A DNA stretch of 24,317 nucleotides. Source: Escherichia phage CBA6. The translations under genes were made by a program, and so were the position numbers. The notes below the pieces were generated by a model. It saw only the letters and a list, made by a program, of their open reading frames with translations, had not been told where the DNA came from and did no database searches. This document shows positions 1-24,317 of this stretch, piece after piece. Location of the stretch: sequence record KM389296.1, one strand, 5' to 3'. Numbering within the stretch: the first letter of the stretch is position 1; each line of letters starts with the position of its first letter.

Positions 1-120
1 GAATTAAAGGCACATGGCTATAGCATATTTGAAATAAGCGAGTCGATGCCTTGGCATCTTGATTTGCTAACAGAGACACTAAAGATACGTTTGTCCAAGA
101 AATCTTCCAACCCCACGTAA
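1..120 (+). CDS. 3' end of an upstream plus-strand gene (partial, product unknown)
   Basis: Frame 1 is open from the window edge to TAA at 118-120 while the other two plus frames hit stops within the first 21 nt; the stop lies inside a terminator hairpin. Confidence 0.3.
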   Translation, partial: ELKAHGYSIFEISESMPWHLDLLTETLKIRLSKKSSNPT

Positions 121-135
121 TGTGGGGTTTTCTTT
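111..135 (+). terminator. Rho-independent terminator
   Basis: Stem CCCCAC (111-116) / GTGGGG (122-127) with loop GTAAT, followed by TTTTCTTTG. Confidence 0.6.
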
Positions 136-380
136 GTTTACCTGTTTTATAGGTTAAGACAGGAACGTTTAACCTTAAATTGCTATAACACCGTTGTTGC
201 TGAAGTAAGTGTTGTGTAAATTGGGGTTTGAATTTGTTTTGAAGCAAAAATAATCCTTTTCTACGCATGTTCTGAGGTGTACAGTATTTTCCTCGCCTTT
301 ATGCCTCCATGGCATTGGAATGGGACTGCCTGTCAAGGCGGTGTTACGAGCTTCAGCGAGTAGAAACGAAAAGAATAAAG

Positions 381-407
381 TTGAACGGAAGCAGAGCTTC
401 CTATAAT
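381..407 (+). promoter_or_regulatory. sigma70-like promoter candidate (TTGAAC, 15-nt spacer, TATAAT)
   Basis: TTGAAC at 381-386 and TATAAT at 402-407; spacer is shorter than the optimum, so weak. Confidence 0.25.
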
Positions 408-437
408 ATTACTATTCGACAGATTTCAAATCCCCGC

Positions 438-445
438 CATAAATA
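438..445 (+). promoter_or_regulatory. T4 late-promoter-like box CATAAATA (7/8 match to TATAAATA)
   Basis: Sits about 22 nt upstream of the ATG of the gp5-like baseplate gene, where a late promoter would be expected. Confidence 0.3.
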
Positions 446-466
446 ACCCATGATTCTAATTGACTA

Positions 467-2092
467 ATGGGTTTCAATATGTTAGACAACTTGCGTTGGT
501 TTTACGGGCGCGTTGAAGACGTGAACGATCCCGACCAGAACGGGCGCGTCGCTGTGCGCATCTATGGTGTACACACGGAAGATACCACTCTCTTACCTAC
601 CGAATTATTGCCTTGGGGTAAAATGCTCATGCCAGCATCTAACGCCTCCTCGGCAGGTTTAGGCTGGTCTCCAACGGGTATTACAGTCGGGTCGGATGTT
701 ATGGGATTTGCTTTGGATGAAGCATACCAAAATATTCGTATCGCCTGGGTTTGGCCAGCGGCGACACCAACGGATGGTTCAGACACAAACCCGTTGGCGC
801 TGGGCCAGGTTGTTCAATCTATAGAAAGACAGAAATATAACGCCGTTGAAAATGTTCCTGTCAAGATTGAAGACGACCCACAACCAGAACCTCAACCGCC
901 TGTGGACGGTTATGATCCTGAGAAATGGATGACAGTGGCTCGTGGTGAATTAGGTGTCAAAGAATATTCTGGCAAATTCAATAATAACCCAAGGATTTTG
1001 GAATATCACAAGACAACATCTTTGGGCGCTTCGGAAGATGAAGTCAGCTGGTGCGCTTCATTTGTGGGATGGGTGTTGATCCAAGCAGGATACACTTCAA
1101 CGCGCTCGGCTTTGGCTCGTTCATATTTGCAATGGGGTTCCCCTTTGTCGGAACCCCGCTACGGCGCTGTTGTTGTATTCCGGCGTGGCAACAACCCAAC
1201 ATTCGGACACGTTGCGTTCGTGCAGAAATTCGATGCCAATTATGTTTGGTGTATTGGAGGCAACCAATCAGATTCTGTGAAGGTGAGTCGCTTCAGCCGC
1301 TCATCTGTGTTGGGTTATCGTTGGCCTGGTCCTGCTACGACAGCATCGGCGGCTCCTGCGCAACAAAATGGTAAATGGTCTGAGCCAATCCCTGATCGTA
1401 CACCAAAAGTTCAGGAAACTCCGCCCCCTTCTGGGCGTGTTCAAGATATTGATAACACAGGAGAGGTGTCGGTTCCTTCTGCTGGCGGGTCTCGTTATCC
1501 TTACAACAATGTCATGGCATCTCGGTCAGGGCATATCATGGAGGTTGATGACACACCAGGCGGGGAACGTCTCCATTGGATGCACTCCTCGGGGTCTTAT
1601 AAGCAGATGCTTCCTGACGGGGACGTGGTCAATAAATCAGTCAAAGATCATTATGATCTGACGATGTTTGACAAACGTTACTATGTTGGTCGTGATCACA
1701 ACCTGACCATTGGTGGGACTGAAGTTCAGCGCAAGACAGGTGAGGTCTATCATCTACATTCATCGAACTACTCCAATGTGGTTGCTGGCACGGCGTTGAT
1801 GAAATTTTCACAGCTGGCCGAAATTCAGGCGCAAAACGTGATGCGTATCATCTGTGAGATGTTGGAAGTTTCCAATACTTTAAAAGTGCCTAAAATACTG
1901 GCGAGTGAAATAGTTTGTGATAAGTTGTCGGTGGCGCAGACTATTGAAGGCAACATCAAATATGCTGAAGGTGCTGGTCGTGCTGCATCACGCGCTGGGG
2001 CAACTCCAGTATCTACTTCTGGTCCTGGTCCAATTGATATAAAACCGGAACTGGAGGATAATGGCGGCAACTTTGGTGGTAAAGACGCATGA
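467..2092 (+). CDS. Baseplate central hub/spike protein (gp5-like) with cysteine-peptidase (CHAP/NlpC-P60-like) cell-wall hydrolase domain
   Basis: N-terminus MLDNLRWFYGRVEDVNDPDQNGRVAVRIYGVHTED resembles the gp5 N-terminal OB domain; Pro-rich linker; central Cys...His segment (VSWCASFVGWV ... GHVAFV) typical of CHAP/NlpC-P60 amidases; conserved-looking HIMEVDDTPGGERLHW segment. An alternative start at ATG 479 is possible. Confidence 0.8.
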   Translation: MGFNMLDNLRWFYGRVEDVNDPDQNGRVAVRIYGVHTEDTTLLPTELLPWGKMLMPASNASSAGLGWSPTGITVGSDVMGFALDEAYQNIRIAWVWPAATPTDGSDTNPLALGQVVQSIERQKYNAVENVPVKIEDDPQPEPQPPVDGYDPEKWMTVARGELGVKEYSGKFNNNPRILEYHKTTSLGASEDEVSWCASFVGWVLIQAGYTSTRSALARSYLQWGSPLSEPRYGAVVVFRRGNNPTFGHVAFVQKFDANYVWCIGGNQSDSVKVSRFSRSSVLGYRWPGPATTASAAPAQQNGKWSEPIPDRTPKVQETPPPSGRVQDIDNTGEVSVPSAGGSRYPYNNVMASRSGHIMEVDDTPGGERLHWMHSSGSYKQMLPDGDVVNKSVKDHYDLTMFDKRYYVGRDHNLTIGGTEVQRKTGEVYHLHSSNYSNVVAGTALMKFSQLAEIQAQNVMRIICEMLEVSNTLKVPKILASEIVCDKLSVAQTIEGNIKYAEGAGRAASRAGATPVSTSGPGPIDIKPELEDNGGNFGGKDA

Positions 2093-2156
2093 TTACACTG
2101 GCGAGGGTAGATAATGCCCTCTCGTGCCGGAGAGGCAATATCCAAAGGGGTTTAAC

Positions 2157-2537
2157 ATGAAAGAGTACAAGGACATTGACCTGAAGTTTGGCATGCATCC
2201 GGTCACCAAAGATGTCACAAAGAAAACAGGTGTCTATGCCGTGTTGCAATCCGTACGAAATATCGTGATGACAACAGTTGGGGATTGGCCGACATACCCA
2301 AGTATCGGGGCTGGGCTGTATACCATGCTGGGGGAAAATACGAATCCCACAATTCAGGTTGATGTTAAAAACAAAGTTGAAGACGCGATTGCTTTATTTG
2401 AACCGAGAGCGGAGATACAATCAGTTGATGTGTCATTGTCTGAAGATTATCATTCTCTGGGTGTAACCATAACGTTTTATGTGGTCAACAACCCAGAGCC
2501 GATAACAGATACCATATGGTTGAAACGGACAAATTAA
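2157..2537 (+). CDS. Baseplate wedge subunit gp25-like (126 aa)
   Basis: Size and layout match T4 gp25 (YKDIDLKF..., SVRNIVMTTVGDWPTYPSIG, C-terminal ITDTIWLKR). The track's 2124 start is GTG; ATG 2157 has an AAGGGG Shine-Dalgarno 8 nt upstream. Confidence 0.8.
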   Translation: MKEYKDIDLKFGMHPVTKDVTKKTGVYAVLQSVRNIVMTTVGDWPTYPSIGAGLYTMLGENTNPTIQVDVKNKVEDAIALFEPRAEIQSVDVSLSEDYHSLGVTITFYVVNNPEPITDTIWLKRTN

Positions 2538-2872
2538 AGAACGTCGGCGGCGGAACGTTTCGTCACTATCTCAAAATGTGTTAATAAACGATATAATATT
2601 TTCCCACCCGTTCTGTGGACTATGGTGGTTGGTTTCAGATTAACCACCATACCATCCAAATGACCTGTCAACACAAATGTCAGACGGATGCGTAAGACGT
2701 CGGTGTCTTCAGAACACATTATTTGGCAATCATGGCTATATCCTATTTGCTTTCCCTTTAGAACCAGAGGGATACGGACTTTTTCCTTTAACAGAATATC
2801 CAAATTTTCAAATAAAGGACCTTCCTTTTTGTGAGTAGAGTACACCGTTTCTAATATCGGGAATTTGTACAT
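2534..2872 (-). CDS. Hypothetical protein (112 aa)
   Basis: ATG start 2 nt after the stop of the upstream minus gene (TGAtATG); no clear Shine-Dalgarno; convergent 4-nt overlap with gp25 stop. No recognisable motif. Confidence 0.4.
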   Translation of the reverse strand: MYKFPILETVYSTHKKEGPLFENLDILLKEKVRIPLVLKGKQIGYSHDCQIMCSEDTDVLRIRLTFVLTGHLDGMVVNLKPTTIVHRTGGKILYRLLTHFEIVTKRSAADVL

Positions 2873-2873
2873 A

Positions 2874-3332
2874 TCATGGCACCAAAGTAATGACGATCAT
2901 ATTGAGTACTGTGTCAACTGCGATACCAGAATCTTCTTCATGTATAGTTGATGCACGTAAATGAATGTCAGAAATATAATTGTCAATATGCATAGACGTC
3001 AGGTAAGGGCGGTGCTGGTACACAGGGCGATTGATCTGTACATATTCACGCAAGATGCTGAATGAAAAGTCTTCACATTGAGTGGTGTCAATTCGCAAAA
3101 AGCGTTGGGCGTGACAGGTCTTTAATTCAGTCACTTTTCCCAAATAATGAAGGTCTCCGAATGAACCGATGCGGAACATTACATCCACTTCAGATTTGAA
3201 AATTTCACGTTCAATAAGAGTCGCTGGTGCCCAACAAACTTCTTCCTTGTCTTCAGAAAACAACGTGTCTATCACTTCTGGTAATTGGATATAACCAAAG
3301 TTGTGGCGAGGGTTGGTGAGAATTTTATCCAT
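2874..3332 (-). CDS. Hypothetical protein (152 aa)
   Basis: ATG at 3332 preceded by the conserved leader AGCAGGAATTATATC; the track's 3353 start is TTG. No recognisable motif. Confidence 0.55.
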   Translation of the reverse strand: MDKILTNPRHNFGYIQLPEVIDTLFSEDKEEVCWAPATLIEREIFKSEVDVMFRIGSFGDLHYLGKVTELKTCHAQRFLRIDTTQCEDFSFSILREYVQINRPVYQHRPYLTSMHIDNYISDIHLRASTIHEEDSGIAVDTVLNMIVITLVP

Positions 3333-3409
3333 GATATAATTCCTGCTGTTCAATTTGTGGCGTTTGCCAATGAATTACTGGGAAGTATAGGCGGGAAGGT
3401 TTCAAAAGT

Positions 3410-3432
3410 AAAGCCCCTGGATCAGGGGCTTT
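3410..3432 (-). terminator. Rho-independent terminator after the nrdH-like gene
   Basis: Stem AAAGCCCCTG / CAGGGGCTTT with 3-nt loop; on the minus strand it is followed by ACTTTTGAAA. Confidence 0.55.
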
Positions 3433-3438
3433 GAAATA

Positions 3439-3663
3439 TCAACGTTTTAAACTTGCGGCGAGTCCAGTAACATCGGTCACGGTTTGATCAGCCAGGACAA
3501 TCACGGGCATAGACATGCGTTGCTTACCAGTGATTTTCTGTAATTCTTCCAGCTTGTAATCTTTATCAAGTTTCAGAATCTTGTGTTCAATACCGCGAAT
3601 GCGGCAGATGTTTTCGGCTTGTAAACACTGCGCACAACCTTGTTTGGAATAGATCGTAATCAT
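3439..3663 (-). CDS. nrdH: NrdH-like glutaredoxin/redoxin (74 aa)
   Basis: Small redoxin with N-terminal CxxC (YSKQGCAQCLQ) directly downstream of nrdB. Confidence 0.7.
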   Translation of the reverse strand: MITIYSKQGCAQCLQAENICRIRGIEHKILKLDKDYKLEELQKITGKQRMSMPVIVLADQTVTDVTGLAASLKR

Positions 3664-3672
3664 TTCTCACCT

Positions 3673-4776
3673 TTAAACAAATTTCAGACCGTCGGAGACT
3701 GATCCAGTAAGGACACCAGTCAGATAATCAGGGGCTTCCGCTTCCTGTAATGCGTATTGCATTGTTTTATTATCTAGCCACTCATTTATCCATGGAACCG
3801 GATTGTCTTTACGGGCTTGCCCAGGGTACGGGTGGCCAATCGCGCCCATACGATGTGTTGCTAGCCAATCAACCATTTGGTGTAAGATATTTGCGTTCAG
3901 ACCCAGCATGGATCCGTCTTTGAACAGATAGTTCGCCCACTCTTTCTCTTGGTTGACCACATCCACATACATCTGGGTCATTTCGCCACGCAGTTCTTCA
4001 CGGATGATACCAAAATCAGGGTCCAACAACGGAAGACGATTCAGGAAAGTCTGTGTCAGAATGAGGTGATCTTGCTCGTCACGAGCGATCTGGCGAATAA
4101 TCTTGGCATTACCTTCCATTTTGTTGAGGAATTGCATGAATGCCCAAGAGCATGCGAATGAAACATAGAAACGGACGCCTTCGAGGGAGTTAGCAGCAAA
4201 CAGAGCACGCCAGAATGCACGCTTGGCGTTCATGATGTCTTCACGGGTGAACGCGCGTCCAGCCATACGCATCCCGCTGTAACGCACCATGTCGTCGTAG
4301 TATACGCTGATCTGTCCGGCGCAATCTACGATCTCCTCAACGTCCAGAACATGGTCAAAAACGATACCAGGATCATTCACTGTGTTACGAAGGATATGCG
4401 TGTAAGATAGTGAGTGGATGGCTTCTTGGCGCGTCCATTCCAGAATAGCAAATTGCGCTTCTGGTGTTGATGCCCACGGGCCAAACGCTTCGAACGGAGC
4501 AGCGCCCTGAATAGAGTCCAGCATGGTTTGGCGTTTCAGGTTGCTGAAGTAGATGTGTTGTTCCGCAGCGGATAGAGTGGCAAAGTCCGCTTTGTCTTTG
4601 GTGACATCCACTTCTTCCGGACGCCAGAATTGGCTGAGGCCTTTTTCATACCATTTTTGAACAAAAGGCCAAGCCACTTTGTCATAACGCTGGATACTTA
4701 CAGGGTCGCCAAAGAATGGCAGTCCTGTATTATTTGAAGATGGATCGAATACTGAGAATTGCTTTTGTTCGTTCAT
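3673..4776 (-). CDS. nrdB: Ribonucleotide reductase class Ia beta subunit
   Basis: Collinear with E. coli NrdB: FFGDPVSIQRYD, FWRPEEVDV, SYTHIL, RFYVSFACS, MEGNAKIIRQIARDE, PWINEWL. Uninterrupted. Confidence 0.95.
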   Translation of the reverse strand: MNEQKQFSVFDPSSNNTGLPFFGDPVSIQRYDKVAWPFVQKWYEKGLSQFWRPEEVDVTKDKADFATLSAAEQHIYFSNLKRQTMLDSIQGAAPFEAFGPWASTPEAQFAILEWTRQEAIHSLSYTHILRNTVNDPGIVFDHVLDVEEIVDCAGQISVYYDDMVRYSGMRMAGRAFTREDIMNAKRAFWRALFAANSLEGVRFYVSFACSWAFMQFLNKMEGNAKIIRQIARDEQDHLILTQTFLNRLPLLDPDFGIIREELRGEMTQMYVDVVNQEKEWANYLFKDGSMLGLNANILHQMVDWLATHRMGAIGHPYPGQARKDNPVPWINEWLDNKTMQYALQEAEAPDYLTGVLTGSVSDGLKFV

Positions 4777-4796
4777 GTTTCTTTCCTGATGAATAA

Positions 4797-4814
4797 GGGG
4801 TGACGAATCACCCC
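4797..4814. other. Intercistronic hairpin between nrdA and nrdB
   Basis: GGGGTGA / TCACCCC stem with CGAA loop; no clean T-tract on either strand. Confidence 0.35.
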
Positions 4815-4846
4815 TGATATTAAACGATTGTGTGGTATAGACCTAA

Positions 4847-7123
4847 TCAGACAACACAGGTGTCGCAAATTTCTTCAACTTGTTTCAACTCTTCATCTTC
4901 CTTAGAGTCTTTGTTGGTGTTGTAATACAGAGTTTTACCACCCCACATGTAGAAAGACAGAATATCCTGCATCATGAGAGAGCGCGGGATCTTCCCGTCT
5001 GGGAATTTCTCTGGATCATAATGTGTATTAACGCTGATGGATTGGTCTACCCAACGCTGGGCGACCGCCGCTGTTTTCAAATAGTCGATACAAGACAGAT
5101 TCCATTTCAGGTCATATAGAGGACCAAGGGTTTCAACGTCCGGAACGATCTGCTTGTAAACGCCATCCTTGCTGCCTTTGATACTGATGAGGCCTTTGGG
5201 TGGCTCTATACCATTCGTGGCGTTCAGCACCTGAGAGGAGCTTTCAGTTGGTGCTATCGCCAAGAGAGTAGCATTGCGGATACCATGGCAACGCAGAGAG
5301 TCTTTCAAACCGTCCCAGTCAAGGCCGTATGCCATACCTTCCGGCTTTTTACCATTGGGGAGGATATCCAGCGGCAACGGTTGAAGGTCGGCTGTTATCT
5401 TACCAGAACGATGAATGGTTTCCTTCTTACATGCCCCAAACTTCATGGCCAGACGATTCGAAGCCTTTACCAGATAGAAATGCAGGTGCGCCATCCACTT
5501 GTCCAGGAGTTCTAACCCAACAGGAGATCCATACCCTGTGAAGTTCTTGGCGAAGAAATGTGCAACGTTGACGACACCGATACCCAGAGGACGATATTCT
5601 TCCACAGCCAGACGGGCTTGACGTGCTGGATAATCTTGGTATTCCAGCAGCATATCCAAAGCTGAAACCAAGACATATGCAACGTCTTCCATTTCTGTCG
5701 GGTCTTCAAACGCCGTCAGGTTAAAAGAGGCCAAAGTACACAGAGCGATCCGACCTTCTTCATCGTCGTACTGTTGGAATTCACGAGTAGGAAGCGCAAT
5801 CTCCAGACACAGATTAGAACTATAGATTGTATCTAGATTGAATGGGCTGTACTGGTTCATGTGGTCGACAAACGCGATGTAGATGCGGCCTGTATCTGAA
5901 CGCTGATCCAACAACATCTGGAATACTTCTTCCGCATTCATCTTCTTGGCACGAACCAAACCAGCATCAGCAGCTTTGACCATGTTGTCGTACAGGGTAC
6001 GGAACTTATCGACATCTGCGAAAAACGCTTCGTACATATCGCGGTTGTCTTTCGGATCGAACAAATACAGGGGTTGTTTGTTCACCAGACGTTCGAACAT
6101 GACGCGGTTGATCTGAATACCATAGTCGATACGGCGTTCACGGTTCTCTTCAAGACCACGGTTGTTCTTCAGGACCACAACATCATCAAATTGATAATGC
6201 CAGATAGGGATATAGCAAGTTGCTGATCCGCCACGAATACCGCCTTGAGAGCAAGACTTTAATGCCCCAGTCAGATATTTTATGAAAGGAACCAGGCCTG
6301 TGTGCACCATTTCACCTTTTCGGATAGGGCTACCGATGCCACGAATTGCTCCAACATCAAATCCGATCCCAGCGCGTTTGGATACATAATCAACAATACT
6401 TTTGGCTGTAGCATTGATTGAGTCCAAAGTGTCACCGGTTTTGATAAGAACACAAGAACTGAATTGGCGGGTTGGGGTACGAACGCCGGACATGATGGGT
6501 GTTGGAAGACTGAATTTACCTGTACTGGCGTATTCATAAAATTTCTTCACCATCGTCAGGCGAGTTTCTTTATCCCATGCAGAGAACAGAGCCATCGCGA
6601 TCGCCATATACATGACTTGAGGCGTTTCGTAATATACTTTGCTGTCTGCTGAGCGATCGCGCAAAAGATATTTTTGCGTGAGCTGGCCCATAGCCGCCCA
6701 AGTAAAATTCTTGTCGCGTTTGTGATTGATGACCGTGTTCAGTTCTTCAAATTCTTCTTTCGTATAGAGTTCGAGGAATTCACGATCATAAACGCCCTGC
6801 TTGATGTTTTTAGCGAATATATCAAGCAAGTGAGGTGGCTTGTATCGCCCATAGACGACTTTGCGCAGGTCATACGATTTCAGGCGGGCAGCAACATATT
6901 GGTAGTTGGGTTTTTCTACAGAAATCAATGTAGCCGCCGCTTGGATGATAATATCCTGAATGCGTTCGGTTTTCATATTGTCTGTGAACTGAATCTTCGA
7001 TGCTGCTTCCACCTCAGACACCGAAACTCCTTCTAATCCTTCACAGGCACGTTCAAGAACAGTGTGGAGTTTTTCAATGTCAAAGGGGACAGAAGATCCG
7101 TCCCGCTTTATGATGTTAATCAT
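4847..7123 (-). CDS. nrdA: Ribonucleotide reductase class Ia alpha subunit
   Basis: N-terminal ATP-cone (IKRDGSSVPFDIEKL), PTPIMSGVRTPTRQFSSCVLI, NLCLEIALPT, C-terminal Cys pair; collinear with E. coli NrdA. GAGGA Shine-Dalgarno 8 nt upstream. Confidence 0.95.
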   Translation of the reverse strand: MINIIKRDGSSVPFDIEKLHTVLERACEGLEGVSVSEVEAASKIQFTDNMKTERIQDIIIQAAATLISVEKPNYQYVAARLKSYDLRKVVYGRYKPPHLLDIFAKNIKQGVYDREFLELYTKEEFEELNTVINHKRDKNFTWAAMGQLTQKYLLRDRSADSKVYYETPQVMYMAIAMALFSAWDKETRLTMVKKFYEYASTGKFSLPTPIMSGVRTPTRQFSSCVLIKTGDTLDSINATAKSIVDYVSKRAGIGFDVGAIRGIGSPIRKGEMVHTGLVPFIKYLTGALKSCSQGGIRGGSATCYIPIWHYQFDDVVVLKNNRGLEENRERRIDYGIQINRVMFERLVNKQPLYLFDPKDNRDMYEAFFADVDKFRTLYDNMVKAADAGLVRAKKMNAEEVFQMLLDQRSDTGRIYIAFVDHMNQYSPFNLDTIYSSNLCLEIALPTREFQQYDDEEGRIALCTLASFNLTAFEDPTEMEDVAYVLVSALDMLLEYQDYPARQARLAVEEYRPLGIGVVNVAHFFAKNFTGYGSPVGLELLDKWMAHLHFYLVKASNRLAMKFGACKKETIHRSGKITADLQPLPLDILPNGKKPEGMAYGLDWDGLKDSLRCHGIRNATLLAIAPTESSSQVLNATNGIEPPKGLISIKGSKDGVYKQIVPDVETLGPLYDLKWNLSCIDYLKTAAVAQRWVDQSISVNTHYDPEKFPDGKIPRSLMMQDILSFYMWGGKTLYYNTNKDSKEDEELKQVEEICDTCVV

Positions 7124-7162
7124 AGCGATCCTCGGTTTGTGTTAATGCAGGCTGTTATTATA

Positions 7163-7189
7163 CGTCGCCTCCATGGATTGAAGGCGACG
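7163..7189. other. Hairpin in phoH-nrdA intergenic region
   Basis: 8-bp stem CGTCGCCT / AGGCGACG with 11-nt loop; on the minus strand followed by TATAATAACAG. Confidence 0.3.
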
Positions 7190-7207
7190 GGGAAGTTCGT
7201 GTGGTAT

Positions 7208-8047
7208 TTAAATGTTGTACAGGTCGTTAATTTCTAACATCAGGCGGGTGAAGTTACCGCGACCATTACGATCAGACTTATCGAATTCGATGATGCTGAA
7301 TGGCTGAACCCACTCAGGATATTCATCTCCGATTTCTACACCGTCAATTTGCAAAGAACCTGTTTCCAGCTTGTTGTTGAAGTCTTTAAAGGAATCCACA
7401 TACGTCTGTAACGCACTATCACGCAGTCGCTTGTTAGACTGTTTGATATCTCCATTCACGAAGATGTACGAAGAATCTGAAGCACGAGTCAATAAGTTTT
7501 TCAGTTGCTCCATATCGCATTCCTGCGCCTCTTCGATAATCAGGAAACAATCATCGAAAGTCATCCCCTTCACAGTTTCAAGGTCTTGAATTTCTATGAT
7601 GCGTTTCTCCCACAGATAGTTGAAGAAACCGTCGGAACCCGTATCTGTTTTGAGAACCTTTTTGAATGTCTGTATGAGCGGCATCAAATAAGGCATCAGC
7701 TTTTCATATGTGTCACCAGGCCGGAACCCCGCTGTGGTTCCAGTCGGTAAAGGAGAACGCGTGATGATAATCTTGTTGATGGTTTTGTCAATCAGATGCT
7801 TGGCAGCAGCGGACGCACCACAATAGGATTTGCCTGTACCTGCCGGACCGATAGCGATAGTGAGATGTTCATTGAGTGCGGATTGATATGCGAGGTTCTG
7901 ATTTTCTGAGAGGCCATTGAACGGAGCAATTTTGAAATCGCCTTTGGAAAACTTCATCCAGTCTTCTTCCTTCTGGATGGTGTCTTTCTTACGAGCAGAT
8001 TTTGTCTTCGCTGGCTTCATGGATACAACTTTAGACGCAGATTGCAT
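7208..8047 (-). CDS. phoH: PhoH-like ATPase
   Basis: Walker A AIGPAGTGKSY and Walker B-like FLIIEEAQ. The track's 8083 start is GTG; ATG 8047 has an AGGAAGG Shine-Dalgarno. Confidence 0.9.
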   Translation of the reverse strand: MQSASKVVSMKPAKTKSARKKDTIQKEEDWMKFSKGDFKIAPFNGLSENQNLAYQSALNEHLTIAIGPAGTGKSYCGASAAAKHLIDKTINKIIITRSPLPTGTTAGFRPGDTYEKLMPYLMPLIQTFKKVLKTDTGSDGFFNYLWEKRIIEIQDLETVKGMTFDDCFLIIEEAQECDMEQLKNLLTRASDSSYIFVNGDIKQSNKRLRDSALQTYVDSFKDFNNKLETGSLQIDGVEIGDEYPEWVQPFSIIEFDKSDRNGRGNFTRLMLEINDLYNI

Positions 8048-8128
8048 GTTGAACCTTCCTATATCTACAGGGGTTGTCGACACCTTTAATTAAGCGACGT
8101 GCCCAGCATACCTGTATGTTAGATAAAG

Positions 8129-8152
8129 AAAAAGGCCGTTTCCGGCCTTTTG
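8129..8152 (-). terminator. Rho-independent terminator after the endolysin gene (bidirectional in form)
   Basis: Stem AAAGGCCG / CGGCCTTT with TTTC loop immediately after the stop; on the minus strand followed by TTTTTCTTTATC. Confidence 0.65.
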
Positions 8153-8947
8153 TTAACAGAAACTCTTGTATGCCGCCGCTAGTTTGGTGTCATACTGGTT
8201 CTTGGCATATGCTGGACCATTGTACCGACGGGCGAACTCAGCCCAATTTTTGTTCTTCAATGCTTTCCACATATTGGCGTCAGCTTTGATGAATTTCACA
8301 AATGCCAGAAGATGTGCGCGTTCACCAGTCAGAAAATCTGTGAACATTTCTTTGGCGTTCGGATAACCACATATCTGGCAATTGAACCCCATGATCTGGA
8401 ATAAGCCGTAGGACGCACTCTCGTACGCGCAATCCTCATCAAGGGCGATTGCACCCTGAAGGCGTTCCAACTCCGCGTCTCCGCCGATATAGCCACCAGA
8501 ATTGGGGTTAACCAATGTTGGGTAAAGTTGGTACAGAGCATTGGCTCTTGCTTGTCCGAATTTAGCCGCCACTTTCTTATACATGATGTGGCGCTCGAAC
8601 AGAGTTTTGATCTTACCTGTTTTGGTGAAACCCGTTCCCCGAGATTCGACCTGGTTAACAGCTTTCATGCTGGCCAGTTCGACACCAAGTTCACGCGCTG
8701 CGTCAACTAAGTCGGCTTCGGTAAGATGTTCCTGATGAGCGTCTCCGGCATTACGGATAGCATAGAAGGTTTTTGGACCTGCAATACCATCAATCACCAG
8801 TCCGGCACCTGCCTGAACGGATTTGACAGCATTCTCGGTCGCTTTGCCAAATATGCCATCAGCTACAAGAGAGAACCCGATTTTATTGAGGCTTTGCTGA
8901 AGTGATTTGACTTCAGAACCTCGGTTGCCAAGTTTTAGAATGGCCAT
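8153..8947 (-). CDS. Endolysin: N-terminal peptidoglycan-binding domain plus C-terminal muramidase-like catalytic domain
   Basis: N-terminus LKLGNRGSEVKSLQQSLNKIGF...DGIFGKATENAVKSVQ is PG_binding_1-like; C-terminus (FERHIMYKK, GLFQIMGFN, NWAEFARRYNGPAYAKNQYDTKL) recalled as N-acetylmuramidase-type. No signal peptide or TM segment. Confidence 0.75.
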   Translation of the reverse strand: MAILKLGNRGSEVKSLQQSLNKIGFSLVADGIFGKATENAVKSVQAGAGLVIDGIAGPKTFYAIRNAGDAHQEHLTEADLVDAARELGVELASMKAVNQVESRGTGFTKTGKIKTLFERHIMYKKVAAKFGQARANALYQLYPTLVNPNSGGYIGGDAELERLQGAIALDEDCAYESASYGLFQIMGFNCQICGYPNAKEMFTDFLTGERAHLLAFVKFIKADANMWKALKNKNWAEFARRYNGPAYAKNQYDTKLAAAYKSFC

Positions 8948-8951
8948 AAGA

Positions 8952-8982
8952 AAATACCTCCGCAGTGATTGCAGAGGTATTT
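8952..8982 (-). promoter_or_regulatory. 5' leader hairpin sequestering the endolysin Shine-Dalgarno
   Basis: 9-bp outer stem plus 3-bp inner stem; the GGAGGT Shine-Dalgarno (8956-8961) lies in the stem, 8 nt before ATG 8947; a TTTAAATA box (8978-8985) overlaps the 5' arm. Confidence 0.45.
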
Positions 8983-9017
8983 AAAGTGAAAGTGAACTGA
9001 CTTGAGGAACTGTTATG

Positions 9018-9323
9018 TTAGATAGTTGACAAAAGAGTGTTCAGACTAACGATCTGCATTTGAATGCCTCTCTTCAGACTTTCATATGCCTCCACTGGTG
9101 AAGGCACGGAGTTAGATTGCTTATTCCCACCATAAGTCTGAGCCGACCAGCGGCCAGTGTCTTGCCAGTAGAAGAGGACGGCTGTTGACTCTCCGCTATC
9201 AATCATGATCGCCCCTACGCCATCAGGGTGATCTTTGAACAACTGATGCTTCCACTGCTTGCCTGTCTTTTCCTTCAGGAGGTGGCATGTTGCTTCGCCG
9301 ATTTGTTCGAGGGTCAGTTTCAT
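9018..9323 (-). CDS. Hypothetical protein (101 aa)
   Basis: ATG start overlapping the upstream stop (ATGA); no TM segment, so not a holin. Confidence 0.5.
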   Translation of the reverse strand: MKLTLEQIGEATCHLLKEKTGKQWKHQLFKDHPDGVGAIMIDSGESTAVLFYWQDTGRWSAQTYGGNKQSNSVPSPVEAYESLKRGIQMQIVSLNTLLSTI

Positions 9324-9508
9324 CGCGCAACCACCACAGGCATAATTTCGTTGAAGGCTTCACGGACTTCAGTGTCGTACCCGTATTTTTCCAGGATCGT
9401 TAGCATTGCTTGCTCGATTTCTTCTTGAAACTGAGGGAAATGAACTTCAGGGATTCTGGTTATAACCCAGATAGCACCTTCTGAAGCGTGGATAATCGGA
9501 CGTCCCAT
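9320..9508 (-). CDS. Hypothetical protein (62 aa)
   Basis: ATG with AGGAG Shine-Dalgarno; coupled to the downstream gene; no TM segment. Confidence 0.45.
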   Translation of the reverse strand: MGRPIIHASEGAIWVITRIPEVHFPQFQEEIEQAMLTILEKYGYDTEVREAFNEIMPVVVAR

Positions 9509-9537
9509 GATAATCTCCTACCAAAAATCTGAATAAG

Positions 9538-9557
9538 GAGGGGAGTTGCCTCCCCTT
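9538..9557 (-). terminator. Rho-independent terminator after the 162-aa gene
   Basis: Stem GGGGAG / CTCCCC with TTGC loop; on the minus strand followed by TCCTTATTCAGATTTTTGG. Confidence 0.5.
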
Positions 9558-9562
9558 GGGTC

Positions 9563-10051
9563 TTATGCCAGTTTGCTCACCAGAGTTTCAACGGCGTCTG
9601 CGCTCAGTTTACCCATTTTGACATACTGGGATTTTGCTTCACCGCCAGCGGCTTTCACGATATCGCTGTTGTCGTAACCTTTTTTCGGGAATACCATCAC
9701 AGAGAAGGTTCCGTTGTTCAGCGGGTTCAGCTGGATGCGCCCTTTTCCGACAGTGATGGTGCCGTAAGTTTCGGTCGTAGCTTCAACAACGTGGATGTCG
9801 TGTCCAAGGTCTTTCAGCATGCCAACTTTGTCAGCGGTTTTTGCTACGACTGCTTTATCAACCACAACCTGCTCAACCAGGGTGAAGCCGTTGGTCGCTT
9901 TGACTTTGCCGTTCAGCAGGTTCATGAAGGAAGTTTTGCCACCAGTGAAGCCAGCTGCCTGAGCGATGCGGAACATTTCAACTTTTGCAACTTCAGTGTT
10001 CAGTTCAAAAGAGATGGTGCCGTTGGTGATCAGAGTTTTGGTAGTAGCCAT
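9563..10051 (-). CDS. Hypothetical protein (162 aa), likely abundant
   Basis: ATG 10051 preceded by GAGGAATTACATC (conserved leader); the track's 10087 start is GTG. Thr/Gly/Val/Lys-rich; no recognisable motif. Confidence 0.6.
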   Translation of the reverse strand: MATTKTLITNGTISFELNTEVAKVEMFRIAQAAGFTGGKTSFMNLLNGKVKATNGFTLVEQVVVDKAVVAKTADKVGMLKDLGHDIHVVEATTETYGTITVGKGRIQLNPLNNGTFSVMVFPKKGYDNSDIVKAAGGEAKSQYVKMGKLSADAVETLVSKLA

Positions 10052-10201
10052 GATGTAATTCCTCATAATGTAGTTGGTTCGTTTCACTTTTCATTCGGCG
10101 GGGTGTTGTGTACCGCCCTATGTGAACTATAATAGTGCATCATTATTGAAGAGTAAAGTCTTTTTCAATAAAATTTTAAAATATTTTTGAAGTATTTTAA
10201 G

Positions 10202-10222
10202 AGGCCTCATAGAACGAGGCCT
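10202..10222 (-). terminator. Terminator-like hairpin after the primase gene
   Basis: Stem AGGCCTC / GAGGCCT with 7-nt loop, followed on the minus strand by an A/T-rich tract. Confidence 0.45.
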
Positions 10223-10262
10223 GGAGGGAAATATTTTGAGTTAAAAAGTTTTAGGTCAGTTC

Positions 10263-11327
10263 TTATATCTTCCTCAAATCTGAAAACCTCAGGGACGCTG
10301 CCAACCCCTGATACACGTTCTTGGCTATGATCTGAAGCAAATCACGAATAGGGATGTTCCCCTTATCCGGATGGACCATATCGTTGATATCCTTCCATGG
10401 AATTTCTGGTGGGAACAGAACGACTTTGACTCCGCTGTCTATCATTTTCTGTATACCATCACAAACTTGTTTGTTTCGATATTGGTTGTCAGGGATATAG
10501 ATATCCCCCTTGGCGCTCAGAAGGTCAGCATCCGCAGTTGCTAAACAATTCGGGAGGAACAGGCTATCAATTGGACCTTCAACGACCAATTTGGTCTTAT
10601 TCCATATGATGCGCTCTTCCCCATAGATTTTAGTATCCTCGTTTTTGGGCTTGACAGTGGCGTACCGCAACACATTATCAGGAAGGTTATCACCGAATGC
10701 GCGCCCCTGAACGATCTTCATGCGACCGTCTTGAGTCCAGAATGGGATAACCAACCGTTCATCTTCAGGGATCTTCTTCTGTTTTTCAACGTCTGTTTCA
10801 AAATTCAAAAGATCCTCGCGGAAGTTCTTGCTGTAATACAAAAGAGATAACGCGCTCTCCGGCATTCCCCTGCCTTCCACGTAACGACGAGCAATATGGT
10901 CACGATCAAGTAAATCTAATCGTATCATGTTGCCGAGGTGCTCTTCATCTCTTTTGGCAACTTGGGAGCCGATACGCGCTGTTTGGGTGAGGCGCTGTAA
11001 TGGCTTGAGTTTTTGTAGGGGGCGTGAATTGGTGTCCCCCATGATTCTGAATTTTTCAAGATTATATTCGTTGTACAATCTCTCATCAAACTTCTTCAAC
11101 CAAAACTCAAACGACCAACCACTCATCTCGTTGCAGTTGTGACACTTAAAACGAAACACATCTTCATCGCGATCATAAAAGAAGTGACCACGACGTTTGT
11201 TGGCACTCTTCTTAGAGTCCCCGCATAGAGGGCAACGGAACTTGGCGACAGCGCCTACGCGTTCCCAGCTGAACTTGTCAAGTCGAGGGGCGAGGAAATT
11301 GATGTATTGTTCGTCTAAGAATTTCAT
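10263..11327 (-). CDS. DNA primase (T4 gp61-like)
   Basis: N-terminal zinc ribbon (FRCPLCGDSKKS ... FKCHNCNE) and TOPRIM-like acidic core (VVEGPIDSLF, ATADADLL); size matches T4 gp61. Confidence 0.85.
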   Translation of the reverse strand: MKFLDEQYINFLAPRLDKFSWERVGAVAKFRCPLCGDSKKSANKRRGHFFYDRDEDVFRFKCHNCNEMSGWSFEFWLKKFDERLYNEYNLEKFRIMGDTNSRPLQKLKPLQRLTQTARIGSQVAKRDEEHLGNMIRLDLLDRDHIARRYVEGRGMPESALSLLYYSKNFREDLLNFETDVEKQKKIPEDERLVIPFWTQDGRMKIVQGRAFGDNLPDNVLRYATVKPKNEDTKIYGEERIIWNKTKLVVEGPIDSLFLPNCLATADADLLSAKGDIYIPDNQYRNKQVCDGIQKMIDSGVKVVLFPPEIPWKDINDMVHPDKGNIPIRDLLQIIAKNVYQGLAASLRFSDLRKI

Positions 11328-11944
11328 CAGATATTTGGCCTTTGGAATACTTCTGTCACATTATAATTTACACCGCGACTTTGAGCTATGCAAAGCTGTC
11401 TCCATGCACCATATAGAATATTCTGCTCTGCGACTTGATTTCGTTCAAAGTGGGCGAATTCTTCCAACATCTGCTTGTATCCTAACAGATAGGGGGGAAT
11501 ATCTGTCGACCGCTTTTTGTCTAATGCTGTAGACAAATATTTTGCATAATGTTCCGGAGAAGACAAAGAAGAGTATTGCATATTCGGAACGTGAACGGGC
11601 TTCAATGATTTCCGAGGAGTGAAATATAATAATCCCCACTTTGGTGGGAGATCTTCAACTTTGATCACATCAGCGGGACAAACATAAAATCGGTATGCCC
11701 CCATTCCTGTTGAAGGATCCATTCTGTGCGGTTTCTTTTTATCGGTTAGGAAATCAGAACGAGAAACTTTCACTTCCATGAGGATAGAGCAACCGCCAGG
11801 CCTGAAACCGATGGCGTCTGGGGACTCACGATTATCAAAAGAATTTGGTTCTACAAACACAGCGCCACAGTTCATTTGCTTGTGAAGATATTTTGCTGCG
11901 ATTTGACAACCTTCTGAATGTGAAGGGATGAATATTTTGCCCAT
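11327..11944 (-). CDS. Putative PD-(D/E)XK-fold nuclease-like protein (205 aa), translationally coupled to primase
   Basis: Stop TGA overlaps the primase ATG (TGATG); motif PDAIGF...ILMEVKVSRSDF has the D...E-x-K pattern. Fold assignment is tentative. Confidence 0.5.
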   Translation of the reverse strand: MGKIFIPSHSEGCQIAAKYLHKQMNCGAVFVEPNSFDNRESPDAIGFRPGGCSILMEVKVSRSDFLTDKKKPHRMDPSTGMGAYRFYVCPADVIKVEDLPPKWGLLYFTPRKSLKPVHVPNMQYSSLSSPEHYAKYLSTALDKKRSTDIPPYLLGYKQMLEEFAHFERNQVAEQNILYGAWRQLCIAQSRGVNYNVTEVFQRPNI

Positions 11945-12006
11945 TGTTATCTGTATCCTATTGATGACGAATGGGCAAATTATAACCTGAAGGATGTTCT
12001 ATTGAG

Positions 12007-12360
12007 TTAAGACAATTGCTTCAGTTTGTAGATGGTCTGATAGCACAGGGTTTTGATTTCATCGAGCGTATTTTGAAGATGGCTGTCACATTGACCGTAA
12101 ATTCCGTTTACGTCGATAACAACGCTATTGACATACGATATAGGATCTGGGTTGTACAGTTTAATATTCTCAAACCCTGGGACATATACACCACCCGCGC
12201 CGATATATGCCTCTGTAAAGGTATCCAGCAAGTCCTCCAGTTCCCCGTAGAACTCCCCGAGTGCCTTGTGCTTGGCATAGGACGTTGTAACGAAGTGGAG
12301 GGCATGAGAGTGGGCTATAGCAAGCAGTCCACGGTTGATGAAAATACTCGCGTTAACCAT
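12007..12360 (-). CDS. Hypothetical protein (117 aa)
   Basis: ATG with GAGGAAACAATC Shine-Dalgarno; preceded by a terminator hairpin. Confidence 0.55.
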   Translation of the reverse strand: MVNASIFINRGLLAIAHSHALHFVTTSYAKHKALGEFYGELEDLLDTFTEAYIGAGGVYVPGFENIKLYNPDPISYVNSVVIDVNGIYGQCDSHLQNTLDEIKTLCYQTIYKLKQLS

Positions 12361-12382
12361 GATTGTTTCCTCAGAAAAAGAA

Positions 12383-12404
12383 ATCCCCCTGTATTTAGGG
12401 GGAT
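12383..12404 (-). terminator. Rho-independent terminator after the 190-aa gene
   Basis: Stem ATCCCCCT / AGGGGGAT with 6-nt loop; on the minus strand followed by TTCTTTTTCTG. Confidence 0.6.
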
Positions 12405-12420
12405 CTTCATTTCACCACGA

Positions 12421-12993
12421 TTAAATCGGTTTCACTCCGATGTACTTGGCGATATCCGCGGCCAGGGTTTTCCCCTTACTGATATCTTGTTGCTTGCCAC
12501 CAACAGTAACGATCACATATGGGTCATCTTCACCGCCGAAGTCGATTGCCACGGCCTTGCCAATACCAGGGATGCCGGAATATTCATATTCAGTGCGACC
12601 GCTTTTGCGAGACTTGCCGACACCCAGCGCTTTACCGATCATCTTATCCATGTTCGCTAGTTCTTGAGCATAGGATTCTGTGACCTGGCCTTTGCTGGCG
12701 TCTTTACCAAAGAAGAATTCGTATCCGTCATGAACGGCAACAACATCTTTGCCCACAGAAACCGCATGAACCTGGTCCGGCGTCAGTTTCACTTTAGTAG
12801 TATTACCATTAGTCAATTCCAGATTATAGACATCGGCCTGATTATCAGGAGTGATCTGGGTCACGGTAGCGCCGGAGCACCATTGTGTTCCATCGGCTTG
12901 TTTAGTGATGGTTACACTTTTGCCTTGTATACCGCCATGAGTTTGCGGCTGCTGGGCTTGTTCTTTAAAATATTCGATAAACGGTTTCATCAT
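12421..12993 (-). CDS. Hypothetical protein (190 aa)
   Basis: ATG with AGGAG Shine-Dalgarno; flanked by hairpins at both ends; Gly/Lys-rich; no recognisable motif. Confidence 0.6.
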   Translation of the reverse strand: MMKPFIEYFKEQAQQPQTHGGIQGKSVTITKQADGTQWCSGATVTQITPDNQADVYNLELTNGNTTKVKLTPDQVHAVSVGKDVVAVHDGYEFFFGKDASKGQVTESYAQELANMDKMIGKALGVGKSRKSGRTEYEYSGIPGIGKAVAIDFGGEDDPYVIVTVGGKQQDISKGKTLAADIAKYIGVKPI

Positions 12994-13019
12994 GGATCTC
13001 CTAAGGATTTTGATGTATT

Positions 13020-13037
13020 TAGCCCCCGAAGGGGCTA
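13020..13037. terminator. Stable hairpin (CGAA/UUCG tetraloop) between the 906-aa and 190-aa genes
   Basis: Stem TAGCCCC / GGGGCTA; the T-tract (TGGTTTATTT) is on the plus side and is weaker on the minus side, so terminator versus processing site is unresolved. Confidence 0.45.
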
Positions 13038-13041
13038 TGGT

Positions 13042-15762
13042 TTATTTCAGACGGATCTGGAGATTACCACCCAGTGATTGTTCATATTCACTGTAAGCAC
13101 TGTCACCATTGCTCATAGCCCATTCGTCCGACTGACGGGCGCTATCCAAAGTCATGAGATTCGGTTCGGTCGGGTTGTATCCCTTCGCCTTCGCATCGTT
13201 GTATACCGTTTGCAGGTACTGGTTGGCACGGTTAATCTGATCTTTGAACTCACGATATGCACCTTCGGTTGTGTTGCGACGGAAGGTGATACTCCAATCG
13301 ACGTTAAGAACTGCGCCGCTATTGGTCACGTATACCTGCCAATCAAGATCTCGTCCGTTGGGAGCACTGTTGCGGATGGAATCGGAATATGTGGCCAGAT
13401 CGCTGCTGTTCTTGCCCCCAGCAGCTTGGTCTTTGGCGCGAGCCAGGGCATCAATGACTGCAGTGCGGTTTCTAGACTGCGCCAGATCTTTGTCTTGGAA
13501 CATAATTGCACCAAACTTACTGACGGTGATATCATTCAGAAACAGCTTGTTCGGGTTATAGTTTGATGAACTGAGATGGCTCAATTGAGCCGCAGCGTCT
13601 TTCAGGCGTTGTGAAGTCTCATTCAACGCATCTTGCACAGACTTGACAGATAACTGAATGTCATATCCGCTGCTGTTGACTACATTTCGGCCATTTTCGG
13701 TCAGCATGGTCGTGATGTTGGCCTTATTACGATCGAAGTCGTAAGTCACGTTCGTAACGAACCGTGCGGCTTGCAGCTGGCTACCCGCAGGGAACTGGAA
13801 GTCCCAAGCCACAGAGAACCCATGAACGGTTTCACCAAATATCTTCGCATTGCTTGGGGCTTTCAGGTTCGCAGTGATGACAGCGTTATCACTGGAATTT
13901 GTGTTGATTTCGCCGAAGATAGTCTTCCCATCAGAAGACTGGACCATCAGAGTATCTTTGCTGCGCCAGTCATAACGAACAATAAACGTCGTTCGAGGGA
14001 ACTCTTTTATCAGATCGAGTTTGACTGCCTTACCCAGAGTAAAACGATTTAACAATGCATCGGCGATCTTCAAAGTAAACGAAATACAATCGACATAAGA
14101 ATAACCCTGGGAACGGGAAACCTTTTGAATCGGGTATGGGGCACCGTTGATCGGAACAACACGACATTCCACTTCACCTTTGAACTGAGAATCAGCAGCG
14201 CGGGATATCGCACTGACGATTTCAAAAGCAGCGTTTTTCACGTCGCCTTCCAGCAGCAGCTGTTCATTGCCAGATAAATCAGAAACCACTTCTACAGAGA
14301 GTTTGCTGTTGACAATCCCCCAAAAATAGACTTGAATATCCAACCCGCCAGAAGTTCGATATTTGCCAGCACCAACCCGAGACAATTTTTCACCAGCATA
14401 CATGCCGACTTGCTGAGGAGCATATGTATCAACGATGCCCAAGATGCGGGCGATATAACCCTGGTTGCGCAGATCATCCATAGAACCGGTTTTTGGAAGA
14501 GTTTTCATGTCGACGGGAGCAGTAGCCCCTATTCCAAACTCGACGTATGCCACGATCTTCCCACCAGACTTCAGTTCCCAGCCCATTCCCTGACGGTCTG
14601 AAGCCGCCATGATTTTGCGATCCACTTCTCCACGCCCGACATATTCTTTGTTGAATACCGTCACTTGTGCGATAGACTGAGTGCGGGCAATCTTCGCCAT
14701 CGCGCCATCTTTGACCATGATAGCCAGGTCATTGGAACTCAGGGTCACGTCGTTCGCGCCGACCACCTTCACAACAGAACTGAAGATGCCGTTGGACTTT
14801 GCCATAACGGAGATGTTCCAGTCCGGATTTATGGAAGACGGTGCATCAGCATCAACGTCAACAGTCAAAACCACTTGCCCACCTTTCTTGAACACATACT
14901 GATCATAGATGCCTTTATTTTGTTTTGTCATGACAGCGCCGACCAGATCCTGGTTAGTGAATCCCCGCTTCATGCTCCATGCCACTTCGGTGCCGTCCGG
15001 ATATTTGTCGAAATCATACCCAAAGAACTTCGCCACTTCACGTGAGCCACTGACCAGCTGCACGTAATTTCCGCGAATTGGGTCACGGCCATTTTTCAGT
15101 TCAAGACTAGTGTCAGAACTGTTATACCATTGGCGGTTTACTTCAATCTCGGTGCTGGAGCCAGTCCCAACATCAGGGGTGTTGTTCTGAACCGGAACGT
15201 CTCCGACTTTGTCTGGATCGTCCCAAGTCACGCCTTTCATTTTCGGACCATCAAATACCTGAGCAGGATCCTTGCCTTTACGCACAACCCATACGAAGGC
15301 ACGGTCAGGGATTGGGGTATAAGTCAGATCCATGACGTTGAGTTTCTGCTTCAGACCAGATTGACGAATAATTTTTGGGAGTAACGTCGTTCCGCGTTCT
15401 AGAGCTTTCTTGGAGAAGTTAATCGCAAACCCATCAATGGTTTTACCCAGCGGTGTCGCCATGAATTGTTTAGTCGCTTCGATCATGGATGCGATGACAC
15501 GCATTGGGTTTTTGAAACGACCGATTGCGTCTGGATAGGTTGAACCACGTTTCTGGCCTATGAAGACCTGACGAACGTTCTTGCCCAGCCCCTGCGGGGT
15601 ATAAAATTGGATGCGGAATTCTTTTTCATCTTCGTCTACGAACGTGAAGAAAATGTCACCAGCATTTTTCTTGCCGAAAGTCAATTCGTATGGAGCGGAG
15701 TTAAACGCTTCGTCCAATTGTTTGGACTCGTCAAGGAAATTTAAGAAAGATTGGATGGCCAT
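13042..15762 (-). CDS. Large hypothetical protein (906 aa), function unknown
   Basis: Uninterrupted 2.7-kb ORF with ATG and AGGAG Shine-Dalgarno (AGGAGAATTACAATG); bracketed by hairpins; no catalytic motif recognised. Confidence 0.8.
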   Translation of the reverse strand: MAIQSFLNFLDESKQLDEAFNSAPYELTFGKKNAGDIFFTFVDEDEKEFRIQFYTPQGLGKNVRQVFIGQKRGSTYPDAIGRFKNPMRVIASMIEATKQFMATPLGKTIDGFAINFSKKALERGTTLLPKIIRQSGLKQKLNVMDLTYTPIPDRAFVWVVRKGKDPAQVFDGPKMKGVTWDDPDKVGDVPVQNNTPDVGTGSSTEIEVNRQWYNSSDTSLELKNGRDPIRGNYVQLVSGSREVAKFFGYDFDKYPDGTEVAWSMKRGFTNQDLVGAVMTKQNKGIYDQYVFKKGGQVVLTVDVDADAPSSINPDWNISVMAKSNGIFSSVVKVVGANDVTLSSNDLAIMVKDGAMAKIARTQSIAQVTVFNKEYVGRGEVDRKIMAASDRQGMGWELKSGGKIVAYVEFGIGATAPVDMKTLPKTGSMDDLRNQGYIARILGIVDTYAPQQVGMYAGEKLSRVGAGKYRTSGGLDIQVYFWGIVNSKLSVEVVSDLSGNEQLLLEGDVKNAAFEIVSAISRAADSQFKGEVECRVVPINGAPYPIQKVSRSQGYSYVDCISFTLKIADALLNRFTLGKAVKLDLIKEFPRTTFIVRYDWRSKDTLMVQSSDGKTIFGEINTNSSDNAVITANLKAPSNAKIFGETVHGFSVAWDFQFPAGSQLQAARFVTNVTYDFDRNKANITTMLTENGRNVVNSSGYDIQLSVKSVQDALNETSQRLKDAAAQLSHLSSSNYNPNKLFLNDITVSKFGAIMFQDKDLAQSRNRTAVIDALARAKDQAAGGKNSSDLATYSDSIRNSAPNGRDLDWQVYVTNSGAVLNVDWSITFRRNTTEGAYREFKDQINRANQYLQTVYNDAKAKGYNPTEPNLMTLDSARQSDEWAMSNGDSAYSEYEQSLGGNLQIRLK

Positions 15763-15816
15763 TGTAATTCTCCTGATAATAAATCGGTGCGGTTTTCCTT
15801 AATTAGCGAAAAGAAA

Positions 15817-15832
15817 GGGGCATCAAGCCCCC
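15817..15832 (-). terminator. Rho-independent terminator after the 122-aa gene
   Basis: Stem GGGGC / GCCCC with ATCAA loop; on the minus strand followed by TTTCTTTTCGC. Confidence 0.55.
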
Positions 15833-15843
15833 GCATATTCGTA

Positions 15844-16212
15844 TTATAACCCTTCAATCCTTACGTTGACATATTTTGTTTCGTAATTCGGGTCACGGCC
15901 TTCAGAGTAGTCATATGTCTGAATGGTCTGTACGCACAGAGTTATTTTGAATTTGGCAATCTTCATAACCGCGATGCCAAAGTCAACCAGGTCATCCTTT
16001 TTATCTAGCACCAGGCCTTTAGTGCCGAGTTCACGTAATAAGTCTTTAAACAAGCGCTTGGACGGGTTGCTGATATCGAGCGGACCAGTTTTACACAGGG
16101 GAAACCCCTTGATGATTTTGTTGCTACGGTCACGCGCGATTTTATTGTTCCCACGACGAATATTCTTGTACCCAGCAACGTTTAGAATGTTGTTCAATTC
16201 AGTTTTGGTCAT
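15844..16212 (-). CDS. Hypothetical protein (122 aa)
   Basis: ATG 16212 preceded by the conserved leader AGCAGGAACTACATC; the track's 16233 start is TTG. Basic, Lys-rich. Confidence 0.6.
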   Translation of the reverse strand: MTKTELNNILNVAGYKNIRRGNNKIARDRSNKIIKGFPLCKTGPLDISNPSKRLFKDLLRELGTKGLVLDKKDDLVDFGIAVMKIAKFKITLCVQTIQTYDYSEGRDPNYETKYVNVRIEGL

Positions 16213-16285
16213 GATGTAGTTCCTGCTTTTCAAGTTGGTGTCGTACTGCTTATGTTTAGAATTATACGGTAGTTATTGAAGAAGT

Positions 16286-16309
16286 AAAGGGGCGTTTGCC
16301 CCTTTTATT
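16286..16309. terminator. Bidirectional rho-independent terminator
   Basis: AAAGGGGC / GCCCCTTT stem with GTTT loop; TTTTATT on the plus side and TTTACTTCTTC on the minus side. Confidence 0.65.
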
Positions 16310-16317
16310 GAATTATT

Positions 16318-16956
16318 TTAAGGTGTGGGATTGACGACAGGGATGTGAAATCTGATTCCAGCAACGATGTCCTTCAGCTGAGGCTTCCAGCCGTCCACCA
16401 GGCGGGACAACGCATTGGAACCAGGATAGACGATAATGATATCGCTTCCGGTAACATTATGCTGAGGGAATTGTGACATGTATTGCTCCATCGTCACACC
16501 TGTGTCAATCAATACAGGACCAACATCAGAAGATGCATATGTCGCGCCCAGACCGTCAATACCCCATGCCAGAATTCCATAATCGGGAATATTGGCTTCG
16601 GATGTTATGGTGTATCCGAAGATACGATTCAACGCCGAGAAGTCATAGACATTGTGAGCACTATCATATGCCAGATAACCTTTGGCCAACATATCAGCAA
16701 AGATCGCGTCTGTGTCGCCAGCGGCTGGGGTCGGAACGGTAAACAGTAGCTCACCTGCCGGAGGAGTAGGATACGTGCCGAGAGCATAAAGGCACCATGC
16801 GTCGACACATTTCTTGATAAACGCTTCGGGAGCAACATAATCAGCCAGGCGCATCGTTCCAGAATATTCAGAACTGATGATGCCTTCTTTTGCCCCCTGA
16901 ATCGCAATAAACACCATTAAGTGCTCGTATCCGGTCTGAGATGGAGTGATATTCAT
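16318..16956 (-). CDS. Hypothetical protein (212 aa)
   Basis: ATG overlaps the stop of the upstream SLT-like gene by 1 nt (TAATG); no signal peptide; no recognisable motif. Confidence 0.6.
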   Translation of the reverse strand: MNITPSQTGYEHLMVFIAIQGAKEGIISSEYSGTMRLADYVAPEAFIKKCVDAWCLYALGTYPTPPAGELLFTVPTPAAGDTDAIFADMLAKGYLAYDSAHNVYDFSALNRIFGYTITSEANIPDYGILAWGIDGLGATYASSDVGPVLIDTGVTMEQYMSQFPQHNVTGSDIIIVYPGSNALSRLVDGWKPQLKDIVAGIRFHIPVVNPTP

Positions 16957-17573
16957 TATCGGGTCCTCTTGAGTTTCTCAATCGTGCGCTTATTCATGGC
17001 GATCACTCCTGGGTCGACCTTCGGGTTTATTGCCATGCCTTTGAAAGACACACATCGTTGAAGATATTTAGCCTTCTTCACGACATCAGCAGCGTATGAA
17101 TTGGATTTTTGGTTACGACTGAAACCGGCATTGTAAGAGGAGAGCGATTTGCGGATGTTTTGGTTATGATACCCAAGCCAGAAATTCATTTCATCAAGGG
17201 CTGCATTGGCTGCGTACTCTTGATTGACCAGCAATTTAATCGCCACGTTGGCGTAACACTTCTGTGTTTTGCATCCCTCCCGTTTCCCAACGGTTTGGAC
17301 GCGATTTTGGAATGCCCCCATATTAGCCGATTTCAGGTTATTCCGCATGGATACCACATCTTCTCCGGCGCGGCTTTCCCTCCATGATATCGCGGCTAGG
17401 GTGAAACCAAGGTCTTGCTGTTTGCCTATGTGATAGGCAGTGGCCATAGTTGAAAGTTGCTGATCAGAAAATTCGTAATCACATTGGGTGGTACTTTGGG
17501 AAGCGTACACACTCCCGCTGGCAATGGTAAAGGTCACGGACAAGGCCATGGCCTTCAACGTTGTCATCGTCAT
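16956..17573 (-). CDS. Secreted lytic transglycosylase-like protein (SLT domain) with N-terminal signal peptide
   Basis: N-terminus MTMTTLKAMALSVTFTIASGSVYA looks like a Sec signal peptide; SLT family motifs in order: WRESRAG (catalytic E-S), NMGAFQ, SYNAGF, YAADVVKKAKY. Confidence 0.65.
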   Translation of the reverse strand: MTMTTLKAMALSVTFTIASGSVYASQSTTQCDYEFSDQQLSTMATAYHIGKQQDLGFTLAAISWRESRAGEDVVSMRNNLKSANMGAFQNRVQTVGKREGCKTQKCYANVAIKLLVNQEYAANAALDEMNFWLGYHNQNIRKSLSSYNAGFSRNQKSNSYAADVVKKAKYLQRCVSFKGMAINPKVDPGVIAMNKRTIEKLKRTR

Positions 17574-17639
17574 GATGGCGTTCCTTATGTGTTTGTCGAC
17601 TTGCAGCTCGATTGAGCCTCCTGACAGGGTTAAAAGATA

Positions 17640-17665
17640 AAGGGCACTTGATATTTAGTGCCCTT
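17640..17665 (-). terminator. Rho-independent terminator ending the recombination/late-sigma operon
   Basis: Stem AAGGGCACT / AGTGCCCTT with 8-nt loop; on the minus strand followed by TATCTTTTAACC. Confidence 0.6.
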
Positions 17666-17669
17666 CACC

Positions 17670-17954
17670 TTATTCGTAGATCAGATGGTATGATTCCTCA
17701 ATACACTCTATCCAGCCGTAGACAAACTCCATAGGATCGTCCCATGCTGATTTTGATGCCACTATGAAATCCCCTTGGAGGATTTGCATATCTGTGTACT
17801 TGTTGAAACCCAAGACGGCGTCAACAACGATCAACCCACCTTGCTCTAGGTAACGTTTTGGTGTCAATGCTACCTGATGATGTTTATTTCGCTGATTCCA
17901 TAATTCCACAGCGATATCACAAGCAATCTGTATTTCATCTTTCTCTTCTGACAT
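17670..17954 (-). CDS. Hypothetical protein (94 aa)
   Basis: ATG start overlapping the 3' end of the upstream gene by 20 nt; acidic; no recognisable motif. Confidence 0.5.
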   Translation of the reverse strand: MSEEKDEIQIACDIAVELWNQRNKHHQVALTPKRYLEQGGLIVVDAVLGFNKYTDMQILQGDFIVASKSAWDDPMEFVYGWIECIEESYHLIYE

Positions 17955-18264
17955 ATGTTTGTCTCAAATATTCAGTAAAAGATTTACCTAACTTACGGAA
18001 TAGTTTAATACGACCGATCACTTTGACGTAAACATCCCCGTGACAGGGGCGTGGTTTACACCAGCACCCTAGAATCTTTCCGTCCAGTTCAAGGAGTTCA
18101 TCCTCAGTGATTTCCCCTTCAATCAGACGCACATACAAATCGTCTTCGAATAACTCGATACAAACGCCGCGCCCATGGTCTTTGACTTCGAAGTCATTAC
18201 CCCATTTGCCAGGCCGCCCAATGTAGACGTCATATGGCTCCTTCTTGAAGTGGACGACTTTCAC
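17935..18264 (-). CDS. DUF4326-like protein (109 aa)
   Basis: Motifs VYIGRPGKWGN and LGCWCKPRPCHGDV match my recollection of the DUF4326 family; GTG start overlapping the upstream stop (GTGA). Confidence 0.55.
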   Translation of the reverse strand: MKVVHFKKEPYDVYIGRPGKWGNDFEVKDHGRGVCIELFEDDLYVRLIEGEITEDELLELDGKILGCWCKPRPCHGDVYVKVIGRIKLFRKLGKSFTEYLRQTYVRRER

Positions 18265-18569
18265 GACATGTCCTCATAATTCGATAGATTGATCAGGAAA
18301 GACAGATTCCGGTCTTCGACAAGGTCAATTGCCTTGCGACTGCCCACAGCCTCACATGTCCAATACTTGTAATTTCCTGCGATCTTCATCGCCAAACGGA
18401 TAACGCGTTGCTTCATCTGGTACTGGGCGACTTGGTAGCGGACACGCGTCTTCTTGCGCCAGCATTGATTCTCAGCAGTGTACTTGTAGAGGATCATCAG
18501 GCGAACAGCTTTGTACAGGCGCTTTTCAGCGCCCTTGGATTTCTTTGATACACGGATCAGACTTCCCAT
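18261..18569 (-). CDS. Hypothetical basic protein (102 aa)
   Basis: ATG at 18569 two nt after the gp46 stop; the track's 18575 start is TTG. Lys/Arg-rich. Confidence 0.5.
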   Translation of the reverse strand: MGSLIRVSKKSKGAEKRLYKAVRLMILYKYTAENQCWRKKTRVRYQVAQYQMKQRVIRLAMKIAGNYKYWTCEAVGSRKAIDLVEDRNLSFLINLSNYEDMS

Positions 18570-18571
18570 GA

Positions 18572-20905
18572 TCAATCCTTCTTAATCACTTCAGTCATGC
18601 CATTACGCAGACCATAACGGATGTTGTGTTGGAAATACTCTTGGAATTCCTGCTCGCGTTGACTGATAACGAACAGATTGTTCCCGCCAAATTTATGCTT
18701 CAGCATCTCAACCGATTCTTGTACGCCGCGCTCACTCATGTTCTCAAGGATTTCATCTAACACAAACAGGTTACATTGCACCGACGCCTTGAGGTTTGCA
18801 ACATCTCGTAAAGCTAATGTCACAGCCAGGTTCAGGCGACTACGCTGACCAGTAGATAATGAGAAGATGCTTTGCCCTTTACGACCTGCAGCGCTCATGG
18901 TGATTTCAAATGTATCATCAACAGCAATATCCAAGAACATATTGAGTGCTTCAAGATACTCGTTTATTTTACTATTGAGGAAAGGCAAATACAGGCTGAT
19001 AATTCGAGCCTTGGTCTGATCATCTTTTAGGAAGAACAGAAGATGGTTCAGGTCTTGCAATTTCTCATCCAACTCTACGCGCCGCGCATTCAGATCTTCC
19101 ATTAACGCCGTGATGCGAGCGATCTCTTCTTCCAGGGCGTCAGTTGGTGTCGGCTTAACCGCCAATTTACGCTCTAAATCGGCAATGGATGCCTCCAGAG
19201 GGGCACGGCGTGATTTCAGGCTGGTGAGTTTATCAGCCGTGTCGTTGATGCTCTTAGAGAGCTGCTCACGCGCTTGACGGATTGACGTCGTGATATCTTC
19301 ATAACGGGTGTCTACGGCCTTGAGGACGTCGTTAATTTTGGACTGTTGTTCCCGCTGTAAAGATGTTTTCTCAACAGCTGCCACATCATAGAATCCTTGG
19401 ATGTCGCGTTTTAATGCAGCGATCGCAGATTCCGCTTCTCGGATTTCATTGCGCAAAGCATCCAGTTCTTTGTCAACAACCGAAATCTGAGAAGATAATT
19501 CTGAATCTTTGACGTTGTAATTCTCAATCAGGGAATTAACTTCTTCTAGGGCTGTGTCAACCTGAAGAATCTTGTCAGTCAGTTCACTGATTTGTGGATA
19601 ATATTGACTTTCAATGCGTGATTTGGTATCGTCCGACACTAATTGCGTACACGTAGGGCAAGTGCCCATATCGTGGAAACGTTTGATGGCAGATTCATGT
19701 CCTTCCATTTCTGTTACGAATTTGATACGGAAGTTCTCACCCTGCTGACGCCGCGCTAATGCTTTGTTCAGTTCATCCAGGTTAGCATTCCGTTGGCTGA
19801 CCAGATCATTTTTACGTTCCGCGACTACCGCCATTCTCTCCCGAATTTCTTGTAATGAACGTTCGCCATCAGACACCTCGATACGTTCATAGTCTTCAGC
19901 CTTGGTATCAGCCTCATCCTGAACCGCTTGAATTTTGGCAAAATACTCGTCATTGATGGAATCGATATCCACCTTCATTTCAGCGTTCAGGCGATTACGG
20001 ACTTCTGATAATTCTGATTCCAATTTAGAGTCTTGAGCACGGGACTCTGTCAGTTGTTCCTGCACTGCGCCGATATCTGAATTCAGGCTATTCAGACGTT
20101 CCTTCTCTTGGACAAGGATATCCGCAGATTGTTGCTGAATCATCGCATTGGAATTATTGATCTGTTCCAACTGCGCTTGCTGGCCTTTTAGATTCACATC
20201 ATGAAAGGCGTAATCATTGGTGACCGTCGTGAGTTCGTTCGTTACCGCCTTGATAGATGCTTTAACATCCTCATTCATCAGGCTGAAGAAACCCAAGTCC
20301 CAAATTGTTTCAACCATGGCGCGGCGGTCAGCAGTATACATCTCTGTGAAAGGAATAAACTTCTCCTTGCCCAGAACCAAAGAGTTCTCGAACATCTTCT
20401 GGTCCACGCCGATGAGATTCACGATGTACTTGTTCATATCAGCTTTGGCCGCATCGTTCACGACTTGCTTCCACTCTCCTTCCACCATCTGATAAACTTC
20501 TACAAAATCTGGTTTGATACCCCGACGGACTTTCCATTCACTACCGCGAGTTGAGAACTCAACTTCACCCACGCATTCCTTTTTGTTTTGAGAGTTAACC
20601 AATCCGGCTTTCTTCTCTTTCTTGCTGTACGTGTCGTTGTACAGAACGAAGAACAGCAGCCAGACAAGCATGGTGGATTTACCAGCGCCATTGTCATCGG
20701 ATGTAACCAAGGTTGCCGAATTGCGTTGGTAATCAATTTCCATGAATTCATTACCGATAGAACGAAAGTTCTTAGCGCGACCACGATGGAAAGTCAGTTT
20801 GTGAGTAATTTCCCCACGGATTTCAAATGGTGCTTCAACAATAACAGGAGCGTCCGCTTCTTTCAACAGCGAACCAAATTTTGATAATAGATCTACGTTG
20901 CTCAT
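18572..20905 (-). CDS. Recombination endonuclease ATPase subunit (T4 gp46 / Rad50 / SbcC-like), 777 aa
   Basis: Walker A DNGAGKST, long coiled-coil, zinc hook CPTC, ABC signature LSTGQRSR, Walker B LFVLDEILE. Confidence 0.9.
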   Translation of the reverse strand: MSNVDLLSKFGSLLKEADAPVIVEAPFEIRGEITHKLTFHRGRAKNFRSIGNEFMEIDYQRNSATLVTSDDNGAGKSTMLVWLLFFVLYNDTYSKKEKKAGLVNSQNKKECVGEVEFSTRGSEWKVRRGIKPDFVEVYQMVEGEWKQVVNDAAKADMNKYIVNLIGVDQKMFENSLVLGKEKFIPFTEMYTADRRAMVETIWDLGFFSLMNEDVKASIKAVTNELTTVTNDYAFHDVNLKGQQAQLEQINNSNAMIQQQSADILVQEKERLNSLNSDIGAVQEQLTESRAQDSKLESELSEVRNRLNAEMKVDIDSINDEYFAKIQAVQDEADTKAEDYERIEVSDGERSLQEIRERMAVVAERKNDLVSQRNANLDELNKALARRQQGENFRIKFVTEMEGHESAIKRFHDMGTCPTCTQLVSDDTKSRIESQYYPQISELTDKILQVDTALEEVNSLIENYNVKDSELSSQISVVDKELDALRNEIREAESAIAALKRDIQGFYDVAAVEKTSLQREQQSKINDVLKAVDTRYEDITTSIRQAREQLSKSINDTADKLTSLKSRRAPLEASIADLERKLAVKPTPTDALEEEIARITALMEDLNARRVELDEKLQDLNHLLFFLKDDQTKARIISLYLPFLNSKINEYLEALNMFLDIAVDDTFEITMSAAGRKGQSIFSLSTGQRSRLNLAVTLALRDVANLKASVQCNLFVLDEILENMSERGVQESVEMLKHKFGGNNLFVISQREQEFQEYFQHNIRYGLRNGMTEVIKKD

Positions 20906-20907
20906 TA

Positions 20908-22023
20908 TTATGCATCCAATGTGTTCAGGCGTTGTTGGGCAGCATTATAGAATTGTTCTGCTAATTTGCAAACATTTTCAGGGCGCTGGATATTATTGGC
21001 GGCGCGGATATCTTTCTTTAGGACTTCCACAGCATCAGTCGCCACCATCTCTTCAGTGACTTCTACCTTCTCAGACGAGACTGTGATAGTCCGATCTATA
21101 AAGTTGTAATCGATGCATTTACAGCGCTTCAGCGCGTCGCAGAACTTTTCATAATGCTTGGCATTATCGCGGTTCTGTACAATCACTTTAACGATTTGCC
21201 CTTCAATACCCAAACCATTGTTTAGCCAATCTGGGTCAATCCAGTTTCCTTCGGTGTCGGAAGACATTTGGGTGTAGTCGTATTCGATGAATCGGAACAA
21301 CGTTTGTTGCTCGTTGTTGGGAATAAACAATTCCCCGCCTTTCATGTCGTCTACATAGAATCCTCGGTTCGTCCCGTCTTTATGGTCTTCCCAGGTAAGG
21401 TGATAAGGAGTCCCAATATACTGAATGTTACCTTCCATCGAACGGGTATGGAAATGTCCGGTATCCACGCGCTCGAACTTGGAAAGGAGCGCCAAGTCGA
21501 TCTGACCTTTATCACATACAGAGGACTGGTACATTTTGAACCCTGCCAACTCCAGATGCGCAAAACAGTACTTGGCGTCTGTATCTTGTATCGCTTTAAC
21601 AGATGCATCATAATTCTCTTTATTGATCCATGGGAGAAGCAATACCTTTTCGCCTTCAATCGAAACTTCAGTGGGTTCACTGTAATAATGATAGACGTCT
21701 GGCGCTAATTCATTCAGATAGGATGGCCAGTTGATACGGTTAGATTCTTCTAAGGTGATATCATGGTTTCCAACGATGCCATTCCATTTGATACCCGCCT
21801 TTCTCAGGGCTGGAGTCAGTTCATCTTTCAACCAATCTTTGTCGCGCCCGTACATAAATTTACGAACATCAAATGTGTCGCCGAATTGCCAAACTTCTTT
21901 AATGTCTGCATCTACCAATTCGGGAATAAAATAGTTGATGAGATAATTCTTTATGAATTCACGAACGTAACGGGAACCATTGCGGCTCCCGATGTGTAAA
22001 TCGCCAATTTTAGCAATCGCCAT
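20908..22023 (-). CDS. Recombination nuclease subunit (T4 gp47 / Mre11 / SbcD-like), 371 aa
   Basis: Calcineurin-like phosphoesterase motifs (IGDLHIG, GDTFD, GNHD, GHFH). The track's 22038 start is TTG; ATG 22023 has a GGAG Shine-Dalgarno. Confidence 0.9.
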   Translation of the reverse strand: MAIAKIGDLHIGSRNGSRYVREFIKNYLINYFIPELVDADIKEVWQFGDTFDVRKFMYGRDKDWLKDELTPALRKAGIKWNGIVGNHDITLEESNRINWPSYLNELAPDVYHYYSEPTEVSIEGEKVLLLPWINKENYDASVKAIQDTDAKYCFAHLELAGFKMYQSSVCDKGQIDLALLSKFERVDTGHFHTRSMEGNIQYIGTPYHLTWEDHKDGTNRGFYVDDMKGGELFIPNNEQQTLFRFIEYDYTQMSSDTEGNWIDPDWLNNGLGIEGQIVKVIVQNRDNAKHYEKFCDALKRCKCIDYNFIDRTITVSSEKVEVTEEMVATDAVEVLKKDIRAANNIQRPENVCKLAEQFYNAAQQRLNTLDA

Positions 22024-22780
22024 TATTCTTTTCTCCAACTGATTCGGCTAACAATGTGGGGCTGTCCATTATATCTTCAAGACTAAATTGAGTAGAGCCG
22101 AAGTCATTATCTGAATTATCTTCGGCGTCAGCGGTAATGGTATTTTCACTCTTCGTAAGACATTGAAGTATACCGCGAGGGATTTTCTTATTCTTTTCCT
22201 CTTCTTTGATAGCCGTTTGTTTTTGGCGTTCCTTTTCACGCTGGGCTTCTTTCTTATTTTCGAAATTACCGATGCGTTCACGAAAGTCCATCGTTATCCC
22301 AGTGCTATCAACGAAGGTTTGTTGTTGGAAGTCTGGGTCATCCGATAAAGCTGCGAACCCACCTGCTTCTTCAAAGGAACGCAATTTAATATAGTTGTGT
22401 TCTTCTTCACTCGTGAGTTTCTTGGCGAATGAGCGATCAGCACACATAGTCACCCAAGAGAAGAAGTTGATCTTTCCTTTCTTGCCGATATGGCTAACAT
22501 CAAAGGTGTGAAGGTAACGAAGGATGTTCACAACCGCTTCACTCACCATGTCTTCACGATATGGATAATCACGGTAGTTGTAGCGCATACTCATATTCTT
22601 GATTATCATCTGAACATTCATGGCCACATAATTGGGGATTCTTGGTAGGGGTGTTCCTTCGGCTAATGCCTTTTTACGAGCAGGGATCCAATCACGCAAT
22701 ATCCCCACAACTCGATCGTTATCTTCGTCAGTGAAATATTTGGTGACGTTATCACCCCTGTCTACAAAATTCATACCCAT
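22010..22780 (-). CDS. Late-transcription sigma factor (T4 gp55-like) with extended charged C-terminus
   Basis: Collinear with recalled T4 gp55 (ILRDWI; YVAMNVQMIIKNMSMRYNYRDY...LHTFD; NFFSWVTMCADRSFAKKL); position next to gp47/gp46 as in T4. The track's 22795 start is TTG; ATG 22780 has a GAGGA Shine-Dalgarno. Confidence 0.7.
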   Translation of the reverse strand: MGMNFVDRGDNVTKYFTDEDNDRVVGILRDWIPARKKALAEGTPLPRIPNYVAMNVQMIIKNMSMRYNYRDYPYREDMVSEAVVNILRYLHTFDVSHIGKKGKINFFSWVTMCADRSFAKKLTSEEEHNYIKLRSFEEAGGFAALSDDPDFQQQTFVDSTGITMDFRERIGNFENKKEAQREKERQKQTAIKEEEKNKKIPRGILQCLTKSENTITADAEDNSDNDFGSTQFSLEDIMDSPTLLAESVGEKNNGDC

Positions 22781-22791
22781 CGTGATAATCC

Positions 22792-23319
22792 TCAAATACC
22801 AATGAATTCATTGAAAGAACCAACAACCTTTCTGACCAGGAAACGATTATTTTCAAGAACCATCGAGCTATTTTCTTTGGCTCTGACGCTCCACTGATCT
22901 GCGATTTCGTTGCCGATATTCCCCGCATGACCTTTCACCCATTTTAATTCAAGTTCACAAATTGAACAAACTTTGTCATAATAATTGAACAATTCGAGTA
23001 GGAGTTCTGTGTTCTTAGGCGGCATCCCTTCATATTCCCATTTTCTACGCCACTCCAAAACACTATTGATAACATATTGGCTATCGGATATAATACGGGC
23101 TGGGGGAATACAGCGTTCACCGCAATTCGAGAATTTCCATAGAATCTTCAAGGCGTTTATAACCCCAAGCAACTCAGCGATATTATTCGTTGACGGTGGG
23201 GGTAAATACCCATAAAACACTTTCCATTGCTCTCCAGTGATTGGACTGATAGCAAATGCCCAACCTGCGGCTTGTGTCTTCTGCGGGGAAGATGCCCCGT
23301 CAGTGTATATTTCAATCAT
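22792..23319 (-). CDS. rnhA: Ribonuclease HI (bacterial RnhA-type)
   Basis: Catalytic motifs IYTDGA, NNIAELLGVINAL, SDSQYVINSV, WVKGHAGNIGNEIAD. The track's 23334 start is TTG; first ATG is 23319. Confidence 0.8.
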   Translation of the reverse strand: MIEIYTDGASSPQKTQAAGWAFAISPITGEQWKVFYGYLPPPSTNNIAELLGVINALKILWKFSNCGERCIPPARIISDSQYVINSVLEWRRKWEYEGMPPKNTELLLELFNYYDKVCSICELELKWVKGHAGNIGNEIADQWSVRAKENSSMVLENNRFLVRKVVGSFNEFIGI

Positions 23320-23361
23320 GTATAAGTATCCCAAACTGGTTTTATCGATGAGGAACGAATC

Positions 23362-24129
23362 ATGTCAGAACGCGCATATCGTTTCAGTCTGACCGCCCCA
23401 GAAATTGAGCGTTTGCTCTTGTCTATAAATGATTCCATACAAAAGCTGGACATCGTTTATGACTACACGGCGGGTGGGACTGAAGGTCAAGTCGCAGCTG
23501 CGTCAGCTGTCAAAAACATGTGGCTAAAACTCAATGAGATGGTCACAGGTGAAGGTCTTAAAGACGCAATCAATGCAGCTAACGACAGCAACGTATTCAC
23601 CGATTATTATAAGTCTATTTTAGATCGCGAAACCTGGAAATTTATTGGTTCTCCAGCTGATTTATTAGCACGTGATGATATAGACACTTCTAATTTTGAA
23701 GGCGGTGAAGTAATCCTTCTGCAAAAGAACGCTTCGGGTAATCCAGAATTCCAATACTGGAAGAGAACTCCCGTGGCGGGAGGAGATCCAACATTTGGTT
23801 GGGCTTCAGTATATGAGGGCAATTCCAACGACTCTGCTATTGATATCCCTGTTGTCGGAACCAGCATACTGAAAACAATCCCAAAAGCATTGTTCCATAT
23901 GATAGAATTCCGAGTACATGCTCATGAATCCACGTTAGGCCATTGGCAGGATACTGATGGTAAAGTCGGATACCGTGGTGAAGATTTGATATACAGCCTG
24001 TACAACCACGTTCAGACTAAACCAATAGCAAATATATCTTTCAGCCAAGATGTGGATAATATGATCATCACGATAACGACACTTGAACCAAATATCAAGT
24101 GCCATTTATCGTTTATTGCAGGTTATTAA
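23362..24129 (+). CDS. Hypothetical protein (255 aa)
   Basis: ATG with GAGGAA Shine-Dalgarno 6 nt upstream; only plus-strand gene in the right half; stop overlaps the convergent minus gene; no recognisable motif. Confidence 0.6.
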   Translation: MSERAYRFSLTAPEIERLLLSINDSIQKLDIVYDYTAGGTEGQVAAASAVKNMWLKLNEMVTGEGLKDAINAANDSNVFTDYYKSILDRETWKFIGSPADLLARDDIDTSNFEGGEVILLQKNASGNPEFQYWKRTPVAGGDPTFGWASVYEGNSNDSAIDIPVVGTSILKTIPKALFHMIEFRVHAHESTLGHWQDTDGKVGYRGEDLIYSLYNHVQTKPIANISFSQDVDNMIITITTLEPNIKCHLSFIAGY

Positions 24130-24317
24130 ACTTCAAATACTGCATCGGTGAACCAGGTTGGGAAGAACTCTGGGTTGCGCATCATAAGAGATTCAAAGGA
24201 AGAATCGATTATGTATGTTGCAGCCCAGTCATCCACACCCCTGACCGAACGTCCGCACATCTGAACAATGCGCAATACTGCGTTGCGGAAGTACGCAGAC
24301 GGATCCACTGAATTAAT
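24126..24317 (-). CDS. C-terminal fragment of an SF2 helicase-like protein (DinG/XPD-type motif VI), truncated by window edge
   Basis: QMCGRSVRGVDDWAATYIIDSSF resembles helicase motif VI (QxxGRxxR...D); the ORF runs to the window edge. Confidence 0.4.
   Translation of the reverse strand: MNSVDPSAYFRNAVLRIVQMCGRSVRGVDDWAATYIIDSSFESLMMRNPEFFPTWFTDAVFEV

What the first reader, a model, noticed from the sequence alone, without database searches (positions are those of the whole stretch)
467..2092. Baseplate hub carries a cysteine-peptidase-type hydrolase where T4 gp5 has a lysozyme
The N-terminus looks like the gp5 OB domain, but the enzymatic module after the Pro-rich linker has the Cys...His signature of CHAP/NlpC-P60 peptidases rather than a T4-lysozyme fold. 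The protein is also shorter than T4 gp5 and lacks an obvious long C-terminal beta-helix repeat. This implies a different cell-wall bond is cut during penetration and a different spike architecture.
Basis: partly seen in the sequence, partly recalled or inferred. Interest (0 to 1): 0.55.

Follow-up and report, generated by a model that had tools for sequence, protein, structure and literature searches.

The report
Phage tail spike with cysteine-peptidase module
The gene is the tail-tip spike protein (gp5) of Salmonella phage Vi01, and it does carry a cysteine peptidase where phage T4 has a lysozyme, but this was already described in 2011 for this phage group and is written into current database annotations.

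Summary
Window 467-2092 (+) is a real 541-aa ORF. It is 100% identical to Vi01_076, "Gp5-tail associated lysozyme", of Salmonella phage Vi01 (Ackermannviridae, Kuttervirus).

- The N-terminus is a T4 gp5 OB fold.
- A Pro-rich linker follows.
- Cys196, His248 and G264-G-N-Q-S268 are kept in ~40 homologues, down to ~31% identity.

The architecture inference is not supported:
- Residues ~342-447 are clearly homologous to T4 gp5 385-490, the proximal half of the beta-helix.
- The C-terminal module is as long as T4's (200 versus 191 aa).
- Only the T4 octapeptide periodicity is missing.

The finding is not new. Kutter et al. 2011 (Virol J 8:430) described exactly this for the CBA120 orthologue: no lysozyme, and CHAP/TIGR02594 at aa 150-282 flanked by gp5-like regions. 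Hooton et al. 2011 listed "Gp5 OB & CHAP" for PhiSH19.

Still open are the bond cleaved (DL- versus DD-endopeptidase) and the structure of the distal 95 residues.

Interest is low.

The parts
467..2092 (+). CDS of the gp5-type central spike / baseplate hub protein (541 aa, Vi01_076). An alternative start at ATG 479 (Met5) would give the 537-aa form seen in orthologues.
   Evidence: ORF list. 100% tblastn identity to FQ312032.1 48036-49658. [quoted passage not shown] Orthologues start at MLDN.
485..781 (+). N-terminal OB-fold domain (residues ~7-105), homologous to T4 gp5 residues 6-91.
   Evidence: Pfam Gp5_OB 39-98, E 5e-10. phmmer to T4 gp5 and the KP1 spike. AF2 strands 10-96 with pLDDT 83-90. 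Foldseek top hits are T4 gp5, E ~1e-13.
782..904 (+). Linker 1 (residues 106-146): a predicted helix at 109-126, then the Pro-rich stretch DDPQPEPQPPV.
   Evidence: Sequence. AF2 pLDDT <50 for residues 111-143.
905..1336 (+). Papain-like cysteine-peptidase domain (residues 147-290): TIGR02594 subfamily of the NlpC/P60-CHAP superfamily. It occupies the position of the T4 lysozyme domain.
1052..1054 (+). Codon of Cys196, the predicted nucleophile. It lies in the motif VSWCASFVGW, at the N-terminus of helix 196-206.
   Evidence: Invariant in alignments A1 and A5. Kept in ~40 homologues. Aligned to the catalytic Cys of Tae3, CwlO and Acd proteins. Codon TGC.
1208..1210 (+). Codon of His248, the predicted general base. 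It lies in the motif TFGHVAFV, at the start of strand 247-255.
   Evidence: Invariant. Aligned to the catalytic His of solved NlpC/P60 enzymes. Codon CAC.
1256..1270 (+). Invariant G264-G-N-Q-S268 at the end of strand 259-264. It contains the probable third polar residue of the triad (Asn266, Gln267 or Ser268).
   Evidence: Invariant columns. The position corresponds to the third triad residue of NlpC/P60 enzymes; Tae3 uses Ser (PMC10318531). Which residue acts here was not resolved.
1337..1489 (+). Linker 2 (residues 291-341), rich in Pro/Ala/Thr/Ser. It is equivalent in position to the T4 gp5 340-388 linker, which holds the maturation cleavage site.
   Evidence: AF2 pLDDT <50 for residues 290-344. 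Sequence. Cleavage was not tested.
1490..1807 (+). Conserved gp5C-like region (residues 342-447), homologous to T4 gp5 385-490. In T4 this is the antiparallel sheet plus the proximal half of the triple-stranded beta-helix.
   Evidence: phmmer 341-436 against T4 384-477. hhalign probability 98%, E 1e-13. hmmsearch E 5e-18, T4 385-490. AF2 pLDDT 83-91 with strands 347-390 and then an extended chain.
1808..2089 (+). Distal C-terminal region (residues 448-541). It has no detectable similarity to T4 and no octapeptide periodicity. It ends in a family-conserved motif, I525..L529.D531.GGNF536.
   Evidence: Periodicity test. No Pfam hit. AF2 pLDDT falls below 50 after residue ~472. Invariant motif in 10 Ackermannviridae orthologues.
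2157..2537 (+). Downstream gene for the gp25-type baseplate wedge / sheath initiator. It places the spike gene in a baseplate gene context.
   Evidence: Pfam GPW_gp25, E 2.9e-9; phrog_261/43. Annotation Vi01_077.

Best explanation
Window 467-2092 encodes the central spike (gp5 orthologue) of the contractile tail of Salmonella phage Vi01. It has three modules joined by flexible linkers:
- an N-terminal OB fold, which in T4 seats gp5 on the hub;
- a TIGR02594-type NlpC/P60-family cysteine peptidase, with Cys196, His248 and a third polar residue in G264-GNQS268;
- a C-terminal gp5C-type module, whose proximal half is homologous to the T4 triple-stranded beta-helix.

**Inferred mechanism, by analogy with T4.** The protein is a trimer at the tip of the tail tube. 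On sheath contraction the spike is driven through the outer membrane. The three peptidase domains are then released or exposed in the periplasm. There they locally open the peptidoglycan by cutting stem peptides or cross-links rather than the glycan backbone, so that the tube can reach the inner membrane.

**Most likely bond.** The most likely target is gamma-D-Glu-meso-DAP (DL-endopeptidase). The meso-DAP-D-Ala cross-link (DD-endopeptidase, as in Tae3 and MepS) is a serious alternative.

**What is shown.** Gene identity, domain architecture, conservation of the catalytic residues, the fold, and virion association in close relatives (from published proteomics).

**What is inferred.** The trimeric state, the position in the baseplate, the timing of action and the bond cleaved.
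For: - **Identity and context:** 100% identity to Vi01_076, with gp26 upstream and gp25 downstream.
- **OB and gp5C homology to T4 gp5 and the solved KP1 spike:**
- **Peptidase domain:** TIGR02594 at 133 bits against a cutoff of 70.55; CHAP at 40.7 bits against a cutoff of 26.
- **Conservation:** W-C...G-H...GGNQS is kept in all but one (P0041, Cys->Ala) of ~40 homologues with the domain.
- **Virion association:** the ViI protein was found in virion proteomics according to PMC3184105. The orthologue of Vi01-like phage Sajous1 ('Tail associated lysozyme') was recovered by mass spectrometry (PMC10892097).
- **Separate endolysin:** an unrelated endolysin lies at window 8153-8947. The hub enzyme is therefore not the lysis enzyme.
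Against: - No enzymatic data were found for this protein or for any Ackermannviridae orthologue. A 2017 review lists only phi6 gp5 as a proven endopeptidase among the virion lysins of Gram-negative phages (PMC5380687).
- Bond specificity is ambiguous. The structural neighbours are mostly DL-endopeptidases. The closest solved protein by sequence is Tae3 (E 6e-5), which to my knowledge cuts the DD cross-link.
- The trimer and the distal 95 residues could not be modelled: only a monomer AF2 run was possible, and pLDDT is below 50 after residue ~472.
- No gp27 or PAAR partner was identified by sequence.
Confidence: 0.85

Rival explanations
1. The architecture is the same, but the enzyme is a DD-endopeptidase that cuts the meso-DAP-D-Ala cross-link, or a MurNAc-L-Ala amidase, rather than a gamma-D-Glu-mDAP DL-endopeptidase.
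For: - The invariant Ser268 could mimic the Cys-His-Ser triad of Tae3 (PMC10318531).
- Some CHAP domains are amidases (PMC10318531).
Against: - Kutter et al. assigned a D,L-glutamate-specific amidohydrolase type, by database annotation only.
Confidence: 0.3
2. The peptidase-like module is catalytically inert. It serves only as a peptidoglycan-binding or spacer domain of the spike, and penetration is purely mechanical.
For: - No activity data exist.
- To my knowledge, the T4 gp5 lysozyme activity is reported as dispensable under laboratory conditions.
- One distant homologue (P0041) has Cys->Ala.
Against: - Cys196, His248 and GGNQS are invariant across Ackermannviridae and in distant homologues down to ~31% identity. 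That pattern is expected under selection for catalysis.
- Related TIGR02594 domains occur as stand-alone phage endolysins and as T6SS effectors.
Confidence: 0.07
3. The database label is right, and the protein is a true tail lysozyme (glycosidase) like T4 gp5.
For: [quoted passage not shown] These were inherited from T4 by homology of the flanking domains.
Against: - There is no Phage_lysozyme, SLT or glycoside-hydrolase hit at E<=1.
- phmmer and hmmsearch align only the N- and C-terminal parts to T4 gp5 and skip T4 residues ~92-383.
- The fold searches return no lysozyme.
Confidence: 0.01
4. The distal C-terminus (448-541) is not a continuation of a T4-like beta-helix. It forms a different tip, for example a short coiled coil or a partner-binding tail, which would make this a variant spike.
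For: - No sequence similarity to T4 beyond residue ~447.
- No period-8 signal. The hydrophobic spacing in 444-497 is mostly 3-4 residues, with negative autocorrelation at lag 2.
- pLDDT is below 50 after residue 472.
- Some genera add a further ~70-80 aa domain after the conserved GGNF motif.
Against: - AF2 predicts an extended, non-helical chain with pLDDT 84-89 up to about residue 465.
- Conservation of gp5-like beta-helices is known to decay towards the C-terminus (PMC4576200).
- The module length matches T4's.
Confidence: 0.3

Closest known systems
gp5 orthologue of Escherichia phage CBA120 and of the other ViI-like phages (Ackermannviridae), as described by Kutter et al. 2011 (Virol J 8:430, PMC3184105) and Hooton et al. 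2011 (PMC3220722)
   Same: It is the same protein family (the 537-aa form is 99% identical) with the same three-part architecture. The paper states that there is no identifiable lysozyme, a CHAP/TIGR02594/NlpC_P60 domain at aa 150-282, and T4 gp5-like regions at aa 3-109 and 334-437. These boundaries match the ones found here.
   Different: Nothing substantive differs. This work adds conservation of the catalytic residues, a confident fold model, structural neighbours, and the test of C-terminal periodicity.
Bacteriophage T4 gp5 (cell-puncturing device; PDB 1K28, 1WTH)
   Same: It shares the N-terminal OB fold and the proximal gp5C module (T4 6-91 and 385-490). It has the same order of domains with long linkers, a similar total length, and a baseplate gene context.
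   Different: The middle domain is a GH24 T4-type lysozyme in T4 (residues 174-339) and a Cys-His peptidase here. The T4 VxG octapeptide periodicity is absent. In T4 the hub lysozyme is a paralogue of the endolysin, whereas here the endolysin (window 8153-8947) is unrelated.
Hub or tail-tip cysteine peptidases of contractile and other injection machines that target Gram-positive cells: the diffocin hub-hydrolase CD1368 (8V3W), the phi812 hub protein lytic domain (9EUF/9EUM), and the Andhra gp10 tail tip lysin (8EJ5)
   Different: The hub scaffolds differ, with no gp5 OB + gp5C frame. The targets are Gram-positive. Sequence identity is only 11-18%.
TIGR02594 family / T6SS amidase effector Tae3 (4HZ9) and TIGR02594-type T6SS effectors and phage endolysins
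   Same: It is the same peptidase subfamily by profile. Tae3 is the nearest solved structure by sequence (E 6e-5). These enzymes are likewise delivered by a contractile injection device into the periplasm of Gram-negative cells.
   Different: Those proteins are free cargo or stand-alone enzymes with immunity partners. Here the domain is fused into the spike itself.

Membership tests
T4 gp5-type central spike protein (PHROG 430; Pfam Gp5_OB) | N-terminal OB-fold domain of the gp5 type | tested here: met
   Pfam PF06714, E 5e-10, above the cutoff. phmmer to T4 gp5 6-91. Foldseek E ~1e-13 to 1K28/1WTH/9F4A.
T4 gp5-type central spike protein (PHROG 430; Pfam Gp5_OB) | C-terminal gp5C module (triple-stranded beta-helix) | tested here: inconclusive
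   The proximal half is met: residues 342-447 align to T4 385-490, hhalign 98%, and AF2 gives an extended chain with pLDDT 83-91. The distal 95 aa show no similarity, no period-8 repeat and no Gp5_C Pfam hit. Trimer formation could not be modelled.
T4 gp5-type central spike protein (PHROG 430; Pfam Gp5_OB) | Central T4-lysozyme (GH24) domain | tested here: not met
   There is no lysozyme hit in Pfam, PDB sequence or fold searches. This feature defines T4 gp5 itself, not the wider family. Relatives with an OB domain carry M15 or lysozyme modules, and two peptidase-bearing hits carry SLT (Pfam lists).
T4 gp5-type central spike protein (PHROG 430; Pfam Gp5_OB) | Structural component of the virion baseplate | not testable with these tools
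   Literature only. The ViI orthologue was seen in virion proteomics (cited in PMC3184105). The Sajous1 'Tail associated lysozyme' was recovered by MS (PMC10892097).
T4 gp5-type central spike protein (PHROG 430; Pfam Gp5_OB) | Partners: a gp27-type hub trimer and a PAAR (gp5.4) tip | tested here: inconclusive
   Vi01_036 (phrog_350 'tail protein') is a candidate for gp27 by position only, with no sequence match to T4 gp27. No PAAR gene is annotated next to gp6. The genome-wide search was not completed.
NlpC/P60-CHAP papain-like peptidoglycan peptidases (TIGR02594 subfamily) | Profile match above the curated thresholds | tested here: met
   TIGR02594 at 133 bits against 70.55. CHAP PF05257 at 40.7 bits against 26.
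NlpC/P60-CHAP papain-like peptidoglycan peptidases (TIGR02594 subfamily) | Catalytic Cys at a helix N-terminus and His on the following beta-sheet, both conserved | tested here: met
   Cys196 starts helix 196-206 and His248 starts strand 247-255. Both are invariant in alignments A1 and A5, and all but one of ~40 domain-bearing homologues keep them. Both align to the catalytic residues of Tae3, CwlO and Acd proteins.
NlpC/P60-CHAP papain-like peptidoglycan peptidases (TIGR02594 subfamily) | Third polar triad residue | tested here: inconclusive
   An invariant GGNQS (264-268) sits at the expected position.
NlpC/P60-CHAP papain-like peptidoglycan peptidases (TIGR02594 subfamily) | Alpha+beta papain-like fold | tested here: met
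NlpC/P60-CHAP papain-like peptidoglycan peptidases (TIGR02594 subfamily) | Hydrolysis of a defined peptidoglycan peptide or amide bond | not testable with these tools
   This needs a muropeptide assay. No published assay for this protein was found.

The most novel reading that the evidence does not exclude
The Ackermannviridae spike differs functionally from T4's in two ways, neither yet tested.
- Its peptidase is a Tae3-like cross-link-cutting DD-endopeptidase rather than a DL-endopeptidase. That would make it the first tailed-phage virion endopeptidase of a Gram-negative host with a defined bond.
- The last ~95 residues form a tip that is not a T4-type beta-helix, ending in the invariant I..L.D.GGNF motif. 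Some genera extend this tip by an extra ~70-80-aa domain, and it may replace or recruit the membrane-attacking tip.
Probability: 0.2. Interest if true: 0.4.

Novelty: already known. Interest (0 to 1): 0.15.

Why it matters
This is a clear example of cassette exchange of the enzymatic module within a conserved spike scaffold (OB fold + gp5C). Relatives found here carry other modules in that scaffold: a lysozyme or an M15 peptidase; two hits pair an SLT domain with the peptidase, one of them in the OB + gp5C frame.

There are practical consequences:
- The widespread product name 'tail lysozyme' is chemically misleading for all ~280 Ackermannviridae genomes in the phage collection.
- A spike-borne peptidase would be insensitive to defences or inhibitors aimed at lysozymes. 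This is an inference.
- The domain is a candidate enzybiotic module against Enterobacteriaceae.

None of this is new in principle. The architecture has been in the literature since 2011. What is still missing is biochemistry and a baseplate structure.

Tried and rejected
- **PDB search with the isolated domain:** phmmer gave nothing significant. A family profile was needed to reach Tae3 and the NlpC/P60 proteins.
- **Cryo-EM structure of an Ackermannviridae baseplate:** searched for and not found in the library.
- **Ackermannviridae review:** PMC11721090 does not discuss gp5 at all.
- **Pickard et al. 2010 (Vi01 proteomics):** the paper is not held, so virion association rests on secondary citation and on PMC10892097.
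- **gp27 partner:** Vi01_036 has no Pfam hit and no PDB sequence match.
- **PAAR gene next to gp6:** none is annotated. I did not pursue this genome-wide.
- **C-terminal pieces and the small upstream ORF:** Pfam gave nothing for the distal C-terminus, for the Limestonevirus-type C-terminal extension, or for the 43-aa upstream ORF.
- **Rfam on the whole window:** no hits.
- **Rejected reading:** that the protein is a lysozyme as annotated.
- **Rejected reading:** that the short length implies a truncated spike. The difference comes from a shorter OB/linker region and a smaller enzyme domain (145 against 166 aa), not from the C-terminal module.

Full report
**Origin of the window.** The first 8 kb match ViI-like Salmonella and Escherichia phages at 98.5-99.9% identity. 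The ORF at 467-2092 translates to a protein 100% identical to Vi01_076, "Gp5-tail associated lysozyme", of Salmonella phage Vi01 (FQ312032.1; Ackermannviridae, Kuttervirus). In that genome the gene lies between gp26 (baseplate hub) and gp25 (baseplate wedge / sheath initiator; window 2157-2537). The nrdA/nrdB/grx genes and the endolysin lie further on, on the opposite strand.

**The observation.**
- *ORF:* it is 541 aa long.
- *N-terminus:* residues 39-98 hit Pfam Gp5_OB (E 5e-10, above the gathering score). Residues 7-87 align to T4 gp5 6-91 and to the solved spike of Klebsiella phage KP1.
- *Linker:* a Pro-rich stretch, DDPQPEPQPPVDG, follows.
- *Middle domain:* residues 154-286 match NCBIfam TIGR02594 end to end (E 8e-39, 133 bits against a cutoff of 70.55). 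Residues 191-266 match Pfam CHAP.
- *No lysozyme:* no lysozyme, SLT or other glycosidase family appears at E <= 1. The alignments to T4 gp5 skip the T4 lysozyme region entirely.
- *Length:* the protein is 34 residues shorter than T4 gp5.
- *No repeat:* the T4 octapeptide periodicity is absent. BLOSUM self-similarity at lag 8 has z = 7.7 in T4 436-559 and z = 0.9 in Vi01 395-505.

**The peptidase module.**
- *Conservation:* in 15 full-length or partial homologues down to 31% identity, the invariant residues are W195-C196, F199, H248-V249 and G264-G-N-Q-S268. All but one of about 40 database homologues that contain the domain keep W-C...G-H...GGNQS. The exception is P0041, which has Cys->Ala and carries a TIR domain. 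A domain-only alignment gives the same invariant set.
- *Model:* AlphaFold on the domain alone gives pLDDT 93.3 and pTM 0.89. Cys196 sits at the start of a helix and His248 at the start of a strand, which is the papain-like arrangement.
- *Sequence neighbours:* by sequence profile, the nearest solved protein is Tae3 (E 6e-5), with the Cys and His aligned.
- *Full-length fold search:* Foldseek returns T4 gp5-type spikes first (E ~1e-13), then NlpC/P60 domains, and never a lysozyme.

**The C-terminal module.**
- phmmer, hhalign (probability 98%, E 1e-13) and a family-profile hmmsearch (E 5e-18) all align Vi01 ~342-447 to T4 gp5 385-490.
- According to PMC4576200, T4 389-427 is an antiparallel sheet, and residues 428-575 form the intertwined helix.
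- The AF2 monomer reproduces this pattern. It has strands at 347-390, then an extended, non-helical chain with pLDDT 83-91 up to about residue 465.
- From the first aligned residue to the end, the module is 200 aa in Vi01 and 191 aa in T4. The spike is therefore not truncated.
- The same paper notes that conservation of gp5-like helices decays towards the C-terminus.
- Residues 448-541 remain unassigned. They show no similarity to T4, no Pfam hit and low pLDDT after residue 472. Their hydrophobic spacing is not obviously that of a beta-helix.
- The extreme C-terminus carries a motif, I525..L529.D531.GGNF536, that is invariant in ten Ackermannviridae orthologues. Several genera append a further ~70-80 residues after it.

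**Mechanism.**
- *Shown:* the architecture, the catalytic-residue conservation and the fold.
- *From the literature:* the ViI protein and its Sajous1 orthologue are virion components (PMC3184105; PMC10892097).
- *Inferred from the T4 paradigm:* a trimeric spike on the tail axis is driven through the outer membrane on contraction. Its three peptidase domains then cut peptidoglycan peptides locally in the periplasm.
- *Bond cleaved:* this is unresolved. The structural neighbours favour gamma-D-Glu-mDAP. The sequence neighbour Tae3 and the hit to MepS keep a DD-endopeptidase reading alive.
- *Not the lysis enzyme:* the phage's endolysin (window 8153-8947, PG-binding + DUF3380 type) is unrelated. 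The hub enzyme is therefore neither the lysis enzyme nor a paralogue of it, unlike in T4.

**Comparison with what is known, and novelty.**
- Kutter et al. 2011 (PMC3184105, section "Baseplate Lysozyme") wrote the following of the 537-aa CBA120 orthologue. [quoted passage not shown] It is flanked by regions (aa 3-109 and 334-437) that also flank the catalytic region in T4 gp5.
- Hooton et al. 2011 list the PhiSH19 orthologue as "Gp5 OB family & CHAP domain".
- The precomputed Pfam annotation of the protein cluster shows PF05257 + PF06714. NCBI names one member "TIGR02594 family protein".
- BFVD holds many phage tail lysozymes and endolysins with the same domain.
- Hub-embedded cysteine peptidases are structurally documented in machines that target Gram-positive cells.
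- Proteins with a gp5 OB domain and other enzyme modules (lysozyme or M15 peptidases) turned up in the same search; SLT appeared only in two hits that also carry the peptidase domain.
- The finding is therefore correct but already known. I found neither an enzymatic characterisation nor a baseplate structure for this family.

**Verdict.**
The enzyme swap holds. A "different spike architecture" is not supported, except possibly for the distal tip.
- Novelty: already known.
- Interest: 0.15.

Noticed in passing
window 1-466 (L001 11494-12000): There is a 507-bp unannotated gap between gp26 and gp5. A 43-aa ORF with a GTG start begins just upstream of the window and ends at window ~120, inside a strong terminator-like hairpin (109-129, 9 bp, followed by a T-run). 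After it come ~340 nt with no ORF longer than 45 aa and no Rfam hit. CATAAATA at 437-444 resembles the T4 late-promoter motif TATAAATA.
   Followed up: partly
window 467-481: The start codon is ambiguous. Vi01 is annotated from ATG 467 (MGFNMLDN...), but most orthologues (536-537 aa) begin at the equivalent of ATG 479 (MLDN...).
   Followed up: partly
window 8153-8947 (-): This is the phage endolysin (phrog_1224; annotated as a peptidoglycan-binding protein, PG_binding + DUF3380). It is unrelated to the hub enzyme, whereas in T4 the gp5 lysozyme and the endolysin are paralogues. Kutter et al. 2011 had reported that no lysis enzyme could be identified.
   Followed up: partly
window 2039-2074 (residues 525-536); homologues P0014, P0016, P0019, P0021, P0022: The C-terminal motif I..L.D.GGNF is invariant in ten Ackermannviridae orthologues. 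Orthologues from Serratia, Erwinia and other hosts (605-617 aa) add ~70-80 residues after it, ending in a conserved G.KP....S.G..WE. This extension has no Pfam match. It may be an extra tip domain.
   Followed up: partly
protein P0041: This 336-aa metagenomic protein combines a TIR domain (PF13676) with a TIGR02594 domain whose catalytic Cys is replaced by Ala. It may be an inactivated peptidoglycan-binding module in a defence-type protein.
   Followed up: no
L003 1807-3195 (Vi01_036, outside the window): This 462-aa 'tail protein' (phrog_350) lies directly after gp48 and gp53 and before a 646-aa putative tape-measure gene. By position it is a candidate for the gp27-type hub partner. It has no Pfam hit and no sequence match to T4 gp27 in the PDB.
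   Followed up: partly
window 13042-15762 (-): This 906-aa ORF (annotated shorter, as Vi01_094c 'phage associated protein') matches only phrog_3867, of unknown function. It has no Pfam domain above threshold.
   Followed up: no
window 18572-22038 (-): An SbcC-like / SbcD-like (gp46/gp47-type) nuclease pair is followed by the late sigma factor (gp55-type, 22010-22795) and an RNase H (22792-23334). This is ordinary T4-like replication and late-transcription content.
   Followed up: no

What the first reader, a model, noticed from the sequence alone, without database searches (positions are those of the whole stretch)
3330..3360. Conserved ~30-nt leader shared by unrelated genes
The leaders of the 152-aa gene (3330-3360, minus) and the 122-aa gene (16210-16240, minus) match at 25 of 31 positions (CCACAAATTGAACAGCAGGAATTATATCATG versus CACCAACTTGAAAAGCAGGAACTACATCATG), although the encoded proteins are unrelated. 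The 162-aa gene (10049-10085) and the 906-aa gene (15760-15780) share the core AGGA(A/G)-ATTACA-(TC)ATG. A conserved leader on unrelated genes points to a common regulatory element, such as a translational operator, an RNase processing site or a promoter-proximal motif. It also explains the artefactual N-terminal SRNYIM-type extensions in the ORF track.
Basis: seen in the sequence. Interest (0 to 1): 0.5.

Follow-up and report, generated by a model that had tools for sequence, protein, structure and literature searches.

The report
Repeated phage promoter–leader cassette at gene-swap sites
The shared 30-base leader is real: it is the end of a repeated promoter-plus-ribosome-site cassette in a Vi01-like Salmonella phage, and related phages swap small unrelated genes of unknown function at exactly this point, as happens in T4-type phages.

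Summary
The two leaders match at 25 of 31 positions and rank among the most similar of 22,366 gene-start pairs in the closest complete genome.

The window is a Kuttervirus (Ackermannviridae, Vi01-like). The leader is the 3' end of a ~110-nt composite cassette: AT-rich upstream tract, terminator hairpin, sigma70-type promoter (TTTACT-N16/17-TATAMT) and a short 5'UTR ending in CAAnTTGAA-N4-AGGAAyTAyATCATG.

SeF3a has four strong copies, two of them in the window, plus a few weaker ones, including the 162-aa gene. The 906-aa gene is not a member.

Orthologous cassettes in other genera are 85-90% identical, against 72-80% for flanking genes.

The cassette marks gene-swap slots. The same leader precedes four unrelated proteins (91, 111, 122, 123 aa) at one slot and two alternative genes at the other. 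Window-versus-Vi01 homology breaks exactly at the two ATGs. One contig has two leader copies directly flanking a gene that other phages lack.

This is the Ackermannviridae counterpart of the PeSL cassettes of T4-type phages, so a new member of a known kind. An extra role as operator for the phage's RegA homologue is not excluded. Promoter activity, translation effects and recombination are all inferred from sequence.

The parts
3330..3357 (-). Cassette D, conserved 28-nt translation-initiation module CAAATTGAACAGCAGGAATTATATCATG. It holds TTGAA, the Shine-Dalgarno AGGA, an A/U-rich spacer and the ATG at 3332-3330.
   Evidence: It is invariant in orthologues from other genera, while the 5' part of the UTR carries a 12-nt indel.
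3358..3383 (-). Cassette D, 5' part of the predicted 5'UTR, between the -10 hexamer and the conserved module. The predicted transcription start is near 3377.
   Evidence: This stretch is variable and carries a 12-nt indel between Kuttervirus and Taipeivirus orthologues. The transcription start is inferred, not measured.
3384..3412 (-). Cassette D, sigma70-type promoter: TTTACT (3412-3407), 17-nt spacer, TATACT (3389-3384).
   Evidence: The -35 with TTTGAAA and CCTATACTTCC are invariant in 10 orthologues.
3413..3429 (-). Cassette D, terminator-type hairpin GCCCCTG-atc-CAGGGGC, abutting the -35. It closes the upstream glutaredoxin/nrdB operon.
   Evidence: Compensatory changes appear in orthologues: GCCCCTC/GAGGGGC and GCCCCC/GGGGGC.
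2874..3332 (-). 152-aa gene of unknown function (phrog_3902), driven by cassette D. In Vi01 and most Kuttervirus, an extra 77-aa gene (Vi01_080c) lies between leader D and this gene.
16210..16237 (-). Cassette B, conserved 28-nt module CAACTTGAAAAGCAGGAACTACATCATG, with the ATG at 16212-16210.
16238..16260 (-). Cassette B, 5' part of the predicted 5'UTR, including CATAAGCAGTAC, which is invariant across genera.
16261..16288 (-). Cassette B, sigma70-type promoter: TTTACT (16288-16283), 16-nt spacer TCTTCAATAACTACCG, TATAAT (16266-16261).
   Evidence: 10 of 12 against TTGACA/TATAAT; 12 of 12 when TTTACT is accepted as the -35. The exact TTTACTTCTTCAATAA 16-mer also occurs at SeF3a 13505 and 124851.
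16289..16320 (-). Cassette B, AT-rich upstream tract TAAAATAATTCAATAAAA plus hairpin GGGGC-aaac-GCCCC (16302-16289), abutting the -35.
   Evidence: The tract is conserved, and the stem shows a compensatory GGGAC/GTCCC variant.
15844..16212 (-). 122-aa gene of unknown function (phrog_13016) occupying the variable slot behind cassette B. Vi01 has an unrelated 91-aa gene here. Other phages have 111-aa or 123-aa genes.
15816..15832 (-). Terminator hairpin that forms the right-hand border of the B slot. Homology with Vi01, Menlow and Dickeya phages resumes here.
10049..10157 (-). Cassette F, a weaker family member ahead of the 162-aa gene (9563..10051). It comprises TTTACT (10157-10152), 17-nt spacer CTTCAATAATGATGCAC, TATTAT (10134-10129), a hairpin near 10117-10097 downstream of the -10, a longer leader, and AGGAATTACATCATG (10063-10049).
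   Evidence: (E=0.004; conserved in the Klebsiella and Dickeya phages).

Best explanation
The 30-nt leader is the 3' end of a repeated composite regulatory cassette of a Vi01-like (Kuttervirus) phage.

Each cassette has these parts, in order:
- an AT-rich, UP-like upstream tract;
- a G+C-rich terminator hairpin, whose position relative to the promoter differs between copies;
- a strong host-type (sigma70) early promoter, TTTACT-N16/17-TATAMT;
- a 45-50-nt, mostly unstructured 5'UTR;
- a fixed translation-initiation module, CAAnTTGAA-N4-AGGAA-y-TAy-ATy-ATG.

Inferred function: the hairpin stops read-through from the upstream operon. The promoter then starts a new early transcript, and the open leader with its AGGA Shine-Dalgarno sequence gives efficient translation of whatever small gene follows.

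Because the same ~30-110 nt recur at several places and in all relatives, they also provide homology for the phage's recombination system. Small genes of unknown function are therefore inserted, deleted and replaced at these borders. That is why unrelated proteins carry the same leader.

Shown here from sequence comparison: the repeat family, its anatomy, its conservation across genera, and the coincidence of swap breakpoints with the leader.

Inferred only: promoter activity, early timing, the translational effect and the recombination mechanism.
For: Anatomy:
- Both leaders lie downstream of a hairpin plus TTTACT-N16/17-TATAMT.

Family:
- A profile of the ~110-nt unit finds four strong copies in SeF3a (E 1e-23 to 1e-24) and weaker ones at 25325 and 54589.
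- A weight matrix of the 28-nt module puts the top hits at gene starts, well above the shuffle null.
- The hairpin sits upstream of the -35 (B, D), between -35 and -10 (A), downstream of the -10 (E, F), or is absent (C).

Constraint:
- Cassette B is 85-90% identical in Klebsiella and Dickeya phages, against 72-80% for flanking coding DNA.
- In D orthologues the 5'UTR has a 12-nt indel, but the last 28 nt are almost invariant. Hairpin stems show compensatory changes.
- The -28..-13 part is not a general gene-start feature.
- Leaders A, B and C fold less well than their shuffles (z +1.1 to +1.5).

Gene swapping:
- Window-versus-Vi01 homology breaks at the ATG of both leaders (3326-3330 and 16209). 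At the B slot it resumes in the next terminator. The same breaks appear against Menlow and Dickeya.
- The B leader precedes four unrelated protein clusters. The D leader precedes two. A third slot holds three. All are different PHROGs.
- Identical 62-nt upstreams occur with different genes. The same gene occurs with a 16-nt patch of leader differences.
- In L162 two leader modules directly flank the 91-aa gene, and other phages have only the 91-aa or only the 111-aa gene.
- The module also occurs without a promoter, straight after a stop codon (L162, L143). So it is not merely part of the promoter.

Background:
- There are only 58 scattered matches in 596 Gb of bacterial genomes, against 2-4 per 157-kb Ackermannviridae genome.
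Against: - There are no transcription-start, expression or recombination data for any Kuttervirus. Literature searches found none.
- The -35 TTTACT deviates from TTGACA. From my own knowledge (the source paper appeared but I did not read it), these phages carry hypermodified thymidine, so sigma70 recognition is assumed, not shown.
- Only about 4-8 leader copies occur per genome, against about 50 PeSLs in phi1/RB49. The contribution to genome plasticity is therefore smaller.
- A breakpoint at the ATG is what any replacement of a gene behind a conserved regulatory region would look like. It does not by itself prove that recombination happened inside the leader. The L100/L160 patch and the L162 direct repeat are suggestive, but few.
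- In Vi01, the junction downstream of the extra gene Vi01_080c is not a clear leader copy (AGGAGCATAATATG).
- The function of the invariant TTGAA is unexplained.
Confidence: 0.7

Rival explanations
1. The 28-nt module is a translational operator. The phage's RegA-type repressor binds the unstructured, A/U-rich region from the Shine-Dalgarno sequence to the AUG of these early mRNAs. It shuts off their translation together once RegA accumulates. This could hold in addition to the cassette role.
For: The genome encodes a full-length RegA homologue (Pfam PF01818, E=6e-35, SeF3a 22693-23157). T4 RegA operators overlap or lie just 5' of the AUG, are A+U-rich and unstructured, and occur on about 30 early mRNAs (PMC3014915). 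Leaders A, B and C are unstructured. The module is conserved beyond what a Shine-Dalgarno sequence needs, and it occurs without a promoter.
Against: T4 RegA sites show no strong sequence conservation, unlike this near-invariant module. The leader lacks the poly(A)/AAAAUU tract of T4 operators. The orthologues of the classic RegA targets whose starts were seen here score poorly: gp45, rIIA and gp44 are all absent from the top of the weight-matrix ranking, although rIIA and gp44 do carry TTTGAAAC. No binding data exist.
Confidence: 0.15
2. The leader is an endoribonuclease processing site, RegB-like or RNase E. Cleavage would inactivate or mature early transcripts at the ribosome-binding site.
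For: T4 RegB cuts in GGAG/GGA of early Shine-Dalgarno regions followed by A-rich sequence (PMC3014915), and the module contains AGGAA. CAAAUU in cassette D and CAAUUU in cassette C fit the loose RNase E preference. That preference is my own knowledge and was not tested.
Against: The motif has GGAA, not GGAG. The CBA120 genome paper reports only RNase H orthologues at the RNA level for this phage group. I did not search for RegB myself. Both nuclease motifs are too short to explain an invariant 28-mer.
Confidence: 0.05
3. The similarity is only shared ancestry: a recent duplication of an intergenic segment, with no function in the leader part itself.
For: The copies are clearly homologous over about 110 nt.
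Against: Orthologous copies in different genera are closer to each other than paralogues within one genome. The duplications therefore predate the genera, yet the 28-nt module stays nearly invariant in every lineage while adjacent UTR and coding DNA diverge.
Confidence: 0.05
4. Chance resemblance of two strong ribosome-binding sites.
For: The AGGA, the A at -3, the T at -2 and the ATG are generic in this genome.
Against: The window has 3 hits against 0.02 expected and 2 against 0.00. The pairs are the top 3 of 22,366. Similarity continues through the promoter.
Confidence: 0.01

Closest known systems
PeSL (promoter-early stem-loop) regulatory cassettes of T4-type phages phi1/RB49, PST and nt-1 (Arbiol et al. 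2010, PMC2839356; Comeau et al. 2014, PMC4122927)
   Same: Both are repeated intergenic units. Both combine an AT-rich upstream tract, a strong sigma70-like early promoter, a G+C-rich stem-loop whose position relative to the promoter varies between copies, and a Shine-Dalgarno sequence plus start codon at the 3' end. Both lie upstream of small genes without known homologues. Insertions, deletions and replacements between related phages have their borders in the cassettes (one search compared).
   Different: The phage family differs (Ackermannviridae, only distantly T4-related). There is no sequence similarity to the published PeSLs. The -35 is TTTACT with a conserved TTCAATAA spacer. Only about 12-15 composite promoter/hairpin units and 4-8 leader copies occur per genome, against about 50. 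Here the most invariant part is the 28-nt translation-initiation module, which also occurs on its own between tandem genes. Mini-circle formation, promoter strength and terminator activity were shown experimentally for PeSLs and are untested here.
T4 early promoters ('uber' UP/-35/TGn/-10 promoters with extended consensus; Hinton 2010, PMC2988021)
   Same: Host-RNA-polymerase promoters with an AT-rich UP-like tract and conserved positions outside the hexamers. They serve immediate-early genes.
   Different: No TGn extended -10 is seen here. The consensus sequence is different. CBA120-type phages lack Alt, MotA and AsiA homologues according to PMC3184105.
T7 gene 10 leader (the 'epsilon' translational enhancer upstream of the Shine-Dalgarno sequence). 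Recalled from memory of the pET vector sequence TTAACTTTAAGAAGGAGATATACATATG; not tested.
   Same: It has the same layout: a short A/U-rich element (UUAACUUUAA against CAAnUUGAA) a few nt upstream of AGGA, then an A/U-rich ...AUACAU-type spacer before the AUG, in a strong phage mRNA.
   Different: This is a resemblance only. There is no homology and no experimental test. The mechanism of epsilon itself is debated.
Morons of temperate phages (autonomous promoter-gene-terminator units). From my own knowledge.
   Same: A single small accessory gene bracketed by its own promoter and terminator, present or absent between relatives.
   Different: Morons are defined in lambdoid prophages and do not share a common repeated cassette sequence. 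Here the borders are a conserved repeat in a virulent phage.

Membership tests
PeSL-type composite regulatory cassette | Repeated sequence family in intergenic regions of one genome | tested here: met
   Four strong and at least two weaker copies in SeF3a by nhmmer. The three best of 22,366 gene-start pairs are among them.
PeSL-type composite regulatory cassette | Sigma70-like early promoter with an AT-rich tract upstream of the -35 | tested here: met
   By sequence only. TTTACT-N16/17-TATAMT scores 9-10 of 12 against TTGACA/TATAAT. It scores 11-12 of 12, where TTTACT is accepted as the -35. AATAATTCAATAAAA-type tracts lie upstream. Promoter activity was not measured.
PeSL-type composite regulatory cassette | Stable G+C-rich stem-loop whose position relative to the promoter differs between copies | tested here: met
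   The hairpin is upstream of the -35 in B and D, between -35 and -10 in A, downstream of the -10 in E and F, and absent in C. Stems keep pairing through compensatory changes.
PeSL-type composite regulatory cassette | Shine-Dalgarno sequence and start codon of the downstream gene at the 3' end | tested here: met
   AGGAAyTAyATCATG ends every strong copy.
PeSL-type composite regulatory cassette | Located mostly upstream of genes without known function, in plastic regions | tested here: met
   All downstream proteins lack Pfam hits and belong to PHROGs of unknown function. The slots are variable between relatives.
PeSL-type composite regulatory cassette | Indel and replacement breakpoints between related phages fall in the cassettes | tested here: met
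   Breaks lie at 3326-3330, at 16209 and in the terminator at about 15821 against Vi01. The same breaks appear against Menlow and Dickeya. Mosaic leader/gene combinations and a direct-repeat configuration were found. This covers a few slots only and is not a genome-wide statistic.
PeSL-type composite regulatory cassette | Experimentally shown promoter and terminator activity, and cassette-bounded mini-circles | not testable with these tools
   Needs reporter assays and PCR on infected cells.
RegA translational operator (T4-type) | A RegA-family repressor is encoded by the phage | tested here: met
   PF01818, E=6e-35, full-length match, SeF3a 22693-23157. It lies outside the window.
RegA translational operator (T4-type) | Unstructured A+U-rich site overlapping or just 5' of the AUG | tested here: inconclusive
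   Leaders A-C are unstructured, and the spacer is A/U-rich. The same is true of any good ribosome-binding site. There is no poly(A)/AAAAUU tract as in T4 operators.
RegA translational operator (T4-type) | Binding and repression by RegA | not testable with these tools
   Requires biochemistry or genetics.
Any Rfam RNA family | Match to a curated covariance model | tested here: not met
   No hit at gathering score in the window. The only sub-threshold hit is a chance match, UptR at 21.8 bits against the required 100.

The most novel reading that the evidence does not exclude
The invariant 28-nt module (CAAnTTGAA-N4-AGGAAyTAyATyATG) may be more than a good ribosome-binding site. It could be a dedicated, portable RNA signal that travels with interchangeable small genes. 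One possibility is the operator of the phage's RegA homologue, or of another factor. That would define a small post-transcriptional regulon of immediate-early accessory genes, so any gene dropped into a slot would automatically acquire both strong early translation and timed shut-off.
Probability: 0.15. Interest if true: 0.6.

Novelty: new member of a known kind. Interest (0 to 1): 0.4.

Why it matters
The published genome papers I checked for this phage group list only five to eight sigma70-like promoters. The CBA120 paper states that early promoters could not be identified by informatics. The cassette family gives a concrete early-promoter and leader consensus for Ackermannviridae.

It has practical uses:
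- It corrects start codons that are mis-annotated at the in-frame TTG in deposited genomes.
- It pinpoints the few slots where these therapeutic-candidate phages exchange small genes of unknown function. Those genes are plausible host-takeover or anti-defence candidates.
- It suggests natural sites, with a ready-made expression cassette, for engineering payload genes into Kuttervirus phages.

It also extends the PeSL model of cassette-mediated modular shuffling beyond the T4-like phages in which it was described.

Tried and rejected
- An exact scan of IMG/VR for the promoter 16-mer TTTACTTCTTCAATAA returned mostly chance hits in unrelated contigs and was not useful.
- The 906-aa gene's 'core' match was considered and rejected as a family member. 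It gets no nhmmer or weight-matrix hit.
- TTGAAA as the -35 of an internal promoter was rejected. No conserved -10 lies 16-18 nt downstream, because that position falls in the non-homologous coding sequence (seen directly).
- Translation from the in-frame TTG was rejected. There is no Shine-Dalgarno sequence upstream, and in-frame TGA codons occur in the Dickeya phage's B-slot leader and in the A-type leaders (SeF3a 13582, L147).
- A conserved RNA structure in the leader was rejected. Leaders A-C are less stable than their shuffles. Only the window's D copy has a private Shine-Dalgarno hairpin.
- Known RNA families were rejected.
- Mimicry of a host leader was rejected. No enterobacterial hit appears among 58 scattered matches in 596 Gb.
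- The ~14 non-Ackermannviridae IMG/VR hits (about 9 independent loci) were not followed further. No chance expectation was computed for IMG/VR. The bacterial-genome scan shows that scattered single matches do occur as background.
- Literature searches for Kuttervirus transcriptomics found nothing.

Full report
**Identity of the window.** The 24.3-kb window is 97-99% identical to Vi01-like Salmonella phages (Kuttervirus, Ackermannviridae). The best matches are SeF3a ON809763.1 and Vi01 NC_015296. It covers the baseplate gp5, nrdAB, primase, gp46/47, gp55 and RNase H region, and most genes are on the minus strand. I fetched the whole SeF3a genome as a proxy for the full genome.

**The observation.** The two 31-mers are as quoted and match at 25 of 31 positions.
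- The start codons are 3332-3330 and 16212-16210.
- AGGAAYTAYATCATG occurs three times in the window, against 0.02 expected from shuffles.
- The 28-mer CAANTTGAANAGCAGGAAYTAYATCATG occurs twice, against 0.00 expected.
- I compared positions -28..+3 of 213 predicted SeF3a genes in 22,366 pairs. The mode is 11 identities. The three best pairs (27, 25, 25) are all among these two leaders and a third copy at SeF3a 124928.
- The downstream proteins are unrelated: blastp E>1, no Pfam hit, and different PHROG families of unknown function.
- The in-frame TTG 21 nt upstream of the ATG explains the SRNYIM extensions. The deposited SeF3a annotation uses those TTG starts.
- The 162-aa gene carries the same 15-mer and is a weak family member. 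The 906-aa gene is not a member.

**What the leader belongs to.** Both leaders lie 48-51 nt downstream of a sigma70-type promoter, TTTACT-N16/17-TATAMT. The promoter is itself abutted by a G+C-rich hairpin that ends the upstream operon.
- A profile of the whole ~110-nt unit finds four strong copies in SeF3a: A 13480-13586, B 48477-48589 (window 16320-16210), C 124825-124932, and D 61335-61445 (window 3429-3330). Their E-values are 1e-23 to 1e-24.
- Weaker copies lie at E 25325-25447 and F 54589-54720, the window's 162-aa gene.
- Three copies share the exact 16-mer TTTACTTCTTCAATAA.
- TTCAATAA is about five-fold over-represented in the genome, and half of its occurrences lie just upstream of genes.
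- The hairpin is upstream of the -35 in B and D, between -35 and -10 in A, downstream of the -10 in E and F, and absent in C.
- A loose promoter scan suggests about a dozen promoter/hairpin composites per genome. By weight matrix, only four carry the strong leader module and three or four more (F, uvsY, a tailspike gene) exceed the shuffle null.
- So this is a small paralogous family, not a genome-wide motif. The general gene-start context carries information only at -12..-8 (GGA) and at -3/-2. The CAAnTTGAAnAG part is specific to the family.

**Conservation.** Cassette B is 85-90% identical in Klebsiella (Taipeivirus) and Dickeya (Limestonevirus) phages. The flanking coding DNA is 72-80% identical.
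- I aligned 15 B orthologues and 10 D orthologues. The upstream AT tract, the -35, part of the spacer, the -10 and the last ~28 nt are almost invariant.
- Hairpin loops vary, and stems keep pairing through compensatory changes (GGGGC/GCCCC to GGGAC/GTCCC; CCCCTG/CAGGGG to CCCCTC/GAGGGG to CCCCC/GGGGG).
- In D, the 5' half of the UTR carries a 12-nt indel, while CAAAT(A)TTGAAyAGCAGGAAyTAyATCATG is kept.
- Orthologues are closer to each other than paralogues are. The copies are therefore old, and the module has been maintained in each lineage.
- Leaders A, B and C fold less well than their shuffles (z +1.1 to +1.5). Only the window's D copy has a private hairpin that pairs the Shine-Dalgarno sequence with codons 4-5.
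- There is no Rfam match.

**Why unrelated genes share the leader.** Aligning the window with Vi01 gives homology breaks exactly at the two start codons.
- At 3326-3330, Vi01 has an extra 241 bp. This is the 77-aa gene Vi01_080c, inserted between leader D and the 152-aa gene.
- At 16209, the gene behind leader B is replaced outright. The window has the 122-aa gene and Vi01 has the unrelated 91-aa Vi01_095c. Homology resumes in the next terminator at about 15821-15832.
- The same two borders appear against the Klebsiella and Dickeya phages.
- In GenBank phages the 122-aa gene is in 57 records, the 91-aa gene in 141 and Vi01_080c in 158.

An exact scan of IMG/VR for TTGAA-N4-AGGAA-N-TAY-ATY-ATG gave 53 hits, about 39 of them in Ackermannviridae-sized contigs, at 2-4 per genome.
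- Behind the same B cassette there are four unrelated protein clusters (91, 111, 122 and 123 aa).
- Behind D there are two clusters.
- A third slot (TATAAA motif, hairpin, leader) holds three.
- Identical 62-nt upstream sequences occur with different genes (L160/L145 and L100/L172).
- The same 122-aa gene occurs with two leader variants that differ at 5 positions confined to the last 16 nt (L100/L160).
- In contig L162 the slot reads: B cassette, 91-aa gene, TAA, TTTGAACCGAAGGAACTATATCATG, 111-aa gene, terminator. Two leader modules therefore directly flank the 91-aa gene. Other phages carry only the 91-aa gene or only the 111-aa gene directly behind the promoter.
- The same short module follows a stop codon ahead of a 75-aa gene in L143. 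The module thus also works, or at least persists, inside polycistronic units without a promoter.

**Background rate.** The same pattern has 58 scattered single matches in 596 Gb of bacterial and archaeal genomes, none in enterobacteria. The phage enrichment is therefore enormous, and the leader does not copy a host leader.

**Mechanism proposed.** The hairpin insulates the unit from upstream transcription. The host-type promoter fires early. The open leader and AGGA site give strong translation. The repeated conserved borders give the phage's recombination system (UvsX/UvsY, gp46/47) homology for inserting, deleting or replacing the small genes.
- Shown here, from sequence comparison only: the repeat family, its architecture, the cross-genus constraint, and the coincidence of swap borders with the module.
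- Inferred: promoter activity and timing, the translational effect, and recombination within the module.

**Caveats.**
- There are no transcript or expression data for any Kuttervirus.
- The -35 is non-canonical. From my own knowledge (the source paper was listed but not read), the DNA is thymidine-hypermodified.
- Breaks at the ATG are also what replacement behind any conserved regulatory region would look like.
- The Vi01_080c downstream junction is not a clear leader copy.
- The role of the invariant TTGAA is unexplained.

**Rival readings.**
- Translational operator. The genome encodes a full-length RegA homologue (PF01818, E=6e-35). T4 RegA sites are unstructured A+U-rich stretches at the AUG of about 30 early mRNAs (PMC3014915). 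However, T4 operators are poorly conserved in sequence, and the orthologues of classic RegA targets seen here (gp45, gp44, rIIA) do not carry the module. This reading is not excluded, and I give it about 0.15.
- RNase site. RegB cuts GGAG, while the module has GGAA. No RegB is reported for this group, though I did not search for one. This is unlikely.
- Neutral duplication and chance are both contradicted.

**Comparison with what is known.** The anatomy and behaviour match the PeSL cassettes of T4-type phages. Those have an AT-rich tract, a strong sigma70 early promoter, a stem-loop in variable position, a Shine-Dalgarno sequence and start codon at the 3' end, a location upstream of genes without homologues, and indels bounded by the cassettes (PMC2839356; PMC4122927).
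- Six sequence-level defining features are met here. The experimental features (promoter and terminator assays, mini-circles) cannot be tested with these tools.
- Differences: another phage family, no sequence similarity to published PeSLs, far fewer copies, and an unusually invariant translation-initiation module that also occurs alone.
- The genome papers on AG3, CBA120 and LIMEstone report only five to eight sigma70-like promoters and none of the text passages I retrieved from them mentions such cassettes. CBA120's authors state that early promoters could not be found by informatics.
- From memory, not tested: the module's layout also resembles the T7 gene 10 leader.

**Verdict.** The feature is real and non-random. 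The fuller explanation is a PeSL-like promoter-terminator-leader cassette that marks gene-exchange slots. I class it as a new member of a known kind, of moderate interest.

Noticed in passing
window 17658, 13022, 12398, 8984, 7211 (minus strand): [CT]TAAATA, which resembles the T4 late promoter TATAAATA, occurs six times on the minus strand. Five are intergenic, and there are none on the plus strand. Three sit in the loop of, or right next to, terminator hairpins (GGGCAC..GTGCCC, CCCCC..GGGGG, GCCCC..GGGGC). At the endolysin gene, AAATACCTC..GAGGTATTT forms an inverted repeat that reaches the ribosome-binding site. These look like composite terminator/late-promoter units and form a second leader family (SeF3a 15098 against 155875, 24 of 31).
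   Followed up: partly
window 4777-4784 and 14820-15167: There are two further differences from Vi01. The 95-aa gene Vi01_083c between nrdB and nrdA is absent from the window. A 347-bp segment inside the 906-aa gene replaces 26 bp of Vi01.
   Followed up: no
window 10049-10080 (minus): The leader of the 162-aa gene contains a degenerate second copy of the module directly upstream of the real one...ACCAACTACATTATG|AGGAATTACATCATG. It has its own ATG in frame. It may be the scar of an earlier gene deletion between two leader copies.
   Followed up: no
window 3330-3353 and 16210-16233; loci: Most Y-type variation in the module falls at -10, -7 and -4. That is a period of 3, in frame with the ATG and with the TTG at -21, like wobble positions. 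However, the Dickeya phage's B-slot leader, the A-type leaders (SeF3a 13582, L147) and one denV-slot variant (L175) have an in-frame TGA, and there is no Shine-Dalgarno sequence before the TTG. Translation of the leader is therefore unlikely. The pattern is unexplained.
   Followed up: partly
L002 22693-23157 (SeF3a, outside the window): A full-length RegA-type translational repressor is present (PF01818, E=6e-35). The CBA120 genome paper says that only RNase H orthologues were identified at the translation/RNA level.
   Followed up: partly
SeF3a 48564..48953, 61420..61899 and 124748..125485 (L002-L004): The deposited annotation starts these genes at the in-frame TTG, or further upstream, instead of at the ATG behind the AGGA site. 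The Menlow annotation uses the ATG.
   Followed up: yes
L171, L163, L131, L156 (IMG/VR contigs of 8-64 kb): A group of non-Ackermannviridae viral contigs carries TATACT...CAATTGAACGAAAGGAACTAyATTATG ahead of a 164-aa gene. The leader module is identical, but it appears to be a different phage group. This could be chance or horizontal spread of the module.
   Followed up: no
window 15844-16212; hits H84, H85: The 122-aa protein has 30-31% identical relatives in Proteus phages Pm5461 and PM2 (~162-163 kb genomes). From my own knowledge these are T4-like and lie outside Ackermannviridae. In some Kuttervirus genomes a relative (36-37% identical to the window's protein in GenBank relatives) sits at another site behind a B-like promoter (L159, L170). 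That suggests this gene moves between phage families and between slots.
   Followed up: partly

Follow-up and report, generated by a model that had tools for sequence, protein, structure and literature searches.

How is translation of a lysis gene controlled when the gene lies in the path of transcription from its neighbours? The endolysin gene of Escherichia phage CBA6 is embedded in a long co-directional run of replication and nucleotide-metabolism genes, and transcripts from the ORF directly upstream of it would read into a hairpin that contains its ribosome-binding site. We examined this locus in a stretch of 24,317 nucleotides (sequence record KM389296.1, hereafter the window). The window belongs to a Kuttervirus (Vi01-like, Ackermannviridae) and is 99.8% identical to Salmonella phage BRM 13314 over a test stretch; Kuttervirus phages are distant relatives of T4. 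The elements of the locus, in the direction of transcription, are as follows.

9018..9323, minus strand: upstream co-directional ORF, 101 aa, phrog_10386, no assigned function
8986..9010, minus strand: conserved block upstream of the box, CCTCAAGT-N-TTCACT-TTCACT
8978..8985, minus strand: late-promoter-like box TTTAAATA, with its core TAAATA at 8983..8978
8970..8982, minus strand: 5' arm of the hairpin, AAATACCTCTGCA, the anti-Shine-Dalgarno arm, which has AAATA in common with the late box
8970..8974, minus strand: predicted late transcription start, around 8972, the sixth nucleotide after the box by the T4 rule
8965..8969, minus strand: 5-nt loop ATCAC (ATCAC, TACAT, TTCAT or AACAT in relatives)
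8952..8964, minus strand: 3' arm of the hairpin, TGCGGAGGTATTT, which holds the Shine-Dalgarno GGAGG (8961..8957)
8948..8956, minus strand: U-rich spacer from Shine-Dalgarno to AUG, TATTTTCTT, invariant in the 19 loci compared below
8947..8945, minus strand: endolysin start codon ATG
8153..8947, minus strand: endolysin gene, 264 aa, with PG_binding_1 and N-acetylmuramidase (PF11860) domains
8130..8151, minus strand: intrinsic-terminator-like hairpin directly 3' of the endolysin stop, found by the terminator scan and annotated as a terminator in GenBank records

Since the terminator-like hairpin at 8151..8130 directly follows the endolysin, the gene forms a self-contained unit. On the minus strand its leader reads cacTTTAAATACCTCTGCAatcacTGCGGAGGTATTTtcttATG. 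A repeat finder delineated an inverted repeat in it, with arms at 8982..8970 and 8964..8952, whose 13 positions comprise 12 Watson-Crick pairs and one G-U pair. The original prediction had placed the Shine-Dalgarno in the 3' arm of a 12-bp hairpin. The placement is correct, as GGAGG lies entirely within the arm; the stem length is essentially right for the Watson-Crick pairs and becomes 13 once the G-U pair is counted. The folding-energy check that had been proposed for the leader also returns a stable structure: the isolated hairpin has a free energy of -17.5 kcal/mol, and for the 88-nt leader the centroid is -18 kcal/mol and z = -4.24, none of 200 shuffles folding equally well (0/200). In a long RNA, the unpaired probability of the Shine-Dalgarno helix region is 0.00 in silico. 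At gathering thresholds, no Rfam covariance model matched anywhere in the window (0 matches).

Could such a hairpin be a functionless inverted repeat that arose by chance? Hairpins of 36 nt at or below -15 kcal/mol occur at 18 loci on the minus strand of the window and at 6-18 loci per strand in five dinucleotide shuffles of it. As shuffled windows thus yield similar numbers of comparable hairpins, the stability of the endolysin hairpin alone is not beyond chance. The box points the same way when taken by itself, because TTTAAATA is not enriched in the window (2 copies for 0.96 expected). The features of the leader that are above chance are its position and its conservation. Among 19 Ackermannviridae loci whose endolysins are 84-100% identical, 8 of 48 columns vary in the leader, compared with 66 of 80 third-codon positions in the adjoining coding sequence, so that the leader is conserved far above synonymous sites. 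Its changes are confined to the distal edge, to the loop or to stem positions where pairing is preserved (C-G to U-G, G-C to G-U), apart from one haplotype with an A-G mismatch in the stem. All haplotypes fold, with energies from -12.4 to -17.7 kcal/mol, and the RNAalifold consensus structure is the endolysin hairpin. The late box is conserved in the 19 loci as well, and the flank beyond about -60 is unrelated between genera.

A more distant relative has a re-made stem. In Serratia phage phiMAM1 (Miltonvirus), the endolysin is 60% identical and its leader reads AATAAATACCCTCTGatataccaaCAGAGGGTTTTTCATTATG. Where the endolysin leader of the window has its box, phiMAM1 carries AATAAATA, one of the T4 late-promoter variants, in which -13 is A. 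The stem is formed by ACCCTCTG and CAGAGGGT (in RNA form ACCCUCUG/CAGAGGGU), a different sequence that again has the Shine-Dalgarno in its 3' arm. Both arms are therefore altered with their complementarity retained, and the layout of box, hairpin and Shine-Dalgarno is kept. On its own, the phiMAM1 hairpin folds at -12.2 kcal/mol; the pairs that seem broken for this phage in the MAFFT/RNAalifold alignment are an artefact, because the alignment places phiMAM1 one base out of register. The pairing-keeping changes within the family, the re-made stem of phiMAM1, the position of the endolysin start among the most strongly masked of the genome (rank 3 of 208) and the genome-wide association of boxes with masked starts, both described below, all argue against chance. 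Conservation effectively refutes this explanation, to which we give almost no weight.

Is the box a promoter? As had been predicted, a late-promoter-like box overlaps the 5' arm, with which TTTAAATA (8985..8978) shares 5 nt. T4 late boxes lie at -13..-6 (PMC2988020), and by this rule the endolysin box would span -13..-6. It keeps the invariant TAAATA core and has T at -12, a position at which C is preferred in the family and A in T4. Exact counts of TATAAATA or TTTAAATA in the window are uninformative because it consists mostly of replication genes, and the box statistics were computed on the whole assembled Vi01 genome instead. There, TAAATA is the rarest of its 15 letter permutations, with 58 copies against 80-162 for the others. 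Half of these copies (29/58) sit 15-60 nt upstream of starts on the same strand, a zone amounting to 3% of the sequence (binomial P = 1.3e-28), so that the core of the endolysin box is promoter-positioned genome-wide in Vi01. The genes downstream of positioned copies are mostly late and for the most part structural: baseplate, sheath, scaffold, neck, tail spikes, gp2 and the endolysin. In phiMAM1, 9 of the 14 TAAATA copies in the first 50 kb are promoter-positioned. Judging from the Vi01 distribution, the TAAATA core behaves as a promoter element throughout that genome.

The family late consensus in Vi01 is [A/C/G]CTAAATA, a point absent from the original prediction. It differs from TATAAATA and agrees with the a/gCTAAATA-type late consensus of Aeromonas phage Aeh1 (Geiduschek and Kassavetis, PMC2988020). 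The CBA120 paper described the late-promoter sequence of the Vi01-like family as not yet identified (PMC3184105). In the LIMEstone1 record HE600015, the orthologous TAAATA carries the annotation 'putative late promoter'. The sequence directly 3' of the endolysin box is G+C-rich, in contrast to T4 late promoters, which are rich in A+T there (PMC2988020). No -35-like upstream element shared among the Vi01 late boxes was found. A candidate for the trans-acting partner of the box is encoded in the window itself.

22010..22795, minus strand: gp55-type late sigma factor, phrog_234 'late sigma transcription factor', E = 1.2e-53

The annotation of Vi01_103c agrees with this assignment, which came from PHROGs; a Pfam search with the gp55 homologue gave no match. 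This sigma factor would be expected to recognise the box. In addition, gp33 and gp45 are annotated in Vi01, and gp55, gp33 and gp45 have all been reported in AG3 and CBA120 (PMC3121705, PMC3184105).

The box may nevertheless be no promoter. The endolysin mRNA would then always carry the whole hairpin, which would be either a stability element of the 5' leader or a lock that has to be opened actively, for instance by RNase processing, by a helicase or by a phage protein. At -12 the box departs from the consensus of T4 as well as from that of the family, which fits such a reading, and control might really reside in the strictly conserved block that precedes the box. That block, CCTCAAGT-N-TTCACT-TTCACT (9010..8986; CCTCAAGT..TTCACTTTCAC), is invariant or nearly so across Kuttervirus, Limestonevirus and Taipeivirus-like loci, and its role is unexplained by the late-lock model. 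It occurs neither at the other late boxes compared nor in phiMAM1. Two candidates for what it might contain were discarded: a sigma-70 promoter within the TTCACTTTCAC block, where spacings and hexamers misfit and the promoter scan had no match, and a 4-codon mini-ORF on the plus strand opposite CCTCAAGT, which is not conserved in other genera. The positional enrichment of the TAAATA core in Vi01, the retention of the box in 19 loci and the AATAAATA of phiMAM1 all speak for a promoter. Furthermore, scan and inspection detect no sigma-70-type promoter in the conserved block, and there is no late box or other promoter nearer upstream. We thus regard a non-promoter role of the box as improbable.

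How strongly is the ribosome site masked, and what would relieve it? For each Vi01 gene, the opening energy was calculated as the free energy required to unpair positions -15..+3 in an RNA spanning -70..+30. The original prediction held that the Shine-Dalgarno is masked in read-through RNA, and the calculation bears this out in silico: the endolysin requires 18.7 kcal/mol and ranks 3 of 208 genes, for a median of 6.1 kcal/mol among genes without a box. Masking is associated with the box throughout the genome. A TAAATA box precedes 8 of the 10 genes with an opening energy of at least 15 kcal/mol (Fisher P = 2e-6) and 8 of the nine genes hardest to open, and opening energies are higher for genes with a box than for those without (Mann-Whitney P = 1e-6). 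The second half of the predicted switch, exposure of the site in RNA starting just past the box, is also recovered in silico. When the RNA begins at the sixth nucleotide past the box (T4 spacing), the opening energy of the endolysin falls from 18.7 to 4.9 kcal/mol, and a sensitivity scan gives 4.9 kcal/mol or less for any start at least 4 nt past the box. The T4 rule places the late start around 8972; this start, the existence of read-through RNA and a late timing of translation are inferred.

For the phiMAM1 endolysin, the predicted relief is smaller, from 13.8 to 8.0 kcal/mol. Within the first 50 kb of that genome, masking is strongest at two starts with opening energies of 21.9 and 18.5 kcal/mol; both lie in box-anchored hairpins, with a predicted relief to about 5 kcal/mol. 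The overall comparison of opening energies with and without a box in these 50 kb is not significant (P = 0.12).

The hairpin can also be read as a simple Rho-independent terminator that insulates the endolysin from upstream early and middle transcription, the overlaps with box and Shine-Dalgarno resulting from a compact intergenic space and the masking being incidental. A terminator is in fact annotated over the hairpin in three GenBank records, those of Marshall, Maynard and vB_SenM-AKM_ssTn (KF669653, KF669654, OR122688), an annotation that the original prediction did not mention. The Marshall and Maynard records place the ribosome-binding site in the 3' arm, overlapping the annotated terminator. 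The hairpin lies 36 nt past the stop codon of the upstream ORF (9018..9323) and has a 9-bp G+C-rich core (-13.3 kcal/mol) followed by AUUUUCUU, and in phiMAM1 the tail is a canonical GGGUUUUUCAUU with a clean U5 tract. The spacer TATTTTCTT could thus have a second use as a terminator U-tract. Other late boxes of the window lie in the loop of terminator-like hairpins or right after them (12415..12380, 17670..17635, 13021..13016), which suggests that pairing a terminator with a late promoter is a habit of this genome.

Termination as the sole role of the hairpin agrees less well with other observations. The intrinsic-terminator scan of the window did not call the hairpin site. Stem sequences differ among lineages, yet in all of them the 3' arm falls exactly over the Shine-Dalgarno. 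Moreover, the U-tract is absent from T4 gene e and from sister cassettes in Vi01 (tail spikes 3 and 4, Vi01_183, Vi01_200 and neck gp14), so the feature they have in common is sequestration of the Shine-Dalgarno. A purely terminating hairpin is consequently an unlikely explanation. Termination is probably a second role, compatible with a translational lock, with one consequence: if termination at the hairpin is efficient, there is little read-through RNA and the translational lock becomes largely redundant.

The reading that we favour, and consider fairly likely, is that the endolysin leader is a composite late-gene control cassette of the T4 gene e kind. What the sequence analysis shows is a conserved hairpin, a box whose core is promoter-positioned genome-wide and a thermodynamic switch; the proposed sequence of events is built on them. 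As supporting context, the genes upstream of the endolysin are co-directional with it, and sigma-70-like sites are located at 10200..10129 on the minus strand. RNA coming from upstream would carry both arms, and the 13-bp hairpin would bury the Shine-Dalgarno so that ribosomes cannot load. The hairpin and its U-rich tail would probably also terminate much of this RNA, and termination and masking would then form a double lock, the former not being a substitute for the translational lock. Later, host RNA polymerase with the phage gp55-type sigma factor would recognise the TAAATA box, which is the outer part of the 5' arm. Initiation would take place about 6 nt past the box, near 8972 and inside the stem, once replication has begun. 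The resulting late RNA would lack the anti-Shine-Dalgarno arm, leaving the Shine-Dalgarno free to be translated. The searched literature contained neither mapped transcription starts, RNA 3' ends, expression data or transcriptomes for Kuttervirus or Ackermannviridae, nor a paper describing this arrangement of box and Shine-Dalgarno hairpin in Ackermannviridae.

The arrangement recurs beyond the endolysin, to which the original prediction was confined. Vi01 has box-anchored Shine-Dalgarno hairpins at about ten other late genes: Vi01_142c, neck gp14, tail spikes 2, 3 and 4, gp6, Vi01_179, Vi01_183, Vi01_200 and helicase 137c. All of them have a 5' arm starting in the box's AAATA and the Shine-Dalgarno as 3' arm, with stems that vary in sequence (CCCCCAA, CCCCAUA, CCCCUAAAUG, CCUUCA and others). 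Such hairpins are found at 9 of 29 promoter-positioned TAAATA sites against 2 of 29 other TAAATA sites, a weakly significant difference (P = 0.04). Separately, cassettes of the form TAAATACCCC...GGGGTAT flank tail-spike genes.

A broader and more tentative proposal is that the endolysin leader is one copy of an Ackermannviridae-wide cassette combining a terminator, a gp55-type promoter and a Shine-Dalgarno lock before about ten late genes, each tail-spike gene included, and that each of these genes would be translated only from the RNA of its own promoter. We consider this possible rather than probable. If it is true, the three-in-one cassette would keep read-through from affecting the dosage of horizontally swapped modules, near-identical cassettes could act as recombination junctions, and the cassette would be the late-gene counterpart of the PeSLs (see below).

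The kind of mechanism, known from T4 gene e, and the separate GenBank annotations are not new; what appears new, from the literature searched, is the occurrence in Ackermannviridae with a non-homologous endolysin. The T4 gene e mechanism would thereby extend to another phage family and another type of endolysin, and its design would either date back very far or arise anew with ease wherever a late box of the TAAATA type can pair with a GGAGG-UAUU ribosome site. What appears as 'terminator', 'RBS' and 'late promoter' in separate GenBank records would be one device. The analysis also supplies a concrete late consensus, [A/C/G]CTAAATA, for Vi01-like phages, for which PMC3184105 had listed it as unidentified.

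Kuttervirus phages are used in the biocontrol of Salmonella and E. coli O157. For their engineering, endolysin or tail-spike cassettes transferred without the 5' arm or the box would be predicted to shift in timing and yield.

Among known elements, the endolysin hairpin resembles a Rho-independent terminator in its G+C-rich stem, short loop, U-rich 3' tail and position downstream of a stop codon. In contrast to such terminators, its tail AUUUUCUU is interrupted and doubles as the spacer between Shine-Dalgarno and AUG, and its 5' arm holds a promoter box.

The cassette is also reminiscent of PeSLs, the early-promoter/stem-loop terminator cassettes of T4-like phages (PMC2839356, PMC4122927). Both are compact combinations of stem-loop and promoter in short intergenic spaces, repeated genome-wide as near-identical copies around swappable genes. 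However, the promoter of a PeSL is a sigma-70 early promoter and its stem-loop has no role at a ribosome-binding site, whereas the endolysin cassette has a gp55-type late box and a 3' arm that is the Shine-Dalgarno. The scan gave no sigma-70-like site at or near the endolysin hairpin, which sets it apart from PeSLs. True PeSL-like elements are present elsewhere in the window, for example at 7197..7162.

A closer parallel is provided by the hairpin-regulated late genes and homing endonucleases of T4-type phages (soc, 49, I-TevI/II/III, segB and Aeh1 mobE; PMC2988022, PMC3014915). Longer early or middle transcripts include these late genes with their ribosome-binding site sequestered, and their late promoter is placed so that the late RNA drops the inhibitory strand. 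Aeh1 further has the same a/gCTAAATA type of late consensus as the Vi01-like family. Such genes are scattered in Straboviridae, whereas Vi01 reuses the design at about ten late genes, including tail spikes that lie behind other late genes. This reuse, which includes each tail spike, is not obviously predicted by T4 biology.

The closest counterpart is T4 gene e itself, whose translational control (McPheeters et al. 1986, as reviewed in PMC3014915) is experimentally proven: the structure forms in long transcripts, whose translation is about 100-fold lower, whereas the 5' strand is missing from late ones (PMC3014915; also PMC2988022). The two systems differ in several respects. T4 belongs to the Straboviridae and the present phage to the Ackermannviridae, and the endolysin, with its PG_binding_1 and PF11860 muramidase domains, is non-homologous to the T4 lysozyme family. 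There is one box here, TTTAAATA, for two TATAAATA boxes in T4. The endolysin stem is longer and tighter, with 13 bp, a 5-nt loop and -17.5 kcal/mol, compared with -12.3 kcal/mol for the T4 hairpin, which ViennaRNA draws with 11 pairs and an 8-nt loop. The endolysin hairpin has the U-rich tail and hence a terminator character, unlike T4 gene e, which has no U-tract.

The likeness to gene e that had been proposed for this locus is borne out by the T4 sequence, which we read directly (TTATAAATACCTTCTATAAATACTTAGGAGGTATTATG). Its 5' arm AAUACCUUC starts within the late box and GGAGGUAUU forms its 3' arm, as in the endolysin leader. The anatomy is the same and the arm sequences are nearly the same (TAAATACCTTC...GGAGGTATT): a Shine-Dalgarno GGAGG(T)ATT pairs with AAUACCU.., whose outer bases lie in the late box. 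In both cases, a lone lysis enzyme gene lies among co-directional early or middle genes. The late RNA of gene e starts inside the stem, and that of the endolysin is predicted to do so. The identical calculation gives a similar drop in opening energy, from 16.6 kcal/mol in the long T4 RNA to 4.1 kcal/mol from the first late promoter, and from 18.7 to 4.9 kcal/mol for the endolysin. Overall, as judged from its sequence, the endolysin leader has every sequence-level feature that defines a T4 gene e-type lock.

Further late-type boxes in the window lie within terminator-like hairpins or directly after them, as seen in three examples on the minus strand:

12380-12415 (-), late-type box with terminator-like hairpin, GATCCCCC[TAAATA]CAGGGGGATTTCTTTTTC, ahead of ORF 12007..12360
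17635-17670 (-), late-type box with terminator-like hairpin, GAAGGGCAC[TAAATA]TCAAGTGCCCTTTATCTTTT, ahead of ORF 16956..17573
13016-13021 (-), late-type box with terminator-like hairpin, CCCCTTCGGGG-GCTAAATA, ahead of ORF 12421..12993

These three sites look like composite terminator/late-promoter elements.

In Vi01, exact TAAATA is not present upstream of the major capsid and portal genes (2191-2281 and 6065-6131 of the genome stretch L027). One-mismatch variants of the box, ACTAAGTA and ACTAATTA, are found there with the expected spacing. The real number of late promoters therefore exceeds the 29 sites that have an exact core. The exact box is also absent ahead of the best-masked Vi01 gene, 140538..141812 (Vi01 140468-140537, L027 40468-40537), whose opening energy of 19.9 kcal/mol is the highest among Vi01 starts. 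This region reads TTCTATACTCCTGTAGA...TCTACAGGAG, which may be a lock of the same kind built on a degenerate box (CTATAC).

Near-identical cassettes, CCTAAATACCCCATATTGG(c/a)A..ATCCTTTATGGGGTATT, form the leaders of Vi01 tail-spike genes 2 and 3:

L027 24015-24069 (Vi01 124015-124069), tail-spike gene 2 leader cassette
L027 26611-26660 (Vi01 126611-126660), tail-spike gene 3 leader cassette

They are, besides predicted Shine-Dalgarno locks, candidate recombination junctions for tail-spike swapping.

Immediately upstream of the endolysin late box, a tandem TTCACT repeat is part of a block, CCTCAAGT-N-TTCACT-TTCACT (8986-9010, minus strand), that is strictly conserved between genera while its flanks diverge. 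The block is absent from the Serratia phage phiMAM1 and from other late promoters. The endolysin start codon itself is the centre of an imperfect palindrome, TTTTCTTATGGCCATTCTAAAA (8933-8954), whose counterpart in the LIMEstone1 record is labelled 'terminator' and overlaps the CDS start. This palindrome is probably weak, and the short transcript's opening energy owes little to it.

In the close relative vB_SenM-AKM_ssTn, a homing endonuclease gene lies between phoH and nrdA (L002 1-544), whereas the window has none (7124-7210); this locus is a site where mobile elements come and go. Upstream of nrdA, at 7162-7197 (minus strand), a stem-loop, CGTCGCCTTCAATCCATGGAGGCGACG, is directly followed by TATAAT. 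Among the early genes of Vi01, many carry TTCAATAA...stem-loop arrangements with TATAAT or TATAAT-like loops. The nrdA element is of the early type and resembles PeSL, the early-promoter/stem-loop cassette of T4-like phages.

Follow-up and report, generated by a model that had tools for sequence, protein, structure and literature searches.

A conserved gene of Ackermannviridae phages with the strongest codon adaptation in the Vi01 genome, and its probably abundant, non-virion product

Introduction

A 162-residue protein encoded between the primase and endolysin genes of Escherichia phage CBA6 is probably very abundant, intracellular and non-virion, as judged from features of its gene and from published virion proteomes. 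We studied this gene in a window of 24,317 nucleotides (sequence record KM389296.1; one strand, 5' to 3'), to which all coordinates refer. The ORF is a real, self-contained gene, and its counterpart in Salmonella phage Vi01 carries the strongest codon-adaptation signature of that genome, above the capsid gene. Expression would presumably occur early in infection, from a host-type promoter. Among the roles that we weighed, we favour, as a serious possibility short of probable, an abundant, early-expressed nucleic-acid-binding protein with a takeover, architectural or regulatory function.

Over half of the genes of Ackermannviridae phages are uncharacterised (PMC10892097), and the gene described here is one that is already annotated as hypothetical; none of its homologues has a known function, and none of its fold matches is confident. 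Phages of the Ackermannviridae, Kuttervirus among them, have been widely isolated for biocontrol of Salmonella, Escherichia coli O157, Klebsiella and Dickeya.

Results

The gene and its translation signals

The 162-codon ORF of the initial annotation was confirmed on the minus strand (Table 1), and the same 489-bp CDS is annotated identically in Vi01, LIMEstone1, KpS110 and Sajous1. An in-frame GTG at 10087 is an alternative start that would add 12 residues (174 aa); the start equivalent to the ATG is used in all aligned homologues. The Shine-Dalgarno sequence and the conserved leader that had been pointed out are both present. The GAGG core lies within a recurring motif, and this leader, ATGAGGAATTACATCATG, or translation-initiation motif, AGGAAnTAnATCATG, occurs three times in the window with at most three mismatches, compared with 0.03 occurrences expected. 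The upstream neighbour is the primase gene (10263..11327). On the downstream side, two small ORFs, with the ATG of the next one at 9508, precede the endolysin gene (8153..8947).

Table 1. Features of the gene and of its flanking regions, in window coordinates.
Feature	Coordinates	Strand	Remarks
ORF	9563..10051	minus	162 codons; ATG 10051..10049, TAA 9565..9563
Stop codon TAA	9563..9565	minus	
N-terminal domain, codons 1-64	9860..10051	minus	predicted beta-beta-alpha-alpha-beta
Flexible linker, codons 65-74	9830..9859	minus	pLDDT <50
C-terminal alpha/beta domain, codons 75-162	9566..9829	minus	predicted three helices, five strands
Shine-Dalgarno core GAGG	10061..10064	minus	9 nt 5' of ATG; within recurring motif AGGAAnTAnATCATG
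GC-rich hairpin AGGCCUCG-UUCUA-UGAGGCCU	10202..10222	minus	40 nt 3' of primase stop; terminator-like boundary 5' of cassette
A/T-rich UP-element-like region	10158..10200	minus	holds box TTATTGAA
Box TTATTGAA	10164..10171	minus	inverted copy of spacer box TTCAATAA
-35-like hexamer TTTACT	10152..10157	minus	promoter scan
TTCAATAA box in promoter spacer	10143..10150	minus	directly 3' of -35 hexamer
-10 hexamer TATTAT	10129..10134	minus	promoter scan
Stem-loop GGCGG...CCGCC, A/C-rich loop	10097..10117	minus	near 5' end of predicted ~72-nt 5' UTR
GC hairpin GGGGAG-GCAA-CUCCCC, GNRA tetraloop	9539..9556	minus	6 nt 3' of stop

A family spread across the Ackermannviridae

The window comes from a Kuttervirus (Ackermannviridae), and in the 1.4 kb that surround the gene it shares 98-99.6% identity with Se_EM1, Vi01, Marshall and other Salmonella phages. 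Both DNA and protein of the gene are 99-100% identical among Kuttervirus genomes, and the protein is 100% identical to Vi01_089c (CBW37957.1) of Vi01, so named below. By tblastn, the gene was found in 356 phage records, from phages of Salmonella, Escherichia, Shigella, Klebsiella, Dickeya, Serratia, Erwinia, Enterobacter, Aeromonas and Vibrio as well as Pseudomonas phage Cygsa01; among the matches listed, 40 of 40 are annotated as hypothetical protein.

The protein matches PHROG 3764, an Ackermannviridae family with no assigned function, over its full length (E 3.7e-92; residues 1-162 to positions 1-162 of 162). Its orthologues in this family include LIMEstone1 ORF073, Sajous1 gp1, KpS110_006, Bue1 gp073 and Kuja_0640, with no differences noted. 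Searches of Pfam, NCBIfam, PADLOC, PDB sequences and Rfam gave no useful match, and a match to GlcV was noise (19 bits, with a cut-off of 450). The HMM searches thus led to PHROG 3764 and to no family of known function, in agreement with the earlier description of the protein as an orphan with no motif. In the literature searched, also by accession numbers, no paper mentions the PHROG 3764/Vi01_089c family.

A profile search of 1.84 billion representative proteins yielded only 39 cluster-representative hits, of which the genuine relatives are 93-266 aa long; hits of about 1800 aa in this deep search were rejected as composition artefacts in Ig, lectin or beta-helix proteins. Every relative whose context was looked up belongs to a phage with T4-like core genes (gp32, gp33, gp44/62, RegA, UvsY, UvsW, gp5/gp25 or primase). 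One homologous locus adjoins genes for thymidine hypermodification (HMUDK, ADDT). All Ackermannviridae genera that were sampled carry the gene, and their hosts differ widely. Since it is found throughout these genera, in phages of hosts as different as Salmonella, Dickeya and Vibrio, and also in T4-like relatives, it behaves as a core gene of the Ackermannviridae and of some related phages, and the view that it might encode an accessory protein was not supported.

A conserved cassette for high expression

Comparison of 12 homologous loci delineated a conserved monocistronic high-expression cassette around the gene. It is common to most of the loci, each element being missing at a few, and runs in the order of a hairpin or canonical terminator of the preceding gene, an A/T-rich stretch, a near-consensus -35/-10 pair, a 5' UTR, a Shine-Dalgarno sequence, the ORF and a GC hairpin; the promoters of the Vibrio phage loci K476 and VP-1 were judged by reading the sequence, not by an automated pick. 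The 5' UTR is about 62-75 nt long and opens with a stem-loop that has an A/C-rich loop, and the GC hairpin, often with a GNRA or UUCG loop, lies directly 3' of the stop codon in 10 of the 12 loci. The cassette is retained despite a shifting genomic position, beside primase, gp32, RegA or baseplate genes.

The upstream gap of Vi01_089c (211 nt) is among the eight longest in Vi01, where the median gap is 31 nt. Its -35 hexamer is preceded by 30 nt of 90% A+T, which bears out the A/T-rich upstream region of the initial annotation, and the promoter TTTACT-17-TATTAT is among the best sigma70-like matches in the Vi01 intergenic regions. The start site was deduced from the sequence, with a predicted position about 7 nt 3' of TATTAT, near 10122, and the length of about 72 nt for the 5' UTR rests on this start. 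The stem of the 5' UTR hairpin is kept in LIMEstone1, KpS110 and Bue1 with a differing loop, and analogous hairpins occupy the same place in most distant loci; this stem-loop is presumed to stabilise the mRNA.

The gene had also been described as lying between two terminators. Hairpins were indeed found on both sides where they had been placed, whereas their designation as terminators was not borne out: neither has a canonical U-tract, and a terminator scan of 8900-10400 called none because the T-tracts are weak. Both structures are best called terminator-like hairpins. For the 78-nt segment that contains the upstream hairpin, the folding energy is -14.2 kcal/mol (z -4.1), a value that none of 200 shuffles reached; the stem of this hairpin is kept in KpS110 and, with an annotation as terminator, in LIMEstone1. 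The downstream hairpin is not exceptional when taken alone (z -1.4 to -1.9) and is a candidate terminator-like or 3'-stabilising element 5' of the next ORF. Canonical terminators are present at homologous loci of other phages.

Codon bias and absence from virions

The Vi01 genome was assembled in full, and each of its 208 annotated genes was scored for E. coli-type optimal codons (Fop) and for ENC. Vi01_089c ranked first in Fop (0.846; genome mean 0.511, sd 0.078), followed by the major capsid gene (0.808), and had the lowest ENC (30.5). In four of five distant loci, the codon bias of the homologue tops that of its neighbours by 3 to 7.5 sd; for example, the homologue of Vibrio phage Kuja has an Fop of 0.744, compared with 0.436 +/- 0.041 for its neighbours. 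Together with the conserved cassette, these values strongly support, by inference, the proposal that the product is likely abundant. No transcriptome or infected-cell proteome of Ackermannviridae, Kuttervirus or CBA120 was found in the literature searched.

The position of the gene had been regarded as unusual for a structural gene, and virion proteomics had been suggested as a check. In the published mass-spectrometry tables of LIMEstone1 and Sajous1 virions, the homologues ORF073 and gp1 are missing (PMC3296691, PMC10892097). The Sajous1 table does include trace non-structural proteins, namely SSB, endolysin and RegB (PMC10892097). In Vi01, an intergenic motif, CTAAATAC(C), lies 30-40 nt 5' of the neighbouring virion-protein genes (12392-12398 and 13016-13022) and is taken to be the late promoter; the corresponding CTAAATA late-type motif is absent from the gap upstream of Vi01_089c. 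A virion structural protein was rejected on these two observations. Codon bias, the host-type promoter, the cassette and the absence from virions together point to a product that is very abundant and not part of the virion.

Another candidate role is that of a helper in morphogenesis or structure (scaffold, decoration protein or assembly chaperone), which would be needed in capsid-like amounts but might be shed from the mature virion or escape detection there. The codon bias of Vi01_089c, matched only by the major capsid and scaffold genes, would fit such a role, as would a weak similarity in fold to chaperones of type III secretion. However, the promoter of the gene is of the host sigma70 type and lacks the late CTAAATA motif that the neighbouring virion genes have, and the gene sits among genes for replication, nucleotide metabolism and lysis, or beside gp32, RegA or primase elsewhere. 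With its absence from two virion proteomes added, a helper of this kind seems highly improbable.

Domain structure of the protein

The protein (17.2 kDa, pI 9.25, net charge +4) contains neither Cys nor Trp. It is rich in V (11.7%), T (11.1%), K (10.5%), G (9.9%) and A (9.9%), which agrees with the Thr/Gly/Val/Lys-rich composition reported initially. Most homologues have a pI of 8.4-9.9, and those with a long linker are acidic overall. AlphaFold2 predicted two domains (pLDDT 83.7) separated by residues 65-71, which form a disordered linker. The structure prediction proposed as a check thus returned a confident two-domain model, for which Foldseek found no fold match in the PDB (best E 0.44). 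Homologues have linkers of about 10 to over 100 residues, which are rich in A, P, E and K in Pseudomonas-phage-like variants.

The N-terminal domain carries the family signature G-(K/R)-T-S-F-x-N-L-L-x-G-K, which spans a loop and the second helix, and it is also found by itself or fused to different C-terminal parts; one of these gave a sub-threshold match to DUF3489 (24.4 bits, with a cut-off of 29.5). To our eye, the signature resembles LacI/XRE-type recognition helices, and the domain may be helix-turn-helix (HTH)-like. No HTH or other DNA-binding Pfam model matched at E <=1, and no solved HTH fold was a neighbour. A LysM-like beta-alpha-alpha-beta reading of this domain was rejected because no LysM model matched. 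The residues A33-x4-G38-K39-T40 fit the Walker A pattern of P-loop NTPases, but A33, G38 and K39 vary in the family and the motif follows a helix, so this reading was rejected too; weak FeoB matches (E >=0.29) arise from the same A33-x4-GKT motif.

The C-terminal domain, with elements in the order alpha-beta4-alpha-beta-alpha, reached a pLDDT of 94.7 and a pTM of 0.85 when modelled alone. In a 23-sequence alignment at the level of Ackermannviridae, its invariant residues are T93 E94 T95 Y96, R105, Q107, P122, K124 G125 and Q142 Y143. From the sequence periodicity, its sheet would expose conserved Tyr, Arg, Gln, Thr and Lys on one face. A resemblance to UBC/UEV/RWD-like folds (Atg3, Tsg101 UEV, GCN2 RWD, Csm1/Mcm21) came with 3-14% identity, twilight-zone scores and a null result in Foldseek. 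An E2/UBC enzyme was rejected because the catalytic Cys is absent, the protein being without any Cys. Homology to T4 Ndd was likewise rejected (hhalign 0.07%).

These features bear on the possibility that the protein is a stoichiometric inhibitor or sponge, which would neutralise an abundant host protein (e.g. RNA polymerase/sigma70, H-NS/HU, RecA or a protease) or sequester a defence signalling molecule, through contacts with proteins or ligands and not with nucleic acid. The very high expression predicted from a host-type promoter would suit a titrating factor, the polar and aromatic residues that are invariant (TETY, R, Q, KG, QY) could line a ligand pocket, and fold neighbours of the protein-interaction type fit as well. 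However, all fold scores are in the twilight zone, and neither PADLOC nor any other family matched. Anti-defence genes are usually patchy and accessory, whereas Vi01_089c has relatives in every Ackermannviridae genus sampled. Also against a sponge are the two separately conserved domains with a linker of very variable length, an arrangement that is, to our knowledge, unusual among known sponges. We regard this role as unlikely, though worth keeping in view.

A promoter class with a recurrent box in Vi01

The box in the promoter spacer, the octamer TTCAATAA, occurs 44 times in Vi01, and 25 of these copies lie in intergenic DNA, which makes up 7.8% of the genome. Shuffled intergenic segments contained 0.78 +/- 0.92 copies, which corresponds to an enrichment of about 30-fold. 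The box is found in two promoter geometries. In the -35-less geometry, TTCAATAA-N11-14-TAT(A/T)AT, it lies upstream of Vi01 genes 040, 047, 053, 113, 177, 193, 201 and 206, a spacing like that of the T4 MotA boxes, which lie 12 +/- 1 bp from the -10 element (PMC2988021). In the -35-containing geometry, TTTACT(T)C-TTCAATAA-N6-8-TATnnT, it precedes gene 089, described here, and genes 095, 146, 187 and 129, often with a second box, in either orientation, 5' of the -35 hexamer. The genes of this latter class are highly codon-biased and have no assigned function. High codon bias and an upstream TTCAATAA box are also found for the HU-type gene Vi01_107c, which lacks the TTTACT -35 hexamer.

The two boxes of the Vi01_089c promoter make up an inverted repeat of 8 bp, with the -35 hexamer between its arms (10171-10164 and 10150-10143). 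The repeat is kept in LIMEstone1 and KpS110, and its arms are swapped in Erwinia phage Bue1; the box was not seen upstream of homologues in Vibrio or metagenomic phages. The 'putative middle promoter' annotated in LIMEstone1 is a mere pattern match to the T4 consensus. No homologues of MotA, AsiA, Ndd or Arn were found in Vi01 (tblastn, with phmmer for MotA and AsiA), so these phages may have an activator system of their own.

T4 MotA activates middle promoters, and its box is TGCTTtA, which differs from TTCAATAA. Vi01_089c could be a MotA-like activator of middle transcription, a functional analogue and not a homologue, whose C-terminal domain would read the TTCAATAA box while the N-terminal domain contacts RNA polymerase or sigma70. 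The promoter geometry and the two-domain layout make this reading attractive. Vi01 has a -35-less class with T4 MotA-box geometry, its intergenic DNA is strongly enriched in the box (25 copies compared with 0.78 expected), and two inverted copies flank the -35 hexamer of the gene's own promoter. Like MotA, the protein is basic, has an early-type promoter and consists of two domains with a linker. The role also seems to be unfilled: Vi01 encodes gp55, gp33 and gp45 but no homologue of MotA.

Several observations argue against this role, which we judge to be distinctly unlikely. Against a 20-sequence MotA alignment, the hhalign probability was 1.4%, and neither MotA_activ (PF09114) nor MotCF (PF09158) of Pfam matched at E <=1. 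UBC-like folds outscored the MotA C-terminal domain, a DNA-binding 'double wing', as fold matches, and the predicted beta-beta-alpha-alpha-beta N-terminal domain differs from the five-helix bundle of MotA, an all-helical domain that binds sigma70 H5 and works together with AsiA. Vi01 has no AsiA homologue. The Fop of 0.846, far above the 0.569 of T4 motA, suggests a copy number beyond the need of a specific activator. Moreover, the protein is conserved in Vibrio and metagenomic phages although the box was not seen upstream of the gene there, and nothing ties the protein to the box. In a more elaborate form, Vi01_089c would be the missing middle-gene factor of the Ackermannviridae, an abundant MotA analogue of new structure, possibly also DNA-architectural, that acts on TTCAATAA at about -30, its own promoter included, and redirects sigma70 RNA polymerase without an AsiA-type partner. 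We consider this form very unlikely.

Discussion

We favour nucleic-acid binding because of the basic charge, the putative HTH-like N-terminal motif, the conserved residues of the C-terminal sheet, the modular N-terminal domain and the HU-type Vi01_107c, the one gene with this type of promoter and codon bias that is annotated in Vi01. Counting against it are the lack of an HTH match in Pfam, the null result in Foldseek, a net charge of just +4 and the overall acidity of long-linker homologues; Vi01 also already encodes gp32 and two HU-like proteins.

In the mechanism that we propose, unmodified host sigma70 RNA polymerase would transcribe the gene early in infection from the strong UP/-35/-10 promoter, and the mRNA would be buffered by the 5' stem-loop and the 3' GC hairpin. 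Translation with the best host-adapted codon usage of the genome would then probably bring the mildly basic, cytoplasmic 17-kDa product to a very high copy number, without its being built into virions. The protein would act stoichiometrically on an abundant target, most likely nucleic acid. The two flexibly tethered globular domains may jointly bind DNA or RNA, through the HTH-like N-terminal domain and the sheet of the C-terminal domain, and the protein might thus serve as an architectural, host-takeover or global regulatory factor.

SPO1 TF1 and T4 MotB, Ndd and MotA offer comparisons for the proposed role, and Vi01_089c is unrelated to them in sequence. SPO1 TF1 is abundant and prefers hmU-DNA. 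TF1, Vi01_107c, MotB and Ndd are likewise small, basic, non-virion and highly expressed, whereas DNA binding by Vi01_089c is putative. Vi01_107c, an HU-fold protein (PF00216), shares with it the TTCAATAA-type upstream region and high codon bias, but Vi01_089c does not have the HU fold.

Apart from this gene, the TTCAATAA promoter class suggests that these phages have a middle-transcription system. A protein that is apparently so abundant already in the first minutes of infection probably has a central part in taking over the host, protecting the genome or regulating genes, and the gene is therefore a high-value target for simple experiments. It represents a well-defined and experimentally tractable piece of phage dark matter.

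Octamer promoters and translation initiation

Intergenic DNA of Salmonella phage Vi01 was enriched about 30-fold in the octamer TTCAATAA, with 25 intergenic copies genome-wide against 0.78 expected. This box is carried by two promoter geometries in Vi01: one that lacks a -35 element, TTCAATAA-N11-14-TATAAT, and a second of the form TTTACT(T)CTTCAATAA-N6-8-TATnnT. The spacing of the former resembles that of the T4 MotA box; neither a MotA homologue nor an AsiA homologue was found in Vi01. Octamer matches in the window are listed in the table.

Seven non-structural Vi01 genes (127c, 129c, 062c, 095c, 146c, 187c, and 107c) showed unusually strong host-type codon bias, with an optimal-codon frequency (Fop) of 0.60-0.73, and several of them have TTCAATAA-type promoters. 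Vi01_107c encodes an HU-family DNA-binding protein, and the other six belong to PHROGs of unknown function.

Three genes of the window have a recurring motif for translation initiation in common, AG(C/-)AGGAAnTAnATCATG (three matches versus 0.03 expected). The copy of this motif at 16210 is preceded by a TTTACTTCTTCAATAA promoter resembling that of the 162-aa ORF (9563-10051).

Positions of the recurring motifs and of the long-linker variants
Feature	Sequence	Position	Strand	Remark
TTCAATAA box	window	10143-10150	-	octamer match
TTCAATAA box	window	10164-10171	+	octamer match
TTCAATAA box	window	16273-16280	-	octamer match
TTCAATAA box	window	16305-16312	-	octamer match
AG(C/-)AGGAAnTAnATCATG	window	3330-3347	-	motif match
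AG(C/-)AGGAAnTAnATCATG	window	10049-10066	-	motif match
AG(C/-)AGGAAnTAnATCATG	window	16210-16227	-	motif match
CTAAATA(C)	window	12392-12398	-	5' of gene start 12360
CTAAATA(C)	window	13016-13022	-	5' of gene start 12993
CTAAATA(C)	window	17652-17658	-	5' of gene start 17573
Long-linker variant	L010	8001-8756
Long-linker variant	L025	2141-2773		Pseudomonas phage Cygsa01_00043
Long-linker variants	P0079-P0083, P0093			proteins

Late-type motif and virion-protein genes

Three gene starts in the window have CTAAATA(C) 30-85 nt upstream. In Vi01, CTAAATAC occurs 11 times genome-wide, and all copies except one (10/11) lie in upstream intergenic regions. This motif probably forms the core of late promoters in these phages; the T4 equivalent is TATAAATA.

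The three adjacent genes at 12007-15762 (-) are homologous to Vi01_092c-094c and to Sajous1 gp214, gp215, and gp217, which were detected by mass spectrometry of CsCl-purified virions (PMC10892097). Among these virion-protein homologues is a ferritin/Dps-like protein of 117 aa (12007-12360, -); the large gene of the cluster encodes 906 aa, about 107 aa more than Vi01_094c.

The target family in other phages

The N-terminal domain of the family of the 162-aa protein is a mobile module, found alone (93-116 aa) or joined to unrelated C-terminal parts (P0094-P0097). The C-terminal part of one such protein (P0096, residues 114-171) matched DUF3489 (PF11994) with a score of 24.4 bits, which falls short of the 29.5-bit cut-off. 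In some variants, a disordered-looking, A/P/E/K-rich linker of 40 to more than 100 residues separates the same two domains, and one such gene (locus L010) lies less than 8 kb from thymidine-hypermodification genes (HMUDK_hel, ADDT).

The Vibrio phage K476 homologue, VPHK476_0186 (L023, 1462-2013), is annotated from a start 39 nt 5' of the aligned one. This annotation is probably too long, because it begins at or 5' of the TATAAT of an apparent promoter; no Shine-Dalgarno sequence was evident before the aligned start. On the metagenomic contig NODE_148 (L012, 3206-3344), the gene 3' of the homologue repeats the homologue's promoter and 5' hairpin as a near-duplicate, TTTCTTTnnnTTCCTCC-N9-CTATAATGTATTCA with a stem-loop after it. 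The near-duplication shows that, in other phage lineages, the gene of this family is driven by an extended promoter consensus of the lineage's own.

Follow-up and report, generated by a model that had tools for sequence, protein, structure and literature searches.

Caulobacter MmcB has been described as an SOS-induced PD-(D/E)XK endonuclease with a protective role against mitomycin C and cisplatin (PMC9578287). Its family, DUF1052 (PF06319), is currently named MmcB-like in Pfam, is represented structurally by SPO1766 of Ruegeria pomeroyi (PDB 3dnx) and has been listed in the PD-(D/E)XK superfamily by Steczkiewicz et al. (PMC3424549). MmcB proteins are chromosomal, mostly alphaproteobacterial and SOS-regulated (PMC3424549, PMC9578287), whereas the clade described here is borne mainly by phages and prophages. 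The same PD-(D/E)XK core and motif are shared with archaeal Hjc, VRR-NUC and T7 endonuclease I, which are likewise small and found in phage replication and recombination modules. For the arrangement of the genes, the closest described counterpart is the gene 61 region of phage T4, in which the small ORFs 61.1 and 61.2 precede a gp61-type primase gene on the same strand, as a small ORF does in Escherichia phage CBA6.

The window analysed here is a stretch of 24,317 nucleotides from CBA6 (KM389296.1), and the features around its primase gene are collected in Table 1. Positions 10000-13000 match 270 phage records altogether and are 99.3-99.6% identical to the Salmonella phages FSL SP-029, FSL SP-063 and Vi01 (Kuttervirus, Ackermannviridae). 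The 205-aa ORF upstream of the primase gene is the orthologue of Vi01_091c, a “conserved uncharacterised protein” encoded directly upstream of the Vi01_090c primase, and the counterparts of the CBA6 primase gene in Vi01 and its relatives are annotated as primases. Maynard_117 and Marshall_117 are identical in protein sequence to the product of this ORF, and CBA120_gp083 is an orthologue in the same 90%-identity cluster. Searches by tblastn extended the set of orthologues to 645 phage records, with identities falling from 100% to about 30%.

Table 1. Coordinates of the nuclease-like gene, its neighbours and associated signals in the CBA6 window.
Feature	Position	Strand	Description	Basis
gp61-type DNA primase gene (= Vi01_090c), downstream partner	10263..11327	-	354 aa	phrog_47 “DNA primase”, E = 4.4e-77
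TGATG junction	11325..11329	-	Nuclease TGA 11329..11327 and primase ATG 11327..11325, one base in common	Sequence
Gene for the (very probably) MmcB-like PD-(D/E)XK nuclease-fold protein	11327..11944	-	618 nt, 205 aa plus stop, ATG start	
Weak Shine-Dalgarno-like AAGG	11339..11342	-	11 nt 5′ of the primase ATG, within the nuclease CDS	Sequence
Signature S61-R-S-D64-F65-L-T-D68-K-K-K71-P-H-R74	11723..11764	-	Helix alpha2, directly after the E-x-K strand	
Predicted catalytic-core codons	11768..11851	-	E32 11851..11849, D43 11818..11816, E57 11776..11774, K59 11770..11768	
Shine-Dalgarno-like AGGA	11956..11959	-	11 nt 5′ of the nuclease ATG	Sequence; ribosome-binding site annotated in Marshall
DUF5856 gene	12007..12360	-	117 aa	Pfam DUF5856, E = 1.3e-28; phrog_858
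Terminator-like hairpin	12381..12406	-	10-bp stem with 5 G-C pairs, then a T-run	Pattern scan; terminator annotated at the equivalent place in Marshall

Relative to the distant orthologues, synonymous sites are saturated and pN is only 0.19-0.47, and the dN/dS of the nuclease-like gene against Vi01 is 0.045, a pattern of substitution that indicates purifying selection. Because orthologues reach down to about 30% identity and show these substitution values, we count the ORF, on comparative sequence grounds, as a real gene. Its GC content (0.42-0.44) and skew resemble those of the neighbouring genes, with no composition anomaly, and its flanks contain neither repeats nor integrase-like genes. 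The product is a basic protein (pI 9.0). Rfam and tRNA scans of the whole window were empty, and an antisense ORF at 11197..11532 is without support. Paralogy with the second 205-aa ORF of the window (16956..17573) was considered and rejected, as the two gave a BLASTP E-value of 0.77 and fall in different PHROGs.

The sequence-only reading had pointed to an overlap between the stop codon of the 205-aa ORF and the primase start codon, and a 1-nt overlap is indeed present, the junction on the minus strand reading ...CCAAAGGCCAAATATCTGATGAAA. In the records of Marshall and Menlow, the depositors marked a ribosome-binding site where the AAGG lies, and this motif and the AGGA of the nuclease-like gene are equally spaced (11 nt) from their respective ATG codons. 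Stop and start codons overlap by 1 or 4 nt in at least five further same-strand gene pairs of the window (9323/9320, 16956/16956, 18264/18261, 18575/18572 and 22795/22792), so the TGATG overlap is ordinary for the CBA6 genome. Translational coupling from the nuclease to the primase is plausible and unremarkable, and the overlap may influence translation of the second gene. Co-transcription of the two genes is likely. The terminator-like hairpin probably ends a transcription unit lying upstream, and the DUF5856, nuclease-like and primase genes appear to form a three-gene unit that has DUF5856 first and begins just downstream of the hairpin. The T4-type late promoter TATAAATA is absent from the whole window, and a scan for sigma-70 promoters performed no better on the window than on shuffles.

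Direct scans with the 205-aa query returned no matches in Pfam or PADLOC, even at E ≤ 10, and none in NCBIfam or in a single-sequence search of the PDB, so the assignment of the protein rests on profiles and structure. Among the PHROGs, the protein is a full-length member of the function-less phrog_631 (E = 4.5e-82), to which phrog_9263, phrog_2776 and phrog_5429 are related; the last of these, an MmcB-type “DNA repair protein” group, is also matched in part by the query itself (residues 54-113, E = 1.4e-10). An initial search collected 51 homologues, and a 37-sequence profile compared with the PDB matched 3dnx (E = 2.9e-4) and, at E = 0.15, the Cas4 nuclease SSO0001. When a family of 84 sequences was compared by hhalign with truncated PF06319 proteins, which were retrieved with the 3dnx fragment, the alignment covered the N-terminal 80-100 residues of MmcB with a probability of 95.2% and E = 2.6e-8. 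Matches among the viral structures of BFVD include proteins called “MmcB-like DNA repair protein”, and the closest structural similarity, like the remote homology, is to an MmcB-like (PF06319) member.

The AlphaFold2 model of the protein (mean pLDDT 91.4, pTM 0.88) contains the restriction-endonuclease-like αβββαβ core, in the order alpha1 (9-22), beta1 (28-31), beta2 (44-48), beta3 (52-58), alpha2 (62-69) and beta4 (84-89), followed by two further strands and three C-terminal helices. D43 lies at the start of beta2, and E57 lies on beta3 with K59 immediately after it, which places the predicted catalytic residues on or next to the second and third core strands, as in a PD-(D/E)XK motif. In its context the motif reads SPD43AIGF...ILME57VK59, that is, P42-D43 ... 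E57-V-K59. Structure prediction and profile comparison thus agree on a PD-(D/E)XK fold and not on a non-nuclease family.

A D...E-x-K pattern in one sequence alone could be due to chance. Two alignments, of 37 homologues (A1) and of 84 diverse homologues (A2), were used to follow the residues of this pattern, which had been noticed from the sequence. D43, E57 and K59 are invariant in both, so the pattern is borne out, and homologues have kept the acidic and lysine residues whose loss would speak against a nuclease. In either alignment D64, F65, D68 and K71 are invariant too, and E32, R62 and R74 each reach at least 90% conservation. The full set of residues invariant in the 84 homologues is H9, E40, D43, E57, K59, D64, F65, D68, K71, G82 and R85, and P42, R62, R74, W103-G-L and E173 are, with E32, conserved in at least 90% of them. 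Because the catalytic set is intact and invariant, the protein is quite likely an active enzyme acting on nucleic acid rather than a degenerate fold.

The hhalign comparison pairs D43, E57 and K59 with their MmcB counterparts, along with the S-R-x-D-F-x-x-D-x-K string that contains D68 and K71, and E32 aligns with a conserved MmcB glutamate; the four residues correspond in this way to E, D and E-C-K of the MmcB family. The SRxDFxxDxK string is common to the phage clade and MmcB/DUF1052: CBA6 has E57-V-K-V-S-R-S-D-F-L-T-D-K-K-K where PF06319 proteins have E-C-K-S-S-R-A-D-F-x-S-D-x-K, and SRADFxSDxK is invariant among the latter. In contrast to MmcB/DUF1052, the phage clade has the additional invariant residues H9, E40 and G82 and a P100/W103-G-L motif, and its Ackermannviridae branch carries a two-helix insertion at about residues 120-165. 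PF06319 is matched weakly by 12 of the 84 homologues (best E = 6.5e-5), the one homologue with a listed score has 16.3 bits, under the 22-bit cut-off, and the query falls short of the gathering threshold. As the query reaches no Pfam, NCBIfam or PADLOC model, the link to MmcB should be regarded as a remote one. Taken with the core of the AlphaFold2 model and the invariant catalytic residues, the alignment to MmcB supports the nuclease-like reading proposed from the sequence, and the 205-aa protein is very probably an MmcB-like protein of the PD-(D/E)XK fold.

Other members of the superfamily are more distant. Hjc, VRR-NUC and T7 endonuclease I gave weak sequence and structure matches; for Hjc (PF01870), 15 of the 84 homologues match weakly, with a best E-value of 0.0036, and neither a significant match nor close structural similarity was found. 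T4 gp61.2 (208 aa) was considered as a diverged homologue and rejected on a BLASTP E-value of 1.9 and an hhalign probability of 0.08%. Upstream of T4 gene 61, where 61.1 and 61.2 lie and gp61.2 is unrelated, the suggestion that a nuclease beside the primase departs from the canonical T4 layout is correct. CBA6, however, belongs with the Vi01-like phages and not with T4, and in Vi01-like phages the nuclease-like gene is part of the core and its position is fixed.

The position upstream of the primase is kept in several genera of the Ackermannviridae and in Aeromonas and Vibrio phages, and so homologues do occur at the same place in related phages, as the sequence-only reading had asked. Synteny was found in Kuttervirus, Taipeivirus and Nezavisimistyvirus, in two loci of 53% identity, in Aeromonas phage TSW001 (30-36% identity) and in Vibrio phage K475 (38% identity). 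The junction is a 1-nt overlap in Vi01 (Kuttervirus) and in Klebsiella phage Menlow (Taipeivirus), and a 4-nt overlap (ATGA) in Erwinia phage Bue1 and in the two 53%-identity loci (L019 and L020). TSW001 has a 1-nt spacer before a downstream ORF of 1,065 nt, which is annotated as hypothetical and was taken as the primase by its length, and K475 has one 120-aa ORF between nuclease and primase. In three Taipeivirus-like loci (L015-L017) the two genes stand 282 nt apart, with an additional 164-aa ORF upstream, and because of such spacers tight coupling does not appear to be required.

Beyond the Ackermannviridae and phages related to them, the gene no longer adjoins that for a primase. The homologue of Vibrio phage MAR10 follows genes for DNA polymerase, primase-helicase and a DEAD-box helicase, and those of Stx and other temperate phages lie in the early “ea” or “nin” regions. 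Across 71 viral loci, the recurrent neighbours are DnaB, replication protein O, NinB, NinG, RdgC, a VRR-NUC protein and DNA methylases, and no conserved partner gene was found in these loci outside the Ackermannviridae. Since the neighbours are replication, recombination and methylase genes without a single conserved partner, this context points to a stand-alone enzyme of a replication, recombination or repair module, and the link with the primase may be only a frozen gene order.

Our main reading, held with moderate confidence, is that the protein is an MmcB-like, Mg2+-dependent DNA endonuclease that would act in replication, recombination or repair. That its role is the processing of intermediates of these pathways is an evenly balanced proposition. 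In the predicted active site, E32, D43 and E57 would hold one or two Mg2+ ions, and K59 would position or activate the attacking water. Substrate may be bound by a surface specific to the family, to which the invariant helix (S-R-x-D-F-x-x-D-x-x-K...R), R85 and the E173-bearing C-terminal helix would contribute. The enzyme would then cut intermediates of phage DNA, for example flaps, damaged strands, or forks that have stalled or branched. In the Ackermannviridae, one transcript (DUF5856, nuclease, primase) would give both the nuclease and the gp61-type primase, whose relative amounts may be linked through the abutting stop and start codons; a physical link between the two proteins is conceivable. 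Vi01 also encodes a RuvC-like resolvase (Vi01_072c), gp46/47, RNase H, DexA, endonuclease V and another exonuclease, so there is no obvious missing nuclease function for the protein to fill. Of the three functions that the sequence-only reading offered, a replication-associated nuclease, a mobile-element remnant and an anti-restriction function, the first fits the evidence best, and normal composition, deep synteny and purifying selection speak against the second.

The fold and the setting of the gene admit other roles. One is that of a resolvase of Holliday junctions or branched DNA, working as a dimer in the manner of Hjc or T7 endonuclease I and needed for debranching concatemers before packaging; the idea that Vi01 is missing a resolvase fails on the annotated Vi01_072c, and we consider this role unlikely. 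The intact predicted active site and the apparent expression with replication genes would equally serve a host-takeover nuclease that degrades or nicks unmodified host DNA and spares hypermodified phage DNA, comparable to T4 EndoII and EndoIV or T7 endonuclease I. Vi01-like phages have hypermodified thymidines in their DNA, and Vi01 has no annotated gene of the denA/denB type. However, close relatives of the gene are common in temperate lambdoid and Stx prophages, as well as in numerous phages of other kinds, and temperate lambdoid and Stx phages are not known to modify their own DNA or to destroy the host chromosome. Presence in temperate phages therefore argues against an ancestral function that depends on modification or degrades the host, MmcB, which among characterised relatives is the nearest, functions in repair, and the sequence bears no sign of modified-base recognition, which together leave host takeover distinctly unlikely.

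The neighbourhood of the primase can itself be read in more than one way. It is quite improbable that the nuclease is dedicated to the gp61-type primase as its partner in replisomes of the Ackermannviridae type and is kept at a fixed ratio to it by the overlap; under such a partnership, the nuclease would start recombination-dependent replication by cutting stalled or primed forks or by processing primers and flaps, and it might also distinguish hypermodified phage DNA from unmodified DNA. If this were true, the pair would be a primase-nuclease module unknown in T4 and would provide the first function for a family of several thousand clusters that lacks a Pfam model. At the other extreme, primase adjacency could be incidental to an accessory gene, for anti-defence or competition between phages, or to a remnant of a mobile element. 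The Stx-prophage homologue belongs to the accessory “ea” region, which lies between int and exo, neighbours outside the Ackermannviridae are highly variable, and insertions of the homing-endonuclease type occur nearby in relatives, as seen in a homing endonuclease of phage allotria annotated under the match and in the extra ORF of the three Taipeivirus-like loci. Against this stand the fixed position of a core gene across genera down to about 30-38% identity, GC content and skew like those of the neighbours, flanks free of repeats and integrase-like genes, and strong purifying selection; the PADLOC search for anti-phage defence proteins was also empty at E ≤ 10, its library being one of defence genes, not of anti-defence genes. 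We regard an accessory or mobile origin as very unlikely. A protein that has only the fold of a nuclease, and that assists the primase by binding DNA or as a scaffold without catalysis, would be consistent with the conserved adjacency and abutting codons, with a basic protein and with the helical insertion specific to the Ackermannviridae (residues 120-165), which could serve as an interaction surface. When PD-(D/E)XK domains become inactive, the acidic/lysine triad is normally lost, whereas here it is invariant in 84 distant homologues, most of them not beside a primase, and a purely structural role is extremely improbable.

An exhaustive profile search retrieved 7,457 clusters (at 50% identity) with E ≤ 1e-3, and 1,389 with E ≤ 1e-30. 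The family is a distinct, mostly phage-borne sister clade of MmcB/DUF1052 that is missed by current family libraries. Among its long homologues, one is fused to a TniB-like ATPase, and other domain matches were below threshold. Orthologues are named hypothetical in nearly all records, with the exception of Guerrero_89, AR2819 and Yersinia P400_06, which carry the label “adenylosuccinate synthase”. PurA is about 430 aa in size, and the label is rejected for a protein of 205 aa with a PD-(D/E)XK fold and no Pfam or NCBIfam match of any kind. The name has also entered the literature, where the gene adjoining the primase is counted among the 114 core genes of Vi01-like phages as a “putative adenylosuccinate synthase” (PMC10892097). 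Literature searches for a characterised phage member, for Ackermannviridae together with PD-(D/E)XK and for CBA120 transcriptomics found nothing relevant.

The protein is therefore best described as an unannotated or misannotated MmcB-like PD-(D/E)XK nuclease, and not as a new kind of system. Vi01-like phages are used for biocontrol of Salmonella and E. coli O157, and for this core gene the MmcB-like assignment gives a testable function and corrects a spreading misannotation. Beyond the Ackermannviridae, it brings into view a very large, mostly phage-borne branch of a nuclease family that neither Pfam nor NCBIfam detects; this branch comprises about 7,450 clusters at 50% identity, and one of its genes is widespread in prophages of E. 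coli and Shigella. Experiments on the way in which these phages deal with replication intermediates could reasonably begin from the conserved nuclease-primase pairing.

Several GenBank records give the orthologues of the predicted nuclease (window 11327..11944) the name "putative adenylosuccinate synthase", and the core gene 41 carrying this name in a published gene set is the same orthologue (PMC10892097). Adenylosuccinate synthase identity for the protein is contradicted by its size, its fold and family scans. The label seems to be propagating among orthologues through annotation transfer. A terminator-like hairpin lies within the nuclease coding sequence at 11634..11649 (minus strand), where it spans the conserved PPKWGL codons, and is probably a chance match.

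In three Taipeivirus-like viral contigs (L015, L016 and L017, ~4507-5892), the nuclease and primase genes are separated by 282 nt, and because of this spacer the tight overlap between the two genes cannot be obligatory. An additional ORF of 164 aa meets the nuclease start in these contigs with a 1-nt overlap; it gives no match in Pfam, and may be an inserted mobile gene.

The DUF5856 protein is labelled "starvation-inducible transcriptional regulator" in both PHROGs and RefSeq. In many Kutterviruses an additional ~80-aa ORF (~240 bp) is present immediately upstream of the terminator-like hairpin (window 12381..12406); this ORF is absent from the window, Vi01 and FSL SP-029.

Coordinates of the DUF5856 gene, the additional upstream ORF and nuclease homologues (L-prefixed locations are loci of relatives)
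Feature	Location	Strand	Remarks
DUF5856 gene	12007..12360	-	Pfam E=1.3e-28; first in apparent operon
~80-aa ORF, Marshall	L095:2411-2653		
~80-aa ORF, Guerrero	L094:2411-2650		
Guerrero_89	L094:1328-1945		nuclease orthologue labelled putative adenylosuccinate synthase
AR2819			same label
Yersinia phage P400_06	L012:3983-4483		same label
E. coli/Shigella prophage homologue	L002:3992-4507		171 aa; H3V26_gp06, Stx2a prophage WGPS8

Two discrepancies emerge when the window is compared with Vi01. The mechanical ORF at 13042..15762 (minus strand) encodes 906 aa, whereas Vi01_094c is annotated at 2,400 nt (799 aa); the profile of phrog_3867 spans 787 positions, and the discrepancy reflects either an internal true start or a sequence difference in Vi01. 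The tail-lysozyme gene at 467..2092 corresponds to Vi01 48036..49661, and between this gene and the primase region the coordinate offset shifts by 537 nt (in window ~2100-10000), so that Vi01 must hold ~0.5 kb extra somewhere within the nrd/phoH/endolysin stretch.

Outside the Ackermannviridae, many members of the nuclease family (homologues P0030, P0039, P0041 and P0048) have a long coiled-coil-like C-terminal tail, at columns ~320-380 of the 37-homologue alignment, while the Vi01 group instead has a two-helix insertion, a difference that hints at differing modes of oligomerisation or partner binding. One representative of the family, P0128, is a fusion with a TniB-like AAA+ ATPase. The H3V26_gp06 cluster comprises 1,363 member sequences on more than 1,000 contigs, every one named hypothetical. 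This prophage gene is very common in enterobacteria and carries no functional assignment.

Follow-up and report, generated by a model that had tools for sequence, protein, structure and literature searches.

Our results suggest that the largest gene in the window, a 24,317-nucleotide stretch of the Escherichia phage CBA6 genome (KM389296.1), encodes a relative of the T4 head protein Alt. We estimate a probability of about 60% that its 906-aa product is an Alt-type protein that is processed by the prohead protease, packaged in the head and injected into the host, and that it lacks an ADP-ribosyltransferase (ART) domain. The reading is based on the N-terminal domain, which profile comparisons relate to that of Alt, and on orthologs that are abundant in the virions of two genera.

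A conserved gene of the Ackermannviridae

The gene is real, as is the Shine-Dalgarno sequence that precedes it, and no other open reading frame in the window is as long (the next ones encode 777 and 758 aa). The product is a protein of about 100 kDa with a pI of 8.45 and no transmembrane segments. The initial annotation described it as an orphan inserted into a T4-like genome. None of this holds. The protein matches 268 homologous clusters and 358 phage records, and it aligns with phrog_3867 over its full length (E = 0, 1360 bits; residues 1–906 against profile positions 1–787 of 787). The genome is that of a Vi01-like Kuttervirus (Ackermannviridae) and not T4-like. All relatives examined carry an ortholog at this locus; the orthologs include Vi01_094c, Sajous1 gp214 (P0015, a syntenic ortholog) and LIMEstone1 ORF082 and ORF081, two ORFs that together make up one ortholog. 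It belongs to the conserved, syntenic core genes of the Ackermannviridae.

Table 1. Features of the 906-aa gene and its surroundings (positions in the window; residues are those of the 906-aa protein)
Feature	Positions	Strand	Remarks
Complete gene, 906-aa protein, phrog_3867 member	13042..15762	-	ATG-initiated ORF
Acidic leader MAIQSFLNFLDESKQLDE, residues 1–18	15709..15762	-	two [L/I]-x-E sites, last residues E12 and E18
Alt-type N-terminal domain, residues 19–190	15193..15708	-	identity at least 78% in all 120 family clusters listed
Polymorphic central cassette, residues 191–425	14488..15192	-	modelled at low confidence
107-residue in-frame module, residues 200–306	14845..15165	-	cleanly absent from Vi01, ECML-4, Maynard and Marshall
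Conserved beta-rich region, then helices, residues 426–800	13363..14487	-	pLDDT about 70–90
Portable C-terminal ~100-aa module (TFRRNT...SAYSEYEQSxGG), residues 801–906	13045..13362	-	
Shine-Dalgarno AGGAG	15770..15774	-	7-nt spacer to ATG
5'-UTR block CGCTAATTAAGGAAAACCGC	15789..15808	-	kept in Vi01, Sajous1 and Dickeya phage LIMEstone1
Upstream hairpin with T-run on coding strand	15816..15832	-	-15.3 kcal/mol, z -3.7
Downstream hairpin, no U-tract on coding strand	13020..13037	-	-13.3 kcal/mol, z -3.3
CTAAATA motif, overlapping 3' arm of downstream hairpin	13016..13022	-	23 nt before 190-aa gene
190-aa gene, phrog_4048	12421..12993	-	orthologs Sajous1 gp215 and LIMEstone1 ORF080 are virion proteins
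117-aa DUF5856 gene	12007..12360	-	orthologs Sajous1 gp217 and LIMEstone1 ORF078 detected in virions
212-aa DUF7270 gene	16318..16956	-	ortholog LIMEstone1 ORF085 is a confirmed virion protein
205-aa gene, 'RegB' in relatives	16956..17573	-	SLT transglycosylase domain match at cut-off

Homology to the N-terminal domain of Alt

That no motif could be assigned to the protein is correct for the protein as a whole. It has no significant match in Pfam or NCBIfam, no match to PDB sequences at E ≤ 10 and none to the defence and anti-defence families of PADLOC at E ≤ 1, and a Foldseek search of the full predicted model against the PDB returned nothing below 1e-3. The claim does not hold for the N-terminal domain. 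When a profile of 32 diverse N-domains is compared with a profile of 10 Alt N-termini, residues ~8–177 align with the N-terminal domain of T4 Alt, collinear from the N-terminus (hhalign, 96.3% probability, E 1.5e-9, 166 columns). The score is 65.8, whereas the reversed and 20 column-shuffled controls (n = 21) score between 9 and 19, with E ≥ 0.05. We conclude from this comparison of profiles that residues ~8–177 are homologous to the PF26846-type region at the N-terminus of Alt, a relationship that is new here. It is clear only at the profile-versus-profile level: BLASTP of the 906-aa protein against T4 Alt is not significant (E 0.54), and the N-domain profile matches a single Alt sequence weakly (7.4 bits; 4.6% in hhalign).

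At least four bridging proteins (P0199, P0201, P0214 and P0183) combine the N-domain with the PF03496 ART domain, and 6 of 47 N-domain proteins match 'Alt-like' PHROGs; the 906-aa protein itself matches none of the latter. Nor does it contain PF03496, even at E ≤ 10, in the same scan that finds the domain in T4 Alt at 5.8e-36. The N-domain heads many other large proteins with differing downstream parts. In Vibrio Ackermannviridae the N-domain occurs in two or three paralogs that differ in their C-terminal parts, and the family includes ART, anthrax-LF-like peptidase and DinI-like fusions. A homolog search with the N-domain alignment returned short fragments only.

We propose that the N-domain is a capsid-core targeting module. 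Core localisation has been called 'mysterious' in a review of the T4 head (PMC9958956), and Alt's own N-domain is a candidate for Alt's capsid-targeting determinant. The domain could also have an enzymatic or other role, because it is far more conserved than a simple tag needs to be and because its predicted structure is a GNAT-like fold (pLDDT 86.6). One could argue that it is catalytically active as a GNAT-type acyltransferase, or else is a related domain that binds ligands, that the protein is primarily an enzyme and that the likeness to Alt reflects a shared catalytic rather than packaging module. We consider this unlikely, though it would be compatible with packaging. The 906-aa protein matches no Pfam GNAT family, and the acetyl-CoA pyrophosphate-binding motif Q/R-x-x-G-x-G/A expected before helix alpha3 is absent; the segment before helix 86–101 reads GRFKNPMRVIA.

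A predicted propeptide

Every N-domain has a short variable leader, after which comes L-x-E-A-F-(D/N)-S-x-P-Y. The L-x-E↓A-F motif (the arrow marks the presumptive cut) is invariant in the family and aligns with L-N-E-V-F of the Alt family and with Alt's annotated processing site. In T4 Alt six N-terminal residues are annotated as removed (MELITE↓LFDE), gp21 is known to trim gpAlt, and about 40 copies of gpAlt reside in the scaffolding core (PMC9958956). The leader of the 906-aa protein contains two [L/I]-x-E sites, FLDE12 and QLDE18. From these patterns we predict that residues 1–18 are a propeptide that is cut off by the T4-type prohead protease.

The Sajous1 supplements, which we searched for N-terminal processing, contain no peptide sequences.

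A polymorphic cassette between conserved regions

Behind the N-domain lies a central segment that differs greatly between relatives: with limits defined by HMMs for clustering, it is 22–453 aa long and comes in at least 15 unrelated types. The 107-residue module within it is missing from four phages that are otherwise about 98% identical in DNA sequence. A tandem repeat in the middle segment was considered and rejected, since its two halves have no detectable relation (E 0.35). The polymorphism suggests a host- or defence-specific interaction.

Residues 426–906 are conserved, yet no known fold could be detected in them, and residues 426–800 have no informative structural or sequence relative. 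The C-terminal module of about 100 aa is also found in metagenomic proteins, many of them small and some large.

Orthologs in virions

Published proteomics has already shown the orthologs to be among the most plentiful proteins of the virion in two genera. In CsCl-purified Sajous1 virions gp214 accounts for 196 spectra, and only the major capsid protein (924) and gp140 (311) have more, although spectral counts are not normalised (PMC10892097). The same virions include the prohead protease and core proteins (PMC10892097). In LIMEstone1, ORF081 was detected with 23 unique peptides and 55% coverage, and only the tail sheath gave more peptides; ORF082 contributed 4 peptides (PMC3296691). The initial annotation offered three guesses, a packaged internal protein, a host-takeover effector and an anti-defence factor. 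The first is now the best supported, through the abundance of the orthologs in virions and the homology of the N-domain to Alt.

It had also been noted that a confident match to a conserved T4 structural protein, such as a baseplate or tail-fibre component, at a locus shared with relatives would speak against an orphan of this kind. A conserved T4 virion protein is indeed matched with confidence at the profile level, and relatives carry the gene at this locus. The matched protein, however, is the internal protein Alt, which belongs to neither baseplate nor fibre, and the match extends over the first ~180 residues only.

Abundance in virions would fit a structural role as well. The protein might be an external component of the tail, neck or baseplate, anchored to the virion by its N-domain and exposing its variable middle to the host surface. 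Some database records carry the names 'tail completion protein' (Sajous1 gp214) or 'tail fiber protein', and a conserved anchor followed by a variable region recalls receptor-binding proteins. We nevertheless regard an external position as quite unlikely. There is no match to tail, neck or fibre proteins in Pfam, PHROG, NCBIfam or the PDB, the model has no fibre-like or beta-helix fold, and the gene lies outside the structural module and the tailspike locus. Furthermore, the demonstrated homolog of the N-domain is an internal head protein, and the variable segment lies within the protein, not at its C-terminus, and shrinks to about 22 residues in some orthologs. We reject both database names, which no sequence or fold similarity to characterised tail completion, terminator or fibre proteins supports. 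LIMEstone1 ORF081-082 are labelled 'unknown structural proteins', and published sources give either no function or an unsupported one.

Another possibility is that the protein, though plentiful, is not structural: as a late or middle product it would act solely in the infected cell and simply co-purify with virions. In line with this, its gene lies among replication and recombination genes, a late promoter is not identifiable and the Sajous1 authors warn that proteins with low counts may be contaminants (PMC10892097). We regard this reading as very improbable. The third-highest spectral count in Sajous1 and the second-highest peptide count in LIMEstone1 come from independent laboratories and different genera, genuine replication enzymes reach only 1–5 spectra in the same data sets (PMC10892097), and the protein is homologous to one that is known to be packaged.

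A proposed route from prohead to host

For an Alt-type internal protein we would expect the following course. Late in infection, the N-domain would build the 906-aa protein into the scaffolding core of the prohead. The T4-type prohead protease would then cut the invariant site after E18, and possibly also after E12. Several copies of the mature protein of ~98 kDa would be kept in the filled head and would leave it with the DNA into the host. Inside the cell, both the swappable central cassette and the 480 conserved residues at the C-terminus would act on host components. Location in the head, injection and an activity of the C-terminal part are what we infer here. That activity would differ from Alt's, because the ADP-ribosyltransferase domain is absent.

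A broader and more tentative idea is that the Alt-type N-domain is a general capsid-loading adaptor of T4-type heads, which also targets Alt and has been reused for many cargos. In the Ackermannviridae its cargo might be an injected effector of high copy number, and host-specific targets or defence systems might select for the exchange of the central cassette, through recombination between junctions that are conserved.

Comparison with known systems

The 906-aa protein resembles Alt, the head-packaged RNA polymerase ADP-ribosyltransferase of T4, in several respects. Both are large virion-associated myovirus proteins with the homologous domain of ~180 residues right at the N-terminus and a short leader whose [L/I]-x-E end lies at the aligned processing site. 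The gene is again located outside the head gene cluster, in a phage with T4-type head morphogenesis genes. Unlike Alt, the protein lacks PF03496, its other ~720 residues are unrelated in pairwise BLAST, and it has a polymorphic central cassette. By un-normalised spectral counts it appears far above Alt's ~40 copies. Virion association is documented for its orthologs, whereas packaging, cleavage and injection are presumed.

The proposed route is also that of the T4 internal proteins IPI, IPII and IPIII, which enter the scaffolding core, lose a short N-terminal peptide to the prohead protease at [L/I]-x-E, stay in the head and are ejected together with the DNA. The leader MAIQSFLNFLDE has a pattern similar to their capsid-targeting sequence (MKTYQEFIAE-like), with SFLNFLDE loosely similar to TYQEFIAE, although homology cannot be demonstrated. 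The internal proteins are about 10–20 kDa in size, carry a targeting sequence of ~10 residues and share no sequence homology with the 906-aa protein, in which a folded domain of ~170 residues follows the leader.

MuF-fused polymorphic toxins and polyvalent proteins combine a head-associated N-terminal module with variable cargo (ARTs, peptidases) that is delivered with the DNA (Iyer et al. 2017; PMC5512222, PMC9503650). The concept of a conserved N-terminal module fused to variable cargo is shared. The adaptor is different: the 906-aa protein has no Pfam match to a MuF (SPP1 gp7-like) head domain at E ≤ 1 and no significant LPD domain (LPD3, E 0.17, 12.5 bits, below the cut-off of 27), and its adaptor is the Alt-type domain. 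In the Ackermannviridae, moreover, the variable cassette lies inside the protein, whose C-terminus is conserved. Closest are phrog_3867, LIMEstone1 ORF081-082 and Sajous1 gp214, which belong to the same protein family. In the literature searched we found no description of the Alt-type N-domain, the processing motif, the GNAT-like fold or the cassette architecture.

Vi01-like phages are widely used as candidates for biocontrol and therapy against Salmonella, E. coli O157 and Klebsiella, and their third most abundant virion protein is mislabelled in databases. The link to Alt supplies a mechanism that can be tested, from core targeting to protease processing and injection. The domain of ~170 residues is a candidate answer to how Alt and other proteins without a capsid-targeting sequence reach T4-type scaffolding cores. 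Should the domain prove to be a portable adaptor for loading, foreign proteins could be packaged into phage heads with its help, and the polymorphic cassette would then mark a conflict between phage and host and merit screening against defence systems.

Transcript signals and neighbouring genes

The gene had been read as a stand-alone transcription unit bracketed by stable hairpins. Both hairpins exist, but the gene has no recognisable promoter of its own, and on the coding strand only the upstream one resembles a terminator. A T-run follows it there, so that it has the look of an intrinsic terminator belonging to the 129-aa gene upstream. The downstream hairpin is followed on the coding strand by AAATACATC, and its 3' arm overlaps the CTAAATAC motif. 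Such bracketing is not special to this gene, since comparable hairpins occur in neighbouring intergenic gaps (12381–12406 and 16283–16309).

The canonical T4 late promoter TATAAATA has no match in the window, and none is recognisable directly upstream of the gene. CTAAATA (compare the motif CTAAATAcCcc, PMC7283392) precedes neighbouring genes instead; at the position equivalent to 13016–13022, LIMEstone1 has an annotated TATAAATA late promoter. The motif occurs 4 times in the window where 2.0 would be expected; since 13% of the shuffled sequences also reach 4, the count alone is not significant. The CGCTAATTAAGGAAAACCGC block in the 5'-UTR, whose match in LIMEstone1 includes one R position, is by its conservation a candidate regulatory element, to which we assign no type.

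Neighbours of the 906-aa gene also code for virion proteins (Table 1). The product of the 190-aa gene has an N-terminus, MMKPFIEYFKE, that resembles the capsid-targeting sequence of T4 IPII/III. For the 205-aa gene we reject the label 'RegB' and prefer the borderline SLT match; its ortholog Sajous1 gp211 accounts for 31 virion spectra.

Virion presence of orthologs

The 906-aa gene is a conserved core gene, and its orthologs are abundant virion proteins in two independent published proteomes. In CsCl-purified virions of Sajous1, the ortholog gp214 yielded 196 spectra, third behind the major capsid protein (924) and gp140 (311), and tailspikes, sheath and portal all gave fewer (PMC10892097). 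Sajous1 gp214 is also P0015 among our database homologs, from a locus that runs collinear with the window. The name 'tail completion protein' given to gp214 finds no support in any search we ran. In LIMEstone1, a Dickeya phage of the genus Limestonevirus, ORF081 was identified by 23 unique peptides (55% coverage), and only the tail sheath ranked above it; ORF082, which holds the N-terminal domain, gave 4 peptides (PMC3296691). The authors of that study remarked on a structural-protein cluster, ORF78-85, without explaining it.

Relationship to Alt

By profile comparison, the N-terminal domain (N-domain, residues ~1-190) is the N-terminal domain of Alt, the head-packaged RNA polymerase ADP-ribosyltransferase of phage T4. 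Aligned pairwise with Alt itself, the window protein gave no significant match. A profile of 32 diverse N-domains matched one of 10 Alt N-termini from different Straboviridae genera with 96.3% probability (E 1.5e-9) over 166 columns (query 8-177, Alt 2-184), and with 97.4% (E 3.9e-11) in global mode. Reversed and 20 column-shuffled Alt alignments scored 9-19 against 65.8 for the real one, with E values of at least 0.05.

Among the N-domain proteins scanned, P0199, P0201, P0214 and P0183 carry PF03496, the catalytic ADP-ribosyltransferase exoenzyme domain of T4 Alt. P0201 aligns with T4 Alt over both this domain (1.5e-15) and, in collinear order, the N-domain. PHROGs named 'Alt-like RNA polymerase ADP-ribosyltransferase' were matched by 6 of 47 N-domain proteins; among the proteins scanned, one N-domain is fused to an anthrax-lethal-factor-like peptidase domain and one to a DinI-like domain. 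Precomputed annotations place PF26846 on the Alt N-terminal region, and our Pfam result for the N-domain was empty because this family is absent from the copy scanned.

The N-domain also occurs as paralogs in Vibrio Ackermannviridae, two in 207E48.1 (p0171, p0173) and three in YC (gp089, gp096, gp102), all of which lack the window's C-terminal module and differ in their downstream regions. In the T4 annotation, alt.-1/alt.-2 (5066-5451) is described as an old and now decayed duplicate of the beginning of alt, and Aeromonas phage 50AhydR13PP has two Alt-like genes side by side; the Alt N-terminal region has therefore been duplicated in Straboviridae too. Thus the N-domain behaves as a reusable N-terminal adaptor. 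The 906-aa protein itself falls outside the Alt enzyme family: we tested for the ADP-ribosyltransferase domain that defines this family, and it is absent. Its likeness to Alt and the internal proteins would lie in delivery. Our literature search found no paper tying this Ackermannviridae family to Alt.

Predicted processing and packaging

All N-domains begin with a short leader, variable and for the most part acidic, and continue with L-x-E-A-F-(D/N)-S-x-P-Y, a motif that the profile alignment places on L-N-E-V-F-D of the Alt family. In T4, gp21 takes small N-terminal peptides off IPI-III and gpAlt (PMC9958956), and GenBank X15811 records for alt '6 amino acids cleaved off' (MELITE, cut before LFDE). 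In the window protein, [L/I]-x-E sites end at E12 and E18, the next not before residue 505. Prohead protease, prohead core protein and scaffold are all present in Sajous1 virions (PMC10892097). The conserved motif, the T4 Alt parallel, the E12/E18 sites and the Sajous1 protease together lead us to the specific prediction that the prohead protease would cleave the 906-aa protein after E18.

T4 gpAlt is a component of the scaffolding core (~40 copies), and the localisation of core proteins besides IPII/IPIII has been termed 'mysterious' (PMC9958956). The N-domain would target the 906-aa protein to the corresponding core; cleavage after E18 would be followed by residence inside the head and, finally, by injection into the host. 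A packaged internal protein was among the roles proposed in the initial annotation. The virion presence of orthologs and the Alt-type N-domain favour it, while residence in the head and injection are steps that we infer.

Orthologs of the neighbouring gene products turn up in virions as well (see table). The 190-aa protein may be a small internal protein: its start, MMKPFIEYFKE, resembles the T4 capsid-targeting sequences of IPII/IPIII (MKTYQEFIAE) and IPI (MKTFKEF). It contains no strict [L/I]-x-E site. Instead of RegB, the 205-aa protein may be a peptidoglycan hydrolase carried by the virion, judging from a borderline match to the SLT lytic transglycosylase domain (21.1 bits, cut-off 21.3), ES...GAFQ...YNAG motifs and a signal-peptide-like N-terminus. 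The 117-aa protein is named 'starvation-inducible transcriptional regulator' in PHROGs and called ferritin-like by Phyre (PMC10892097).

Features of the locus and virion detection of orthologs
Feature	Position	Strand	Remark
541-aa ORF	467-2092	+
117-aa DUF5856 protein	12007-12360	-	Virion: Sajous1 gp217, 10 spectra; LIMEstone1 ORF078
Hairpin	12381-12406
CTAAATA	12392-12398	-	Upstream of 117-aa gene
190-aa protein	12421-12993	-	Virion: Sajous1 gp215, 32 spectra; LIMEstone1 ORF080
CTAAATA	13016-13022	-	Upstream of 190-aa gene
Downstream hairpin	13020-13037		-13.3 kcal/mol, z -3.3 vs shuffled controls
906-aa gene	13042-15762	-	ATG start
C-terminal module	13045-13362	-	Residues 801-906
5'-UTR block CGCTAATTAAGGAAAACCGC	15789-15808	-	Upstream of 906-aa gene
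Upstream hairpin	15816-15832		-15.3 kcal/mol, z -3.7 vs shuffled controls
129-aa gene	15844-16233	-	phrog_13016
Hairpin	16283-16309
205-aa gene	16956-17573	-	'RegB endoribonuclease' in relatives; virion: Sajous1 gp211, 31 spectra
CTAAATA	17065-17071	-	Within 205-aa gene
CTAAATA	17652-17658	-	Upstream of 205-aa gene
212-aa protein			Virion: LIMEstone1 ORF085

Conserved ends and a variable cassette

Besides the Alt-type N-domain with its conserved protease-site motif, the protein has a cassette architecture. When 34 diverse members of the family are aligned and identity to the window protein is taken in blocks of 25 residues, residues 1-190 are near-invariant (0.77-0.97), residues ~200-425 hypervariable (0.16-0.38, gaps 13-60% per block) and residues 426-906 moderately conserved (0.44-0.73). 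All 120 clusters among the matches listed retain at least 78% identity over residues 1-190. With its boundaries set by HMM, the middle segment is 22-453 residues long in 115 family members and comes in at least 15 groups that lack similarity to one another; in seven members the insert is all but absent. Residues 200-306 are exactly missing from Vi01, ECML-4, Maynard and Marshall, with both flanks ~98% DNA-identical to the window, and in Sajous1 an unrelated middle is framed by the conserved junctions ...DKVGDVP and ...TLPKTGSxDDLRNQGY. We therefore regard this as a cassette locus whose recombination flanks are conserved. Within the cassette of the window protein, the two halves have no detectable mutual similarity that would indicate an internal repeat.

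We searched 1.84 billion representative proteins exhaustively with a profile and obtained 155 matches, which divide the protein into two portable modules, the N-domain and a C-terminal module of ~100 residues. The N-domain heads many proteins of 430-1400 aa. The C-terminal module (TFRRNT...SAYSEYEQSxGG) occurs in dozens of metagenomic proteins (P0177-P0268), mostly of 100-300 aa and at either end, and is fused once each to KMPT-N, YdcK beta-solenoid and FlgK_D1; among isolated phage genomes, tblastn finds it confined to Ackermannviridae.

Conservation of the locus

The reading frame is as initially annotated, the largest in the window, with a Shine-Dalgarno sequence (AGGAG) 7 nt 5' of the ATG. 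Its description as an orphan inserted into a T4-like phage has to be abandoned. The window shares 98% identity with Salmonella phages SeF3a, GEC_vB_GOT and GEC_vB_N6 and falls within Kuttervirus, a Vi01-like genus of the family Ackermannviridae. Matches occur in 191 phage records (DNA) and 358 (protein) and in 268 clusters of a large protein database, and phrog_3867 (function not assigned) takes in the protein over its full length. The gene occupies the same position, between the primase side and the gp46/47 side, in the five phages compared: Vi01 (Vi01_094c), FrontPhageNews (gp137), Sajous1 (gp214), EspM4VN (gene_182) and LIMEstone1 (ORF082 + ORF081). The LIMEstone1 ortholog (7416-9012) is annotated as two overlapping reading frames and that of Shigella phage Ag3 as three, probably through a sequencing or annotation frameshift; other Limestonevirus genomes match the region over an unbroken ~1.6-kb stretch.

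Expression signals

Both hairpins said to mark the gene as a stand-alone unit exist and are far stabler than shuffled controls, but comparable hairpins occupy the adjacent intergenic gaps, and the bracketing therefore belongs to the whole gene block. On the coding strand a T-run comes after the upstream hairpin alone, and this hairpin looks like the terminator of the 129-aa gene before it. After the downstream hairpin the sequence is AAATACATC. In LIMEstone1 an equivalent hairpin after the ortholog precedes an annotated late promoter, TATAAATA; a composite of 3'-end hairpin and next-gene promoter is therefore the better reading of the downstream hairpin. TATAAATA itself was not found anywhere in the window.

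CTAAATA, the core of the Ackermannviridae motif CTAAATAcCcc (PMC7283392), occurs four times in the window, always on the coding strand, a count that 13% of shuffles reach and that alone is not significant. Three copies lie just 5' of virion-protein genes, and two lie inside or abut the G+C-rich hairpins before the 117-aa and 190-aa genes, which suggests composite terminator/late-promoter elements. Neither motif stands directly upstream of the 906-aa gene. Its 5'-UTR block (cross-genus consensus CGCTAATTAAGGrAAACCGC) is shared by Vi01, Sajous1 and the distant LIMEstone1, in the last with one R position; a promoter variant, an RNA-processing site and a translational element are all possible roles for it. 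A sigma-70-like TTTACT-16-TATAAT lies farther upstream, 5' of the 129-aa gene. The CBA120 paper states the ViI-family late promoter to be unidentified.

A single metagenomic protein with the N-domain has an additional match to phrog_13016; this possible gene fusion would hint that the 129-aa and 906-aa genes are functionally linked. Sajous1 (gp216, 8018-8257; 20 virion spectra), LIMEstone1 (ORF079) and EspM4VN have a small extra gene separating the 190-aa gene from the 117-aa one; it is missing from the window (12360-12421). The 541-aa ORF lies on the strand opposite to nearly all other window genes.

Follow-up and report, generated by a model that had tools for sequence, protein, structure and literature searches.

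A predicted Sec-exported, SLT-type ortholog of phage T4 Vs.1 and its overlapping DUF7270 partner gene in Escherichia phage CBA6

Two overlapping genes, one encoding a protein of 205 aa and the other a protein of 212 aa, form a two-gene unit between two hairpins in Escherichia phage CBA6 (KM389296.1; Table 1), where the whole stretch of DNA analysed, referred to here as the window, is 24,317 nucleotides long. The original prediction for this locus gave coordinates identical to those of the ORF list for both genes, but did not mention that the minus strand encodes them. The two ORFs are genuine genes: the first matches the PHROG 600 profile (3.1e-59, covering profile positions 4-176 of 178) and the second matches the Pfam family DUF7270 (6.7e-125; 415.1 bits against a cut-off of 27, positions 1-212 of 212), and homologues of both are present in hundreds to thousands of phage records. 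The upstream neighbour of the 205-aa gene is a 94-aa gene (PHROG 4165), with a DUF4326 gene one gene further upstream. A strong terminator-like hairpin follows directly after the 94-aa gene, and was not flagged by a terminator consensus scan because its U-tract lies partly within the stem. Identity to Limestonevirus JA15 is 96% across the 96-nt intergenic region, as opposed to about 76% for the flanking coding sequence. The 5' leader of the 205-aa gene is not unusually stable in structure (z = 0.59), and an Rfam search of the leader and intergenic region gave no match. At its other end the unit is closed by a GC-rich hairpin (AAAGGGGC-AAAC-GCCCCTTT), which is about 90% conserved in JA15; the scan flagged this hairpin on the plus strand, while on the gene strand its U-tract is weak (ACUUCUUC).

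Table 1. Features of the two-gene unit and its flanks (positions are those of the window)
Feature	Position	Strand	Basis or remark
Terminator-like hairpin directly after the 94-aa gene	17625..17671	-	RNA fold -22.6 kcal/mol, z = -6.3
Conserved leader ending in ribosome-binding site AAGGA (17582-17586), 8 nt before ATG	17574..17624	-	
205-aa gene: T4 Vs.1 ortholog (PHROG 600), precursor of a predicted SLT/GH23-type peptidoglycan glycan-strand cleaving enzyme	16956..17573	-	
Predicted Sec (signal peptidase I) signal peptide, codons 1-25, likely cleavage between VYA and SQ	17499..17573	-	n/h/c heuristic
Predicted GH23 catalytic domain, residues about 36-174; predicted catalytic Glu66 codon 17376-17378	17052..17468	-	
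Further CTAAATA(T) copy within the 205-aa coding sequence; the DUF7270 start follows 113-116 nt downstream	17065..17071	-	
Basic C-terminal extension, residues 175-205	16959..17051	-	alignment; full length only in Ackermannviridae members
212-aa gene: DUF7270 (PHROG 3923), acidic (pI 4.5), without signal peptide, virion-associated in related phages	16318..16956	-	
GC-rich hairpin closing the two-gene unit	16283..16309	-	

The loop and stem top of the upstream hairpin contain ACTAAATATC (core CTAAATA, 17652-17658), a candidate for a gp55-type late promoter that would serve both genes. The sheath, VrlC, neck and scaffold genes of Sajous1 have this motif 30-49 nt upstream, and CTAAATAcCcc has been cited as a regulatory motif of Ackermannviridae (PMC7283392). 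The T4 late-promoter consensus TATAAATA is absent from the window, as judged by a motif scan. The second CTAAATA(T), which lies within the 205-aa coding sequence, may possibly serve as a late promoter for the DUF7270 gene. The nucleotides of this internal copy are preserved in Kuttervirus, Limestonevirus, Miltonvirus 3M and Ea2809, where nearby codons vary synonymously; in Miltonvirus 3M this holds even though an Ala is replaced by Thr. The metagenomic L014 lacks the internal copy.

On the coding strand the junction of the two genes reads GAGGACCCGATAATG, so that base 16956 belongs to both the TAA stop and the ATG (TAATG), and the GAGGA ribosome site of the DUF7270 gene (16964-16968) is embedded in the 205-aa coding sequence. 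Among the junctions of five genomes that were compared, a one-base overlap of the form TAATG or TGATG, together with GAGGA, is kept in four genera, while a relative whose two proteins show 38% and 36% identity has an ATGA four-base overlap instead. The earlier proposal that the overlap couples the two genes is supported by this conservation of a stop/start overlap across Ackermannviridae, and DUF7270 may be translated by re-initiation at TAATG, perhaps with additional expression from an internal promoter.

By sequence comparison, the 205-aa gene is identified as the Ackermannviridae (Kuttervirus) ortholog of phage T4 Vs.1. BLASTP against T6 Vs.1 gave 32% identity over 173 residues (E = 3e-20), and tblastn of the 205-aa protein gave matches in 2,104 phage records, on genes annotated vs.1, with T-even, RB49-like and FelixO1-like phages among the carriers. 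The family is restricted to phages and its members are 170-205 aa long, many of them being named 'Transglycosylase SLT domain' or 'Vs.1'. T4 Vs.1, which goes by the name 'Vs.1 conserved hypothetical protein', has the same size, signal peptide and motifs as the 205-aa protein, while the Ackermannviridae form contains four cysteines, ends in a basic extension of 30 residues, is preceded by a late-promoter motif rather than lying in the T4 e-regB-vs.1-vs cluster, and is coupled to DUF7270 instead of vs. This T4-type neighbourhood is absent here, with DUF7270 as the downstream neighbour; synteny is not a criterion for belonging to the Vs.1 protein family. The resemblance of Vs.1 to SLT enzymes has been in print since 2006 (PMC1524935), and a literature search for a tested function of Vs.1, or for the activity, export or localisation of any family member, found only Nolan 2006. 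With this publication and the 2,104 matching records, the view that such a protein is unusual for a phage does not hold, and a Sec-exported muralytic enzyme of a phage has an experimental precedent in the SLT endolysin of Campylobacter phage F352 (PMC7692668). More than 2,000 sequenced phages, T4 itself among them, encode a Vs.1-type protein, and its role is therefore also a question of T4 biology.

The 205-aa protein is predicted to be a divergent, single-domain enzyme of the SLT/goose-lysozyme type (GH23), with its motifs in the order E66-S67, G86-A-F-Q89, S146-Y-N-A-G150 and Y160. In an alignment of 12 sequences from six phage lineages (32-38% identity), E66-S67, G86, F88, N90, Y147, N148, G150 and Y160 are invariant, and conservation is 90% or more at Q89 and S146. 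When the family profile was used, the best PDB match was the goose-type lysozyme 1gbs, with E66 placed on the catalytic Glu73, while a single-sequence phmmer search of the PDB with the 205-aa protein, and an NCBIfam search, gave no matches. Pfam SLT (PF01464) matches the 205-aa protein at 21.1 bits (E = 2.4e-4), where the gathering cut-off of 21.3 is 0.2 bits higher, and matches 11 of 12 diverse relatives (best E = 3.9e-6); a precomputed PF01464 match is present in about a quarter of database relatives. The AF2 model has a pLDDT of 81.8 overall and of 85-96 across residues 36-174 or so, and its top Foldseek matches in the PDB are MltD, Slt70, MltE, MltC and a GH23 chitinase. The first 26 of these matches are all lytic transglycosylases or GH23 chitinase, with a probability of 1.0 for the first 13, although the accompanying statistics are modest (E 2.7e-3, TM 0.46). 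Like the GH23 enzymes Slt70, MltE, MltC, MltD and GEWL, the protein has the common fold, the ordered motifs (E-S, GxxQ, YNxG, Tyr) and an aligned catalytic Glu, but it is very divergent from them and lacks accessory domains and a lipoprotein anchor. The GH23 fold, together with ordered motifs kept across six lineages, bears out the SLT-type assignment made originally. Equivalents of goose-lysozyme Asp86 and Asp97 are absent in the profile alignment with 1gbs, and since these residues are not conserved, lytic-transglycosylase chemistry appears likely, a hint and nothing firmer. The protein is also, as had been proposed, distinct from the baseplate hydrolase (a CHAP-domain hub, 467-2092) and from the endolysin (8153-8947), which consists of PG_binding_1 and Muramidase domains and has no signal peptide.

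[quoted passage not shown] Under a heuristic that looks for a positive n-region, an uncharged h-region of 10-18 residues and small residues at -3 and -1, it is the sole passer among the 26 ORFs of the window. The signal architecture is kept without conservation of sequence in Kuttervirus, Limestonevirus, T6, RB49, a FelixO1-like phage and a Vibrio phage, and the signal peptide claimed for this protein thus stands as a heuristic Sec-type layout, kept as a property across six lineages. A comparison with signal-arrest-release (SAR) endolysins, in which an uncleaved, weakly hydrophobic N-terminal membrane domain rich in Gly, Ala, Ser and Thr is set free upon depolarisation, gave mixed indications: the Kuttervirus h-region is rich in Ser, Thr and Ala and weakly hydrophobic (maximum KD19 = 1.21), while the T6, RB49 and Vibrio homologues have the short, strongly hydrophobic h-regions and AxA-type sites of typical cleavable signals. 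On inspection of the N-termini, no lipobox was found before any Cys, and no T4-type prohead-protease site (L/I-x-E) was found near the N-terminus of either protein. Downstream of the signal, Cys32/Cys174 and Cys101/Cys106 are probable disulfide pairs; in the 12-sequence alignment the members of each pair co-occur or are jointly missing across lineages, and this joint gain and loss fits disulfides formed in the periplasm.

The partner gene had been described simply as unknown, and can now be placed in Pfam DUF7270, a family restricted to Ackermannviridae with only 9 clusters among 1.84 billion proteins. In LIMEstone1, DUF7270 was detected in purified virions as ORF85, for which 4 peptides are listed under the name 'unknown structural protein' (PMC3296691). 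The molecular weight of DUF7270, 22.75 kDa, matches that of LIMEstone1 ORF85, and in the ViI record the homologue Vi01_096c is labelled 'phage associated protein'. Its presence in, or labelling with, virions argues for a structural role over that of an inhibitor, and DUF7270 would be an acidic cytoplasmic protein (pI 4.5, as opposed to 9.7 for the 205-aa protein) that ends up in virions. Structure comparison gave no fold relatives for DUF7270 and no likeness to any chaperone or inhibitor. T4 Vs, the product of the gene after vs.1 in T4, was considered as a relative of DUF7270 and rejected (hhalign probability 0.2%).

The explanation that we favour, with somewhat better than even confidence, is that the 205-aa protein is made late, exported through Sec and used as an accessory wall cutter alongside the canonical endolysin. 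In this model, the two-gene unit would be transcribed late from the gp55-type CTAAATA promoter in the loop of the upstream terminator, and late transcripts, by starting inside the hairpin, would escape termination. The precursor would be exported via Sec, without the need for a holin, and cleaved near Ala25, after which the enzyme would fold in the periplasm, forming the disulfides Cys32-Cys174 and Cys101-Cys106. It would then cleave MurNAc-GlcNAc bonds of the sacculus in a Glu66-dependent manner, likely by lytic transglycosylase chemistry, providing accessory wall cutting or remodelling in addition to the cytoplasmic endolysin. Like signal-peptide endolysins, the 205-aa enzyme would probably contribute little before the holin fires. 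Superinfection control, lysis timing and cell-wall remodelling, which were suggested originally, are candidate roles for it. T4 endolysin mutants do not lyse, indicating that Vs.1 alone is no sufficient lysin, and that its contribution may be small or conditional.

A comparable architecture is found in F352 Lys of a Campylobacter phage, an endolysin of 188 aa with a signal peptide and an SLT domain, which is Sec-dependent and activated by the holin (PMC7692668). F352 Lys and Lys44 of the Oenococcus phage fOg44 have in common with the 205-aa protein a signal peptide followed by one catalytic domain, at about 190 aa, and the proposed route to the wall is alike. Homology of the Vs.1 family to F352 Lys was considered and rejected, as no sequence similarity is detectable, leaving F352 Lys as an analogue only. 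Because CBA6 has a separate cytoplasmic endolysin, the 205-aa enzyme would be an extra and not the lysin, unlike F352 Lys. Small Sec-exported GH23 enzymes of 150-200 aa also serve secretion and conjugation systems (EtgA, IagB, IpgF, VirB1 and P19), and an EscI-EtgA fusion is among the weak matches of the family profile (E = 0.61). The 205-aa protein differs from these enzymes in showing no significant similarity to them and in having no known envelope-spanning machine to recruit it. Neither the enzyme class nor the export route nor the family is of a new kind. A conserved, predicted exported wall cutter that coexists with a normal endolysin represents a small but real gap in the model of wall handling by large virulent phages, and the strict conservation, within Ackermannviridae, of its coupling to a virion protein gives experiments a concrete place to begin.

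There are several observations that run against a purely periplasmic, accessory enzyme. The homologue in Sajous1, listed as 'RegB' gp211, was detected with 31 spectra in CsCl-purified virions, compared with 32 for the accepted virion protein gp215. In addition, the gene heads a cluster of virion-protein genes (Vi01_092c-096c in ViI and gp214-217 in Sajous1) and is coupled to one of its members, and the baseplate hub has a CHAP peptidase and no glycosidase, a gap that a virion-borne glycan cutter would fill. The protein could then be an entry enzyme that is packaged in or on the particle, cuts glycan strands at infection and complements the CHAP hub peptidase, perhaps while bound to the acidic DUF7270 through its basic C-terminal tail, with the hydrophobic N-terminus acting as a membrane-insertion segment or being irrelevant to assembly. 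The occurrence of DUF7270 in LIMEstone1 virions (PMC3296691) and its particle-associated label in ViI, the late-promoter motif upstream and the complementary pI of the two proteins (9.7 and 4.5) are consistent with this alternative, the chief rival of the favoured model, which we nonetheless regard as rather unlikely. The cleavable-signal architecture and the paired cysteines, both kept across lineages, point to the periplasm. As judged from record labels, ViI gives the 205-aa homologue Vi01_097c no particle-associated label, and the JA15 annotation, which carries the LIMEstone1 'unknown structural protein' labels, gives its homologue none. The Sajous1 preparation also held clear non-structural proteins, namely SSB, ParB, glutaredoxin and a lipoprotein. 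To our knowledge, no tailed-phage virion protein has a cleaved Sec signal, and we know of no report of T4 Vs.1 as a virion component. While the GH23 fold is shared with the N-terminus of T7 gp16 (a weak Foldseek match, rank 31) and with PRD1 P7, these are domains of large structural or ejection proteins that have no cleavable signal, as opposed to the free-standing, secreted-type protein described here.

A further reading, to which we give little credence, combines export with the virion: the enzyme and DUF7270 would be physically joined in a two-protein module specific to Ackermannviridae, in which a Sec-type enzyme ends up on or in the virion. The basic tail could dock on the acidic virion protein, or the enzyme could be captured before export. 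If true, the particle would carry the glycan cutter that is missing from the CHAP-type baseplate hub, which would be a novel way for a tailed phage to arm its particle and would reconcile the conflicting proteomes.

It is similarly improbable, in our estimate, that the two proteins are an enzyme and its regulator, with DUF7270 serving as a cytoplasmic holding factor, export helper or inhibitor. Strict adjacency and a stop/start overlap are kept down to 36-38% identity, as such a pair would predict, and the Ackermannviridae-specific basic C-terminal extension co-occurs with an Ackermannviridae-specific partner. Precedents exist in the 'lysis inhibitor' gene that overlaps the SLT endolysin gene of Firehammervirus and in Gp1 of mycobacteriophage Ms6; in both systems (F379_024/Lys and Gp1/LysA), a small conserved gene with no known fold overlaps the muralytic gene (PMC7692668). 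In both of them, however, the accessory gene lies upstream and its regulatory effect has been demonstrated by experiment, whereas here the partner is downstream, larger and virion-associated. A cytoplasmic regulator need not be in virions, as DUF7270 is, and all other lineages with Vs.1 do without it. The conserved internal CTAAATAT suggests that DUF7270 can be expressed independently, and the structure comparison found no chaperone or inhibitor that it resembles.

It is less probable still, and indeed very doubtful, that the 205-aa protein is a non-catalytic or differently targeted periplasmic protein, such as a peptidoglycan-binding factor for superinfection exclusion or lysis inhibition. 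Small periplasmic regulators, Spackle and RI among them, are indeed exported by T4-type phages, and Vs.1 homologues have lysis genes nearby: in T6 these are e and rI, and a FelixO1-like phage has rIIA/B and the spanins there. Similarity to GH23 is also weak at the sequence level. The Glu-Ser pair is nevertheless invariant, and the substrate-groove motifs are kept across the family, as selection for catalysis predicts.

Finally, many GenBank records (e.g. those of Maynard, Guerrero, JA15 and Coodle) name the protein a RegB-type site-specific endoribonuclease, an identity that has these database names alone in its favour, has next to no likelihood and is refuted by sequence comparison, since BLASTP against T6 RegB gave E = 0.096 over 6 residues as opposed to the far better match to T6 Vs.1, SLT is the sole Pfam family at E <= 0.1, and in T-even genomes the match falls on vs.1, the gene adjoining regB. 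Because T4 vs.1 adjoins regB, the common label is an annotation error by transfer from the neighbour, and it needs correcting in many GenBank records, including those of phages that are candidates for therapy and food safety.

The window derives from a Kuttervirus (Ackermannviridae, ViI/CBA120-like), and across the 2.8 kb around the gene pair its identity is 99% with Escherichia phage 241 and 98% with ECML-4. Both open reading frames lie exactly where they had been predicted, on the minus strand, and are real genes given their matches to PHROG 600 (the 205-aa protein, here called the enzyme) and Pfam DUF7270 (its 212-aa partner). The proposed overlap of stop and start is also present, with one base common to both at the coding-strand junction, GAGGACCCGATAATG.

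Coordinates of the genes and sequence elements considered in the text
Feature	Position	Strand	Remarks
205-aa gene (enzyme)	16956..17573	minus	ORF; PHROG 600 match 3.1e-59
212-aa gene (partner)	16318..16956	minus	ORF; Pfam DUF7270, 415 bits, full length
CTAAATA	12392-12398	minus	ahead of 117-aa gene
CTAAATA	13016-13022	minus	ahead of 190-aa gene
CTAAATA	17652-17658	minus	ahead of 205-aa gene
Internal CTAAATA, CTAAATAT	17065-17071	minus	inside 205-aa gene, 113-116 nt 5' of DUF7270 start
96-nt leader	17574-17669	minus
Sigma-70-like promoter match, TTTACT-16-TATAAT	16261-16288	minus	10/12; directly after DUF7270 hairpin
129-aa ORF	15844-16233		TTG start
906-aa gene	13042-15762	minus
190-aa gene	12421-12993	minus	small late gene; no Pfam match
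DUF5856 gene	12007-12360	minus	small late gene
Canonical endolysin	8153-8947		PG_binding and Muramidase
Baseplate hub	467-2092	plus	Gp5 OB and CHAP

In tblastn searches, the 205-aa protein has matches in 2,104 of 50,697 phage records, about 270 of them Ackermannviridae records at a minimum of 80% identity and the others T4-like, FelixO1-like, Vibrio, Aeromonas and Acinetobacter phages at 30-40%. The matching gene of T6 and RB49 is annotated vs.1 and directly adjoins regB, and in pairwise BLASTP the protein matches T6 Vs.1 (32% identity over 173 residues, E = 3e-20) and not T6 RegB, which rules out a RegB identity. These comparisons show that 'RegB', 'endoribonuclease' and 'site-specific RNA endonuclease', all common names for the protein in databases, are neighbour-transfer errors, the likely cause being that vs.1 adjoins regB in T4; that the 'RegB' label is clearly shown to be wrong is mildly new. 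The same naming error has also reached UniRef names and the records of T4-like phages. When 5.8 billion proteins were searched with a profile, the matches were solely phage-borne and of 170-205 aa, many of them named 'Vs.1' or 'Transglycosylase SLT domain-containing protein', and several records already label near-identical proteins as carrying an SLT domain. The protein belongs to the Vs.1 family and the GH23 superfamily; the original prediction had regarded such an enzyme as unusual for a phage, a view that does not hold: the phage family is large and already described, if uncharacterised, and this protein is an ordinary member of it.

The SLT assignment made from the motifs is sound. Pfam SLT scores 21.1 bits on the enzyme (E = 2.4e-4), 0.2 bits below the curated threshold, and is matched by 11 of 12 diverse relatives (best E = 3.9e-6), while the ordered family-1 motifs E66-S67, G86-x-F-(Q)-N90, (S)-Y147-N148-x-G150 and Y160, together with E128 and W132, are invariant in a six-lineage alignment. 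The best PDB match of the alignment profile is goose-type lysozyme, with a weak E-value (0.096) over 115 aligned residues, and places E66 on the catalytic Glu73; no conserved residue in this alignment corresponds to the Asp residues with which goose lysozyme assists hydrolysis, and this would hint at transglycosylase chemistry without proving it. The AlphaFold model (mean pLDDT 81.8; 85-96 over residues 31-180) has MltD, a GH23 chitinase, Slt70, MltE and MltC as its top Foldseek matches, at modest scores (best E = 2.7e-3, TM 0.46).

The predicted signal peptide is likewise recovered, in that the N-terminus, MTMTTLK-AMALSVTFTIASGSV-YA|SQ, consists of a charged n-region followed by an h-region of 18 uncharged residues, with small residues at -3 and -1. 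This layout is common to homologues from Limestonevirus, T6, RB49, a FelixO1-like phage, a Vibrio phage and metagenomic relatives, whose sequences differ, a pattern that would be expected from selection for export; such family-wide conservation of a putative export signal is mildly new. Only one of the 26 ORFs in the window, the 205-aa gene, passes the n/h/c signal test, by which the canonical endolysin has no signal-like N-terminal segment. Cys32 and Cys174 are both present in Ackermannviridae, FelixO1-like and Vibrio members and both absent in T6, RB49 and P0025, and Cys101 and Cys106 are both present in Ackermannviridae and the Vibrio phage only; pairs gained or absent as units would fit disulfides formed in the periplasm. 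Together, the predicted signal peptide and the cysteine pattern argue for a periplasmic location, and a periplasmic accessory enzyme is the top-ranked explanation, with slightly better than an even chance of being correct. The architecture is similar to that of signal-peptide endolysins, the nearest experimental precedent being the Campylobacter phage F352 endolysin, a 188-aa SP+SLT protein that requires SecA and its holin (PMC7692668). The two have no detectable sequence similarity, and the present case differs in that a canonical endolysin exists beside the enzyme.

Related phages carry DUF7270 as a virion protein. In LIMEstone1, ORF85 has been reported as an 'unknown structural protein' (22.75 kDa; four peptides; PMC3296691), and its mass is exactly that computed for the DUF7270 protein of Limestonevirus JA15, where the gene is annotated as an unknown structural protein. 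In phage ViI, DUF7270 (Vi01_096c) is labelled 'phage associated protein', like Vi01_092c-094c; the enzyme has no such label in the ViI record (Vi01_097c) or in the LIMEstone1-derived JA15 annotation. The DUF7270 protein is acidic (pI 4.5, the enzyme having a pI of 9.7), has no signal peptide by the n/h/c test, and is found in 282 phage records, every one with an Ackermannviridae-type name, and in just nine 50%-identity clusters among 1.84 billion proteins. The coupling of the two genes, as had been suggested from their overlap, is kept in Kuttervirus, Limestonevirus, Miltonvirus (Serratia 3M) and Nezavisimistyvirus (Erwinia Ea2809) as a one-base TAATG/TGATG overlap, with a GAGGA ribosome site seven bases upstream in the enzyme's final codons, and in a metagenomic relative (38%/36% identity) as a four-base ATGA overlap. 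An independent operon prediction also places both genes in one unit (PMC10892097). Because a different gene lies 3' of Vs.1 in other lineages (vs in T-even phages, polynucleotide kinase in a FelixO1-like phage), coupling to DUF7270 is an Ackermannviridae feature, as is the enzyme's 30-residue basic C-terminal extension in the alignment. This strictly conserved coupling to a virion protein, with conflicting proteomics, is mildly new.

The enzyme is, as originally proposed, separate from both the baseplate hydrolase and the endolysin. Since the hub has a CHAP peptidase domain, beside its Gp5 OB domain, in place of the T4-type lysozyme, the three wall-active proteins have three predicted bond specificities (CHAP, N-acetylmuramidase and GH23). 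CHAP in the hub has likewise been noted for CBA120 (PMC3184105). As this is a peptidase rather than a glycosidase, a virion-borne glycan cutter would make functional sense as its complement, and a virion-borne entry enzyme ranks second, although it is unlikely. In CsCl-purified Sajous1 virions, LC-MS/MS gave 31 spectra for 'RegB' gp211, which is the enzyme, a count similar to that of gp215, an accepted virion protein; DUF7270 (gp212) was not listed (PMC10892097). However, the same preparation also contained SSB, ParB, glutaredoxin and a lipoprotein (PMC10892097), the ViI and JA15 labels cover DUF7270 and not the enzyme, and the predicted signal peptide and cysteine pattern favour the periplasm. 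The Sajous1 report is inconsistent in its number of hypothetical virion proteins, giving eight in its text and six in its table (PMC10892097). Of the two adjacent, equal-sized genes, the Sajous1 data show only the enzyme and those of ViI and LIMEstone1 only DUF7270; a reporting gap or mapping issue is possible. An enzyme-regulator pair, ranked third, is a legitimate idea because overlap between an SLT endolysin gene and a 'lysis inhibitor' gene has been described (PMC7692668), but it is improbable, since the location of DUF7270 in virions makes an inhibitor role less likely. A non-catalytic periplasmic factor ranks fourth, at a still lower probability, and RegB, which the BLASTP comparison contradicts, comes last with almost no chance of being correct.

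With respect to expression, a very stable hairpin (-22.6 kcal/mol, z = -6.3) lies 5' of the enzyme gene and has ACTAAATATC in its loop. The T4 late consensus TATAAATA does not occur in the window. CTAAATA has four copies there, all on the coding strand, of which three are intergenic and lie ahead of genes with products seen in virions. All three are within or right beside GC-rich terminator hairpins, which points to a recurrent 'promoter inside the terminator loop' design whereby late transcripts would bypass terminators. In the Sajous1 structural module, six of eight copies lie 30-49 nt before a start codon on the coding strand; of these six, one is ahead of a helicase gene and five are ahead of the genes for VrlC, neck, sheath, gp153 and scaffold. 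CTAAATAcCcc has been cited as a regulatory motif of Ackermannviridae (PMC7283392), and CTAAATA is the late promoter of the T4-like phage Aeh1 (PMC1524935). From the placement of CTAAATA, the Sajous1 copies and these cited motifs, late transcription of the enzyme unit would start inside the upstream hairpin, so that transcripts would escape that terminator. The 96-nt leader is 96% identical to that of JA15, compared with about 76% for the flanking genes; outside the terminator hairpin it shows no strong structure, and Rfam gives no match. In four Ackermannviridae genera the internal CTAAATA is kept as a nucleotide sequence while the codons next to it vary, so that DUF7270 may have a late promoter of its own. 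The DUF7270 gene is followed by a GC-rich hairpin, and the good sigma-70-like match precedes the 129-aa ORF, whose annotated length differs among records (276-390 nt).

The 906-aa protein has no Pfam match, and its gene start differs among records (2,388-2,721 nt). It is called 'tail completion protein' in some of them without evident basis; with 196 spectra, its Sajous1 homologue gp214 ranked with the most abundant proteins of the virion, and its ViI homologue is labelled particle-associated. Homologues of the DUF5856 and 190-aa proteins are virion proteins in ViI, LIMEstone1 and Sajous1, and from low-identity Phyre matches the Sajous1 authors speculated on ferritin-like and molybdate-binding roles (PMC10892097).

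What the first reader, a model, noticed from the sequence alone, without database searches (positions are those of the whole stretch)
17935..18264. DUF4326-like protein with GTG start inside the recombination operon
The motifs VYIGRPGKWGN and CWCKPRPCHGDV match the DUF4326 family as I recall it, a phage-associated domain whose function I cannot state. It is wedged between two small basic/acidic orphans downstream of gp46 with overlapping stop/start codons (GTGA), so it is co-expressed with the recombination nuclease.
Basis: partly seen in the sequence, partly recalled or inferred. Interest (0 to 1): 0.45.

Follow-up and report, generated by a model that had tools for sequence, protein, structure and literature searches.

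The report
Known DUF4326 (T4 NrdA.1-like) phage gene
This is a real but already catalogued small phage gene, the Vi01-like phage copy of T4 nrdA.1 (Pfam DUF4326): it sits behind the recombination nuclease genes, its biochemical function is still untested, and several close relatives have lost it.

Summary
Window 17935..18264 (minus strand) is a 109-aa ORF with a GTG start. It matches Pfam DUF4326 at E=1.7e-22 (80 bits against a cutoff of 25). The window is a Kuttervirus (Vi01-like Ackermannviridae), 99.4% identical to Salmonella phage Matapan. Public records already annotate this gene as 'NrdA.1' or 'DUF4326', and it is 45% identical to T-even NrdA.1.

The gene lies in an unbroken minus-strand string: gp47, gp46, DUF7175, DUF4326, ORF94, then a strong terminator hairpin. 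Where it is intact it is under strong purifying selection (median dN/dS 0.04). It is nevertheless dispensable. CBA120-type Kutterviruses keep only codons 67-109, the sampled Dickeya Limestoneviruses lack the N-terminus, and Klebsiella phage May is frameshifted. All of them keep gp46/gp47. Outside Ackermannviridae the family sits next to other DNA and nucleotide-metabolism genes, so nothing ties it specifically to recombination.

The AlphaFold model is confident (pLDDT 91) but resembles no solved structure. I confirmed fusions to SLOG domains and found BFVD matches to SLOG- and NADAR-labelled viral proteins.

My best reading is an accessory Cys/His enzyme acting on phospho-ribose moieties, as Aravind's group predicted. 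This is inferred, not shown. The finding is ordinary and of low interest.

The parts
17935..18264 (-). DUF4326 / NrdA.1-like gene: 109 aa, GTG start at 18264..18262, TGA stop at 17937..17935. The Pfam domain covers residues 3-79. Residues 80-109 form a basic C-terminal helical extension (pI 11.4) seen in the Ackermannviridae copies compared.
18271..18275 (-). Shine-Dalgarno GAGGA, 6 nt upstream of the GTG start.
   Evidence: an RBS is annotated at the equivalent place in phage Mooltan
18261..18569 (-). Upstream ORF, 102 aa from ATG 18569, basic (pI 10.1), Pfam DUF7175 and PHROG 4651. Its TGA stop overlaps the GTG start (GTGA). This slot is variable among Ackermannviridae.
17670..17954 (-). Downstream ORF94, acidic (pI 4.5), PHROG 4165. 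It overlaps the DUF4326 3' end by 20 nt and is retained in the Ackermannviridae loci compared, including those that lost DUF4326.
17634..17671 (-). Hairpin that ends the gene string: core GC stem 17642..17663, then a U-rich tract 17632..17641. dG is -22.6 kcal/mol and z is -6.1.
   Evidence: a terminator is annotated at the equivalent position in phage Mooltan
18572..20905 (-). gp46-like Rad50/SbcC-type recombination nuclease ATPase subunit, 777 aa.
20908..22038 (-). gp47-like Mre11/SbcD-type nuclease subunit. The ORF finder starts it at a TTG; public records annotate a 371-aa product.

Best explanation
The ORF is a genuine, translated accessory gene of a Vi01-like Kuttervirus. It encodes a stand-alone DUF4326 domain and is the counterpart of T4/T2 NrdA.1.

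It is most likely transcribed with gp47, gp46, DUF7175 and ORF94 as one unit and translated by coupling to the upstream ORF through the GTGA overlap.

The protein most likely folds into a small alpha/beta domain. The invariant residues H5, D12, R17, N23, K63, C67, C69, C74, H75 and D77 lie after strands beta1 and beta3 and in the loop that leads into helix 75-91. I infer that they form a Cys/His active site.

Following the contextual prediction of Iyer, Burroughs and Aravind, the domain probably removes or transfers a phosphate attached to a ribose. The substrate would be an ADP-ribose or NAD-derived nucleotide, or a nucleic-acid terminus.

In the phage this would be a conditionally useful function, such as counter-defence or nucleotide/DNA-end housekeeping, and not a core part of gp46/gp47 recombination.

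Shown: gene reality, family membership, operon layout, purifying selection, dispensability and the domain fusions. Inferred: catalysis, the substrate and the biological role.
For: Identity:
- Pfam DUF4326 at E=1.7e-22.
- 45% identity to T2/T4 NrdA.1 at E=2e-13.
- Already labelled NrdA.1 or DUF4326 in Vi01, PhiSH19 and phage sal1.

Real gene:
- Median dN/dS is 0.038 and the maximum is 0.115 over 95 pairs.
- An SD sequence and a conserved start codon position are present.

Operon:
- The ORFs are contiguous, and a terminator hairpin with z=-6.1 follows them.

Fold:
- The AF2 model has pLDDT 91.3 and pTM 0.83, and beta3 (64-66) leads through the Cys-rich loop into helix 75-91.
- Invariant polar, Cys and His residues are listed.

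Function context:
- I confirmed fusions to SLOG domains (YAcAr PF10686, and a sub-threshold DprA-like match) in actinobacterial genomes.
- BFVD matches include proteins labelled DUF2493 (which I take to be a SLOG family) and NADAR-plus-phosphatase.
- Published predictions link DUF4326 to ADPr/NAD processing and place it in the rhodanese-phosphatase superfamily (PMC9503650; PMC7824862).
- LOG-like homologues of the anti-Avs protein ORF83 are fused to DUF4326 in amoeba viruses (bioRxiv 10.1101/2025.06.06.658234).
- 12 of 42 family members give weak hits in the same general C-terminal register to Pfam DUF488-N3a.

Accessory status:
- The gene has been lost independently in CBA120-type phages, the sampled Limestoneviruses and phage May.
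- Gene neighbours vary widely across phages.
Against: - I found no experimental report for any DUF4326 protein. Eight papers mention the family and none is biochemical.
- Profile comparisons with YeaO-type DUF488 are not significant.
- Three invariant Cys plus His could equally be a structural zinc site.
- The Vi01-clade allele, which includes this window, carries D24 where at least 90% of the family has Pro.
- There are no PADLOC or NCBIfam matches.
Confidence: 0.4

Rival explanations
1. DUF4326 is a dedicated helper of the gp46/gp47 (Rad50/Mre11-type) nuclease. It would clean blocked DNA ends, for example 3'-phosphates or ADP-ribosyl adducts, so that recombination-dependent replication can proceed.
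For: The gene lies within a few hundred bases downstream of gp46 on the same strand in every Ackermannviridae locus examined, whatever occupies the slot between them. From my own recollection of Burroughs and Aravind 2023 (the paper is not held), some members of the RapZ-C/DUF488/DUF4326 clade are predicted to process DNA ends. Distant homologues often sit next to nucleases and recombination genes such as Metallophos, ExoX, RecA, YqaJ and SMC_N/AAA_23.
Against: CBA120-type Kutterviruses, the sampled Limestoneviruses and phage May have lost the gene but keep gp46/gp47 full length at up to 99% identity. In T2 the homologue lies between nrdA.2 and nrdA, not beside genes 46/47. No single neighbour is conserved across phages.
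Confidence: 0.12
2. The protein is a non-catalytic zinc-binding protein. C67, C69 and C74, together with H5 or H75, would coordinate a structural zinc. The protein would then bind nucleic acid or a host protein, helped by its basic C-terminal tail, and act as a regulator or inhibitor.
For: The invariant CxCx4CH motif plus the invariant H5 at the end of strand beta1. The basic tail has pI 11.4. The protein is small and has no structural match to known enzymes.
Against: Other invariant polar residues (D12, R17, N23, K63, D77) are more typical of an active site. Repeated fusion to ligand-binding or enzymatic SLOG and NADAR-labelled domains suggests a metabolic partner activity. The basic tail lies outside the Pfam domain, and most family members align only to about residues 1-85.
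Confidence: 0.2
3. The protein is a thiol-redox or other accessory factor of ribonucleotide reductase or nucleotide synthesis, as the historical name NrdA.1 suggests.
For: In T2 the gene overlaps the start of nrdA and follows thymidylate synthase. Neighbours elsewhere include thymidylate synthase, dUTPase and thioredoxin. The protein has three invariant Cys.
Against: In Ackermannviridae the gene is not next to the RNR genes. The RNR labels on this family look like a transfer from the T4 gene name nrdA.1, and the Mooltan annotators themselves flag the nrdA hits as wrong. The family also occurs in bacterial loci next to SSB, RNase H and ArdC-like genes.
Confidence: 0.05
4. The gene is a decaying or neutral passenger with no current function in this phage.
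For: It has been lost or truncated independently in three lineages. The Vi01-clade allele has a P24D change at a nearly invariant position and a weaker GTG start.
Against: dN/dS is 0.03-0.06 between the window copy and diverged intact copies (dS 0.7-2.2). All invariant residues are intact, and the SD sequence and coupling overlap are preserved.
Confidence: 0.03

Closest known systems
T4/T2 NrdA.1 (Tequatrovirus nrdA.1 product)
   Same: Same Pfam family. It is 45% identical over residues 2-86 at E=2e-13. It is likewise small, single-domain and uncharacterised.
   Different: In T2 it lies in the td-nrdA.2-nrdA.1-nrdA nucleotide-synthesis cluster, whereas here it lies downstream of gp46/gp47. The alignment to NrdA.1 stops at about residue 86, so the basic C-terminal extension (residues 80-109) is not shared in alignable form.
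Vi01_099c 'NrdA.1' of Salmonella phage Vi01, and the DUF4326 proteins of other Kutterviruses (PhiSH19, sal1, Matapan, Mooltan_119)
   Same: Essentially the same gene, with an amino-acid sequence identical to Vi01 and Mooltan, the same GTG start and the same neighbours.
   Different: Nothing of substance. This window is another isolate of the same gene.
DUF488 (E. coli YeaO; Pfam PF04343, PF22751, PF22752) and the RapZ C-terminal domain, grouped with DUF4326 in the rhodanese-phosphatase superfamily by Burroughs and Aravind 2023. The citation was seen. The paper's content is from my own recollection, because the paper is not held.
   Same: 12 of 42 DUF4326 proteins give sub-threshold hits to DUF488-N3a. 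Where inspected, these hits cover the C-terminal half, ending near profile position 116-117 of 118, and so include the strand, Cys-His loop and helix region. By eye, the order of conserved elements resembles that of YeaO.
SLOG/LOG-DUF4326 and NADAR-DUF4326 fusion proteins of giant viruses, phages and actinobacteria, including amoeba-virus homologues of the anti-Avs protein ORF83
   Same: They contain the same DUF4326 domain (BFVD Foldseek hits; Pfam results; literature).
   Different: The window protein is a stand-alone domain. No SLOG, Macro or NADAR match was found among the six adjacent minus-strand ORFs scanned (15844-18575).

Membership tests
Pfam DUF4326 (PF14216) / T4 NrdA.1 family | Score above the Pfam gathering threshold over the full domain. 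| tested here: met
   80.3 bits against a cutoff of 25, E=1.7e-22; protein residues 3-79 align to profile positions 3-80 of 82.
Pfam DUF4326 (PF14216) / T4 NrdA.1 family | Family-invariant residues: H5, Y11-D12, R17, N23, K63, G66-C67-x-C69, P71 and C74-H75-G76(-D77). | tested here: met
   All are present in the window protein. The only departure is D24, where at least 90% of members have Pro.
Pfam DUF4326 (PF14216) / T4 NrdA.1 family | Detectable homology to the founding phage member, T-even NrdA.1. | tested here: met
   tblastn gives 45% identity at E=2e-13 to the T2 and T4 nrdA.1 loci.
Rhodanese-phosphatase superfamily (RapZ-C / DUF488 / DUF4326 clade) | Structural similarity to solved rhodanese, PTP or RapZ-C domains. 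| tested here: not met
Rhodanese-phosphatase superfamily (RapZ-C / DUF488 / DUF4326 clade) | A conserved Cys in a strand-loop-helix cradle at the C-terminal edge of a parallel sheet. | tested here: inconclusive
   The AF2 secondary structure places beta3 at 64-66, C67/C69/C74 in the following loop and a helix from residue 75. Only three short strands are predicted, and I could not inspect the coordinates.
Rhodanese-phosphatase superfamily (RapZ-C / DUF488 / DUF4326 clade) | A sequence-profile link to DUF488. | tested here: inconclusive
   12 of 42 members hit PF22751 DUF488-N3a below threshold, with a best E of 0.0096 and scores of 14-15 bits against a cutoff of 27 where inspected. hhalign against YeaO alignments gives a probability below 1%.
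Rhodanese-phosphatase superfamily (RapZ-C / DUF488 / DUF4326 clade) | Cys-dependent phosphate or thio transfer activity. | not testable with these tools
   This needs biochemistry.
gp46/gp47 recombination-nuclease operon (functional module) | Same strand, no internal terminator and a shared 3' terminator. | tested here: met
   The ORFs from 22038 to 17670 are contiguous or overlapping. The hairpin terminator at 17634-17671 has z=-6.1.
gp46/gp47 recombination-nuclease operon (functional module) | Linkage conserved beyond the immediate family, and co-retention with gp46/gp47. | tested here: not met
   The linkage holds within Ackermannviridae. In T2 the homologue is next to nrdA. gp46/gp47 are intact in phages that lost DUF4326.
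NADAR (PF08719) | Sequence or structural homology to YbiA/NADAR. | tested here: not met

The most novel reading that the evidence does not exclude
DUF4326 is a phage counter-defence enzyme. It would dismantle a phospho-ribose-containing immune product, either an ADP-ribose-derived second messenger or an ADP-ribosyl/phosphate block placed on phage DNA ends. Ackermannviridae would then keep it beside gp46/gp47 because the two act on the same damaged or modified DNA ends. Under this reading the natural deletion in CBA120-type phages would reflect hosts that lack the cognate defence.
Probability: 0.12. Interest if true: 0.6.

Novelty: already known. Interest (0 to 1): 0.15.

Why it matters
DUF4326 is a large family with no experimentally assigned function that I could find. 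It has 23,897 clusters at 50% identity and homologues in 2,095 of 50,697 phage records. It occurs in phages, archaeal viruses, giant viruses and cellular mobile elements.

This particular copy adds nothing new to the catalogue. The survey done here does give one practical handle. Near-isogenic Kutterviruses exist with an intact gene (Vi01, Matapan, Mooltan) and with a deleted gene (CBA120, PhaxI, S117, S118). A host-range or defence-system comparison of these phages could cheaply reveal a phenotype for the family, T4 NrdA.1 included.

Tried and rejected
- PDB sequence searches with the protein and with the family profile found no real hits.
- I tested the DUF488 link with E. coli YeaO as a single sequence, as a 14-sequence alignment and as a larger alignment. 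None was significant. Only the weak Pfam DUF488-N3a hits remain.
- NCBIfam and PADLOC gave no match for the three small ORFs.
- I looked for a conserved gene partner in 52 distant viral loci and 80 cellular loci. Only a general DNA replication, recombination and nucleotide-metabolism or mobile-element context emerged, with no constant neighbour.
- A search for a T4-type late promoter (TATAAATA) found none in the window. The sigma-70-like hits inside the operon are no more than consensus matches. Rfam found nothing.
- I checked whether the gene is a mosaic import. Its nucleotide identity to relatives (80-86%) is only modestly below that of its flanks (88-92%), so I did not pursue this.
- The key classification paper (Burroughs and Aravind 2023, NAR Genom Bioinform lqad029, PMC10034599) is not held. 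What I say about its content is from memory.

Full report
**What is there**

On the minus strand, 17935..18264 is a 109-aa ORF that begins with GTG. Its sequence is MKVVHFKKEPYDVYIGRPGKWGNDFEV...ILGCWCKPRPCHGDVYVKV.... The ORF matches Pfam PF14216 (DUF4326) at E=1.7e-22, 80.3 bits against a gathering cutoff of 25, over residues 3-79. It also matches PHROG 464, a family of unknown function, at E=4e-44.

**Start codon and junctions**

- A GAGGA Shine-Dalgarno sequence (18275..18271) lies 6 nt before the GTG at 18264.
- The protein has no internal Met.
- Its N-terminus MKVVH equals the family consensus, with V4 and H5 invariant.
- Other Ackermannviridae carry ATG at exactly this codon. GTG is a peculiarity of the Vi01 clade.
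- The GTG overlaps the TGA stop of the upstream ORF (GTGA, 18264..18261).
- The downstream ORF starts at ATG 17954, so that junction is a 20-nt overlap and not a second GTGA.

**Where the window comes from, and prior annotation**

The region is 99.4% identical to Salmonella phage Matapan and 98.6% identical to phage Vi01 (Kuttervirus, Ackermannviridae). In Vi01 this gene is Vi01_099c, annotated 'nrdA.1 / NrdA.1'. In phage sal1 it is 'protein of unknown function DUF4326'. The PhiSH19 genome paper of 2011 lists it as NrdA.1 (PMC3220722). A tblastn search finds homologues in 2,095 of 50,697 phage records. These include T2 and T4 nrdA.1 at 45% identity and E=2e-13. The gene is therefore already catalogued.

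**Operon layout**

The minus-strand genes follow without gaps:

| Element | Coordinates |
|---|---|
| gp47-like | 22038..20908 |
| gp46-like | 20905..18572 |
| DUF7175 | 18569..18261 |
| DUF4326 | 18264..17935 |
| ORF94 | 17954..17670 |

A hairpin at 17634..17671 follows, with a trailing U-tract, dG -22.6 kcal/mol and z=-6.1. The phage Mooltan record annotates a terminator at the equivalent place. Co-transcription with gp46/gp47 is a sound inference from this layout, but it has not been demonstrated.

They are not orphans, however. The upstream ORF is Pfam DUF7175 and PHROG 4651, and the downstream ORF is PHROG 4165.

**Conservation and loss**

Across Ackermannviridae loci the order is gp47, gp46, a variable slot, DUF4326, an optional insert, ORF94, a terminator, the SLT-like ORF and DUF7270. 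The slot after gp46 holds one of three things: DUF7175 (at 99%, 75% or 46% identity), unrelated sequence, or nothing. The DUF4326 start always abuts or overlaps whatever precedes it.

Intact copies are under strong purifying selection. By the Nei-Gojobori method over 104 codons and 15 sequences, the median dN/dS is 0.038 and the maximum is 0.115. Comparisons with the window give dS of 0.7-2.2.

The gene has nevertheless been lost repeatedly.

- A deletion leaves only codons 67-109 in CBA120, PhaxI, S115, S117, S118, STML-13-1, Se-B and Se-D, aagejoakim, rabagast and others. This amounts to about 23 GenBank/RefSeq records.
- Every Dickeya Limestonevirus record listed covers only 76% of the gene and lacks the N-terminal segment that carries H5, D12 and R17.
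- Klebsiella phage May has an internal deletion with a frameshift.

Overall, 230 of 273 records with a DNA match cover at least 80% of the gene. In every one of the loss cases examined, gp46 and gp47 are full length. The gene is therefore functional where present, but it is accessory and it is not needed by the nuclease.

**Context elsewhere**

In T2 the homologue lies between nrdA.2 and nrdA, downstream of thymidylate synthase.

In 52 distant viral loci the neighbours are a mixture of DNA replication, recombination and nucleotide-metabolism genes. They include a GyrB-like topoisomerase, an AAA ATPase, ExoX/RNase_T, Metallophos, dUTPase, PolB, thymidylate synthase, RecA, YqaJ and endonuclease I. 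No partner is constant.

In bacterial and archaeal genomes the family also occurs: 199 confirmed stretches from only two peptide patterns. One recurrent acidobacterial string reads SSB, DUF7831, DUF4326, a 588-aa protein of unknown function, SSB, RNase H. Other loci carry ArdC-like and Fic genes, which suggests mobile-element cargo.

The family as a whole is large, with 23,897 clusters at E<=1e-3 among 1.84 billion representatives. Some proteins carry two or three tandem copies of the domain.

**Structure and family relations**

AlphaFold2 with a 42-sequence alignment gives a confident model, with pLDDT 91.3 and pTM 0.83. It has three short strands (2-4, 13-14, 64-66) and helices at 27-30, 32-49, 54-58, 75-91 and 96-108. 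The last two helices include the basic tail seen in the Ackermannviridae copies.

The family-invariant residues are H5, Y11, D12, R17, N23, K63, G66, C67, C69, P71, C74, H75 and G76, with D77 nearly invariant. They cluster after beta1, in the loop after beta2, and in the beta3-loop-helix element. This is typical of an active site or a metal site at the C-terminal edge of a parallel sheet. That reading is an inference from secondary structure, because I could not inspect the coordinates.

No solved structure resembles the model.

- Foldseek against the PDB finds nothing better than E=2.7.
- PDB sequence searches are empty.

Against viral predicted structures (BFVD) the model matches DUF4326 proteins of phages, haloarchaeal viruses and giant viruses. 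These include multidomain proteins labelled DUF2493 (which I take to be a SLOG family) and 'NADAR domain with protein tyrosine phosphatase'. I confirmed DUF4326-SLOG fusions in actinobacterial genomes, to YAcAr PF10686 and, below threshold, to a DprA-like domain.

**What is known or predicted about the family**

I found no experimental work. [quoted passage not shown] They also propose that it bridges NAD-based signalling with DNA modification, replication and restriction-modification systems (PMC7824862).

A 2025 preprint notes that LOG-like homologues of the anti-Avs protein ORF83 in amoeba viruses carry a C-terminal DUF4326.

The dedicated classification paper (Burroughs and Aravind 2023; citation seen) is not held. 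From memory, it defines a RapZ-C/DUF488/DUF4326 clade and predicts DNA-end processing for some members.

My own tests of that placement are weak.

- 12 of 42 family members give sub-threshold hits to Pfam DUF488-N3a. Where inspected, these cover the C-terminal half.
- hhalign against E. coli YeaO alignments is not significant.
- The structure searches returned no rhodanese-type fold.

**Most likely mechanism**

I commit to the following with about 0.4 confidence for the whole chain. The gene is co-transcribed with gp47, gp46, DUF7175 and ORF94 and is translated by coupling. The product is a small Cys/His-dependent enzyme that acts on a phosphate attached to a ribose. Its substrate is an ADP-ribose or NAD-derived nucleotide or a nucleic-acid terminus. 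Its role is conditionally useful, such as counter-defence or nucleotide and DNA-end housekeeping.

The rivals are:

| Rival | Confidence |
|---|---|
| Non-catalytic zinc-binding factor | 0.2 |
| Dedicated end-cleaning helper of gp46/gp47 | 0.12 |
| RNR/thiol-redox accessory | 0.05 |
| Decaying passenger | 0.03 |

The gp46/gp47 helper model is weakened by the loss of DUF4326 with gp46/gp47 retained, and by the T-even context. The decaying-passenger model is contradicted by dN/dS.

**Verdict**

The gene is an already annotated member of a known family of unknown function, so its novelty is 'already known' and its interest is low (0.15). The one useful by-product is the list of natural deletion variants among otherwise near-identical Kutterviruses. 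These would make a phenotype for DUF4326/NrdA.1 cheap to look for.

Noticed in passing
window 16956..17573 (-): This 205-aa ORF is labelled 'RegB' or 'site-specific RNA endonuclease' in several GenBank Kuttervirus records. Pfam gives only a borderline lytic-transglycosylase SLT match (21.1 bits against a cutoff of 21.3). The N-terminus looks like a signal peptide (MTMTTLKAMALSVTFTIASGSVYA). The RegB label is probably an annotation error that has been propagated.
   Followed up: partly
window 18261..18569 (-), and the equivalent slot in L003-L025: The slot between gp46 and DUF4326 is a hotspot of small-gene turnover in Ackermannviridae. It holds DUF7175 at 99%, 75% or 46% identity, unrelated sequence, a small membrane-like ORF (phage May), or nothing. 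A further insert of about 350 nt separates DUF4326 from ORF94 in L010-L012, L015, L016 and L018.
   Followed up: partly
window 18193..18195 (-), codon 24 of the DUF4326 gene: The Vi01-clade allele, which includes this window, has Asp where at least 90% of the family has Pro (GNPF becomes GNDF). It also uses GTG instead of ATG as the start. Other Ackermannviridae keep Pro and ATG. The functional consequence is unknown.
   Followed up: no
L019-L021 around 3990-4130; GenBank CBA120, PhaxI, S117, S118, STML-13-1 and others: In the deletion allele the remaining 43 C-terminal codons of DUF4326 are 100% identical in amino-acid sequence to the window. One possible reason is that they contain the start region of ORF94, which overlaps them.
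   Followed up: partly
L100, L129, L130, L141 and related acidobacterial loci; L135; L088, L113: DUF4326 also occurs in cellular genomes. One recurrent string reads SSB, DUF7831, DUF4326, a 588-aa protein of unknown function, SSB, RNase H. Other loci carry ArdC-like anti-restriction and Fic genes. Actinobacterial copies are fused to SLOG domains: YAcAr, and a sub-threshold DprA-like match.
   Followed up: partly
proteins P0121-P0124 (metagenomic): These proteins of 288-352 aa carry two or three tandem DUF4326 domains.
   Followed up: no
window 13042..15762 (-): This is a large 906-aa ORF of unknown function. The Vi01 counterpart is annotated at 2,400 nt, so its length varies between close relatives, and its internal regions align only patchily to other Kutterviruses.
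   Followed up: no
whole window: There is no Rfam family match. There is no T4-type late promoter motif TATAAATA on either strand, even though public records annotate a gp55-type late sigma factor just upstream of gp47 in this region.
   Followed up: no

Follow-up and report, generated by a model that had tools for sequence, protein, structure and literature searches.

The window analysed here, i.e., the whole stretch of 24,317 nucleotides from Escherichia phage CBA6 (sequence record KM389296.1), carries on its minus strand a late sigma factor gene and, overlapping its 3′ end, gene 47. The features discussed below are the following (window coordinates, strand, content and basis):

22789..22793, minus strand: ribosome-binding site GAGGA of the sigma gene; read from the sequence
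22010..22780, minus strand: late sigma factor gene (gp55 homologue), 256 codons and a TAA stop; ORF and translation
22286..22780, minus strand: residues 1–165, sigma-region-2-like core with helix-loop-helix; AF2, Foldseek, profile
22184..22285, minus strand: residues 166–199, long Lys/Glu-rich helix; AF2, alignment
22157..22183, minus strand: residues 200–208 (IPRGILQCL), probable sliding-clamp-binding motif, internal (motif 1); alignment, ends of relatives
22013..22156, minus strand: residues 209–256, acidic disordered tail, lineage-specific; AF2, tblastn, dN/dS
22064..22105, minus strand: residues 226–239 (DFGSTQFSLEDIMD), second hydrophobic-acidic motif (motif 2); conservation, dN/dS
22013..22063, minus strand: residues 240–256, mosaic terminal segment; allele comparison
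20908..22023, minus strand: gene 47 (SbcD/Mre11-like nuclease subunit); PHROG 100, E 8e-109

The sigma ORF runs from the ATG at 22780 to the stop at 22010–22012 and encodes 256 aa, with the GAGGA located 8 nt upstream of the ATG, where it shares bases with the TGA that ends the upstream RNase HI gene. Its stop lies 14 nt inside gene 47, the ATG of which is at 22023; the 14-nt overlap described in an earlier note on this DNA was thus read correctly, and the lengths given there for this protein and for T4 gp55 (256 vs 185 aa) both hold.

Identity and core of the late sigma factor

The protein and the late sigma factor annotated in Vi01-like phages (Kuttervirus, Ackermannviridae) are identical at 99–100% of positions, with 100% identity to the ‘late sigma transcription factor’ annotated in Kuttervirus phages, and the DNA identity to Vi01 is 99.5%. 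The late sigma gene is already known and annotated in Vi01 and its relatives, and the practical impact is therefore limited. PHROG 234 (‘late sigma transcription factor’) matches with an E-value of 1.1e-53, residues 12–199 falling on positions 4–169 of the 181 of the profile, and a profile made from 25 clade members, with T4 left out, matched T4 gp55 as the sole PDB sequence (E 6.5e-7); positions 20–177 of profile A1 align to T4 gp55 12–159. Profile searching recovered 1956 family representatives, and the median length of gp55 family representatives is 202 aa. Note that a PDB search with the single protein sequence gave a chance match only (dynein light chain, E 0.86), and that no Pfam or NCBIfam model matches the sigma protein; since these libraries are silent on T4 gp55 too, they do not discriminate.

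The AF2 model places the core helices at residues 18–41, 50–66, 75–88, 106–138 and 153–160 (pLDDT mostly 76–93). Its best Foldseek match in the PDB was T4 gp55 (7d7c_F; prob 1.0, E 5e-3, TM 0.67 on the target), superposed over 118 columns with an rmsd of 2.5 Å, and the second was sigma-E region 2. In an alignment of 20 sequences (A2), Y15 and W31 align with T4 Y10 and W23, aromatics that are absolutely conserved according to a T4 review (PMC2988020), while D165, F173 and E174 align with T4 D147, Y155 and E156, conserved segment 3 of gp55 being T4 ~141–156 (PMC2988020). The core dN/dS is ~0.05. Altogether, the PHROG 234 match, the T4-free profile match to T4 gp55 and the AF2 model, nearest to 7d7c_F, bear out the gp55-like core that the earlier note had proposed. 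Judged from sequence and model, the gene product is the late sigma factor of a Vi01-like phage and the T4 gp55 orthologue, and residues 1–165 are shown by homology and modelling to be the gp55 core, which would bind RNA polymerase and the late −10 element. The annotation of the Vi01 genome also includes gp33 (Vi01_069c), gp45 (Vi01_135c) and the loader gp44/62 (Vi01_133c/134c), all outside the window. The late-promoter sequence TATAAATA was absent from the window, and a 2011 paper reports that the ViI-type late promoter had yet to be recognised (PMC3184105).

The linker helix and the internal candidate motif

The protein had been described as ending in a ~70-aa C-terminal extension, which does not stand as worded: T4 gp55 ends with D185 opposite N213 in alignment A2, hence only 43 residues extend beyond the T4 C-terminus, while the rest of the 71 residues extra compared to T4 fall within the core (~18) and the linker (~10). 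The ‘~70-aa extension’ is three things, namely a linker helix, a candidate clamp motif and an acidic tail. The reported succession of Lys/Glu-rich and acidic stretches is present, with a net charge of +4 over residues 170–203 and −10 over residues 214–256; the stretches that had been quoted are also found, except that the quoted end (…FGSTQF) is not the end of the protein, which continues for 24 residues more.

For residues 166–199, the AF2 model predicts one helix (pLDDT ~82–84, down to ~71 in the last block), which opens with the family-conserved D165 / F173-E174 (T4 D147 / Y155-E156). A Gibbs search of 149 distant family representatives, restricted to their last 30 residues, returned a K/R-rich stretch as the dominant common feature; the linker emerged and the hydrophobic motif did not. 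By these comparisons, the Lys/Glu-rich stretch corresponds to the family-wide basic linker, seen in most gp55 relatives, and represents no novelty, the last core helix being prolonged in the model into a Lys/Glu-rich helix in place of the 21-residue flexible linker of T4. As to whether the extension is lineage-specific, alignment to homologues answers yes for the acidic part after motif 1 and no for the Lys/Glu-rich linker.

At the end of this helix, KKIPRGILQCL (198–208) aligns with the T4 clamp-binding motif SLDFLY, and L205-Q-C-L208 falls column for column on T4 gp55 L177-D-F-L180 in alignment A2, the same columns reading SLEDLL, NLLSLL, TLLDFM and GLARLL in other members. The closest short relatives (P0043, P0046, P0047, L035 and Vibrio D532) stop 4–8 residues past motif 1, where the AF2 model has a short helix (202–209). 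In addition, motif 1 resembles the C-terminus of the phage's own DNA polymerase, KRRVNLLSMMGKKG, which ends as VNLLSMM or VNLLAMM across three genera, and T4 gp43, gp55 and gp33 have [ST]LDFL in common. An internal position is tolerated in T4, in which gp55–gp33 fusions with an internal gp55 clamp-binding domain are functional (PMC2988020). However, the flanks of motif 1 are basic instead of acidic, and a Cys replaces the T4 Phe. A family matrix, learned from distant gp55 C-termini with the sequence after the linker only, recovers the T4 gp55 and gp33 motifs; GILQCL is not among its top matches in the sigma protein, and it does not decide between motif 1 and motif 2. From the alignment, GILQCL most likely represents the canonical clamp-binding motif in an internal position, and it may tether the sigma–polymerase complex to the phage sliding clamp, as in T4. 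Thus, the idea that the charged C-terminal region contacts the clamp retains a candidate inside the ‘extension’, GILQCL (aligned to T4 LDFLY), although in a different sense from that proposed.

The acidic tail, its second motif and the competing readings

Residues 211–256 have pLDDT values <50 in the AF2 model, so that the disorder prediction suggested earlier for the extension comes out as disorder for the acidic tail. Searched alone by tblastn, the tail matches solely Ackermannviridae gp55 genes (269 records), and it is, as far as these matches reach, the sole lineage-specific part of the protein, found only in gp55 of enterobacterial Ackermannviridae. Our search of the literature found no description of this Ackermannviridae gp55 tail. 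The length after motif 1 is 4–8 residues in the short relatives and Vibrio D532, 17–27 in Bue1-type phages and 34–55 in the others. The acidic tail is under purifying selection: its dN/dS is ~0.21–0.3, i.e., 4–6 times the core value, with 12–18 synonymous differences per pairwise comparison over about 19–29 synonymous sites, and the TA[DQ]AEDD stretch and motif 2 are kept across at least four genera. A DNA-level cause of this conservation was considered and rejected, as promoter and terminator scans of 21800–23500 gave site numbers no higher than in shuffled sequence and synonymous sites vary freely. The 48 residues after GILQCL would then be a clade-specific disordered acidic tail retained by selection, and an extra interaction through it is plausible, the conserved second motif and the purifying selection being in favour. 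Shorter ORFs, of 61–70 aa, do exist in other frames of the tail region.

Motif 2 has the pattern DFGxTQFSLEDIM and is kept as [FY]-x-[LMI]-[ED]-[ED] in Kuttervirus, Taipeivirus, Agtrevirus and Limestonevirus, more weakly in the Miltonvirus-type, with a dN/dS of 0.07–0.21; it is still present in the 242-aa Limestonevirus form without the terminal segment. Its S233-L-E-D-I-M238 fits the [ST]-L-x-x-hydrophobic-hydrophobic form of clamp peptides, in a flexible context (pLDDT <50) with acidic neighbours, and may be compared with the T4 clamp-type motifs SLDFLY, SLDFLF and TLDFLL. Similar motifs are the sole C-terminal ones elsewhere in the family (HFELEDLID in P0169, SLEDLLD in P0110 and SLEDFL in P0074). 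In the family C-terminus matrix, SLEDIM scores 3 bits, a score that 1.7% of null positions also reach. Note that motif 2 is absent in the Bue1-type and Vibrio D532, which retain gp33 and the gp55–gp47 arrangement, hence it is not essential to the mechanism. Another apparent copy in the Vi01 proteome, TMEDLM at the DexA C-terminus, was rejected because by alignment its counterpart in T4 DexA is the last catalytic helix, which makes it part of the fold and not a docking motif.

We infer that DFGxTQFSLEDIM serves for docking, as a short motif of the hydrophobic-acidic clamp-binding type, most likely making a second contact with the trimeric clamp for avidity; the spacer of 16–22 residues between the motifs could span to a neighbouring clamp protomer. 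On this reading, the final ~17 residues would be weakly constrained, with their end set by the ribosome-binding site and start codon of the overlapping gene 47, as is consistent with translational coupling. The acidic tail as a second clamp contact is our best guess, and we give a probability of about one half to the whole explanation, i.e., a gp55 orthologue with an internal clamp motif and a tail in which motif 2 is the second clamp contact. A bolder statement, that each sigma bears two tandem clamp-docking motifs or else a relocated gp33 N-terminal motif marking a new docking site, is rather improbable. If tandem motifs were true, a polymerase-like internal motif would be followed 16–22 residues downstream by a T4-like acidic one, one sigma would fill two pockets of the trimeric clamp, and with gp33 in the third pocket the clamp would be saturated in late transcription and DNA polymerase excluded.

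Among the alternatives, motif 2 might have another docking partner instead of the clamp, for instance RNA polymerase, gp33 or a host protein, the function of the gp33 N-terminus having moved to gp55. Tail residues 230–237 (TQFSLEDI) match the T4 gp33 N-terminus (TQFSLNDI) at 7/8 positions, and only 49 of 200,000 shuffled tails match T4 gp33 plus gp55 equally well (P 2.5e-4). In addition, MT[QL]FSL[NS]D is preserved in gp33 throughout the Tevenvirinae, in contrast to the hypervariable 20 residues that follow it, and the Vi01-type gp33, of only 80 aa, begins with MSDQQIAQ… and is devoid of the T4-type N-terminal motif. However, the comparison of motifs was post hoc, BLASTP of the tail against T4 gp33 gives nothing, so the 7/8 match comes from the shuffle test only, and T4 gene 33 begins inside the 3′ end of dsbA, with its first 8 codons in the overlap, which may account for the conservation of the gp33 motif. 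The N-terminal third of gp33 is also highly divergent and missing in many homologues (PMC2988020). No function for the gp33 N-terminus was found in the accessible literature, and the Vibrio relatives, which share this short gp33, lack a tail on gp55. We consider this alternative unlikely. A related idea, that the tail compensates for a lost gp33 clamp motif, was rejected: the gp33 C-termini are alike with and without the tail, and nothing thus suggests compensation.

The tail might also act as an intramolecular or electrostatic regulator, folding back on the basic linker helix or on DNA-binding surfaces and limiting clamp-independent or non-specific DNA binding before assembly, as do sigma-70 region 1.1 and the acidic tails of single-strand-binding proteins. 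The strong segregation of charge along the C-terminal region, the predicted disorder and the short acidic ends commonly found past the hydrophobic motif in the gp55 family are all compatible with this role. Nevertheless, the tail is not docked on the body in the AF2 model (pLDDT <50), a specific aromatic-aliphatic motif is conserved beyond charge alone, and these phages have gp33, which in T4 represses basal transcription, so that this possibility appears as doubtful as the preceding alternative.

Equally improbable, in our opinion, is that the tail is mostly a by-product with little function of its own, in which a stop was lost and the sequence before gene 47 became coding and was kept for translational coupling. 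Several observations speak for this reading. Two terminal alleles occur in Kuttervirus, …IMDSPTLLAESVGEKNNGDC (256 aa) and …EICSMEPDWEEAKKRALEREQQNNGDC (263 aa), each of which recurs in another genus, and a third form of 242 aa is without the segment; dN between the terminal alleles is 0.59–0.66, and the segment is a mosaic with indels. The last 8 sigma codons also serve as the translation-initiation region of gene 47, GTTGGAGAAAAGAATAATGGCGATTGCTAA holding its GGAG and ATG, which explains the conserved …EKNNGDC end, and the gene 47 start MAIAKIGDLH is conserved. Throughout the clade, gene 47 comes directly after the sigma gene; across the family the two genes overlap by 14, 10, 4 or 1 nt or lie 1 or 16 nt apart, and the tail lengths past motif 1 form a graded series (see above). 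In contrast, a dN/dS of 0.21–0.29 over the whole tail, still lower in motif 2, with synonymous change near saturation, the retention of motif 2 and TA[DQ]AEDD in at least four genera, and the conservation of each terminal allele between genera all argue against a mere by-product. Finally, an annotation or frame artefact, for which only the unusual length speaks (compared to the family median), is practically excluded, since the same ORF, tail included, is open in 269 phage records, synonymous changes are plentiful and non-synonymous ones depressed, as fits the sigma frame, and the other frames are without any ORF of at least 100 aa across the tail region; the open records and the substitution pattern thus rule out the mis-called frame that the earlier note had itself named as a refutation.

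Significance and comparison with known systems

To our knowledge, clamp-activated late transcription has been dissected in T4 alone, where the sigma factor and the coactivator give one C-terminal clamp-binding motif each. The phage group considered here (on Salmonella, E. coli and Klebsiella) is large and widely used in biocontrol work, and it offers a natural variant, in which the charged linker is predicted to be rigid, the first motif is internal and an acidic tail carrying a second motif has been added. Should motif 2 bind the clamp or some other partner, the activation complex would differ in stoichiometry and geometry, and the competition of replication and late transcription for the clamp would become easier to approach. 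Failing such binding, the tail would be an example of a coding region growing into the space before an overlapping downstream gene.

Compared to T4 gp55 (PDB 7D7C/7D7D), the CBA6 protein shares the core fold and family, the Y10/W23 aromatics, the D…[FY]E segment and a hydrophobic motif after the linker, at the position of the T4 clamp motif, and, as in T4, the genome (Vi01) encodes the partners gp33, gp45 and gp44/62. It differs by a linker predicted as a 34-residue charged helix instead of a 21-residue flexible segment, by an internal GILQCL with basic flanks where the T4 SLDFLY has acidic ones, and by 43 more acidic residues with a second motif at the end. In addition, the sigma gene lies directly upstream of gene 47 and overlaps it, whereas T4 has nine genes in between. 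The gp55 proteins of Vibrio phage D532, P0043, P0046 and P0047, with 35–59% identity over the core, share the basic linker, a G-[ILV]-x-x-[FYL]-[LMFI] motif and the RNase HI – gp55 – gp47 order; unlike the CBA6 protein, they end at 212–218 aa without acidic tail or second motif. The T4-type gp33 motif MTQFSLNDI is also a terminal segment of a late-transcription protein, but of another protein and at the opposite terminus. A similar layout was found in unrelated gp55 lineages (P0063, P0091, P0082 and P0092), in which a basic linker and a hydrophobic motif are followed by an acidic spacer and a hydrophobic-acidic motif near the end. Since these lineages are distant and their tails have no detectable homology to the CBA6 tail, two-motif tails probably arose independently.

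The late sigma gene and its neighbours

The sigma gene ends inside the next gene, both being on the minus strand:
22780 (ATG) to 22010-22012 (TAA), minus strand: late sigma factor, an open reading frame of 256 codons read from the sequence
start at 22023, minus strand: gp47 homologue, SbcD/Mre11-type nuclease subunit (PHROG 100, E 8e-109)

The GAGGA of the sigma gene overlaps the stop codon of the RNase HI gene upstream, while its own stop sits 14 nt within the gp47 homologue gene, the overlap already seen in the earlier note. The window DNA is 99.5% identical to Salmonella phage Vi01 (Kuttervirus, Ackermannviridae), whose genome likewise carries genes for gp33, the gp45 clamp and its loader. 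Since proteins of this phage group that are 100% identical to the sigma protein are annotated 'late sigma transcription factor' or 'Gp55 sigma factor for late transcription', neither the gene prediction nor its naming as gp55 is new to public databases. The core is gp55, as the earlier note had proposed. Indeed, residues 12-199 match PHROG 234 (late sigma transcription factor, E 1e-53), and a profile made from 25 Ackermannviridae-type sequences only found T4 gp55 as its sole PDB match (E 6.5e-7; profile 20-177 on T4 12-159). In addition, the helical core is confident in the AlphaFold2 model, for which a Foldseek search of the PDB gave 7D7C chain F (T4 gp55 in the open complex) as the top match and sigma-E region 2 as the next, and Y15 and W31 align with T4 Y10 and W23, termed absolutely conserved in a T4 review (PMC2988020). 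Pfam and NCBIfam gave no match for the CBA6 sigma protein, nor for T4 gp55.

The T4 late-promoter octamer TATAAATA is absent from window positions 1-24317, and a 2011 paper (PMC3184105) described the late promoter of ViI-type phages as not yet identified. We noted TATAAGTA (23321-23328) 33 nt upstream of the plus-strand gene at 23362, and TATAATAT and CATAAATA (402-409, 438-445) upstream of the baseplate-hub gene at 467. Elsewhere, the minus-strand ORF 13042-15762 (PHROG 3867, unknown function) encodes 906 aa and its Vi01 orthologue, Vi01_094c, is annotated with 2400 nt (~799 aa), a length gap that is a polymorphism between near-identical phages.

Anatomy of the extension and its probable clamp-binding motif

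The C-terminal extension, put at ~70 aa in the earlier note, is real but was mis-sized, since only 43 residues lie past the T4 C-terminus in A2, a 20-sequence gp55-family alignment where N213 aligns with D185, the last residue of T4 gp55 (185 aa).

Extra residues relative to T4 gp55 along alignment A2
W31: +8
N105: +12
D165-E174: +18
L205-N213: +28

From these growing offsets, the 71 additional residues therefore divide into ~18 core residues, 10 linker residues and 43 past the T4 C-terminus. The Lys/Glu-rich stretch …NKKEAQREKERQKQTAIKEEEKNKK, quoted as part of the extension, is not a lineage-specific novelty, a K/R-rich segment being the strongest common feature among the final 30 residues in 149 distant representatives of the family. 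Residues 166-199 are predicted by AlphaFold2 as one unbroken helix, whereas the T4 counterpart is a linker of 21 flexible residues (PMC7892883, PMC2988020).

In T4, a C-terminal gp45-binding motif is common to gp55 (…SPSLDFLYEAND), gp33 (…NTLDFLL) and DNA polymerase (…ASLDFLFG) (PMC2988020, PMC7892883). L205-Q-C-L208 of KKIPRGILQCL sits on T4 L177-D-F-L180 in A2, and other family members carry SLEDLL, NLLSLL, TLLDFM or GLARLL in the same columns. The nearest shorter relatives stop 4-8 residues past this motif (e.g., …KMPAGIRNFLKGGV, …KMPVGLLQYMRGSK, …NSVLRFIKPK and, in Vibrio phage D532, …NGLAKLFASQKEKSE). By position and resemblance, the canonical clamp-binding motif is most probably GILQCL, which is internal in this protein; a position matrix from distant family C-termini recovered the T4 gp55 and gp33 motifs as top matches and did not single out GILQCL. 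T4 gp55-gp33 fusions, in which the gp55 clamp-binding domain is made internal, still work in vitro (PMC2988020). The phage's DNA polymerase ends in …KRRVNLLSMMGKKG, an ending kept in Taipeivirus and Agtrevirus, and its Vibrio phage counterpart is VNLFAL; thus, in each lineage the hydrophobic hexamers of polymerase and sigma are alike, as they are in T4. The clamp contact suggested earlier for the extension thereby gains a probable site in GILQCL, and the acidic part beyond is a clade-specific addition whose function we infer rather than show.

Two further C-termini were observed. The 70-aa uncharacterised Vi01_049c (Vi01 locus L004:30355-30567, outside the window) ends in …SDKVNLLSLMRK, nearly the polymerase end, and is by this likeness a candidate small clamp-binding protein. 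In the D532 polymerase (L009:723-872), VNLFAL is internal, with a Lys-rich tail of 35 residues after it, a charge solution opposite to that of the acidic Ackermannviridae sigma tail.

Conservation and mosaic end of the acidic tail

Residues 209-256 are predicted disordered (AlphaFold2 pLDDT <50), in line with the disorder check proposed earlier, and the net charge is -10 across residues 214-256. The acidic part, unlike the Lys/Glu-rich part, is lineage-specific: tblastn with the tail only matched 269 phage records, all of them Ackermannviridae-type phages that infect enterobacteria, and the listed matches all lie on the gp55 gene. CBA6 sigma has 48 residues after the hydrophobic motif, against a maximum of 32 in family representatives (median 4, 90th percentile 18; Gibbs-derived motif positions; median protein length 202 aa). 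The tail is translated and under selection on the basis of its pairwise Nei-Gojobori dN/dS of 0.21-0.29 vs ~0.05 for the core, each tail pair showing 12-18 synonymous differences over ~19-29 synonymous sites. A frame artefact is excluded by the tail's retention in these records and by a codon-change pattern that fits the frame. TA[DQ]AEDD and, above all, DFGxTQ[FY]x[LM]E[DE] are kept in Kuttervirus, Taipeivirus, Agtrevirus and Limestonevirus, weaker in Miltonvirus-type sequences and absent in Bue1-type and shorter relatives. No description of the tail was found in the literature searched.

Downstream of the second of these motifs, Kuttervirus sigma C-termini form a mosaic region with two alleles: the 256-aa CBA6 form (…IMDSPTLLAESVGEKNNGDC), common to Kuttervirus and Taipeivirus, and the commoner 263-aa form (…EICSMEPDWEEAKKRALEREQQNNGDC), common to Kuttervirus and Agtrevirus, with a dN of 0.59-0.66 between them. 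Limestonevirus has a 242-aa form ending shortly past the motif. This distribution of the last ~17-27 sigma codons (window 22013-22063; loci L011-L034), with a different partner genus for each Kuttervirus allele, suggests that recombination has occurred at the gp55/gp47 junction. The final …EKNNGDC codons (GGAGAAAAGAATAATGGCGATTGCTAA) include the GGAG and the start ATG of gene 47, and their conservation is explained by this overlapping start region. Across the clade the genes overlap by 14, 10, 4 or 1 nt or are separated by 1 or 16 nt, a tight junction that fits translational coupling and a tail that expanded into the stretch separating the ancestral stop from gene 47.

Possible role of the tail

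The clamp is trimeric, each protomer offering one pocket, and T4 gp33 and gp55 occupy one pocket each (PMC7892883). The conserved tail motif (S233-L-E-D-I-M238, with F232 just before it) is built like the hydrophobic-acidic clamp motifs found in T4 and in other gp55 proteins, and similar sequences are the only C-terminal motif in some of the latter (HFELEDLID in P0169, SLEDLLD in P0110, SLEDFL in P0074). Two hydrophobic motifs within an acidic tail occur independently in several distant gp55 lineages. The spacer between GILQCL and the conserved tail motif, as counted from an alignment, is 16-22 residues, which could span to the neighbouring pocket given general ring-clamp dimensions. On this form and geometry we prefer, tentatively and with a probability of roughly 0.3, a tail that would make a second clamp contact, adding avidity.

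Alternatively, the motif may dock on another partner: TQFSLEDI of the tail and TQFSLNDI at the T4 gp33 N-terminus are identical at 7/8 positions (shuffle P 2.5e-4), and the gp33 motif is kept across Tevenvirinae and missing in the 80-aa Vi01 gp33. However, this likeness was found post hoc, BLASTP reports no match, the T4 gp33 N-terminal codons overlap dsbA, and Vibrio relatives have a short gp33 yet no gp55 tail. In T4 gene 33 (L006:6194-6532) and its homologues (P0198-P0242), we observed that MT[QL]FSL[NS]D, at the extreme N-terminus, is kept across Tevenvirinae, with codons overlapping the dsbA 3′ end, and that residues 10-30 are hypervariable with indels. The segregated charge would also suit an electrostatic regulator resembling region 1.1, but the tail is undocked on the body in the AlphaFold2 model, and a specific motif, not charge alone, is kept. 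A mostly functionless read-through kept for gene 47 coupling fits the terminal segment but does not fit the selection on the motif.

The anatomical description of the extension is much firmer than the step to a second clamp contact. Altogether, the CBA6 sigma factor departs modestly from a late-transcription system that is well understood, and is not a surprise.
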